This document shows positions 1-64,000 of a stretch of 64,000 nucleotides of DNA, piece by piece. Source of the DNA: Eledone cirrhosa (Eukaryota); the NCBI GenBank assembly GCA_964016885.1, contig OZ024764.1, positions 14,694,001 to 14,758,000 of the forward strand, given 5' to 3'. The notes beneath the pieces are model-generated. The model was not told where the DNA came from and did not search any database. It saw only the letters and a list, made by a program, of their open reading frames with translations. Each line of letters begins with the position of its first letter. Positions within the stretch are counted from its first letter, which is position 1. Made by a program: the position numbers and the translations under genes.

Positions 1-814
1 GGAGGACACACACACAAACACACACACACACACACACATGTATATATATATATGTGTGTCTGTGTATGTGTTTGGCTGCTATATATATATATATAGCGGT
101 CAACACACACACACGTACATATATAAGTGTGTGTGTTTGGCTGATATATATATATATATATATATGATATATAAATATATGTGAGTTGCTATGACTGCTA
201 TTTCTAGCAGGTTTATTTTAGCGTGTAAACTGCACACCCGCAAAATTTTTGCCTCGATTTTTGCGATTAAGTAAGACAAAAGTTATCGTCCTTGTCAAAA
301 ATAAAATTTTACTATTATTGAAAATCTTTTGGCTGATTTTAAGCCAAAGTTTTTTAATGGCTGCCACTTCCGGTTTTTGTTGTGCGTCTACAGGACAGCC
401 AGAAACCTACTAGAAACAGCAGTCATAACAACACACTTATGTATATTTATATATCAGGGATTCTCAACGAAGGGTACACGCCCCACAGGGGGCCATTTGA
501 ATTTAATAGGGGCCAATTAGAAAGTGATATAATACGACCAAACTTCCAGTTACACTTTGTTCACATGTTATCGTGTATCTGGCAGCAGCTACGAGAAGTT
601 TGTTTATATTTTGAAGTTTGTTTTGATCATCGCGGCATCGTAGCTTTGTTTAATTAAAGCATTTCTACTTTATATTACAGTAGTAACACTTTTACAAGAC
701 TCGGTTTATTTCTATATTAAAGGGGAACATAAACCTAATTATTAAACGTTGAGGTGGGGCATGGAGCAAAAAAGGTTTGGAACTACTGAAGACAACAAAT
801 CATCGTTTTTATTA

Positions 815-1267
815 ATGTAAACAAACTTCTCGCAGGTGCTGTCAGATACACGATAACATGTGTATACGAAGTGTAACAGGGAGTTGGGTCGTATTATATG
901 ACTTTCAAATTGACCCCTATTATATTAAAATTATCCCCTGTGGGGCGTGCACCCCACGTTGAGAATCCCTCATAAATAAATATATGTGAGTGTGTTGCTA
1001 TGACTGCTATTTCTAGCAGGTTTACTGCAGTCCTGTAGACGCACAACAAAAACCGGAAGTGGCAGCCATTAAAAAACTTTGGCTTAAAATCAGGCAAAAG
1101 TTTTTTTAACAATTTGCCAAGAAAGATAACTCTTGTCTTACTTAATCGCAAAAATCGAGGCAAAAATTTTGCGGGTGTGCAGTTTGTTTGGTGTATTTGA
1201 CTGCTATTTCTAGCATATATGGACACTTTAGAAATAGCAGGGAAACATAAGAAAGAAGGACACACAC

Positions 1268-1320
<53 letters not shown>

Positions 1321-1578
1321 TGTATCTGTATATATATATATATACATATATATATGCACAGATATATACATTTAAATATATATATTTATATATACATACA
1401 CGCGCGCACACACACCTATACGTAGATATGGGTGTGTGTATAGCTGGTATATATATGTATGGGTGAGTGTATAGCTGGTATATATATATATATATATATA
1501 TATAGGTGTGTGTCCTTCTTTCTGCTGTTTTCCGTTTTTCGCTGCTATTTCTAAAGTGTCCATACATGCTAGAAATAG
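815..1578. mobile_element. Foldback element copy with truncated right arm (a further single arm lies at ~175-730)
   Basis: Matches the 11948-13310 foldback. The right arm stops at ctagaaatag|ttgagatgg. Confidence 0.7.
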
Positions 1579-3088
1579 TTGAGATGGAAATTCAGCTGCG
1601 TCCAGGCTTCTTCTCACTATGTCGTTGAGAGCATTTATGTGGCTCACACACGCGGAGGCCAAGGCATTGGGTTACTCCGATGCGAGTTCAATCATCATCA
1701 AGAATTTATTTGAATTGAAAGGTCACTAAACTAATATAGGAGTGTCATTTAAAAATAAGGTAAACAGAAATAGTTACACCGGTAACATAATTACTGTTAC
1801 ACCGGTAGTTCACTAACAATTCATTTCACGTTCCTCTCTAACAGGTAATGTTTTAATTTGCTCTCCATGTTGGGGAGTAACTGTAGTTTGGCTTGCTAGG
1901 GGTCATACATCTTCATACATACACACACATACTATATATATATATACAAAGGAAAGGAAGATAAACAAATATCAGAGGATTTGACCGGCTTCTTCCACTT
2001 GGCACCTGTAGCTACCATGACGTATAAGTATAAATATATATATATATATACACATATCTATCTATCTATATATATATCATCATTTTCATTTTACGTCTGC
2101 TTTTCCCTGTTTGCAAGGGTGGGACATATATATATATATCATCATCATTATACATCCACTTTTCCCCGCTTGGCAGCACCTACGAGAAGTTTGTTTTGAT
2201 CATCGCTGCATCGTAGCTTTGTTTAAATAAAGGGTTTCTACTTTATATTACAGTAATAATACTTTCAGAATACTCGGATTGTTTTTATATTAAAGGGGAA
2301 CATAAACATATTTTAGAGGAGGGGTGTGGAACAGAAAAGTTTGGGGACCACTGATACACACACACATTTATTTACTATATATATAATATATACATATATA
2401 TATGTCTGTGTGTGTATACTATATATATATATATATATATGTACAGGGAGGTCGAAGCATTTCAGAATTTTTCTAGGCGGGGTGGGGGGGTGCAAATCCC
2501 CCTCTTTATATCAATTAGCACTAACTCTCTCCCTCTCTATATCTACTACACGGCACTCTCTTCCAATACCCCTCTCTATAGGAAGTAACACCAAACTCTC
2601 CCCCTCTCTATATATTAAGCACTAAGTCAGGAATTTTTTTCTTCTTTCGTGCAGAGAGAGTAAAGTTGATTAAATCTACTGCAGTGAATTACTGGTATTT
2701 TATTTAATAAAAATTAAAATTTACTATTTGTCTTCGTTTAATTTTCGTTTTTCTTTACATAGTTTCGTTTCGTTAAATGTCTCCAGAATTTGTTTTTACT
2801 TTTACCGGATGTTGAAGGTGTAAACTTGTTGTCTAGAAACGTGTTAGAAATATTTTTCTTTTAATTGTGAAGAATTTAACCGCAAAGTAAGTTTTTTTTA
2901 CTGTTTATTTGTGGCTGGGACAACGTATGGTATGTGTTAATGTAAATGGTGAAGGTTTAAAGATTCTTTTTACAACTGAAAATCAGTTTGTTGTTGCTGC
3001 TAATTACTTAACGCATGGAATAGATTTAAAAAATACAGGATTGTTTCTCGGAAGAGAGAAAGAAGAAACAAACAAATCACAGAAGCGG

Positions 3089-3269
3089 GTAGCACACACA
3101 TTTGGGACCACATACAACACAAAAACAGGTAATCCACACATCTGGGACCACATACAACACACCAGCAGGTAATACATACATCTAGGACCACATAAGCAGG
3201 TAATACACACATCTAGGACCACATACAACACACAAGGAGGTAATACACACATCTAGGACGACATACAAC
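3089..3269. repeat. 40-bp minisatellite (~4.5 units; also 15319-15660 with ~8.5 and 28345-28525 with ~4.5)
   Basis: Unit gtaatacacacatctaggaccacatacaacacacaagcag. Confidence 0.9.
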
Positions 3270-3349
3270 CAAAGGCAGGCGAAAGGGGTGGACAAACGAG
3301 CTGCTACTAGAGCAAAAGATAACAGTATCGGGAGGAGCACTGGGAAACC

Positions 3350-3590
3350 TCTCTAATGATTTTTTAGGCAAGCCAGCACGTCTGCAGCGTTACCTCGGGC
3401 GATGGCGAGGCTGAGGAGCTGGAACAACCAAGTGCCCTCACGAGCTTCACCAGTCACCTTCGTCAGGCTAGCCGCCAGTGAAGATAGGAATCTCGCAGTC
3501 AGTATCCCGACTCCCCCAAACACCACAGGCTGGAAAATGTAGTTGGCCGACAGATCACAGTATTACTTAACAGTGATAGATATTCTGTCT
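3350..3590 (-). pseudogene. CRE-clade non-LTR retrotransposon C-terminal fragment (copies ~15750-15985 and ~28610-28850)
   Basis: Minus strand reads ..FLSSLAASLTKVTGEAREGTWLFQLLSLAIARGNAADVLA, matching the RLE C-terminal motif FQRLSIAIQRGNA. Confidence 0.75.
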
Positions 3591-3715
3591 GAAGGAGGGG
3601 CGTGCAACAGGCGGCCCGCGGGCCACAATCGAGCCCACCTGACCAGTCAGAGTGGCCCGCAATGACTGTTGTAGGCTTATTTAGAATTTTTTCCATACCC
3701 GTAATACTTCTGTTA

Positions 3716-3931
3716 GTTGACCTATACTAAAGGACTTCACTGATAGGGTTATATGTGTTATAGTTTCCCAGTTGACCTATACTAAAGGACTTCACTGATA
3801 GGGTTATATGTGTTATAGTTTCCCAGTTGACCTATACTAAAGGACTTCACTGATAGGGTTATATGTGTTATAGTTTCCCAGTTGACCTATACTAAAGGGC
3901 TTCACTGATAGAGTTATATGTGTTATAGTTT
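3716..3931. repeat. 55-bp minisatellite (~4 units; 16108-16983 ~16 units; 28972-29393 ~7.5 units)
   Basis: Unit gttgacctatactaaaggacttcactgatagggttatatgtgttatagtttccca. Confidence 0.95.
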
Positions 3932-4159
3932 GAAACAAACTACCTGCATCAGTTATTATACTTTTATAACACCGCTATATTACCTACATGAAAGAGGTAA
4001 ATATTTATTTCTCTTGTCTTCTTAAATGTATAGAACATTTTTCTTATATATATTCTTAACATAGCTAGGACCGTTTATTATTTACTAGTCTCTACTCCTA
4101 GGACTTTGCTGGTCTCATGTCCCCTCCATCAACACACACTCGGTAGAAAGCTGGTCGTC

Positions 4160-4330
4160 GAAGGTAAAGTGGCCCTGATTACAGGTCTAGTATTGAAGCC
4201 TTTCGGCTTGAGCCTTGCTGATGCCGACAGAGTTCCTGTGGTAGTTTTGGTAGCACAGGTGACATTTTATTGTGTTTAGGTACCGGCTAGTGCGGACACA
4301 GAGAGCACAACCAGGTGGTGAGCTGGCAAC
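4160..4330 (-). pseudogene. Decayed PHD finger fragment, probably a retrotransposon N-terminus (copies ~17210-17375 and ~29630-29790)
   Basis: Reads CALCVRTSRYLNTIKCHLCYQNYHRNSVGISKAQAERLQY*TCNQG. Three single-base changes (TCT>TGT, TAG>TGG, GGC>TGC) restore C4HC3 and the conserved Trp. Confidence 0.65.
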
Positions 4331-4503
4331 GCCCAAGTGTAGAGGGCCAGCTTTGAAATTCGAGCGACGGAGTGAACTAGTAAAAGAGGCAGGGTAAGCA
4401 GCATTGGTTCTAACGGTGGGACTAGAACGGAGGTTGGGTGGTGCTGGGGGTGGGCTAACAGCTAACAGTTGTAGGAGTGGTGGGGGTTTGCTAGGATTAA
4501 TTT

Positions 4504-6120
4504 TTACATCTGTCTGTGAACTCTTGAAAAAGCAACATACAATTGTCCAGGGTTAAATACTTGCTCAGGGAGGAACAGACCCACTTTATCATGTATTTGA
4601 CCATGGTTCTTGTTGATTGTCATGGCATATGACAGTCTTAATGGAAACTGGGGTCATTCCAAAGTAAAAGGGATGTTGGCACCACTGGGGGATAACTTCA
4701 GTCTTGGGATCAAAACACACCTGCCCATCAAAGGACCATAGATATGAGAAGCTTTGATAAAATGTTTATGCAGTTCTACTACTTCTAATCTTGTGCCATT
4801 ACATAATCTGTTCTGGATTGAAATATTCCATAGAAGCATTATTATTGATCCTGCTTATAATTGGAGTTTGTGAGGCGGCATCCCAGAAGGTGTAAGCAAG
4901 TTCATTTAGCTTGAACCAGGCAGCAAGGGTCCCTGCATTTCTACCACAACCTGAGCATTGCCTCTTTGAAAGTAAACTCTGTTTGTTCTCCAGGTGTGTG
5001 GCTAGGCTGTATACTGTATGTGATGTACCATGAAGCTTAAATTCCGAGAGACACGACACTGCTTCTGGCTGAGACACATACCTGCAACAAAGATAGGTTC
5101 TTATTTCATCATGGTTGTGTTGGTTCTGAGCCTCATTAGGTAATGCATTATTCGTTACTTCTATAGATGTACAATCATGCCCCATGTAACATATTTAAAG
5201 AGGTACTTGACACTTTTTACAGAAGCGCAAACTTCAACATTAATATGTGCACAATATTTCTTAAGCAAAAAGGCATTAAATGGCACAACATTCCTGTTAT
5301 CTACTGAATGTCATCCAATTTACACTGCAGTTCCTGTCTTGCACCTCCTGTACTCTGGGTATCCATTTAGGTTCAATAATGTTTCCCTTCTGTAGGTTTT
5401 TGGATAGTTCTTTTGGAAAAATCCATTTTGTATAAATGGGAGAAAAGGGTTTCCAGAACCACATGGCCCGTGGATCATAAACTTTTAAACCTGCTCATGT
5501 AGTACTGGATCATCTTCCAATGCAGGTATTTCTGCTGACACGATTCTGTCAATGTCTTCTCTGTTTCTTATCTTGTCTTCATTTTTTAAGGCTCAGTGTT
5601 ATCATCTGTTTAGATAATTCATTAAACCATTATACTCATCCACTCACAATTGGGCTTGATTGTTCTTCAAATATTGAAGCCTGCATCCCTCTACTTTCAT
5701 ATAGGCATCCACTAAATACTGCTAAAATAATTTACCTGCCCTATATATCGCACTAAATCCTCCTCTATATGCTATACAGTATATGTAATACTCCTGCATT
5801 GTCAGTCTATTGCAAACACAGGTCCTGCATTCCTCTCCATGGCACTATGCCACCAAAATTCACCATTATCGGTCGGTCTTGAGGTCCAAGTGGCATGAAT
5901 TATGTGATATTTTCTGAGGAGGATGGACTTTAGGAAAGATGATAATATCTCTTTGTACAGGTGGTGTGCCCTCAATCCCCCACAAAACAACAGCTATCAT
6001 TACTAGTTGGTAAATTAGAGCAGCTCATATCTGATCCTCTTCTAAATCTTAATTCACAGTTCTGTACACGACAATTTTCTCTTCTTGCACTTTGCTGTTT
6101 GAGATGAAACAAGATAGCAA
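4504..6120 (-). pseudogene. Helitron Rep/helicase remnant, internally deleted
   Basis: Rep-region motifs GKLF*QYLVDAYMKVEGCRLQYL, MIHGPCG, HINVEVC and [20 protein letters not shown]1 C-terminal motifs [28 protein letters not shown] and [10 protein letters not shown]. Stops and frameshifts present. Confidence 0.92.
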
Positions 6121-6694
6121 TGTCCATAACATTACATGACAGAATTATTAGCCACAGGGGCAGAGATGTCCATAACATTACATGACAGATTTATTAGCCA
6201 CAGGGGCAGAGATGTCCATAACATTACATGACAGAATTATTAGCCACAGGGGCAGAGATGTCCATAACATTACATGACAGATTTATTAGCCACAGGGGCA
6301 GAGATGTCCATAACATTACATGACAGAATTATTAGCCACAGGGGCAGAGATGTCCATAACATTACATGACAGATTTATTAGCCACAGGGGCAGAGATGTC
6401 CATAACATTACATGACAGAATTATTAGCCACAGGGGCAGAGATGTCCATAACATTACATGACAGATTTATTAGCCACAGGGGCAGAGATGTCCATAACAT
6501 TACATGACAGAATTATTAGCCACAGGGGCAGAGATGTCCATAACATTACATGACAGATTTATTAGCCACAGGGGCAGAGATGTCCATAACATTACATGAC
6601 AGAATTATTAGCCACAGGGGCAGAGATGTCCATAACATTACATGACAGATTTATTAGCCACAGGGGCAGAGATGTCCATAACATTACATGACAG
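6120..6694. repeat. 46-bp minisatellite (12 units; 19167-19971 has ~17 units)
   Basis: Unit atgtccataacattacatgacaga(a/t)ttattagccacaggggcagag. Confidence 0.95.
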
Positions 6695-6695
6695 A

Positions 6696-8575
6696 GTTTC
6701 ATCTCGCGCTCTCTCTCTCTCGTTTCATCTCGCTCTCTCTCTCTCTCGTTTCATCTCTGTCTCCCTCTCTCTCATTTCATCTCTGTCTTCCTCTCTCTCG
6801 TTCCATCTCTCTCTTCCTCTCTCTCGTTCCATCTCTCTCTTCCCCTCTCTCGTTTCATCTCTATTTCTCTCTCTCGTTTCATCTGTCTCTCTCTCTGTCG
6901 TTTCATCTCCCTCTATCTCTCTCTCGCTCTCTCGTTTCATCTTTCTCTCCCTCTCGTTTCATCTCGCTCTCTCTCTCCTGTTTCATCTCGCACTCTCTCT
7001 CCTGTTTCATCTCGCTCTCTACTCTCGTTTCCTCTCTCTCTCATTTCATCTCGCTCTCACTCTCTCTCATTTCATCTCGCTCTCTCTCTCTCTCGTTTCA
7101 TCTCGCTCTCTCTCTCTCATTTCATCTCGCTCTCACTCTCTCTCATTTCATCTCGCTCTCTCTCTCTCATTTCATCTCGCTCTCACTCTCTCTCATTTCA
7201 TCTCGCTCTCACTCTCTCATTTCATCTCGCTCTCACTCTCCCTCATTTGATCTCGCTCTCTCTCTCTCTCGTTTCATCTCGCTCTCTCTCTCTCATTTCA
7301 TCTCGCTCTCACTCTCTCTCATTTCATCTCGCTCTCTCTCTCTCTCTCGTTTCATCTCGCTCTCTCTCTCTCATTTCATCTCGCTCTCCCTCTCTCTCGT
7401 TTCATCTCGCTCTCTCTCTCTCGTTTCATCTCGCTCTCTCTCTCATTTCATCTCGCTCTCACTCTCTCTCATTTCATCTCGCTCTCTCTCTCTCATTTCA
7501 TCTCGCTCTCACTCTCTCTCATTTCATCTCGCTCTCACTCTCCCTCATTTGATCTCGCTCTCTCTCTCTCTCGTTTCATCTCGCTCTCTCTCTCTCATTT
7601 CATCTCGCTCTCACTCTCTCTCATTTCATCTCGCTCTCTCTCTCTCTCTCGTTTCATCTCGCTCTCTCTCTCTCATTTCATCTCGCTCTCCCTCTCTCTC
7701 GTTTCATCTCGCTCTCTCTCTCTCGTTTCATCTCGCTCTCTCTCTCATTTCATCTCGCTCTCACTCTCTCTCATTTCATCTCGCTCTCTCTCTCTCATTT
7801 CATCTCGCTCTCACTCTCTCTCATTTCATCTCGCTCTCACTCTCTCATTTCATCTCGCTCTCACTCTCCCTCATTTGATCTCGCTCTCTCTCTCTCTCGT
7901 TTCATCTCGCTCTCTCTCTCTCATTTCATCTCGCTCTCACTCTCTCTCATTTCATCTCGCTCTCACTCTCTCATTTCATCTCGCTCTCTCTCTCTCTCGT
8001 TTCATCTCGCTCTCTCTGTCTCATTTCATCTCGCTCTCCCTCTCTCTCGTTTCATCTCGCTCTCTCTCTCTCGTTTCATCTCGCTCTCTCTGTCTCATTT
8101 CATCTCGCTCTCTCTCTCTCTCATTTCATCTCGCTCTCACTCTCTCGTTTCATCTCGCTCTCACTCTCTCATTTCATCTCGCTCTCTCTCTCTCGTTCCA
8201 TCTCGCTCTCTCTCTCTCTCTTGTTTCAACACTCTAATCCCTCACTTGTTTCATCTCTCTCTTGTTTCAATTCTTTCTCTCTCTCTCTTTCTCTCCCCTC
8301 TCTCTTTCTCTCCCCTCTCTCTTTCTCTCCCCTCTCTCTCTTGTTTCATCCCTCACCCTCTTGTTTCATCCCCCTCTCCCTCTTCCTCTCTCTCTCTTCC
8401 TCTCTCTCTCTCTTCCTCTCTCTCTCTTCCCCTCTCTCTCTCTTTCACACTCTATCTCCGACTCGTTTCATCACTCTCTCCCCTCACCCTCTTGTTTCAA
8501 CTCTCTCCTCGTTTCAACTCTCTCCTCTCTTGTTTCAACTCTCTCACCTCTCGTTTCAACTCTCTCTCTCTGTGT
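6696..8575. repeat. Pyrimidine-rich satellite tttcatctcg(ct)n (second copy 19973-21590)
   Basis: Read directly from the sequence. Confidence 0.95.
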
Positions 8576-8780
8576 CTCCAATGTGTAATAAACCGTGACT
8601 CATATATATATACCGAAGAATGTACATAAACACATACATACACGCATGTGTATATATATATACATACATACATGTGTCTCTCTCTCTCTCCCTATATATA
8701 TGTACATATGTGTAAATATGTACATACATATTAGTGTATATATATTGCTATCTATATGCATATTTGTATAATTATACTGT

Positions 8781-8955
8781 ATGGTGAATTGGCAGTATCG
8801 GTAGAGGGTCTGACGCCATGCTTTCCAGCATAGTTACGTCCCTTTACGATCCGAGGTTAACTTTGCCTTTCATCCTTACGGGGTCGATAAAATAAAGTAC
8901 CAGTAATGTACTGGTTAATTACTGACCTTGTGCCTAAAATAGAAACAATTATTAG
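8781..8955 (+). mobile_element. tRNA-derived SINE (also ~21794-21967; fragments ~9180-9315, 11190-11300, 33035-33125, 41200-41290, 50530-50640)
   Basis: A-box-like tggcagtatcggtaga and shared body gcctttcatcc...gtcgataaaataaagtaccagt. The B box is present in other copies. Confidence 0.75.
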
Positions 8956-9324
8956 TTCAAAGAGAAACCACCATCCTACCTGAAATATTATGTTATCATA
9001 TTAAATATTTCTTATACTGTCATGTTTTTTCTTTAAAACGATTGCATCTCAATAAAGTGAAGAAAACTATTATATACTGTTGTTATATCATTATACTTTA
9101 GTTTTAACATTTCTATGTGTATAAATATAATGTATGTAAGTGTGTTTGAAAATATATAATAATAATATGCATGTTTGAAGCAGGGTTCAACTGAAATATC
9201 TATATGAAGCAGGGTTCAACTGAAATATCTATAGGTTGACTTTGTTTTCATCCTTATGAGGTCGATAGAATAAAGTACCAGTAATTGCTGGCCTTGTGCC
9301 AGAAACAATTATTTGGTTGTACTT

Positions 9325-9791
9325 CCAATCTGTGCTACACACCTTCGTTCCCATCAATAATATATAACTGGCCATATTGTGGTGTATTTTCTGCAGGTTA
9401 CAGAGATGGGGGTGTATTGATATGTTTGACCCTGAATATGAAATCTATACGGGCCTCTGCCGGGTGGTAACACCAAATGAAGTGAAATAAATGTAGTTTT
9501 AATTGCAGATGTTTCTGTGAAATCAACTGCTTCCTGGCCTCTTTCAAAGAGATTTCTCAGTCTCTCAGGGTATATTTGCAATGGTGGCAACACAACCTTT
9601 CCTTTATTACAACAGTTACAATTTTCATTTCTAAATTTCAAAGCTCCACAGTGATCACACGAAACATTCATATCACTAATATGAAATTCTTCTACATTTC
9701 CATTAATATTAATTGTTGGCCAATTTCTCTTACGACGCTCATTATCCATTCTTCTCTGTCTGAATGTTTTCCATTCTAAGTCTATTTGCAT
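9325..9791 (-). pseudogene. Helitron N-terminal Cys-rich region remnant (copy 22342-22808)
   Basis: CDHCGALKFRNENCNCCNKGKVVLP, PPGRGPYRFHIQGQ and frameshifted PQYGQLYIID. Confidence 0.9.
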
Positions 9792-9895
9792 GGAATAATT
9801 ATATTCTGTTGTTTATTATGTAATTAAATAGCTCTGTACAATACATAGAGCATTCTTCTTTTCTTTACCTTTTCTATGGAAATACAAGAACAAAC

Positions 9896-9927
<32 letters not shown>

Positions 9928-10059
9928 ATATACATAAACAAGACTGTTATTGCTCCAACCAGTCTATTTACCTTTGATAACTATCCTAAATATAAATACA
10001 CCTATACCATACATACATATATCATATATGTTTTTGATGCCGTGGTATAGCAGAGATAA

Positions 10060-10390
10060 GCAAGAAGAGAAAAGAAAATGAAAATGAGAAAAATAAAGAA
10101 GTAAGAAGTCGGGGGAGGGACAGACACTTCACCCCAGTCTAAGTGGTCCCTCAGCCGCAACCTGTGGAAGAAACGTAAAAGCGTTACCTCGGAGCAAGGC
10201 CAGAGACACCTGCTACAATAGTCGCCCCTCCTCATGAGGCTTCTGTCGTCTTTCCTCCCGACTTTATGGAGGAAATCAGCAGTACAGGGACCAAGTATGG
10301 CAGAGGTCTCAATGGAGTGGAAGAGGTGAGTCAGGCCTTGGTACTATCTTACTATCCTTTGCATTGCGGGGTGTGGAGCCTAGGTTTGTG
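10060..10390 (-). pseudogene. Degenerate CRE-like 3' fragment (copy ~23080-23400)
   Basis: Minus strand IETSAILGPCTADFLHKVG...SLALLRGNAF, similar to the element at 49820-50230. Confidence 0.6.
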
Positions 10391-10839
10391 GCTGTAGCTA
10401 TATTTGAACTTTTATATGAAATTTCAGTTATATATTTTTCACATCTTAAAACTTAATCTTAGTCTTTTGCAGCTCATCTTGTTTCATCTCGCAGCACACG
10501 ATTTGGGAACCACTGCTCTAGAGATAGAAAAAGTATATTTTATGCAGGGCTTCCCTGAGACATAAAAACTATTTCAAGAGATCGACATGGGTAGAAAGGT
10601 TGAGAAATGCTGCACAATGTTCTTTGGTTTTTGTTCACCTTTAAATAATCATGTATAAAATATCGGGTGTGCAAGATTTCATGAAAAGGTATAACATTAT
10701 TTATGCAGGGACTAGCTCCAATTGAGAGTTGTACCAATTCCCACTAAACTCGAAACTCCTGGACAATATATACATATCTTTATAAGTTCCTGTGTATTGT
10801 GTCGCTGTATAATGAAACATAAATATATACCATGCATGT

Positions 10840-11085
10840 CAGTCAGATTTGAACTCACTATATTTGGCGTTTTATAGATGTAATTTGTTTGTTAAAACAA
10901 TTGATTAAATAATAACTAAATAAAATTAATTCTACAATCCTGGATAGGGAATGAACTTATAACTTCATAATAGAAGCCATCTATTCGAGCAGTATTGCCA
11001 TCTAAGCCACCAGGTTACTTACAGAACTTCATTCAAATATAAAATATAAAATATATGCCAGACATAGTGAGTTCGAATCTGACTG
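10840..11085. mobile_element. ~246-bp MITE (copy 23866-24111)
   Basis: TIRs cagtcagatttgaactcactat / atagtgagttcgaatctgactg with 1 mismatch. Confidence 0.7.
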
Positions 11086-11947
11086 ATTAGTTGGTCATTG
11101 TCCCAGCCAACAGTTTAAATTGCCAACCAGTAGGTGACATCGACTAGGTTGGGAAAACTTGGTTAAGTAGCTCCAGTTATTGCTACGTTAGACATATTCA
11201 AGACTTATCGACACCGAATGGAAGAAAGGTAAAGTTGAACTCAGAGTAAAGAACTGGAAAAATACTGCAAAGAATTCTATCTGATGTTCTAACAATTCTA
11301 CCAAATTACCTTATGTATATATATTTATATCTAGAGATAAGAAGAAAACTGAAAGAAAGAAAAGAAAGAAAAATGAGACCTTATATGTAACCCATGACCA
11401 GGATTGAAACCGAAACCATGACTACCACCATCTCTGGTATCACCCACCAGACCACCATGAAAGATACAAAAATCTGCTTTTTTAATATTTATAAGCCTAC
11501 TTTCAATATTAAAGTAATTAACATGTGGTGTTGTTCATGCCTTTCTCTATGTTATTGGTAAAAAAGAAAGTATTTAAACCTCAAATTTTGTTATTCAAAT
11601 ATGCTTGCTTATGTAATTATAAATGTCGCAGAATACACACACATATATAGATGTGAAAATATTCAGGACCCCAACGGCTGTGCTACTGCCGTTTCGACAT
11701 CTATATATATATCTTTTACTCCTAGGCTCTTTCAGCGCAGAAAGAATTCTCCAATGATCACAACCAGCTAATGGTGCCCAGTGGAAGCACTTTAGTCTAA
11801 TTATAACCCCAACGATCACGATTAGCGGCGGCTTTTTCGAGTCTGAGGTTGACTGCCAGATATATATATATATATATATTTTTATACTTTGCTAGAATCC
11901 CGGAGAACAACAGAAAGATGCTGAGTTCAGAGTTTAAAAAACATGTC

Positions 11948-13310
11948 CCCCTTTGATATAAAAACAATCCGAGTCTTGTAAAAGTGTTATTACTGTAATA
12001 TAAAGTAGAAACCCTTTATTTCAACAAAGCTGAGATGCAGCGAACATCAAAGCAAACCCCAAAATGTAAACAAACTTCTCGCAGGTGCTGCCAGATACAC
12101 GATAACATGTGTATACGAAGTGTAACTGAGTTGGGTCGTATTATATGACTTTCAAATTGACCCCTATTATATTCAAATTATCCCCTGTGGGGCGTGCACC
12201 CCACGTTGAGAATCCCTCATAAATAAATATATGTGAGTGTGTTGCTATGACTGCTATTTCTAGCAGGTTTACTGCAGTCCTGTAGACGCACAACAAAAAC
12301 CGGAAGTGGCAGCCATTAAAAAACTTTGGCTTAAAATCAGGCAAAAGTTTTTTAACAATTTGCCAAGAAAGATAACTCTTGTCTTACTTAATCGCAAAAA
12401 TCGAGGCAAAAATTTTGCGGGTGTGCAGTTTGTTTGGTGTATTTGACTGCTATTTCTAGCATATATGGACACTTTAGAAATAGCAGCGAAACATAAGAAA
12501 GAAGGACACACACGTATATATATATATATACATATATATATGCACAGATACATACATTTAAATATATATATTTATATATACATACACGCGCGCACACACA
12601 CATACGTAGATATGGGTGTGTGTATAGCTGGTATATATATATATGTATGGGTGAGTGTATAGCTGGTATATATATATATATATATATATATATAGGTGTG
12701 TGTCCTTCTTTCTGCTGTTTTCCGTTTTTCGCTGCTATTTCTAAAGTGTCCATACATGCTAGAAATAGCAGTCAAATACACCAAACAAACTGCACACCCG
12801 CAAAATTTTTGCCTCGATTTTTGCGATTAAGTAAGTCAAGAGTTATCTTTCTTGGCAAATTGTTAAAAAACTTTTGCCTGATTTTAAGCCAAAGTTTTTT
12901 AATGGCTGCCACTTCCGGTTTTTGTTGTGCGTCTACAGGACTGCAGTAAACCTGCTAGAAATAGCAGTCATAGCAACACACTCACATATATTTATTTATG
13001 AGGGATTCTCAACGTGGGGTGCACGCCCCACAGGGGATAATTTGAATATAATAGGGGTCAATTTGAAAGTCATATAATACGACCAAGCTTCCAGATACAC
13101 TTCGTATACACATGTTATTTGAAGTTTGTTTTGATCATCGCTGCATCGCAGCTTTGTTTAAATAAAGGGTTTCTACTTTATATTACAGTAATAAAAGTTT
13201 TACTTCGTCTACACATGTTATCGTGTATCCGGCTGCACCTATGGGCTGTTTGTTTATACTTTGGTGTTTATTTTGATCATCGCCTCATCGCAGGTTTGTT
13301 TAATTAAAGG
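11948..13310. mobile_element. Foldback element: ~500-600 bp inverted arms around a microsatellite centre
   Basis: Identical mirror ORFs at 12141-12344(-) and 12874-13077(+). No transposase. Confidence 0.8.
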
Positions 13311-13328
13311 TTGCGAGGGGGATCACTG

Positions 13329-13383
<55 letters not shown>

Positions 13384-13499
13384 ACGAAAAGATATATATA
13401 TACAGACACACACTGTTGTTTCTTGATTTTTAGCTGCTGTTTCTAAAGTGTCTATTAATATATGCTAGAAATAGCAGTCAAGGGAACATTTACGTATAT

Positions 13500-13891
13500 A
13501 TATGTAAGGACAGTGACACCTGCTGCAACAGGCATCCAACCTCGTGGGACTCCATCCTCAGACGGGCCACAGCAACTGCGATGTTGCGGAGGAGCTCGGC
13601 TGTAATGGGTCCAAGTTGGCCCGAGGTCTCGACGGCGGCTGGTGCTTAGAAGAGGCTCCAGGACAAACACCGGAATTTGTTTATTTTATGTTCATCTGCG
13701 AGACGGGCAGCGATGCTGGGGTTTGTGGATCTACCTCCTTCGAATGGGAAGAGGGTGATTCCCTCGGGGTGCTTGCCATCTCCGCGGCCTAGGCCTGCTG
13801 GCTCCAGTTGAGATGGAAATTCAGCTGCGTCCAGGCTTCTTCTCACTATGTCGTTGAGAGCATTTATGTGGCTCACACACGCGGAGGCCAA
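13500..13891 (-). pseudogene. CRE-clade restriction-like endonuclease fragment (also 1578-1662 and 47250-47480 on +)
   Basis: [48 protein letters not shown], matching the EPxGLxRxDGKRPDG motif. Confidence 0.85.
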
Positions 13892-16800
13892 GGCGTTGGG
13901 CTACTCCGATGCGAGTTCAATCATCATCAAGAATTTATTTGAATTGAAAGGTCACGAAACTAATATAGGAGTGTCATTTAAAAATAAGGTAAACAGAAAT
14001 AGTTACACCGGTAACACAATTACTGTTACACCGGTAGTTCACTAACAAATCATTTCACGTTCCTCTCTAACAGGTAATGTTTTAATTTGCTCTCCATGTT
14101 GGGGAGTAACTGTAGTTTGGCTTGCTAGGGGTCATACATCTTCATACACACACACACATACTATATATATATATACAAAGGAAAGGAAGATAAACAAATA
14201 TCAGAGGATTTGACCGGCATCTTCCTCTTGGCACCTGTAGCCACCATGACGTATAAGTATAAATATATATATATATATATATACATATCTATCTATCTAT
14301 ATATATATCATCATTTTCATTTTGCGTCTGCTTTTCCCTGTTTGCAAGGGTGGGACATATATATATATATCATCATCACTATACATCCACTTTTCCCCGC
14401 TTGGCAGCACCTACGAGAAGTTTGTTTTGATCATCGCTGCATCGTAGCTTTGTTTAAATAAAGGGTTTCTACTTTATATTACAGTAATAATACTTTCAGA
14501 ATACTCGGATTGCTTTTATATTAAAGGGGAACATAAACATATTTTAGAGGAGGGGTGTGGAACAGAAAAGTTTGGGGACCACTGATACACACATACATTT
14601 ATTTACTATATATATAATATATACATATATATATATGTCTGTGTGTGTATACTATATATATATATATGTACAGGGAGGTCGAAGCATTTCGGAATTTTTC
14701 TAGGCGGGGGGGGGGGGTGCAAATCCCCCTCTTTATATCAATTAGCACTAACTCTCTCCCTCTCTATATCTACTACACGGCACTCTCTTCCAATACCCCT
14801 CTCTATATGAAGTAACACCAAACTCTCCCCCTCTCTATATATTAAGCACTAAGTCAGGAATTTTTTTCTTCTTTCGTGCAGAGAGAGTAAAGTTGATTAA
14901 ATCTACTGCAGTGAATTACTGGTATTTTATTTAATAAAAATTAAAATTTACTATTTGTCTTCGTTTAATTTTCGTTTTTCTTTACATAGTTTCGTTTCGT
15001 TAAATGTCTCCAGAATTTGTTTTTACTTTTACCGGATATTGAAGGTGTAAACTTGGTGTTGTCTAGAAACGTGTTAGAAATATTTTTCTTTTAATTGTGT
15101 AGAATTTAACCGCAAAGTAAGTTTTTTTTACTGTTTATTTGTGGCTGGGACAACGTATGGTATGTGTTAATGTAAATGGTGAAGGTTTAAAGATTCTTTT
15201 TACAACTGAAAATCAGTTTGTTGTTGCTGCTAATTACTTAACGCATGGAATAGATTTAAAAAATACAGGATTATTTCTCGGAAGAGAGAAAGAAGAAACA
15301 AAACAAATCACAGAAGCGGGTAGCACACACATTTGGGACCACATACAACACAAAAACAGGTAATCCACACATCAGGGACCACATACAACACACCAGCAGG
15401 TAATACATACATCTAGGACCACATAAGCAGGTAATACACACATCTAGGACCACATACAACACACAAGCAGGTAATACACACATCTAGGACCACATACAAC
15501 ACACAAGCAGGTAATACACACATCTAGGACCACATACAACACACAAGCAGGTAATACACACATCTAGGACCACATACAACACACAAGCAGGTAATACACA
15601 CATCTAGGACCACATACAACACACAAGCAGGTAATACACACATCTAGGACGACATACAACCAAAGGCAGGCGAAAGGGGTGGACAAACGAGCTGCTACTA
15701 GAGCAAAAGATAACAGTATCGCGAGGAGCACTGGGAAACCTCTCTAATGATTTTTTAAGCAAGCCAGCACGTCTGCAGCGTTACCTCGGGCGATGGCGAG
15801 GCTGAGGAGCTGGAACAACCAAGTGCCCTCACGAGCTTCACCAGTCACCTTCATCAGGCTAGCCGCCAGTGAAGATAGGAATCTCGCAGTCAGTATCCCG
15901 ACTCCCCCAAACGCCACAGGTTGGAAAATGTAGTTGGCCGACAGATCACAGTATTACTTAACAGTGATAGATATTCTGTCTAAAGGAGGGGCGTGCAACA
16001 GGCGGCCCGCGGGGCCACAATCGAGCCCACCTGACCAGTCAGAGTGGCCCGCAATGACTGTTGTAGGCTTATTTAGAATTTTTTCCATACCCGTAATACT
16101 TCTGTTAGTTGACCTATACTAAAGGACTTCACTGATAGGGATATATGTGTTATAGTTTCCCAGTTGACCTATACTAAAGGACTTCACTGATAGGGTTATA
16201 TGTGTTATAGTTTCCCAGGTGACCTATACTAAAGGACTTCACTGATAGGGTTATATGTGTTATAGTTTCCCAGTTGACCTATACTAAAGGACTTCACTGA
16301 TAGGGTTATATGTGTTATAGTTTCCCAGTTGACCTATACTAAAGGACTTCACTGATAGAGTTATATGTGTTATAGTTTCCCAGTTGACCTATACTAAAGG
16401 ACTTCACTGATAGGGTTATATGTGTTATAGTTTCCCAGTTGACCTATACTAAAGGACTTCACTGATAGGGTTATATGTGTTATAGTTTCCCAGTTGACCT
16501 ATACTAAAGGACTTCACTGATAGGGTTATATGTGTTATAGTTTCCCAGTTGACCTATACTAAAGGACTTCACTGATAGAGTTATATGTGTTATAGTTTCC
16601 CAGTTGACCTATACTAAAGGACTTCACTGATAGGGTTATATGTGTTATAGTTTCCCAGTTGACCTATACTAAAGGACTTCACTGATAGGGTTATATGTGT
16701 TATAGTTTCCCAGTTGACCTATACTAAAGGACTTCACTGATAGGGTTATATGTGTTATAGTTTCCCAGTTGACCTATACTAAAGGACTTCACTGATAGGG

Positions 16801-17553
16801 TTATATGTGTTATAGTTTCCCAGTTGACCTATACTAAAGGACTTCACTGATAGGGTTATATGTGTTATAGTTTCCCAGTTGACCTATACTAAAGGACTTC
16901 ACTGATAGGGTTATATGTGTTATAGTTTCCCAGTTGACCTATACTAAAGGGCTTCACTGATAGAGTTATATGTGTTATAGTTTGAAACAAACTACCCGTA
17001 TCAGTTATTATACTTTTATAACACCGCTATATTACCTACATGAAAGAGGTAAATATTTATTTCTCTTGTCTTCTTAAATGTATAGAACATTTTTCTTATA
17101 TATATTCTTAACATAGCTAGGACCGTTTATTATTTACTAGTCTCTACTCCTAGGACTTTGCTGGTCTCATGTCCCCTCCATCAACACACACTCGGTAGAA
17201 AGCTGGTCGTCGGAGGTAAAGTGGCCCTGATTACAGGTCTAGTATTGAAGCCTTTCGGCTTGAGCCTTGCTGATGCCAACAGAGTTCCTGTGGTAGTTTT
17301 GGTAGCACAGGTGACATTTTATTGTGTTTAGGTACCGGCTAGTGCAGACACAGAGCACAACCAGGTGGTGAGCTGGCAACGACCAAGTGTAGAGGGCCAG
17401 CTTTGAAATTCGAGCGACGGAGTGAACTAGTAAAAGAGGCAGGGTAAGCAGCATTGGTTCTAACGGTGGGACTAGAACAGAGGTTGGGTGGTGCTGGGGG
17501 TGGGCTAACAGCTAACAGTTGTAGGAGTGGTGGGGGTTTGGTAGGATTAATTT

Positions 17554-19167
17554 TTACATCTGTCTGTGAACTCTTGAAAAAGCAACATACAATTGTCCAG
17601 GTTTAAATACTTGCTCAGGGAGGAACAGACCCACTTTATCATGTATTTGACCATGGTTCGTGTTGATTGTCATGGCATATGACAGTCTTAATGGAAACTG
17701 GGGTCTTTCCAAAGTAAAAGGGATGTTGGCACCACTGGGGGATAACTTCAGTCTTGGGATCAAAACACACCTGCCCATCAAAGGACCATAGATATGAGAA
17801 GCTTTGATAAAATGTTTATGCAGTTCTACTTCTAATCTTGTGCCATTACATAATCTGTTCTGGATTGAAATATTCCATAGAAGCATTATTATTGATCCTG
17901 CTTATAATTGGAGTTTGTGAGGCAGCATCCCAGAAGGTGTAAGCAAGTTCATTTAGCTTGAACCAGGCAGCAAGGGTCCCTGCATTTCTACCACAACCTG
18001 AGCATTGCCTCTTTGAAAGTAAACTCTGTTTGTTCTCCAGGTGTGTGGCTAGGCTGTATACTGTATGTGATGTACCATGAAGCTTAAATTCCGAGAGACA
18101 CGACACTGCTTCTGGCTGAGACACATACCTGCAACAAAGATAGGTTCTTATTTCATCATGGTTGTGTTGGTTCTGAGCCTCATTAGGTAATGAATTATTC
18201 GTTACTTCTATAGATGTACAATCATGCCCCATGTAACATATTTAAAGAGGTACTTGACACTTTTTACAGAAGCGCAAACTTCAACATTAATATGTGCACA
18301 ATATTTCTTAAGCAAAAAGGCATTAAATGGCACAACATTCCTGTTATCTACTGAATGTCATCCAATTTACACTGCAGTTCCTGTCTTGCACCTCCTGTAC
18401 TCTGGGTATCCATTTAGGTTCAATAATGTTTCCCTTCTGTAGGTTTTTGGATAGTTCTTTTGGAAAAATCCATTTTGTATAAATGGGAGAAAAGGGTTTC
18501 CAGAACCACATGGCCTGTGGATCATAAACTTTTAAACCTGCTCATGTAGTACTGGATCATCTTCCAATGCAGGTATTTCTGCTGACACGATTCTGTCAAT
18601 GTCTTCTCTGTTTCTTATCTTGTCTTCATTTTTTAAGGCTCAGTGTTATCATCTGTTTAGATAATTCATTAAACCATTATACTCATCCACTCACAATTGG
18701 GCTTGATTGTTCTTCAAATATTGAAGCCTGCATCCCTCTACTTTCATATAGGCATCCACTAAATACTGCTAAAATAATTTACCTGCCCTATATATCGCAC
18801 TAAATCATCCTCTATATGCTATACAGTATATGTAATACTCCTGCATTGTCAGTCTATTGCAAACACAGGTCCTGCATTCCTCTCCATGGCACTATGCCAC
18901 CAAAATTCACCATTATCGGTCGGTCTTGAGGTCCAAGTGGCATGAATTATGTGGTATTTTCTGAGGAGGATGGACTTTAGGAAAGATGATAATATCTCTT
19001 TGTACAGGTGGTCTGCCCTCAATCCCCCACAAAACAACAGCTATCATTACTAGTTGGTAAATTAGAGCAGCTCATATCTGATCCTCTTCTAAATCTTAAT
19101 TCACAGTTCTGTACACAACAATTTTCTCTTCTTGCACTTTGCTGTTTGAGATGAAACAAGATAGCAA
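17554..19167 (-). pseudogene. Helitron Rep/helicase remnant, copy 2
   Basis: Near-identical to 4504-6120. Confidence 0.92.
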
Positions 19168-21254
19168 TGTCCATAACATTACATGTCAGAATTATTAGCC
19201 ACAGGGGCAGAGATGTCCATAACATTACATGACAGATTTATTAGCCACAGGGGCAGAGATGTCCATAACATTACATGACAGAATTATTAGCCACAGGGGC
19301 AGAGATGTCCATAACATTACATGACAGATTTATTAGCCACAGGGGCAGAGATGTCCATAACATTACATGACAGAATTATTAGCCACAGGGGCAGAGATGT
19401 CCATAACATTACATGACAGATTTATTAGCCACAGGAGCAGAGATGTCCATAACATTACATGACAGAATTATTAGCCACAGGGGCAGAGATGTCCATAACA
19501 TTACATGACAGAATTATTAGCCACAGGGGCAGAGATGTCCATAACATTACATGACAGATTTATTAGCCACAGGGGCAGAGATGTCCATAACATTACATGA
19601 CAGAATTATTAGCCACAGGGGCAGAGATGTCCATAACATTACATGACAGATTTATTAGCCACAGGGGCAGAGATGTCCATAACATTACATGACAGATTTA
19701 TTAGCCACAGGGGCAGAGATGTCCATAACATTACATGACAGAATTATTAGCCACAGGGGCAGAGATGTCCATAACATTACATGACAGATTTATTAGCCAC
19801 AGGGGCAGAGATGTCCATAACATTACATGACAGATTTATTAGCCACAGGGGCAGAGATGTCCATAACATTACATGACAGAATTATTAGCCACAGGGGCAG
19901 AGATGTCCATAACATTACATGACAGATTTATTAGCCACAGGGGCAGAGATGTCCATAACATTACATGACAGAGTTTCATCTCGCGCTCTCTCTCTCTCGT
20001 TTCATCTCGCTCTCTCTCTCTCTCGTTTCATCTCTGTCTTCCTCTCTCTCATTTCATCTCTGTCTTCCTCTCTCTCGTTCCATCTCTCTCTTCCTCTCTC
20101 TCGTTCCATCTCTCTCTTCCTCTCTCTCGTTTCATCTCTATTTCTCTCTCTCGTTTCATCTGTCTCTCTCTCTGTCGTTTCATCTCCCTCTATCTCTCTC
20201 TCGCTCTCTCGTTTCATCTTTCTCTCCCTCTCGTTTCATCTCGCTCTCTCTCTCCTGTTTCATCTCGCACTCTCTCTCCTGTTTCATCTCGCTCTCTACT
20301 CTCGTTTCCTCTCTCTCTCATTTCATCTCGCTCTCACTCTCTCTCATTTCATCTCGCTCTCTCTCTCTCTCGTTTCATCTCGCTCTCTCTCTCTCATTTC
20401 ATCTCGCTCTCACTCTCTCTCATTTCATCTCGCTCTCTCTCTCTCATTTCATCTCGCTCTCACTCTCTCTCATTTCATCTCGCTCTCACTCTCTCATTTC
20501 ATCTCGCTCTCACTCTCCCTCATTTGATCTCGCTCTCTCTCTCTCTCGTTTCATCTCGCTCTCTCTCTCTCATTTCATCTCGCTCTCACTCTCTCTCATT
20601 TCATCTCGCTCTCTCTCTCTCTCTCGTTTCATCTCGCTCTCTCTCTCTCATTTCATCTCGCTCTCCCTCTCTCTCGTTTCATCTCGCTCTCTCTCTCTCG
20701 TTTCATCTCGCTCTCTCTCTCTCATTTCATCTCGCTCTCACTCTCTCTCATTTCATCTCGCTCTCTCTCTCTCATTTCATCTCACTCTCACTCTCTCTCA
20801 TTTCATCTCGCTCTCACTCTCTCATTTCATATCGCTCTCACTCTCCCTCATTTGATCTCGCTCTCTCTCTCTCTCGTTTCATCTCGCTCTCTCTCTCTCA
20901 TTTCATCTCGCTCTCACTCTCTCTCATTTCATCTCGCTCTCACTCTCTCATTTCATCTCGCTCTCTCTCTCTCTCTCTCTCGTTTCATCTCGCTCTCTCT
21001 GTCTCATTTCATCTCGCTCTCCCTCTCTCTCGTTTCATCTCGCTCTCTCTCTCTCGTTTCATCTCGCTCTCTCTGTCTCATTTCATCTCGCTCTCTCTCT
21101 CTCTCATTTCATCTCGCTCTCACTCTCTCATTTCATCTCGCTCTCACTCTCTCATTTCATCTCGCTCTCTCTCTCTCGTTCCATCTCGCTCTCTCTCTCT
21201 CTCTTGTTTCAACACTCTAATCCCTCACTTGTTTCATCTCTCTCTTGTTTCAAT

Positions 21255-21308
<54 letters not shown>

Positions 21309-22912
21309 CTCTCTCTTTCTCTCCCCTCTCTCTCTTGTTTCATCCCTCACCCTCTTGTTTCATCCCCCTCTCCCTCTTCCTCTCTCTCTCTTCCTCTATC
21401 TCTCTCTTCCTCTCTCTCTCTCTTCCTCTCTCTCTCTCTCTTCCCCTCTCTCTCTCTTTCACACTCTATCTCCGACTCGTTTCATCACTCTCTCCCCTCA
21501 CCCTCTTGTTTCAACTCTCTCCTCGTTTCAACTCTCTCCTCTCTTGTTTCAACTCTCTCACCTCTCGTTTCAACTCTCTCTCTCTGTGTCTCCAATGTGT
21601 AATAAACCGTGACTCATATATATATACCGAAGAATGTACATAAACACATACATACACGCATGTGTATATATATATACATACATACATGTGTCTCTCTCTC
21701 TCCCTATATATATGTACATATGTGTAAATATGTACATACATATTAGTGTATATATATTGCTATCTATATGCATATTTGTATAATTATACTGTATGGTGAA
21801 TTGGCAGTATCGGTAGAGGGTCTGACGCCATGCTTTCCAGCATAGTTACGTCCCTTTACGATCCGAGGTTAACTTTGCCTTTCATCCTTACGGGGTCGAT
21901 AAAATAAAGTACCAGTAATGTACTGGTTAATTACTGACCTTGTGCCTAAAATAGAAACAATTATTAGTTCAAAGAGAAACCACCATCCTACCTGAAATAT
22001 TATGTTATCATATTAAATATTTCTTATACTGTCATGTTTTTTCTTTAAAACGATTGCATCTCAATAAAGTGAAGAAAACTATTATATACTGTTGTTATAT
22101 CATTATACTTTAGTTTTAACTTATTATTTCTATGTGTATAAATATAATGTATGTAAGTGTGTTTGAAAATATATAATAATAATATGCATGTTTGAAGCAG
22201 GGTTCAACTGAAATATCTATATGAAGCAGGGTTCAACTGAAATATCTATAGGTTGACTTTGTTTTCATCCTTATGAGGTCGATAGAATAAAGTACCAGTA
22301 ATTGCTGGCCTTGTGCCAGAAACAATTATTTGGTTGTACTTCCAATCTGTGCTACACACCTTCGTTCCCATCAATAATATATAACTGGCCATATTGTGGT
22401 GTATTTTCTGCAGGTTACAGAGATGGGGGTGTATTGATATGTTTGACCCTGAATATGAAATCTATACGGGCCTCTGCCGGGTGGTAACACCAAATGAAGT
22501 GAAATAAATGTAGTTTTAATTGCAGATGTTTCTGTGAAATCAACTGCTTCCTGGTCTCTTTCAAAGAGATTTCTCAGTCTCTCAGGGTATATTTGCAATG
22601 GTGGCAACACAACCTTTCCTTTATTACAACAGTTACAATTTTCATTTCTAAATTTCAAAGCTCCACAGTGATCACACGAAACATTCATATCACTAATATG
22701 AAATTCTTCTACATTTCCATTAATATTAATTGTTGGCCAATTTCTCTTACGACGCTCATTATCCATTCTTCTCTGTCTGAATGTTTTCCATTCTAAGTCT
22801 ATTTGCATGGAATAATTATATTCTGTTGTTTATTATGTAATTAAATAGCTCTGTACAATACATAGAGCATTCTTCTTTTCTTTACCTTTTCTATGGAAAT
22901 ACAAGAACAAAC

Positions 22913-22944
<32 letters not shown>

Positions 22945-24979
22945 ATATACATAAACAAGACTGTTATTGCTCCAACCAGTCTATTTACCTTTGATAACTA
23001 TCCTAAATATAAATACACCTATACCATACATACATATATCATATATGTTTTTGATGCCGTGGTATAGCAGAGATAAGCAAGAAGAGAAAAGAAAATGAAA
23101 AGGAGAAAAAGAAAGAAGTAAGAAGTCGGGGGAGGGACAGACACTTCACCCCAGTCTAAGTGGTCCCTCAGCCGCAACCTGTGGAAGAAACGTAAAAGCG
23201 TTACCTCGGAGCAAGGCCAGAGACACCTGCTACAATAGTCGCCCCTCCTCATGAGGCTCCTGTCATCTTTCCTCCCGACTTTATGGAGGAAATCAGCAGT
23301 ACAGGGACCAAGTATGGCAGAGGTCTCAATGGAGTGGAAGAGGTGAGTCAGGCCTTGGTACTATCTTACTATCCTCTGCATTGCGGGGTGTGGAGCCTAG
23401 GTTTGTGGCTGTAGCTATATTTGAACTTTTATATGAAATTTCAGTTTTATTTTTTTCACATCATAAAACTTAATCTTAGTCTTTTGCAGCTCATCTTGTT
23501 TCATCTCGCAGCAAACGATTTGGGAACCACTGCTCTAGAGATAGAAAAAGTATATTTTATGCAGGGCTTCCCTGAGACATAAAAACTATTTCAAGAGATC
23601 GACATGGGTAGAAAGGTTGAGAAATGCTGCACAATGTTCTTTGGTTTTTGTTCACCTTTAAATAATCATGTATAAAATATCGGGTGTGCAAGATTTCATG
23701 AAAAGGTATAACATTATTTATGCTGGTCTTGCAGGGACTAGCTCCAATTGAGAGTTGTACCAATTCCCACTAAACTCGAAACTCCTGGACAATATATACA
23801 TATCTTTATAAGTTCCTGTGTATTGTGTCGCTGTATAATGAAACATAAATATATACCATGCATGTCAGTCAGATTTGAACTCACTATATTTGGCGTTTTA
23901 TAGATGTAATTTGTTTGTTAAAAGAATTGATTAAATAATAACTAAATAAAATTAATTCTACAATCCTGGATAGGGAATGAACTTATAACTTCATAATAGA
24001 AGCCATCTATTCGAGCAGTATTGCCATCTAAGCCACCAGGTTACTTACAGAACTTCATTCAAATATAAAATATAAAATATATGCCAGACATAGTGAGTTC
24101 GAATCTGACTGATTAGTTGGTCATTGTCCCAGCCAACAGTTTAAATCGCCAACCAGTAGGTGACATCGACTAGGTTGGGAAAACTTGGTTAAGTAGCTCC
24201 AGTTATTGCTACGTTAGACATATTCAAGACTTATCGACACCGAATGGAAGAAAGGTAAAGTTGAACTCAGAGTAAAGAACTGGAAAAATACTGCAAAGAA
24301 TTCTATCTGATGTTCTAACAATTCTACCAAATTACCTTATGTATATATATTTATATCTAGAGATAAGAAGAAAACTGAAAGAAAGAAAAAAAAAAAAATG
24401 AAACCTTATATGTAACCCATGACCAGGATTGAAACCGAAACCAGGACTACCACCATCTCTGGTATCACCCACCAGACCACCATGAAAGATACAAAAATCT
24501 GCTTTTTTAATATTTATAAGCCTACTTTCAATATTAAAGTAATTAACATGTGGTGTTGTTCATGCCTTTCTCTATGTTATTGGTAAAAAATAAAGTATTT
24601 AAACCTCAAATTTTGTTATTCAAATATGCTTGCTTATCTAATTATAAATGTCGCAGAATACACACACATATATAGATGTGAAAATATTCAGGACCCCAAC
24701 GGCTGTGCTACTGCCGTTTCGACATCTATATATATATCTTTTAGTCCTAGGCTCTTTCAGCGCAGAAAGAATTCTCCAATGATCTCAACCAGCTAATGGT
24801 GCCCAGTGGAAGCACTTTAGTCTAATTATAACCCCAACGATCACGATTAGCGGCGGCTTTTTCGAGTCTGAGGTTGACTGCCAGATATATATATATATCT
24901 ATATATATATATTTTTATACTTTGCTAGAATCCCGGAGAACAACAGAAAGATGCTGAGTTCAGAGTTTAAAAAACATGT

Positions 24980-25666
24980 CCCCCTTTAATATAAAAACAA
25001 TCCGAGTCTTGTAAAAGTGTTATTACTGTAATATAAAGTAGAAACCCTTTATTTAAACAAAGCTGCGATGCAGCGATCATCAAAGCAAACCCCAAAATGT
25101 AAACAAACTTCTCGCAGGTGCTGCCAGATACACGATAACATGTGTATACGAAGTGTATCTGGAAGCTTGGTCGTATTATATGAATTTCAAATTGACCCCT
25201 ATTATATTCAAATTATACCCTGTGGGGCGTGCACCCCACGTTGAGAATCCCTCATAAATAAATATATGTGAGTGTGTTGCTATGACTGCTATTTCTAGCA
25301 GGTTTACTGCAGTCCTGTAGACGCACAACAAAAACCGGAAGTGGCAGCCATTAAAAAACTTTGGCTTAAAATCAGCCAAAAGATTTTCAATAATAGTAAA
25401 ATTTTATTTTTGACAAGGACGATAACTTTTGTCTTACTTAATCGCAAAAATCGAGGCAAAAATTTTGAGGGTGTGCAGTTTACACGCTAAAAATAAACCT
25501 GCTAGAAATAGCAGTCATAGCAACTCACATATATTTATATATCATATATATATATATATATGATATATATATGGACACTTTAGAAATAGCAGCGAATAAC
25601 AGAAAGGACACACACACACACACATATATATATATACACACACACACATATATATATATGCCCCAG

Positions 25667-25714
<48 letters not shown>

Positions 25715-26698
25715 TATATATATATGCCCCAGCATACACACACACACACACATATATATAGATATATATATGCCCCAGCATGGTCTTGGACGATCGTCTA
25801 ACTAAGGCCAATAATAAAATACTTCAAAATAAATTAAACACCCCTAAATCCGGGGTTACAACTTGGATTACTTAAAAGTCAGTAAAGCTGTAAAGATTCT
25901 ATATTGTAAATAGGTGGTCGCATGTTCAAATCCCGAGAAAAATAACAAAAAGAAGGACAATGTAAAAATAGCAGCCATAGACGAGGGGAGGACACACACA
26001 CAAACACACACATATACAGACACATGTATATATATATATGTGTTTGGCTGCTATATATATATATAGCGGTCAACACACACACACGTACATATATAAGTGT
26101 GTGTGTTTGGCTGATATATATATATATATATATATATGATATATAAATATATGTGAGTTGCTATGACTGCTATTTCTAGCAGGTTTATTTTAGCGTGTAA
26201 ACTGCACACCCGCAAAATTTTTGCCTCGATTTTTGCGATTAAGTAAGACAAAAGTTATCGTCCTTGTCAAAAATAAAATTTTACTATTATTAAAAATCTT
26301 TTGGCTGATTTTAAGCCAAAGTTTTTTAATGGCTGCCACTTCCGGTTTTTGTTGTGCGTCTACAGGACAGCCAGAAACCTACTAGAAATAGCAGTCATAA
26401 CAACACACTTATGTATATTTATATATCAGGGATTCTCAACGAAGGGTACACGCCCCACAGGGGGCCATTTGAATTTAATAGGGGCCAATTAGAAAGTGAT
26501 ATAATACGACCAAACTTCCAGTTACACTTTGTTCACATGTTATCGTGTATCTGGCAGCAGCTACGAGAAGTTTGTTTATATTTTGAAGTTTGTTTTGATC
26601 ATCGCGGCATCGTAGCTTTGTTTAATTAAAGCATTTCTACTTTATATTACAGTAGTAACACTTTTACAAGACTCGGTTTATTTCTATATTAAAGGGGA
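24980..26698. mobile_element. Foldback element with ~560 bp arms and ~600 bp spacer, followed by a second truncated foldback at 26790-27754
   Basis: 24980-25545 is inverted at 26135-26698. Confidence 0.75.
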
Positions 26699-29600
26699 AC
26701 ATAAACCTAATTTTTAAACGTTGAGGTGGGGCATGGAGCAAAAAAGGTTTGGAACTACTGAAGACAACAAATCATCGTTTTTATTAATGTAAACAAACTT
26801 CTCGCAGGTGCTGTCAGATACACGATAACATGTGTATACGAAGTGTAACAGGGAGTTGGGTCGTATTATATGACTTTCAAATTGACCCCTATTATATTCA
26901 AATTATCCCCTGTGGGGCGTGCACCCCACGTTGAGAATCCCTCATAAATAAATATATGTGAGTGTGTTGCTATGACTGCTATTTCTAGCAGGTTTACTGC
27001 AGTCCTGTAGACGCACAACAAAAACCGGAAGTGGCAGCCATTAAAAAACTTTGGCTTAAAATCAGGCAAAAGTTTTTTAACAATTTGCCAAGAAAGATAA
27101 CTCTTGTCTTACTTAATCGCAAAAATCGAGGCAAAAATTTTGCGGGTGTGCAGTTTGTTTGGTGTATTTGACTGCTATTTCTAGCATATGTGGACACTTT
27201 AGAAATAGCAGCGAAAAACGGGAAACATAAGAAAGAAGGACACACACGTATATATATATATATATATAATTATGTATCTGTATATACATATATATATGCA
27301 CAGATATATACATTTAAATATATATATTTATATATACATACACGCGCGCACACACACCTATACGTAGATATGGGTGTGTGTATAGCTGGTATATATATAG
27401 GTGTGTGTCCTTCTTTCTGCTGTTTTCCGTTTTTCGCTGCTATTTCTAAAGTGTCCATACATGCTATAAATAGCAGTCAAATACACCAAACAAACTGCAC
27501 AACCGCAAAATTTTTACCTCGATTTTTGCGATTAAGTAAGACAAGAGTTATCTTTCTTGGCAAATTGTTAAAAAACTTTTGCCTGATTTTAAGCCAAAGT
27601 TTTTTAATGGCTGCCACTTCCGGTTTTTGTTGTGCGTCTACAGGACTGCAGTAAACCTGCTAGAAATAGCAGTCATAGCAACACACTCACATATATTTAT
27701 TTATGAGGGATTCTCAACGTGGGGTGCACGCCCCACAGGGGATAATTTGAATATCCCCCTCTTTATATCAATTAGCACTAACTCTCTCCCTCTCTATATC
27801 TACTACACGGCACTCTCTTCCAATACCCCTCTCTATATCAAGTAACACCAAACTCTCCCCCTCTCTATATATTAAGCACTAAGTCAGGAATTTTTTTCTT
27901 CTTTCGTGCAGAGAGAGTAAAGTTGATTAAATCTACTGCAGTGAATTACTGGTATTTTATGTAATAAAAATTAAAATTTACTATTTGTCTTCGTTTAATT
28001 TTCGTTTTTCTTTACATAGTTTCGTTTCGTTAAATGTCTCCAGAATTTGTTTTTACTTTTACCGGATATTGAAGGTGTAAACTTGGTGTTGTCTAGAAAC
28101 GTGTTAGAAATATTTTTCTTTTAATTGTGAAGAATTTAACCGCAAAGTAAGTTTTTTTTACTGTTTATTTGTGGCTGGGACAACGTATGGTATGTGTTAA
28201 TGTAAATGGTGAAGGTTTAAAGATTCTTTTTACAACTGAAAATCAGTTTGTTGTTGCTGCTAATTACTTAACGCATGGAATAGATTTAAAAAATACACGA
28301 TTGTTTCTCGGAAGAGAGGAAGAAGAAACAAATCACAGAAGCGGGTAGCACACACATTTGGGACCACATACAACACAAAAACAGGTAATCCACACATCTG
28401 GGACCACATACAACACACCAGCAGGTAATACATACATCTAGGACCACATAAGCAGGTAATACACACATCTAGGACCACATACAACACACAAGCAGGTAAT
28501 ACACACATCTAGGACGACATACAACCAAAGGCAGGCGAAAGGGGTGGACAAACGAGCTGCTACTAGAGCAAAAGATAACAGTATCGCGAGGAGCACTGGG
28601 AAACCTCTCTAATGATTTTTTAGGCAAGCCAGCACGTCTGCAGCGTTACCTCGGGCGATGGCGAGGCTGAGGAGCTGGAACAACCAAGTGCCCTCACGAG
28701 CTTCACCAGTCACCTTCGTCAGGCTAGCCGCCAGTGAAGATAAGAATCTCGCAGTCAGTATCCCGACTCCCCCAAACGCCACAGGCTGGAAAATGTAGTT
28801 GGCCGACAGATCACATTATTACTTAACAGTGATAGATATTCTGTCTAAAGGAGGGGCGTACAACAGGCGGCCCGCGGGCCACAATCGAGCCCACCTGACC
28901 AGTCAGAGTGGCCCGCAATGACTGTTGTAGGCTTATTTAGAATTTTTTCCATACCCGTAATACTTCTGTTAGTTGACCTATACTAAAGGACTTCACTGAT
29001 AGGGTTATATGTGTTATAGTTTCCCAGTTGACCTATACTAAAGGACTTCACTGATAGGGTTATATGTGTTATAGTTTCCCAGTTGACCTATACTAAAGGG
29101 CTTCACTGATAGAGTTATATGTGTTATAGTTTCCCAGAGGGCTTCACTGATAGGGTTATATGTGTTATAGTTTCCCAGTTGACCTATACTAAAGGACTTC
29201 ACTGATAGGGTTATATGTGTTATAGTTTCCCAGTTGACCTATACTAAAGGACTTCACTGATAGGGTTATATGTGTTATAGTTTCCCAGTTGACCTATACT
29301 AAAGGACTTCACTGATAGGGTTATATGTGTTATAGTTTCCCAGTTGACCTATACTAAAGGGCTTCACTGATAGAGTTATATGTGTTATAGTTTGAAACAA
29401 ACTACCCGTATCAGTTATTATACTTTTATAACACCGCTATATTACCTACATGAAAGAGGTAAATATTTATTTCTCTTGTCTTCTTAAATGTATAGAACAT
29501 TTTTCTTATATATATTCTTAACATAGCTAGGACCGTTTATTATTTACTAGTCTCTACTCCTAGGACTTTGCTGGTCTCATGTCCCCTCCATCAACACACA

Positions 29601-29965
29601 CTCGGTAGAAAGCTGGTCGTCGGAGGTAAAGTGGCCCTGATTACAGGTCTAGTATTGAAGCCTTTCGGCTTGAGCCTTGCTGATGCCAACAGAGTTCCTG
29701 TGGTAGTTTTGGTAGCACAGGTGACATTTTATTGTGTTTAGGTACCGGCTAGTGCGGACACAGAGAGCACAACCATGTGGTGAGCTGGCAACGACCAAGT
29801 GTAGAGGGCCAGCTTTGAAATTCGAGCGACGGAGTGAACTAGTAAAAGAGGCAGGGTAAGCAGCATTGGTTCTAACGGTGGGACTAGAACGGAGGTTGGG
29901 TGGTGCTGGGGGTGGGCTAACAGCTAACAGTTGTAGGAATGGTGGGGGTTTGGTAGGATTAATTT

Positions 29966-31455
29966 TTACATCTGTCTGTGAACTCTTGAAAAAGCAACAT
30001 ACAATTGTCCAGGGTTAAATACTTGCTCAGGGAGGAACAGACCCACTTTATCATGTATTTGACCATGGTTCTTGTTGATTGTCATGGCATATGACAGTCT
30101 TAATGGAAACTGGGGTCTTTCCAAAGTAAAAAGGGATGTTGGCACCACTGGGGCTAACTTCAGTCTTGGGATCAAAACACACCTGCCCATCAAAGGACCA
30201 TAGATATGAGAAGCTTTGATAAAATGTTTATGCAGTTCTACTACTTCTAATCTTGTGCCATTACATAATCTGTTCTGGATTGAAATATTTCATAGAAGCA
30301 TTATTATTGATCCTGCTTTTAATTGGAGTTTGTGAGGCGGCATCCCAGAAGGTGTAAGCAAGTTCATTTAGCTTGAACCAGGCAGCAAGGGTCCCTGCAT
30401 TTCTACCACAACCTGAGCATTGCCTCTTTGAAAGTAAACTCTGTTTGTTCTCCAGGTGTGTGGCTAGGCTGTATACTGTATGTGATGTACCATGAAGCTT
30501 AAATTCCGAGAGACACGACACTGCTTCTGGCTGAGACACATACCTGCAACAAAGATAGGTTCTTATTTCATCATGGTTGTGTTGGTTCTGAGCCTCATTA
30601 GGTAATGCATTATTCGTTACTTCTATAGATGTACAATCATGCCCCATGTAACATATTTAAAGAGGTACTTGATACTTTTTACAGAAGAGCAAACTTCAAC
30701 ATTAATATGTGCACAATATTTCTTAAGCAAAAAGGCATTAAATGGCACAACATTCCTGTTATCTACTGAATGTCATCCAATTTACACTGCAGTTCCTGTC
30801 TTGCACCTCCTGTACTCTGGGTATCCATTTAGGTTCAATAATGTTTCCCTTCTGTAGGTTTTTGGATAGTTCTTTTGGAAAAATCCATTTTGTATAAATG
30901 GGGGAAAAGGGTTTCCAGAACCACATGGCCCGTGGATCATAAACTTTTAAACCTGCTCATGTAGTACTGGATCATCTTCCAATGCAGGTATTTCTGCTGA
31001 CACGATTCTGTCAATGTCTTCTCTGTTTCTTATCTTGTCTTCATTTCTTAAGGCTCAGTGTTATCATCTGTTTAGATAATTCATTAAACCATTATACTCA
31101 TCCACTCACAATTGGGCTTGATTGTTCCTCAAATATTGAAGCCTGCATCCCTCTACTTTCATATAGGCTTCCACTAAATACTGCTGAAATAATTTACCTG
31201 CCCTATATATCGCACTAAATCCTCCTCTATATGCTATACTGTATATGTAATACTCCTGCATTGTCAGTCTATTGCAAACACAGGTCCTGCATTCCTCTCC
31301 ATGTCACTATGCCACCAAAATTCACCATTATGGGTCGGTCATGAGGTCCAAGTGGCATGAATTATGTGATATTTTCTGAGGAGGATGGTCCTTAGGAAAG
31401 ATGATAATATCTCTTTGTACAGGTGGTGTGCCCTCAATCCCCCACAAAACAACAG
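29966..31455 (-). pseudogene. Helitron remnant, copy 3, truncated at a MITE
   Basis: Matches copies 1 and 2 up to aacagcta, then switches to the MITE TIR. Confidence 0.9.
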
Positions 31456-31725
31456 CTAGAGCATTAGGCGGGTAGCGAAAGTAGCAATAATGGCCCGTGT
31501 AAGTGGGCCATCTCTCTATATCGGCTTGTACAGGTAAGAGAAGAAGGGAGCATCCCCCTCTCTCTGTGCTCCCTGGCAGAAAGGTCGCACACTTTATACG
31601 GGGGTGTGTGTGACCCCAAAAGGCTGCCTCTCTATTGAGGACTTAATTTTTTATATTCCTTTTTAATCACTCGTTAAATGTTTGTACTTGATTTTTGTAA
31701 AAAATTCCCCCGCCTAATGCTCTAG
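31456..31725. mobile_element. 270-bp MITE (mirror copy 42641-42910)
   Basis: Perfect 17-bp TIRs ctagagcattaggcggg / cccgcctaatgctctag. Confidence 0.85.
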
Positions 31726-32419
31726 TGGCAAATAAATCGCAAAAAAACAAACAATAAATAAATCTATATTTCTTTTAACGGCTAAAAAAAAGGGAATGTA
31801 AATTTGTTGGAATAGCCTCATACATTGAAGTAAGCAGCAACTACAGCACGTAAGCAGCATTTAGTCCACTAAAATTGGATATCGCCATTTACTTTCTACT
31901 ACGAAAAATATATTAACCTTCTCTATGCAGGAAAATACCTTTCCTATTTTCTTTTAAGAAACAAAATATGTATAGCTACAGTTGTATTTTTTTCTTCTCC
32001 ATTTCTTTCACAACGAAGCACGGCAGCTTCATTTCTCGCACACGTGTGTGAATAAAAAACGTTAAACACTTGGATTTTACTAAATTTTAGGTTGATCAGT
32101 TATTGAAACATTTTCTGTATATTTCCCTCCATAATGTTAGAAATAATTATTTAAACGTTAGGTTTTTTTTTTTGCTTCGGCTTAGGGTATGTATGTGCCA
32201 TAGTATCTCCTGTGGCCAACTAAGCCCTGGTCATCATAAGCTTAGAGGGTGAAAGAAGCAGTTTTAGGTCATATACTTCACATAGCATCTCCTATGGCCA
32301 CCTAACACCCTGGTCAATGTCCCATAGTTTCTCCCACGCTAGCATGGGTCGTTTTGCTTATATATATATATATATGTATGTGTGTGCAATTATATTTGTC
32401 CATCAATTGTGTATACACA

Positions 32420-32527
32420 GTTTGAGGTTGGACCTTCGTAAAGACCTGAAGATTCATCTGTATTGCTGTACGGGTCTGAGACTTGGTCACTGACCAAGAG
32501 ATTCACTCAGATGGTGGATGGGTGCTA
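32420..32527 (+). pseudogene. LINE RT thumb fragment (mirror ~41800-41910; a second fragment at ~33575-33660)
   Basis: LLYGSETWSLTKRFTQMVDGC and LLYGAETWPHTKSIDSRALRTI. Confidence 0.7.
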
Positions 32528-34172
32528 AATATATATATTTATACACATTTTTCTTTTCCTGAAGTGTGTAGACATTTTTTTTGTATACACACTTATTGGC
32601 ATTAGCTGTCTTGTTACTTAGAAGAAATGAAAAAGCAAAAGTTTGGTTTATTTCACATGTTCGTCGCTAGATAAGGAAGTTTATTTACATTCCTTTGAAG
32701 ATGTCAGTAATATTTTCCTGTGTAGAGAAGGTTTAATTCTGTTTCTTAGTAAAAAAGAGAATCAGAAGTATATATGTAAGAGGGCTGACTGACCAAATGG
32801 AAAGAAACAATGCAGTTATTAGTAAGGAGAGTTGAAATTAATGCATGCAAGATTTCACTGTTCTAGCATCACTCCTTCATAGTCAGCCTATGAGCTTTTC
32901 AGTTGACCCTCGTTTGTACAGAAGAAGGTTTATATAAGTGTAACTTTGTGTGTGTCTAAAGAAGATTTAGTTTTGTTTATTAGACAAAGAAAGTATGTAT
33001 ATATAAATGTAACAGATAGAATGCCTTCATTTCAGCTGTCTGAATTCAAATCCCATCAAGGCCAACTTTGCCTTTCATCCATTCAAGGTTGATAAAAAAA
33101 GTACCAGTCTAGTACTGGGGTGAATTCTTCCTCTACACTTCTCTAGAAGAAATCCGCTGTATTCAGACCTGGGCTCTGCCAGGTTTTAAAAAGAGCCCTA
33201 GAAACACTGTATGTCAATGCGTTGCCTCTATGACTCCCTTGGGAGTTACGGGTCCATACATATAACTCTCACAGCTTGGAAGTTCTGTATATAATTCTTT
33301 AAAAACATTTCATCAGTACACTCAGCTGAGGAGTTAATCCTGCGATAGGCCAGTGTCCTATCCAGGGAGAGTCTTATACTCTCAGACACTTAATTCCAAA
33401 GAAACTGGTGAGAAGCTGAGAACAGATTTTATATATACTATATTTAGGTTTAATCAATACATATATTGATGATTGGAATCATGGTCTTAAGATTACCCAA
33501 ATCGATACTAACTATTACAAATACAGATCTGTCTAAGGCTATGTTACCTACATATTAATTGTTCTGAAAAGATGCATCAGTCTTCTCCTCTATGGAGCAG
33601 AAACGTGGCCCCACACAAAGTCGATTGATAGCAGAGCCCTGAGGACCATCTAAAACATCAGCCCACAGCCTTACTCTCGTTCAACACAATAGCACCTGGT
33701 AGGCTCTACCCATGATGATGCCGGTCTAGATATACAAAATACTCGAATATAAGGTGAGCCTCCTCCCTATCTTATGTCTAAGAAGTGGGCAAAAATGCGA
33801 ACCTTATTTACGTAGAATTTGAAGTTGGCGAAAATGGTCCTTGCTACAAAACTATTGACTCCCTATATAAGTCAACCCCTTACTACATATTCCCTGGCTT
33901 CTATTCGTGTAAATCCCGTTATATATGTAGAAAACACTAGCAGTTCCTTAATGGCTATATATCCCGTTATATTTATATAGAAAGAGAAACGGAAAGAAAG
34001 CGAGATAACACTCGGAATATGTCGTGTTATCTTGCTTTCTTTCCGTTTCTTTTTTTTTTAAAAAGAAGTAAAATGTTAGCTATAAGTATGCCTATTTGAC
34101 TCTGTAGAATTGCGGCTTGTGCGTGGCGCTGCACGTAGCGTTTCTGGCTTCGCTGTCGTACTTCGGTATGGC

Positions 34173-35249
34173 ATGACCACTCGATCGTGTCTGAAGTTCG
34201 AATCGTTGCGGGGTCGGCCGGGACCGTTGCAGGCTGGCTTTATGCTGGCCTGCTCTCCCGCCTCGCATGAGTTTTTGCCAAACAATTTGACGAGAGTTAT
34301 TTGCCCTTTGTTGACATTGAACTACTTCCGGTTTGTGGAACTCTTCTTCCTTTGTTGTCATTTCTTGAAGCTGTAACATCATTCTATTTACTCTGGGACT
34401 ATTAACGATATCTGTTTGGATTTTACGTGTAAAGAGGTATGTAAAGTTTTATTTGCCGTTTATACACACATTATTGAGACACAAAAGTAAGTTGCCATGT
34501 CTTTTAAAGAAACAAAACTAAATATATACACGCAGCTACCTCTTCTAACTAAACATACATGTTACCCTCCTCTATTATGAAACAAAACTAACCATGATCT
34601 GTATATATACACCTCTTCTAACATGTTACAACTAAATCTTCTCTCGATACTATATACATACTTGTAAGGAAATATAACCAAGCTTCCTCTCTATACACAT
34701 TTTATCTTCTGTATATAAACCTTATACCTGAATACACAGATATTCTATATACAAGAAGACACTTTTTCACGTCAATACACAAACACTTCAGGCATATTTA
34801 TGTATTAGCCGTAAATTTATTCTAAACCATGTAGAGGAAGAATCCTGGGGACATACGTACACATGAAGCTATATTCATATATAAACCGTCTCCCTTCTAT
34901 CATAACAGATACTTATGAGGCGCAATATACAAACTTGTTCATACTGGAATAATAAACATGAAACTAAACCTTCTCTAGACATATGAATATAGAAGCTAAA
35001 CCATACAGTTATATTTTATATCTAACGAAGCATGGTAGCTCCATTACTCTGCCGTAACACTCCTTACTACTACTTCTAGCATCCTCACCTGCTTGATAGC
35101 TACATCATCCATATATAAACGTTCTTCACTAGATACAAAACTAAACCTTTATATATACACAACTAACCTATTTTATATTCCTAAGGAAGAGCACCAGACC
35201 TGGAGACTACTACAACCCGATCTCAAGAAGAAAGGTAAATAAATTGTGA
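34173..35249 (+). pseudogene. Left-arm copy of the candidate small membrane-protein gene; first donor mutated, different last exon (35186-35249)
   Basis: Same ATG and 66-nt exon (34371-34436). Donor is GAGAGT instead of GTGAGT. Last exon follows actaac..ttttatattcctaAG and ends at TGA overlapping AATAAA. Confidence 0.35.
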
Positions 35250-36044
35250 AATAAAAGAATAAACCAGTATTTTCCTTTGTTGCCTTATTATTTACTCCCT
35301 GTATATATACACACACTAGACACCTCTTACACTGTAGGAAGACAAAAACCTTCTGTCACTGTATACTAGATTCATATTATATAAATTATTTCCTAGATAC
35401 ACCTATTAGAAACAAGCCATCTCTATATACAGGTAAATAACATCAATGTAGACATGTCTGTATATAAGGAACTGTATTCTATAGAACATATCTAAACCCA
35501 CATTGTGTGTGTCTCTTTATATTATACACGTGTATGTAGAAACCTGGAAGTGATCATACATATATAAGATAAGAGGTTTTGATCTGTACATACAGATCAA
35601 TACATTCTCGCTAGATACTACACATATGTCTCTTAGGAAACTACTACTATTGTTCTTCTAGTTGTGTATAAGGATCTCACAGTAGAACGTGTACATGCTT
35701 CCTAAGAAGCAAGAGAGCTAACTGTATAAATACAAAGAAATTTAGTGTTCTTTACATACACACAAAGCTTACTTCATGTCTATAATTACCTTCTTCTCTA
35801 TATTGAAAGAAGTACCTCCATTATATATTGAAGTTGTGTTCAATAGAGTACAGTATGTAGAACCATATGTACGCAGTTACCCTGTTCTCCTCTAGACAGG
35901 GATGAACACTTTAGTGTATATAAAGCATATCTTTATTGTAAATTTAGAAGTTACACTACACATATAAAGACAACAACCTACATACATATTAATACCCTTA
36001 TATCTCTAGACTACTGTATTATATAAATATAGCTAAGGAATTAA

Positions 36045-37960
36045 AGATGTATGTATATTTATACATACATATGCATGTATATATACATACATATGTATGT
36101 ATATATATACATATGTATATATACATACGTATGTATATATACATACATACGTATGTATGTATATATACATATGTATCTATGTTTATACATATGTATGTAC
36201 ATACATACGTATGTATGTACATACGTATATATACATACATATGTAAGTACATACGTATGTATGTATATATGTATGTACATACGTATATAAGTACATACGT
36301 ATATGTATATACATACGCATGTATGTATATATATACATACGCTTGTATGTACATACATACGTATGTATATACATACGCATGTATGTACATACATACGCAT
36401 GTATGTACATACATACGTATGTATATACATACGCATGTATGTACATACATACGTATGTATATACATACATATGTATATACATACATACGTATGTATATAC
36501 ATACATACGTATGTATATACATACATACGTATGTATATACATACGTATGTATGTACATACATACATCCGTATGTATATACATACGTACGTATGTACATAC
36601 ATATGTATGTAAGTACATACGCATGTATATACATACATTTGTATGTAAATACATACGTATGTATGTATATACATACATACATACGTATGTAAGTACATAC
36701 GTATGTATGTATATACATACGTATGTATGTACATGCGTATGTATATACATACGTATGTATATACATACGTACGTATATATATACATACATACGTATGTAC
36801 TTACATACATACGTATGTACTTACATATGTATGTACATACATATGTATGTACATAGATACGTATGTACTTACATACGTATGTACATACATACGTATGTAC
36901 TTACATACGTATGTATGTACATACATACGTATGTACTTACATATGTATGTACATACATACGTATGTATGTACATACATCCGTATGTATGTACATACGTAT
37001 GTATATACATACATATGTATATACATACGTATGTACTTACATACGTATGTATATACATACATACGTATGTATTTACATACAAATGTATGTATATACATGC
37101 GTATGTACATACGTACGTATATACATACATACGTACGTATATACATACATACGTATGTATGTACATACGTACGTATGTATATACATACATACGTATGTAC
37201 TTACATACATACGTATGTACTTACATATGTACGTACATACATACGTATGTACATACATACGTATGTACTTACATACGTATGTACATACATACGTATGTAC
37301 TTACATACGTATGTATGTACATACATACGTATGTACTTACATACGTATGTACATACGTATGTACTTACATATGTATGTACTTACATATGTATGTACATAC
37401 ATACGTATGTATGTACATACATATGTATATACATACGTATGTACTTACATATGTATATACATACATACGTATGTATGTACATACATACATACGTATGTAT
37501 ATACATACATACGTATGTATGTATATACATACATACGTATGTATTTACATACATACGTATGTATTTACATACAAATGTATGTACGTACGTATGTATATAC
37601 ATACGTATGTATGTATATACATGCGTATGTATATACATACATATGTATGTACATACGTACGTATATACATACATACGTACGTATGTATGTAAATACGTAC
37701 GTATGTATATACATACATACGTATGTACTTACATATGTATGTATGTACATACATACGTATGTACATACATACATACGTATGTACTTACATATGTATGTAT
37801 GTATATACATACGTATGTACATACATACATATGTATGTACATACATACGTATGTATGTATATACATACATACGTATATACCTACATATGTATGTACATAC
37901 ATACGTATGTATACACATATGTGTATACATACATATGTATATATACATACATATGTATGT
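36045..37960. repeat. Alternating purine/pyrimidine, self-complementary satellite (tatg/cata/tacg)
   Basis: Read directly; flanked by the direct repeat ttatataaatatagctaagga at 36019 and ~37961. Confidence 0.95.
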
Positions 37961-38783
37961 TTATATAAATATAGCTAAGGAGTTAAACTTTTTTCTCTAG
38001 ATAGAGATAAGTATGTCTATTCTATAGGATACTATTACCTTAAAACCATGTGTATATATACACTTACTTCTATAGAATCCATACATATTAACACCCTTCT
38101 ATCTCTAGGCATATGTATACATACAGAAAGAAATGGCCTCACTAGAATACTGCATTATATACATTACTTTCATGAAAGATGATTCGAACTGAATTCATAC
38201 TTCTATTCCTATATACATACTGGGAGAGATATAGAATACAAATTTATTCTATATACAGAAGGAAATAAACTTACTAGAATACTCTATATATACACATTAT
38301 AAATGTTTATAATATGAAACTTCTTTATTAATACCTATATACTTACTGGTAAGTATGAGAGAGATATAGAATATCCACATAACCTCTTACAGGAGATATA
38401 GAATACCTATATACACAGTTTCCATTCTCAAAGAAACTTCTCTATAGCACCACACTTACTTCTTTCAGTAAGAAGGATGTTTCTTACTGGGATTCTATAG
38501 TGTAGATACACATTAATTAATCTAGTCTATATATACACTTCTTTCAAGAAGGATGTTTCTCACTAATTACATAATAATTGAATTCTCTCACATGTTAATA
38601 CCTTTTTATCTCTAGGCATGTGTTTAACAATCCACTAGTTATATATACACAGCTGTTAATTCCTATATATTTAATATGAATGAAAGTTAAACGATCTACA
38701 TGTAAGATACTACCTGTGTATATATATAAGAAACGAAAATGTGAAATAAAGATCAATAAATAAACTACATTTTGTTGTTGGAG

Positions 38784-40154
38784 TTATTTTATTTCTTGAG
38801 ACGACTGTGTGTATCTACACACTAAGTTGAGCTGGCGGAGATCTTCAACATACCTGGAAAGAAGCAGAGGGTATTAATAAAAACAATCCAGATTACACAG
38901 CTCTAACACCAATACTTTTCTAGAGGCAGAAATTAAACCTCTTTATCATGAACAGTTTAGTTTCTTAGGAGAGTGGGTATAGGGCTGTGAAATACAGTTT
39001 CTTATATGCCTCTAGATAAGGTATTACTGTATATATGGGTTTTTTTTTTTATTATAGAGGAGGATAGTAAATATAAGCCTTCTAGATGTTACAGAGGAGT
39101 CTCTACATACAAAAAGTAGATTCTTTGCTGTGTACACACAATATATAGAAGTGTATTATATACACACGTGTGTACAATATTTATATAACAAGGCAGTGTA
39201 TTCTATAAAAAAACTATGTATGGGGAGTTGTTTTCCTCTATTGAGAAGGATAGTGAATATAATGTCTTCTACATACAATAAATAGATGCCTTGATAAAAT
39301 ATCCAGTTTTATGTAAGTATCCTCGGGAAAAGTAGTAGAGAAGAGGGTTTTAACTTTGCCTTGTGTGTATGTAGATGCTGCATATATACGATACTTCGAA
39401 GTGTGTTTATGTATAGAGAGAGGGTCTGTATTCTATATACTACAGTTTCTTATATAGCTCCGGATACTGTGTATAATGAGGAGATATACCTTTCTTCTAA
39501 GTAAGTATATACAGAGAAAGTGTAATAGAGATACGATTATAATATAAATATATAGTTGATATGATGTGTGCAAGAGAGAATGCTGAGTTGGAGTAAAGGT
39601 GGTGATGCCGAGGTAACTCGACGTAGAAATTACGATGGTATAGTATAGAGAGGAAAGTAACATGTATGTTTAGTTAGAAGAGGTAGCAGCGTGTATATAT
39701 TATTTGTTTTGTTTTGTTTCTCGGAAGGAGGTTTAGTTCTGTGAAGAGTGTTTAGAATAAATTTAAAAGACATGGCAACTAAAACATTACAAGAATGTAT
39801 ATTTCCAAGATAATGAAATGTATTTTTGTGTCTCAATAATATCCGTGAGTGTGAATAAAACTTTACATACCTCTTTACACGTAAAATCCAAACAGATATC
39901 GTTAATAGTCCCAGAGTAAATAGAATGATGTTACAGCTTCAAGAAATGACAACAAAGGAAGAAGAGTTCCACAAACCGGAAGTAGTTCAATGTCAACAAA
40001 GGGCAAATAAATCCATTCAAAGGGAGATAACTCACGTCAAATTGTTTGGCAAAAACTCATGCGAGGCGGGAGAGCAGGCCAGCATAAAGCCAGCCTGCAA
40101 CGGTCCCGGCCGACCCCGCAACGATTCGAACTTCAGACACGATCGAGTGGTCAT
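38784..40154 (-). CDS. Candidate 3-exon, 84-aa single-pass membrane protein (exons 40154-40036, 39936-39871, 38853-38784)
   Basis: Donors GTGAGT and GTATGT, polypyrimidine acceptors, both introns phase 2, one open frame. Hydrophobic IILFTLGLLTISVWIL followed by RVKR. No homology recognised. Confidence 0.42.
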
Positions 40155-41938
40155 GCCATACCGAAGTACGACAGCGAAGCCAGAAACGCTACGTGCAGCG
40201 CCACGCACAAGCCGCAATTCTACAGAGTCAAATAGGCATACTTATAGCTAACATTTTACTTCTTTTTAAAAAAAAAAAGAAACGGAAAGAAAGCAAGATA
40301 ACACGACATATTCCGAGTGTTATCTCGCTTTCTTTCCGTTTCTCTTTCTATATAAATATAACGGGATATATAGCCATTAAGGAACTGCTAGTGTTTTGTA
40401 CATATATAACGGGATTTACACGAATAGAAGCCAGGGAATATGTAGTAAGGGGTTGACTTATATAGGGAGTCAATAGTTTTGTAGCAAGGACAATTTTCGC
40501 CAACTTCAAATTCTACGTAAATAAGGTTCGCATTTTTGCCCACTTCTTAGACATAAGATAGGGAGGAGGCTCACCTTATATTCGAGTATTTTGTATATCT
40601 AGACCGGCATCATCATGGGTAGAGCCTACCAGGTGCTATTGTGTTGAACGAGAGTAAGGCTGTGGGCTGATGTTTTAGATGGTCCTCAGGGCTCTGCTAT
40701 CAATCGACTTTGTGTGGGGCCACTTTCTGCTCCATAGAGGAGAAGACTGATGCATCTTTTCAGAACAATTAATATGTAGGTAACATAGCCTTAGACAGAT
40801 CTGTATTTGTAATAGTTAGTATCGATTTGGGTAATCTTAAGACCATGATTCCAATCATCAATATATGTATTGATTAAACCTAAATATAGTATATATAAAA
40901 TCTGTTCTCAGCTTCTCACCAGTTTCTTTGGAATTAAGTGTCTGAGAGTATAAGACTCTCCCTGGATAGGACACTGGCCTATCACAGGATTAACTCCTCA
41001 GCTGAGTGTACTGATGAAATGTTTTTAAAGAATTATATACAGAACTTCCAAGCTGTGAGAGTTATATGTATGGACCCGTAACTCCCAAGGGAGTCATAGA
41101 GGCAACGCATTGACATACAGTGTTTCTAGGGCTCTTTTTAAAACCTGGCAGAGCCCAGGTCTGAATACAGCGGATTTCTAGAGAAGTGTAGAGGAAGAAT
41201 TCACCCCAGTACTAGACTGGTACTTTTTTTATCAACCTTGAATGGATGAAAGGCAAAGTTGGCCTTGATGGGATTTGAATTCAGACAGCTGAAATGAAGG
41301 CATTCTATCTGTTACATTTATATATACATACTTTCTTTGTCTAATAAACAAAACTAAATCTTCTTTAGACACACACATAAAGTTACACTTATATAAACCT
41401 TCTTCTGTACAAACGAGGGTCAACTGAAAAGCTCATAGGCTGACTATGAAGGAGTGATGCTAGAACAGTGAAATCTTGCATGCATTAATTTCAACTCTCC
41501 TTACTAATAACTGCATTGTTTCTTTCCATTTGGTCAGTCAGCCCTCTTACATATATACTTCTGATTCTCTTTTTTACTAAGAAACAGAATTAAACCTTCT
41601 CTACACAGGAAAATATTACTGACATCTTCAAAGGAATGTAAATAAACTTCCTTATCTAGCGACGAACATGTGAAATAAACCAAACTTTTGCTTTTTCATT
41701 TCTTCTAAGTAACAAGACAGCTAATGCCAATAAGTGTGTATACAAAAAAAATGTCTACACACTTCAGGAAAAGAAAAATGTGTATAAATATATATATTTA
41801 GCACCCATCCACCATCTGAGTGAATCTCTTGGTCAGTGTCCAAGTCTCAGACCCGTACAGCAATACAGATGAATCTTCAGGTCTTTACGAAGGTCCAACC
41901 TCAAACTGTGTATACACAATTGATGGACAAATATAATT

Positions 41939-42007
<69 letters not shown>

Positions 42008-42910
42008 AGCAAAACAACCCATGCTAGCGTGGGAGAAACTATGGGACATTGACCAGGGTGTTAGGTGGCCATAGGAGATGCTATGTGAAGTATATGACCT
42101 AAAACTGCTTCTTTCACCCTCTAAGCTTATGATGACGAGGGCTTAGTTGGCCACAGGAGATACTATGGCACATACATACCCTAAGCCGAAGCAAAAAAAA
42201 AACCTAACGTTTAAATAATTATTTCTAACATTATGGAGGGAAATATACAGAAAATGTTTCAATAACTGATCAACCTAAAATTTAGTAAAATCCAAGTGTT
42301 TAACGTTTTTTATTCACACACGTGTGTGAGAAATGAAGCTGCCGTGCTTCATTGTGAAAGAAATGGAGAAGAAAAAAATACAACTGTAGCTATACATATT
42401 TTGTTTCTTAAAAGAAAATAGGAAAGGTATTTTCCTGCATAGAGAAGGTTAATATATTTTTCGTAGTAGAAAGTAAATGGCGATATCCAATTTTAGTGGA
42501 CTAAATGCTGCTTACGTGCTATAGTTGCTGCTTACTTCAATGTATGAGGCTATTCCAACAAATTTACATTCCCTTTTTTTTAGCCGTTAAAAGAAATATA
42601 GATTTATTTATTGTTTTTTTTATTTGCGATTTATTTGCCACTAGAGCATTAGGCGGGGGAATTTTTTACAAAAATCAAGTACAAACATTTAACGAGTGAT
42701 TAAAAAGGAATATAAAAAATTAAGTCCTCAATAGAGAGGCAGCCTTTTGGGGTCACACACACCCCCGTATAAAGTGTGCGACCTTTCTGCCAGGGAGCAC
42801 AGAGAGAGGGGGATGCTCCCTTCTTCTCTTACCTGTACAAGCCGATATAGAGAGATGGCCCACTTACACGGGCCATTATTGCTACTTTCGCTACCCGCCT
42901 AATGCTCTAG

Positions 42911-43688
42911 CTGTTGTTTTGTGGGGGATTGAGGGCACACCACCTGTACAAAGAGATATTATCATCTTTCCTAAAGACCATCCTCCTCAGAAAATACCAC
43001 ATAATTCATGCCACTTGGACCTCATGACTGACCCATAATGGTGAATTTTGGTGGCATAGTGACATGGAGAGGAATGCAGGACCTGTGTTTGCAATAGACT
43101 GACAATGCAGGAGTATTACATATACTGTATAGCATATAGAGGAGGATTTAGTGCGATATATAGGGCAGGTAAATTATTTTAGCAGTATTTAGTGGATGCC
43201 TAAGAAATATTGTGCACATATTAATGTTGAAGTTTGCGCTTCTGTAAAAAGTGTCAAGTACCTCTTTAAATATGTTACATGGGGCATAATTGTACATCTA
43301 TAGAAGTAACGAATAATGCATTACCTAATGAGGCTCAGAACCAACACAACCATGATGAAATAAGAACCTATCTTTGTTGCAGGTATGTGTCTCAGCCAGA
43401 AGCAGTGTCGTACCTCTCGAAATTTAAGCTTCATGGTACATCACATACAGTATACAGCCTAGCCACACACCTGGTGAACAAACAGAGTTTACTTTCAAAG
43501 AGGCAATGCTCAGGTTGCAGTAGAAATGCAGGGACCCTTGCTGCCTGGTTCAAGCTAAATGAACTTCTGAACTTGCTTACACCTTCTGGGATGCCGCCTC
43601 ACAAACTCCAATTAAAAGCAGGATCAATAATAATGCTTCTATGGAATATTTCAATCCAGAACAGATTATGTAATGGCACAAGATTAGA
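42911..43688 (+). pseudogene. Helitron remnant, inverted copy
   Basis: ORF 43279: [17 protein letters not shown]...[43 protein letters not shown]. Confidence 0.9.
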
Positions 43689-43829
43689 GAGAGGAGTGGT
43701 GGGAGGTAGCCATAACAACCGTGGTAGCGGAACTGTGGTTTTTAAAGAAGTGAATAAAAAAAAAACAAGCAACAAATTTAATTTACTAAAATTAGTTTAA
43801 ACATCTAAATCTTAAGAATATTAAATCTC

Positions 43830-44599
43830 TTACCCCTTTAGCATTCACATTACTCTATATATACTATTGTACTTTCACAGTAAAGGCTTTATCTCACATA
43901 ATATCGAATCTATGAGATTTCGATATTATTTATTTTCAGAACAATACTTTAACATCAGTATGTAGTGACCTACATTCCGCGGGCTCACATACATTCTCTG
44001 TGCGTGATTTGGCTCAGTTCAGCCAATCAGCGCCAGTAGAAGAGGATGTATCCCTACGCGCCCTGAGGAAGAAATTCCCCGCGAAGATTTGAAGAATCTC
44101 CAGCTTGTACCGGAAACTTCAAGCCAGCAACACGCATAATGTAACACTGATATTGCACCCCTAGCCTCGCCGGCTTAACGGCGCAATGGCACATTCCCTT
44201 TTGTAACCTCTTTTTATTGTAACTTCAACCATATAAATAAACAAACATTTCATCTCTAATTACTGCGGTTCAAGTCGTTGTTATGTTACTCGTGTCTCAA
44301 TGACATCTTTAATCCATGCTGCTGGAATTGGCGACATGACGAAAGGAATATTGTAAATAGATGGTAAATAGATCGAGGGACCTTCCCTCACGTCTATGTC
44401 AACAAGATAATCCAACGAGGATACTATCACTTACCACACTGGCAACTAACGACCACTGATTCTACCACCCCGCTAAAGTGGCGATAACATCTATAACCAA
44501 TACTGCTAAAAGTATGAGTGGTTAATTAGGGCTGGTTTGAACAGAAAGAGGTGAGAGAATTCTGGCCGGTTACAGCTGGTTTAAATGCTAAGGGGTTAA
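43830..44599. mobile_element. piggyBac-type MITE interrupted by a solo LTR
   Basis: Ends ttac-ccctttagcatt ... aatgctaagggg-ttaa. Same family as 53205-54503, in opposite orientation. Confidence 0.75.
43961..44510 (+). mobile_element. Probable solo LTR, 550 bp
   Basis: Begins TGTAG and ends CTAAA (one change from CTACA). AGTA duplication on both sides, CCAAT and AATAAA inside, absent from the sister MITE. Confidence 0.7.
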
Positions 44600-46795
44600 G
44601 CCCTTCAAGATGTGTATGACGAGAAAGAAGCCATTTTAGAGTCGTATGACATAGATGATAACTGGAATTTATTATGTGACAACTTACTGCAGGCTGCTGA
44701 AGACACTTGTGGCTGGAGCAGAGCTCCGACCAGACAGAGAGTGACCTGGTGGTGGGACAACAAGGTAGATAAGGCCATTAGCGACAAAAGACTAGCATGG
44801 AACACTTGGATAAATGGTGGGAGTAGAGACCGATGCACAGCCGCTAAGAAAGAAGCTAGACGTCAGGTGTACTTAGCACGCAGGGAGGCTGAGAATAGGA
44901 GGGTTGCCAATGTTCTGTGACGGGAAGATCAAAGACGTGCAGTGTTCCGCATTGCAAGCCAGTGTGTCAGTGTAAATCGGGATGTTGTTGGAGATAAATG
45001 TGTCCGGAATGATGCTGGTGTACTCAGTGTCAATAATGATCAGAAAAAGGAGGCCTGGAAATGCCATTATGAGAGGCTGATGAATGTGGAGAATGAATGG
45101 GAGAGAGAGAAACTACCCACATTTGATCCAACAGAGGGACCAGCTATTGAGATTGATGACTATAGGGTCAAAGAGGCAATTAAAGAAAGGAAAAATGGTA
45201 AGGCAGCTGGACCATCAGGGAGAGTTGCTGAGATGCTGAAGGCGTGAGGAGAAGTCGGTACTAAACTGGTTGCAAGTATAATCAATCAAGCTATATATGG
45301 CGGAGTCATACCCAAAGACTGGTGCAGCAGTATTCTCATAAATTGCTACAAAGGTAAAGGGGATGCTCTGGAGCAGATCAATTATAGAGGCATAAAACTG
45401 ATGGATCAGGTTATGAAAGTGGCAGAAAAGATATTAGAGCAACTAATTAGAGAAAGAGTCAAACTAGATGAGATGCAGTTTGGTTTTGTGCCTGGGAAAA
45501 GTACAACCGATGCCCTCTTCTTAGTGAGACAACTACAAGAGAGGTTCTTAGAGAAGAATAAGCCATTATACTTAGCTTTTGTTGACCTAGAGAAAGCCTT
45601 TGATAGTGTACCCCAATCTGTCATCTGGTGATCCCTAAGGAAACTAGGTGTTGAGGAATGGCTTATGAGGACAGTGCAAGCTTTGTACAGAGGTGCTGTC
45701 TGTAAAGTGAGGGTAGGAATGGAGTTTAGTGAGGAATTCCAGATACAAGGAGGAGTCCATCAGAGTTCGGTCCTCAGCCTGCTCTTGTTCATTATAGTCC
45801 TCCAAGCCATAACAGAGGAGTTTAAGACTAGCTGCCCATGGTAACTTCTCTATACTGACAATCTGGTTTTTATAGCAGAATCAGTAGAGGAGCTAGAGAA
45901 TAAATTCTGGCTATGGAAACAGCAGTTGGAATTAAGAGGACTGAGAGTGAACCTAGCTAAAACAAAAGTGTTGATAAGTAGAAAAAAGGACAAAACTCTG
46001 ATGGCCATGTTCGATATGCAGAAAAGGAATTGGCATACATTCTATAAAATGTACACAATGCAGATCTTGGGTACACACGAAATGTAGTGGGATAGCAGGC
46101 AAACTAACAGATAGGGAAAACTACGTATGCAGTAGATGTACAGGGAAATTTGACAGTAGAAGTTGCATTGATAGACACATTTTTCAAATGCAAGTAGGCT
46201 CTATAAAAGTGGTTGATAGCTTCAGTACCTAGGTGATCAGATTAGTATAGGAGGGGGGTGTTCCGAGGCCATAGTATCTAGAATAAGGACGGGCTGGAAG
46301 AAGTTTAGGGAGCTGCTTCCTCTGGTGACAAAGAAGGGTTTCTCCCTGCATACAAAAGGTTGGTTGTTTGATGCCTGTGTAAGATGCACAATGTTGCATG
46401 GTAGTGAGACATGGGCAGCAACTACAGAGGATATGCAAAGGCTGGAGAGAAATGAAGCAAGCATGCTCCATTGGATGTGCAATGTCAATGTGCGTGAAAG
46501 ACCAAGCATGGACGAGTTGAGAGTGAAACTCTATAAGAAGGATAAACTGCAGTGTGCGGGAGAAAAGACTGCGTTGGTATGGCCATGCGATGCGTATGCA
46601 GGATTACCGCAGGGTGAAGAAGTGCCAAGTAATCCCAGTGGGAGGAAGACCAAGGAAGATATGGGCAGAGGTAGTGAGAGCTGACCTCAGATCGTTGAAG
46701 TTCAGAGGAGATGATGAAGGAGAGATGCTGCGCTGAAGAGGATCTGTCCCACCCTGATAAGCAGGGAAAAGTGGATGTATAATGATGATGATATA
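44600..46795 (+). mobile_element. 5'-truncated RTE-clade LINE, reverse transcriptase pseudogene
   Basis: TWWWD, KAAGPSG, YRGIKL, QFGFVPGKSTTDA, AFVDLEKAFD, degenerate YADD (YTDN), MLHGSETW, RLRWYGH. Cys-rich insert, multiple stops, (atg)n tail. Confidence 0.93.
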
Positions 46796-47577
46796 TATAT
46801 TTATATGTCCCACCATTGCAAACAGAAAAAAGCAGACGTAAAATGAAAATGATGATATATATATAGATAGATATGTATATATATATATATATTTTTACTT
46901 AAACGTCACAGGTGCCAAGAGGAAGAAGCCGGACAATCCTCTGATATTTGTTTATCTTCCTTTCCTTCGTGTATATATATAATATGTGTGTGTGTATGAA
47001 GATGTATGACCCCTAGCAAGCCAAACTACAGTTACTCCCCAACATGGACAGCAAATTAAAACATTACCTGTTAGAGACGAACGTGAAATGATTTGTTAGT
47101 GAACTACCGGTGTAACAGTAATTATGTTACCGGTGTAACTATTTCTGTTTACCTTATTTTTAAATGACACTCCTATATTAGTTTAGTGACCTTTCAATTC
47201 AAATAAATTCTTAATGCTGAGTGAACTCACATCGGAGTAGCCCAACGCCTTGGCCTCCGCGTGTGTGAGCCACATAAATGCTCTCAACGACATAATGAGA
47301 AGAAGCCTGGACGCAGCTGACTTTCCATCTCAACAGGAGCCAGCAGGCCTAGGCCGCGGAGATGGCAAGCACCCCAAGGGAATCACCCTCTTCCCATTCG
47401 AAGGAGGTAGATCCACAAACCCCGGCATCGCTGCCCGTCTCGCAGAAAAACATAAAATAAACAAATCCCGGGGTTTCCGGAGAGAAAGAGAGATAGAGAG
47501 AGCAGCCAAAGACACACACACACGCACACACACATACACATAGGTGTATGTATATATATATGTGTGTGTCTTTGCGT

Positions 47578-47628
<51 letters not shown>

Positions 47629-48295
47629 CAGTGATCCCCAACCTTTAATTAAACAAACCTGCGATGATCAAATTAAACACCAAAATGTAAACAAACAGCC
47701 CATAGGCGTTGCTGGATACACAATAACATGTGTAGACGAAGTAAAACTTTTATTACTGTAATATAAAGTAGAAACCCTTTATTTAAACAAAGCTGCGATG
47801 CAGCGATGATCAAAACGTAAACAAACTTCTCGTAGGTGCTGCCAGATACACGATAACATGTGTATACGAAGTGTATCTGGAAGTTTGGTCGTATTATATC
47901 ACTTTCAAATTATCCCCTGTGGGGCGTGCACCCTACGTTGAGAATCCCTCATAAATAAATATATGTGAGTGTGTTGCTATGACTGCTATTTCTAGCAGGT
48001 TTACTGCAGTCCTGTAGACGCACAACAAAAACCGGAAGTGGCAGCCATTAAAAAACTTTGGCTTAAAATCAGTGAAAAGTTTTTAAACAATTTGCCAAGA
48101 AAGATAACTCTTGTCTTACTTAATCGCAAAAATCGAGTCAAAAATTTTGCGGGTGTGCAGTTTGTTTGGTGTATTTCACTGCTATTTCTAGCATGTATGG
48201 ACACTTTAGAAATAGCAGCGAAACACGGGAAACATCAGAAAGAAGGAAACACACCTATATATATATTTATGGATATGTGTGTGTTTGTTTATATG

Positions 48296-48369
<74 letters not shown>

Positions 48370-48506
48370 TATATATATATACAGATATATATAATTAAAT
48401 ATATATATTTATATATATACATAATTATGTATATACATATTATGTATATATTTATATATATACATAATTTATATATATATATACACACACACAAATATAC
48501 ATATAC

Positions 48507-48539
<33 letters not shown>

Positions 48540-49220
48540 CGTGTGTGTCCTTCTTTCTGCTGTTTTCCGTGTTTCGCTGCTATTTCTAGTGTCAATACAG
48601 CTAGAAATAGCAGTCAAATACACCAAACAAACTGCACACCCGCAAAATTTTTGCCTCGATTTTTGCGATTAAGTAAGACAAGAGTTATCTTTCTTGGCAA
48701 ATTGTTTAAAAACTTTTCACTGATTTTAAGCCAAAGTTTTTTAATGGCTGCCACTTCCGGTTTTTGGTGTGCGTCTACAGGATTGCAGTAAACCTGCTAG
48801 AAATAGCAGTCATAGCCACACACTCATATATATTTTATATCAGGGATTCTGAACGAGGGGTGCACGCCCCACTGGGGTTAATTTGAATATAATAGGGGTC
48901 AATTTGAAAGTGATATAATACGACCCAGTTACACTTCGTCTACACATGTTATCGTGTATCTGGCAGCACCTGCGAGAAGTTTGTTTACGTTTTGAAGTTT
49001 GTTTTGATCATCGCTGCATCGTAGCTTTGTTTAAATAAAGGATTTCTACTTTCTATTACAGTAATAACACTTTTACAAGATTCTGTTTGTTTTTATATTA
49101 AAGGGGGACATAAACATATTTTAAATGTTGAAATATATTTATTTATTTATTTAAGACCTTCTCTCTGTTGTTTACTAAACTTTGAACTCAGCATTTTTCT
49201 GTTCTTCTCTAGGATTCTAG

Positions 49221-49256
<36 letters not shown>

Positions 49257-50600
49257 TGGCAGTCAACCTCACTTGGCACAGACTCGAAAAAGCCGCCGCT
49301 AATCGTGATCGTTGGGGTTATAATTAAACTAAAATGCTTCCACTGGGCACCATAAGCTGATCATGATCGTTGGAAACTGTTTTCTGCGCTGAACCTTAGA
49401 TTAAAAGACATATATATATATATAGCTGTTTAAACGGCCGGAGCTCAGCCGTCGGGGTGCTGAATATTTTCATATATATGTATGTGTATGTGTGTGTTTT
49501 GCGAATTAATAATTATATAAACAAGTTTGTAATGAACAATTTATTTATTATCAAAACTGTATAAACATGATATTATTTACAGTAACAATAACAATAATAA
49601 TGATGATTTCTAGTAAAGGTGGAAGGACAGTAATTTGGGGGAGGGTAAAGTCGATTAAATCGAAGAAAGAAAGAAGAAACAGAACGGGAAGGAGAGGGGA
49701 TGGCAAGAACTCCGGTGTCGCAGAAAATAGGGGAGGGTGGTTGAGCTTTGGGCCTAGGGCAGAAATGCTGCGCCCCACGGACAAGATGGCAAAAGTATTC
49801 TCACGGACGATGACCAGTTATACCCTATGTAACAACCACCCAACCTGGCGGGGTTCCCTCCTCAGACGGGCCGTCGACGCTCCGATCTTGCGGAGGAGCT
49901 CGGCAGTACGGGGTCCAAGTACCCCTGAGGTCTCGACATTGACTGGTGCGGAGAGGAAGCGGCCGGACAATCCTCGGTATTTGTTTATTTTACGTTCTTC
50001 TGCGAGGCGAGCGGCGATGCCGGGGTTTGTGGCCGAAACGACTTGGAAACGAAGTTGGAGGCGGAGATTGTGTCGTTGCTGGTGGTGTCCCACATGAGGG
50101 ACCTACCTCCTTCGAATGGGAAGAGAGTGATTCCGTCGAGGCGCTTGCTATCTCCGGGGCCTGTTGGCCCCAGTTGTGATGGGAAGCCAGCTGCGTCCAG
50201 GCTTCTTCTCAATATGTCGTTGAGAATGGCGTGTACCTATTCAATAATTATTTGAATATTGAAATTTTAGGTTTAACTACCTTTTAAACCAAATACATTA
50301 AGAAAGGCATAAACAACACCACATCATTTTTATTTCGATTTTGAAAGTAGGTTTATAAGTATTAAATTTCAGTAGATTCTTATAGCCTTCATGGTGGTCT
50401 GGTGGGAGATACCAGAGCAGGTGGAGGTTCTGGTTTGGGGTTCAATCCTAGTCAGGAGATACTTGAAAAGGTTCATATAAACTTCTTGAGTTTTTTTTCT
50501 TATCTCTAGAGATAAATACATGTACATAAGGTAGAATTGTTAGATCATCACATAGAATTCTTTGTAGTATTTTTTCCAAGTTCAACTTTACTTTTCTTAC
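46760..50600 (-). repeat. Diverged inverted copy of block modules ~11230-14400
   Basis: 47250-47480 mirrors 13660-13891, 47750-49110 is a foldback copy, and 49250-49500 mirrors 11620-11860. Confidence 0.85.
49550..50237 (-). mobile_element. 5'-truncated CRE-clade retrotransposon with 3' UTR and simple-repeat tail
   Basis: RRSLDAAGFPSQLGP..KRLDGITLFPFEGGRSLMWD..AEERKINKY..VETSGVLGP. Absent from the homologous site near 11590. Confidence 0.85.
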
Positions 50601-50749
50601 ATTCGGGGTTGATAATAAAGTACCAGTCAAATACTAGGGGTTAATTCTTCCTCTATATCTCTTTCTCACTCTCTCTTTTATTCAGACCTGGAGAGGAGAT
50701 GTACTCGGCCAGGTTTTATAATGAGTTATGGGGTCATACCTGCCTGCAA

Positions 50750-51015
50750 CACCACTGTGTACTAAGTGTAGATTTGGATATCCTTGTTCAGGGCCTTCCT
50801 AACATTACTGTGTACTAAGTGTAAAATGTTATATCCTTGTTCAGGGCCTTCCTAACATTACCGTGTAGAGTGTACATTTTGATATCCTTGTTCAGGGCCT
50901 TCCTAACATTACTGTGTACTAAGTGTAGCATTTTATATCCTTGTTCTGGGCCTTCCTAACACCACTGTATTAAGTGTAGCTTTTAATATCCTTGTTTTGT
51001 TCAGGGCCTTCATAA
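50750..51015. repeat. ~53-bp diverged tandem repeat, ~5 units
   Basis: Core tatccttgttcagggccttcctaaca. Confidence 0.85.
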
Positions 51016-51164
51016 TACCAGACTAGGTAATGTGTATATTATATTGTTATAGAGGAACTAAGTATGTCCTTAAGGTTCTGTAATGTACCCTAGTTGGCCC
51101 TAATGGTAGCACCAGCCCTGTATAAAACTGTGATACTTTAAGGTTCAGTAATGTACCTATCTGA

Positions 51165-52945
51165 TGTCTGTACCCTAGCTGGTTATCTGTCTCTCTCTAC
51201 CCTAGGTGTCTCTGTGTCTCTCTGTACCCTAGGTGGCTCTGTGTCTCTCTGATGTCTGTACCCTAGGTGGCTCTGTGTCTCTCTGAGGTCTGTACCCTAG
51301 GTGGCTCTGTGTCTCTCGAAGGTCTGTACCCTAGGTGGCTCTGTGTCTCTCTCTGTACCCTAGGTGTCTCTGTGTCTCTCTGTACCCTAGGTGTCTCTCT
51401 GTACCCTAGGTGGTTCTGTGTCTCTCTAAGGTCTGTACCCTAGGTGGCTCTGTGTCTCTCTAAGGTCTGTACCCTAGGTGGCTCTGTGTCTCTCTGAGGT
51501 CTGTACCCTAGGTGGTTCTGTGTCTCTCTGAGGTCTGTACCCTAGGTAGCTGGGTATCTCACTGAGATCTGTACCCTAGGTGGCTCTGTGTCTCTCTGAG
51601 GTCTGTACCCTAGGTGGCTCTGTGTCTCTCTGTACCCTAGGTGGCTCTGTTTCTCTCTGTACCCTAGGTGGCTCTGTGTCTCTCTAAGGTCTGTACCCTA
51701 GGTGGCTCTGTGTCTCACTGAGATCTGTACCCTAGGTGGCTCTGTGTCTCTCTGAGGTCTGTACCCTAGGTGGCTCTGTGTCTCTCTGAGGTCTGTACCC
51801 TAGGTGGCTCTGTGTCTCTCTGTACCCTAGGTGGCTCTGTGTCTCTCTGTACCCTAGGTCGCTCTGTGTCTCTCTAAGGTCTGTACCCTAGGTGGCTCTG
51901 TGTCTCTCTGTACCCTAGGTGGCTCTGTTTCTCTCTGTACCCTAGGTCGCTCTGTGTCTCTCTAAGGTCTGTACCCTAGGTGGCTCTGTGACTCTCTGTA
52001 CCCTAGGTGGCTCTGTGTCTCTCTAAGGTCTGTACCCTAGGTAGCTGGGTATCTCACTGAGATCTGTACCCTAGGTGGCTCTGTGTCTCTCTGAGGTCTG
52101 TACCCTAGGTGGCTCTGTGTCTCTCGAAGGTCTGTACCCTAGGTGGCTGTACCCTAGGTGGCTCTGTGTCTCTCTGTACCCTAGGTGGCTCTGTTTCTCT
52201 CTGTACCCTAGGTCGCTCTGTGTCTCTCTAAGGTCTGTACCCTAGGTGGCTCTGTGTCTCTCTGTACCCTAGGTGGCTCTGTTTCTCTCTGTACCCTAGG
52301 TGGCTCTGTGTCTCTCTCTGTACCCTAGGTGGCTCTGTGTCTCTCTAAGGTCTGTACCCTAGGTGGCTCTGTGTCTCTCTGTACCCTAGGTGGCTCTGTG
52401 TCTCTCTAAGGTCTGTACCCTGGGTAGCTGGGTATCTCACTGAGATCTGTACCCTAGGTGGCTCTGTGTCTCTCTAAGGTCTGTACCCTAGGTGGCTGGG
52501 TATCTCACTGAGATCTGTACCCTAGGTGGCTCTGTGTCTCTCTAAGGTCTGTACCCTAGGTGGCTCTGTGTCTCACTGAGATCTGTACCCTAGGTGGCTC
52601 TGTGTCTCTCTAAGGTCTGTACCCTAGGTGGCTCTGTGTCTCTCTAAGGTCTGTACCCTAGGTGGCTCTGTGTCTCTCTAAGGTCTGTACCCTAGGTGGC
52701 TGGGTATCTCACTGAGATCTGTACCCTAGGTGGCTCTGTGTCTCTCTAAGGTCTGTACCCTAGGTAGCTGGGTATCTCACTTAGATCTGTACCCTAGGTG
52801 GCTCTGTGTCTCTCTAAGGTCTGTACCCTAGGTGGCTCTGTGTCTCTCTAAGGTCTGTACCCTAGGTGGCTCTGTGTCTCTCTAAGGTCTGTACCCTGGG
52901 TAGCTGGGTATCTCACTGAGATCTGTACCCTAGGTGTCTCTGTGT
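51165..52945. repeat. 34/26-bp satellite
   Basis: Unit ctgtaccctaggtggctctgtgtctctctaaggt and variants. Confidence 0.95.
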
Positions 52946-53204
52946 CTTATTAAGGCCTGTGTCCTACGTTGCTGTCATCGTCACTGTCATCGTCATTATC
53001 ATCGCTATCATCGCCACAGTCGTCGTCAGGGCTGGATTACCTCACAACGGTAGCGAACATATTTGGATGTCATCATACGAAAGGAATTGTTGAAACATAT
53101 CAGATCTGAAATAGAGAGAGTTAGATGATGTAGAGAGAGAGGGGGAGACTGGCAGACAGTGAGAGAGAGAGAGAGAGAGACTATTGGATATCACAGACAG
53201 AAGA

Positions 53205-54503
53205 TTAACCCTTTAGCATTTAAACCAGCCATATCCGGCCAGAATTATCTCACCTCTTTCTGTTCAAACCAGCTATAACCGACTGCTTATACTTATGTTA
53301 ACGTATTGTTCTCAAAATCTCATAGATTCGATGTTATGTGAGATATATAGAGTAATGTAAATGTTATGTGAGATATTATGTAAGGTAAAGCCTTTACTGT
53401 GACAATACAATAGTATATATAGAGTAATGTAAATGTTATGTGAGATATTATGTGAGGTAAAGCCTTTACTGTGAAAATACAATAGTATATATAGAGTAAT
53501 GTAAATGTTATGTGAGGTATTATGTGAGGTAAAGCCTTTACTATGAAAATACAATAGTATATATAGAGTAATGTAAATGTTATGTGAGGTATTATGTGAG
53601 CTAAAGCCTTTACTGTGAAAATATAATTGTATATATAGAGTAATGTAAATGTTATGTGAGATATTATGTGAGGTAAAGCCTTTACTATGAAAATACAATA
53701 GTATATATAGAGTAATGTAAATGTTATGTGAGATATTGTGTGAGGTAAAGCCTTTACTGTGAAAATACAATAGTATATATAGAGTAATGTCAATGTTATG
53801 TGAGATATTAAGTGAGATAAAGCCTTTACTGTGAAAATACAATAGTATATATAGAGTAATGTAAATGTTATGTGAGCTAAAGCCTTTACTGTGAAAATAT
53901 AATTGTATATATAGAGTAATGTAAATGTTGTGTGAGGTATTATGTGAGGTAAAGCCCTTACTGTGAAAATACAATAGTATATATAGAGTAATGTAAATGT
54001 TATGTGAGATATTATGTGAGGTAAAGCCTTTACTGTGAAAATACAATAGTATATATAGAGTAATGTAAATGTTGTGTGAGGTATTATGTGAGGTAAAGCC
54101 TTTACTGTGAAAATACAATAGTATATATAGAGTAATGTAAATGTTGTGTGAGGTATTATGTGAGGTAAAGCCTTTACTGTGAAAATACAATAGTATATAT
54201 AGAGTAATGTAAATGTTATGTGAGATATTATGTGAGGTAAAGCCTTTACTATGAAAATACAATAGTATATATAGAGTAATGTAAATGTTATGTGAGATAT
54301 TGTGTGAGGTAAAGCCTTTACTGTGAAAATACAATAGTATATATAGAGTAATGTCAATGTTATGTGAGATATTATGTGAGGTAAAGCCTTTACTGTGAAA
54401 ATACAATAGTATATATAGAGTAATGTAAATGTTATGTGAGGTAAAGCCTTTACTGTGACAATACAATAGTATATATAGAGTAATGTAAATACTAAAGGCT
54501 TAA
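53205..54503. mobile_element. piggyBac-type MITE with ~16 internal 72-bp tandem units (53335-54490)
   Basis: Ends ttaa-ccctttagcatt ... aatactaaaggc-ttaa. Confidence 0.8.
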
Positions 54504-54555
54504 ACTAAATTGTAGTAGAATTGTTATGCATTTCATAAAAGTTTGTCTTTGAAAA

Positions 54556-55050
54556 ATGTCTTTCGGACTCCAACCGCTTTCCTGTCGCCACAGTGCCGGC
54601 CATCTTTCACGCCTTGCTGCCTTCAACAAAGTTATTAAGCATAGCTTGGACGCTGCGGGCTTCCCTTCCCAGCTCGAGCCGGTAGGGTTGGACCGAGGGG
54701 ACGGCAAAAGGAAAGATGGCATGACCATCTTCCAGTTCCTTGGTGGCAAACCCCTCGTCTGGGATGCCACTTGCACAAACACTTGCACCAGCCGCAACCT
54801 GGTGCAGTCTGCAACTAACCCAGGTTCTGCTGCATGTCGGGCAGAGGAGGCCAAACTCCTCAAATTCCGGTCGCTCTCCGACAGTTTTACGGTTGTACCC
54901 TTGGCAGTGGAGACTTCTGGTGTCCTCAGGCGCTAAGCTGGCCAGCCGCAGGTGTGAGCTCCGCGAGTTGGAGTCGCTTTTCCAGCGTGTCTTCCTTGCT
55001 GTCCTCCAGGGAAATGCCTTCTCCATCCTGTCCGCCGGGGCTGTGGGGGG
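54556..55050 (+). pseudogene. CRE-clade endonuclease domain fragment
   Basis: LEPVGLDRGDGKRKDGMTIFQFLGGKPLVWDATC..VVPLAVETSG..FQRVFLAVLQGNAFSIL. Confidence 0.88.
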
Positions 55051-55324
55051 CCCCACCGCGTATCATTCCATATTTAAGTATGTGCACTATCATATATTTT
55101 GGACCCACTAGTTATAATATGATAGGGGACGGCGAGGCATCGAAAAAATGGTAAGGGGACCGCCGAGAAAAACATTTGGAAACCACTGCTTTAGACAGAA
55201 TATCTTTGATAGTAAAGTAATACGGTGATATGTCGGCCAACTACATTTTCCAGCTTGTGGCGTTTGTGGGAGTTGGTTTATTGACAGTGAGGGTGTTATC
55301 TTCACTGACGGTTCGCCTAACAGA

Positions 55325-55650
55325 TGTAACTGAAGCTCCTTGTAAGGGCGCTTGGTTGTTCCAGCATCTCTGCCTCGCCATCACCCAAGGTACTTGGTGA
55401 TGCTCGCGAGGGAGCTTCGTTGTTCCAGCACCTCAGCCTCGCCATCACTCAAGGTACTTGGTGATGCTCGCGAGGGAGCTTCGTTGTTCCAGCACCTCAG
55501 CCTCGCCATCACCCAAGGTACTTGGTGATGCTCGCGAGGGAGCTTCGTTGTTCCAGCACCTCAGCCTCGCCATTACCCGAGGTAACTGGTGAAGCTCGCG
55601 AGGGCGCTTGGTTGTTCCAGTTCCTCAGCCTCGCCATCGCCTGAGGTAAC
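55325..55650. repeat. 64-bp tandem repeat (~5 units) derived from CRE coding sequence
   Basis: gttccag recurs at 55358, 55422, 55486, 55550 and 55614. Confidence 0.9.
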
Positions 55651-55769
55651 GCTGCAGACGTGCTGGCTTGCCTAAAAAATCATTAGAGAGGTTTCCCAGT
55701 GCTCCTCGCGATACTGTTATCTTTTGCTCTAGTAGCAGCTCGTTTGTCCACCCCTTTCGCCTGCCTTTG

Positions 55770-64000: not shown

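Follow-up and report, generated by a model that had tools for sequence, protein, structure and literature searches.

The large palindrome in the window (the 64,000-nt stretch of Eledone cirrhosa contig OZ024764.1 analysed here) is one of dozens of copies of a family in which paired promoter-like elements with predicted non-coding exons converge on a (TACA)n satellite. The 27-nt TATA motif has 132 exact matches in the genome, and a control motif has none. Among the 100 matches listed, 65 lie on contig C23 and none on C1–C11, and neighbouring pairs are convergent in 25 cases and divergent in 6. Eight motif copies appeared single within 10 kb; after extension of eight loci, one convergent partner was found at 26 kb. 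The non-coding units are spaced 3–14 kb, and no coding frame was found in the family core. The family occurs on at least ten chromosome-scale contigs, and is thus not specific to one chromosome. Typical copies have arms of ~1.05 kb, the 3.3-kb arms being a locus-specific state of the window. The genome check for other arm copies therefore returned a multi-copy family, a property of the unit that the initial annotation had missed. The convergent layout is retained in subfamilies that are 70–80% alike, which hints at a function. In the divergent pair L110 the arms are 100% identical over 401 bp, though 80% identical to the window. The family is not described in the literature we searched on the motifs, octopus piRNA clusters, foldback elements, lncRNA and satellites, and convergent transcription, although subscription papers, repeat libraries or supplements may contain it; a term search of 10.1101/2024.12.09.627507 returned neither palindrome nor inverted repeat.

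Features of the palindrome and its surroundings (window positions; strand “.” where no direction applies).
Feature	Position	Strand	Remarks
Helitron-derived segment, PIF1 helicase fragment	29394..31458	-	also in upstream tandem array; putative outer anchor of conversion
Outermost left match to 43197-43688	30246..30729	.	paralogous Helitron piece, not homogenised
Left-only segment	30730..31163	.	434 bp, absent from right copy
Left arm	31164..34453	+	18 substitutions and 8 gaps relative to right arm
Right-type flank on left side	31459..33431	+	putatively copied from right arm; paralogs carry ~10 kb of left-type flank here
Outward-facing block with AATAAA motifs	32567..32817	-	poly(A)-signal-like, putative role; mirror copy 41509-41759
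Family-wide core arm	33432..34453	+	~1.05 kb; 40 arm-length matches on C22, C23, C25, C1777
DNA hairpin upstream of TATA-like box	33985..34050	+	27-bp stem; fold -29 kcal/mol, z -10.5
TATA-like motif, left promoter-like element	34081..34090	+	part of 27-nt motif with 132 exact matches (control 0)
GC-rich, CpG-rich core	34091..34280	+	peak of arm homogenisation
Predicted non-coding first exon	34281..34438	+	ends at donor AG|GTATGT, GT 34437-38
Residual inverted homology to 39640-39840	34470..34575	+	score 107, shuffle maximum 36
Inner-left conserved block	35226..35309	+	donor-like AG|GTAAAT then AATAAA motifs; kept in divergent subfamilies
Central satellite	36047..37971	.	self-complementary (TACA/TATG)n
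Inner-right conserved block	38745..38914	-	acceptor TTCCAG|G; AATAAA at 38788-93; also + strand AATAAA motifs
Right arm	39854..43202	-	mirror promoter-like element; TATA-like 40237-46, donor 39869-70
Helitron PIF1 fragment, right end	43197..43688	+	Pif1_2B E 2.5e-13; palindrome ends within reading frame, without target site duplication

BLAST aligned 31164–34489 with 43202–39821 at 97.1% identity over 3390 columns. A global alignment up to 34453 gave the substitutions and gaps listed in the table, one gap being a 40-bp (TA)n expansion, and this corresponds to 99.4% identity without gaps (18 substitutions in ~3290 bp) and 97.1% with them. The near-identity stops 17 bp beyond the donor GT on both sides; the original description of ~3.3-kb near-identical arms ending 17 bp past a splice donor is borne out. 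Further out, 30246–30729 matches 43688–43197 at 96.1% identity. These outer 484 bp are Helitron helicase sequence, which had gone unrecognised. Copies of the Helitron segment at 3932, at 16984 and upstream of the window are 97–99% identical, and the Pif1_2B match on 29966–30289 is weak (E 0.005).

Within the 5.4-kb spacer, direct inverted homology is significant over ~120 bp only. The segment 34470–34575 scored 107 against 39640–39840 (300 shuffles: mean 25, maximum 36), and its positions 34510–34573 are 91% identical to their inverted counterpart. The pair 35044–35092 and 39570–39616 is marginal, with a score of 28 (shuffles with the whole inner zone searched: mean 21.7, maximum 31). For the whole inner zone the alignment score was 109 inverted vs 147 on the same strand, and direct patchy homology beyond ~120 bp is therefore unsupported. 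Of the patchy inner homology proposed earlier, the block next to the arms holds up against shuffled sequence and the second is marginal. The central satellite, absent from that description, lies between two conserved blocks, and internal tandem repeats vary among copies. The inner-right block is retained even where the intron cannot be aligned; its predicted exon begins at 38853, after the acceptor, and its 21-nt junction has 36 exact matches in the genome (control 0). The divergent unit L062 bridges the two halves, as pieces of inner-left and of inner-right sequence stand there in tandem on the same strand, which supports an old age of the inversion. The block at 32567–32817 has a 78% match in the same unit and was also detected by the inner-left profile.

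Arm-to-arm conversion was tested between paralogs of one genome. A four-arm site test of 16 loci classed 1489 sites as locus-concordant, 317 as side-concordant and 51 as crosswise over 120 locus pairs, pairs and sites being non-independent. Locus-concordant sites outnumbered crosswise sites in 115 of the 120 pairs, and without four rearranged loci the counts were 678, 264 and 34 (66 pairs). The locus-wise sharing of variants is highest at the GC-rich core. There, left and right differ by 1.3% within a locus vs 3.2–4.6% between loci, and the inner spacer differs by 2.4–3.5% between loci, so that purifying selection does not account for the pattern. In a tree of 49 arms, with bootstrap not settled and signal blurred by recombination, the left arm of the window is nested among right arms as the sister of the right arm at its own locus (93/74), in a trio with C25_26.45 (95/95). 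At all ten diagnostic changes the left arm has the right-type state. The site counts, the tree, the diagnostic changes, the core divergence and the inner homology all support the earlier proposal of an old inversion with arm-to-arm conversion. Against it, exchange among neighbouring paralogs on the same chromosome can mimic locus-wise sharing, and the C13 subfamily is convergent yet has arms only 88–92% alike, so that the layout persists under weak homogenisation. Also on that side, GC-biased conversion was not seen, as shared variants (12 W>S, 22 S>W) had no excess of W>S over one-sided ones (87 and 125; p 0.58).

The 3.3-kb arm length is likely a recent, locus-specific state. Over five segments of 31480–33830, totalling 2248 bp, the arms show 7 differences, and 5 private sites are common to both. 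Further out they are no closer to each other than to paralogs, with 6 differences in 295 bp and, at 30246–30729, 11 in 484 bp between the sides (nearest paralog 4). In C25_29.10 and C25_26.45 the order is Helitron copy, array unit, extra promoter and left flank; unlike these, the window has the Helitron copy joined directly to right flank. Right flank likely overwrote left flank between two inverted homologies, the Helitron fragment and the core, giving the long arms.

The explanation that we consider probable starts from what is directly observed, namely the existence and convergent layout of the family, variants shared by locus and the exchanged flank, and reads these as the outcome of inverted duplication, segmental spread, core conversion and flank replacement at this locus. 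An ancestral promoter-exon-intron unit would have been duplicated inversely, with a different intron half kept on each side, and the pair would have spread through segmental duplication, carrying variable flanks along. Breaks in the CpG-rich core, repaired from the opposite arm, would keep the core alike while the spacer drifts. In the window, a tract with two nested anchors of inverted homology, the core arm as the inner one and the Helitron fragment as the outer, would have removed ~10 kb of left flank and put ~2 kb of right-flank sequence in its place.

A considerably less probable source of the right-type flank is an ectopic crossover or conversion with a unit on the same chromosome, after which shorter arm-to-arm tracts would have matched the arms. 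C25_26.45 matches 29508–34489 of the window in one piece at 96%, C23_8.59 likewise carries right-type flank beside inner-left sequence, and all four combinations of flank and inner sequence are present in the family. However, the arms of the window resemble each other more than they do any of the fetched paralogs in four of the five segments of 31480–33830 (the exception being 31890–32340), the five private sites there are common to both arms, and the reciprocal product was not found among five other C25 units examined.

Returning to replacement from the opposite arm, we find it very unlikely that the arms are instead the terminal inverted repeats, with inward promoters, of a non-autonomous foldback or Mutator-like transposon. 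In favour of such an element, which the initial annotation had offered as a MuDR-like alternative, are the dispersal of the copies, promoter-like elements that point inward and tandem repeats that vary in the interior. True termini were sought further out in the window and four paralogs. The 9-bp target site duplication that serves as Mutator criterion is absent at three candidate end pairs, which have a 4-bp ATAT at most, and the palindrome ends within a Helitron reading frame. Outside the arm ends, flanking sequence is common to different loci over kilobases, with staggered shared ends. There is no transposase frame in the arms, and 13 frames of the window gave only Pif1 and RVT_1 in Pfam. 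For the present arm ends, a foldback or Mutator-like origin thus appears largely refuted. At C23_6.40 an outer inverted repeat of 1.3 kb was also considered as a terminal repeat and rejected, since it was seen at no other locus and the shared ends are staggered.

Slightly less likely still is an assembly error that placed right-arm reads on the left. The surroundings are repeat-rich, with a 13-kb tandem array adjoining, but the differences between the arms follow a smooth gradient, C23_8.59 has the same type of join, and the 5.4-kb spacer rules out a simple fold-back read artefact. The core family is independent of the left-flank join. Contigs of four runs over 30000–35950 are short and uninformative on the join, none among the pieces listed spanning the stretch.

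Both strands of the units are predicted to give rise to short, spliced non-coding RNAs. Upstream of the TATA-like box, none of 200 shuffles reached the stability of the hairpin, which is partially retained in divergent copies. The CpG o/e of the core is 0.81–1.76 across 17 copies. The exon donor is present in most of the near copies and in some divergent ones; its loss from several other divergent copies counts against the explanation favoured above. Frames overlapping the exon had no match in a Pfam scan. A short frame encoding a membrane peptide and spanning the predicted exon junction was rejected, since it has no start codon and indels break it among copies. A C2H2 zinc-finger promoter was rejected as well: none of eight zinc-finger exons near two units had a profile hit upstream (5–57 kb fetched). 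Least likely of all is that the motif represents an rDNA (Pol I) promoter scattered through the genome, or a Pol III gene for a structured RNA, rather than a Pol II promoter: a TATA-like box, a GC-rich stretch, a T run and 8 of 17 copies folding singly with z < -2.3 are set against conserved donor and acceptor motifs, a consensus structure sought in the 17 copies and not found, sub-threshold hairpin matches only in Rfam (none at gathering score), and a promoter profile without hit at E<=10 in eight stretches around three 18S-bearing regions, which counts against the rDNA promoter.

Small, gene-converted, dispersed palindromes are a known kind of thing, of which the window holds a variant. Work on palindrome conversion usually concerns a handful of large repeats on sex chromosomes and requires several species. 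A single invertebrate genome here supplies dozens of paralogous palindromes of small size, and with them replicated, datable conversion tracts, which peak at a CpG-rich promoter-like core, one tract showing both anchors. We also entertain, as a rather doubtful extension, an old, lineage-wide family of convergent lncRNAs, in which read-through of the satellite into the opposite arm, starting at either promoter, would give self-complementary RNA with a 0.35–1 kb stem and overlapping antisense. Such units could form a dispersed source of double-stranded RNA (siRNA, piRNA or ADAR substrate) on small chromosomes, and promoter-core conversion would then be what keeps the arms pairing.

Among known systems, maize Mu/MuDR and Pack-MULEs share inward-facing promoter-like elements in inverted repeats (PMC3276141); the present family differs from Mu/MuDR as described there in having no target site duplication, fixed termini or mudrA-like frame, and in its flanks common to loci. 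As in mammalian X/Y palindromes, arms are closer within a locus than between related loci and the spacer is diverged (10.1101/800185). Palindromes of that type are defined there by arms of >10 kb, whereas the arms here, though >99% identical (99.4%, gaps aside), are ~1–3.3 kb. The family also differs in lying on many chromosomes (at least ten chromosome-scale contigs), in containing no protein-coding gene and in being compared among paralogs, not species, and the earlier sex-chromosome framing is not supported. The flip/flop repeat of yeast chromosome XIV is likewise kilobase-scale and continually homogenised, with exchange of sequence beside the arms, but it occupies one locus, which has a 24-kb spacer and carries coding genes for sporulation (PMC9731477), in contrast to dozens of non-coding units here. 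Human NPIP/GOLGA8 core duplicons differ from the present family, whose core is a pair of non-coding units in convergent orientation and includes no coding family. They resemble it in a shared core within variable mosaic blocks and in expansion on certain chromosomes, GOLGA8 cores being described as palindromic (PMC6920530); in the present family, too, loci have the core in common while the mosaic duplications around it vary in extent, and copies cluster on particular chromosomes.

The palindrome described in the initial annotation is real. BLAST/alignment of 31164–34489 with 43202–39821 gave 97.1% identity with gaps counted, and up to 34453 the arms differ by 18 substitutions and 8 gaps. The donor AG/GTATGT is present on both sides, and near-identity ends 17 bp past it. 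Beyond a 434-bp stretch found on the left side only, a second outer match pairs 30246–30729 with 43688–43197, and a 1.9-kb self-complementary satellite forms the palindrome centre. The proposed patchy homology further inward stood in part: 34470–34575 is homologous to 39640–39840 (score 107, shuffle maximum 36), but the second patch is marginal (28, shuffle maximum 31), and in the rest of the inner zone the inverted alignment (109) is no better than the same-strand one (147). Other features of the window are listed in the table.

Further features of the window
Feature	Position	Strand	Remark
tRNA-Asn(GTT)	58730–58805	-	
tRNA-Trp(CCA)	61853–61926	+	
Broken reverse-transcriptase element	44600–46684		RVT_1, E 1e-10
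72-bp satellite, one unit	43839–43905		beside right arm; satellite also flanks three other C25 units
72-bp satellite, array	53343–54490		
Self-inverted stretch	59074–59680		97.5%
Self-inverted stretch	47741–49076		85.5%
Self-inverted stretch	11978–13203		85.6%
Self-inverted stretch	26894–27754		91%
Piece of high-copy element with inverted ends	31456–31887		inside arm; related copy at family locus L109

Other arm copies, which the initial annotation had suggested seeking, were found in the 3.0-Gb genome, which its microsatellite load and the tandem C2H2 genes near family units suggest to be that of an octopod. A 1-kb arm query gave arm-length matches in all 40 scored candidates, on C22, C23, C25 and C1777, and a 200-bp core query gave 230 candidates, 40 of them scored. 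The family is not confined to C25, the contig of the window (14694001–14758000). A 27-nt TATA-like motif had 132 exact matches (control, 0); the 100 listed all lie on C12–C23, 65 of them on C23, and none on C1–C11, some of which exceed 350 Mb. Neighbouring motifs within 15 kb among these 100 were convergent in 25 pairs, tandem in 24 and divergent in 6 (random-strand test of the convergent layout, 0/10000, a significance overstated as the copies are related). For 20 divergent loci chosen by motif alone, the 10 kb examined contained a facing partner in 10 cases; five of these belong to one C13 subfamily, and the stretches examined could not reveal head-to-head partners.

The elements, whose promoter role and RNA are predicted, comprise a hairpin, a TATA-like box, a CpG-rich core that shows no conserved fold, and usually a donor. 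Of 113 elements, 110 have a G-poor inward strand. The right-side acceptor and AATAAA block has 36 exact matches. As this block and the left donor and AATAAA block are kept in a subfamily whose introns are no longer alignable, the motifs suggest spliced non-coding units. Between core and donor, a GAGTTATCTCCC-type motif is repeated in most divergent copies (window 34290–34310; L057, L109, L022); a literature search for it found nothing relevant. Local tandem arrays have repeatedly grown from the loci's own sequence (L058–L059, L100, L101, L025–L026; units of 48, 79, 40, about 83 and 88 bp). Seven same-strand C2H2 zinc-finger exons (G000:C25:26392000-26446000) end ~7 kb from one family unit, and one such exon (L062:3-1064) lies 1.3 kb upstream of another.

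Typical copies have ~1.05-kb arms (equivalent of 33432–34489) and distinct left and right flanks. Among 16 loci with both arms (120 locus pairs), 1489 informative sites group by locus, 317 by side and 51 crosswise; without four rearranged loci the counts are 678, 264 and 34 (66 pairs). The side signal prevails at 33432–33731; from 33832 inward the locus signal takes over, with its peak at 34132–34231. Core divergence is 1.3% between arms of one locus and 3.2–4.6% for the same arm across loci, against 2.4–3.5% for the inner spacer across loci, which argues that the core is homogenised and not slow-evolving. Judged from these sequence patterns, the arm-to-arm conversion initially proposed is well supported within the genome. 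The arms of a divergent pair, L110, are 100% alike over 401 bp and 80% alike to the window; against a simple conversion picture, arms of C13 pairs are only 88–92% alike. Two further points speak against it: a GC bias of conversion was looked for and not seen, and part of the locus-wise signal may stem from exchange between nearby paralogs.

The arms of this copy are longer than typical. In a tree of 49 arms, the window's left arm groups with right arms, sister to its own right arm, and is right-type at 10/10 diagnostic changes. Over five segments at 31480–33830 the two arms show 7 differences in 2248 bp (nearest paralog, ~18) and have 5 sites common only to them; the outer segments differ between sides at 6/295 and 11/484, no fewer than in paralogs. 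At two paralogous loci, C25_29.10 and C25_26.45, what lies left of the arm is a Helitron fragment, ~9 kb of the array unit that occupies window 1–29000, one more promoter-like element (the third) and the left flank. In the window the Helitron fragment directly abuts, at 31458, the right-type flank, which bears its own inverted Helitron fragment. The simplest reading is that one conversion or template-switch event between nested inverted homologies would have made the long-arm join. Alternatively, another locus may have supplied the sequence, with shorter arm-to-arm tracts coming later. Among 39 stretches mapped, the right-type flank also adjoins inner-left spacer at C23_8.59, and C22_12.32, C22_13.11 and C23_3.94 show the mirror arrangement, with a left-type flank next to inner-right. 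A tandem array of ~13-kb units with Helitron fragments (starting near -10135, 3932, 16984 and 29394; 97–99.5% alike) spans window 1–31458 and extends upstream to about -17200; its unit also flanks C25_26.45 and C25_29.10.

The initial view that the inversion is old is borne out by a bridging unit, L062 (C23:12.33 Mb), which carries the inner-left and inner-right blocks one after the other on a single strand. Of the five inner-left pieces, three lie in order at positions 2794–3685 of L062 (scores 90, 96 and 129; controls 37–67), and of the six inner-right pieces three lie in order at its positions 4231–4963 (100, 114 and 158; controls 42–74); the other five are near control level. It thus appears that each inner flank retains a complementary part of a single longer ancestor, which would explain why the two barely align. 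The other initial proposal, a foldback or Mutator (MuDR-like) element with the defining features given in PMC3276141, is not supported: no target duplication was found at three candidate end pairs of the palindrome, the outer ends fall within a PIF1 frame, flanking sequence is common to different family loci, and a transposase frame was sought without success.

No description of the family was found among the papers listed by literature searches aimed at it. Cephalopods have a Z chromosome, according to PMC10925132. Compared with X/Y palindromes as described in 10.1101/800185, the window palindrome works alike but fails the size test. It also works like the yeast flip/flop repeat as outlined in PMC9731477, and the family's spread is similar to that of core duplicons as described in PMC6920530.
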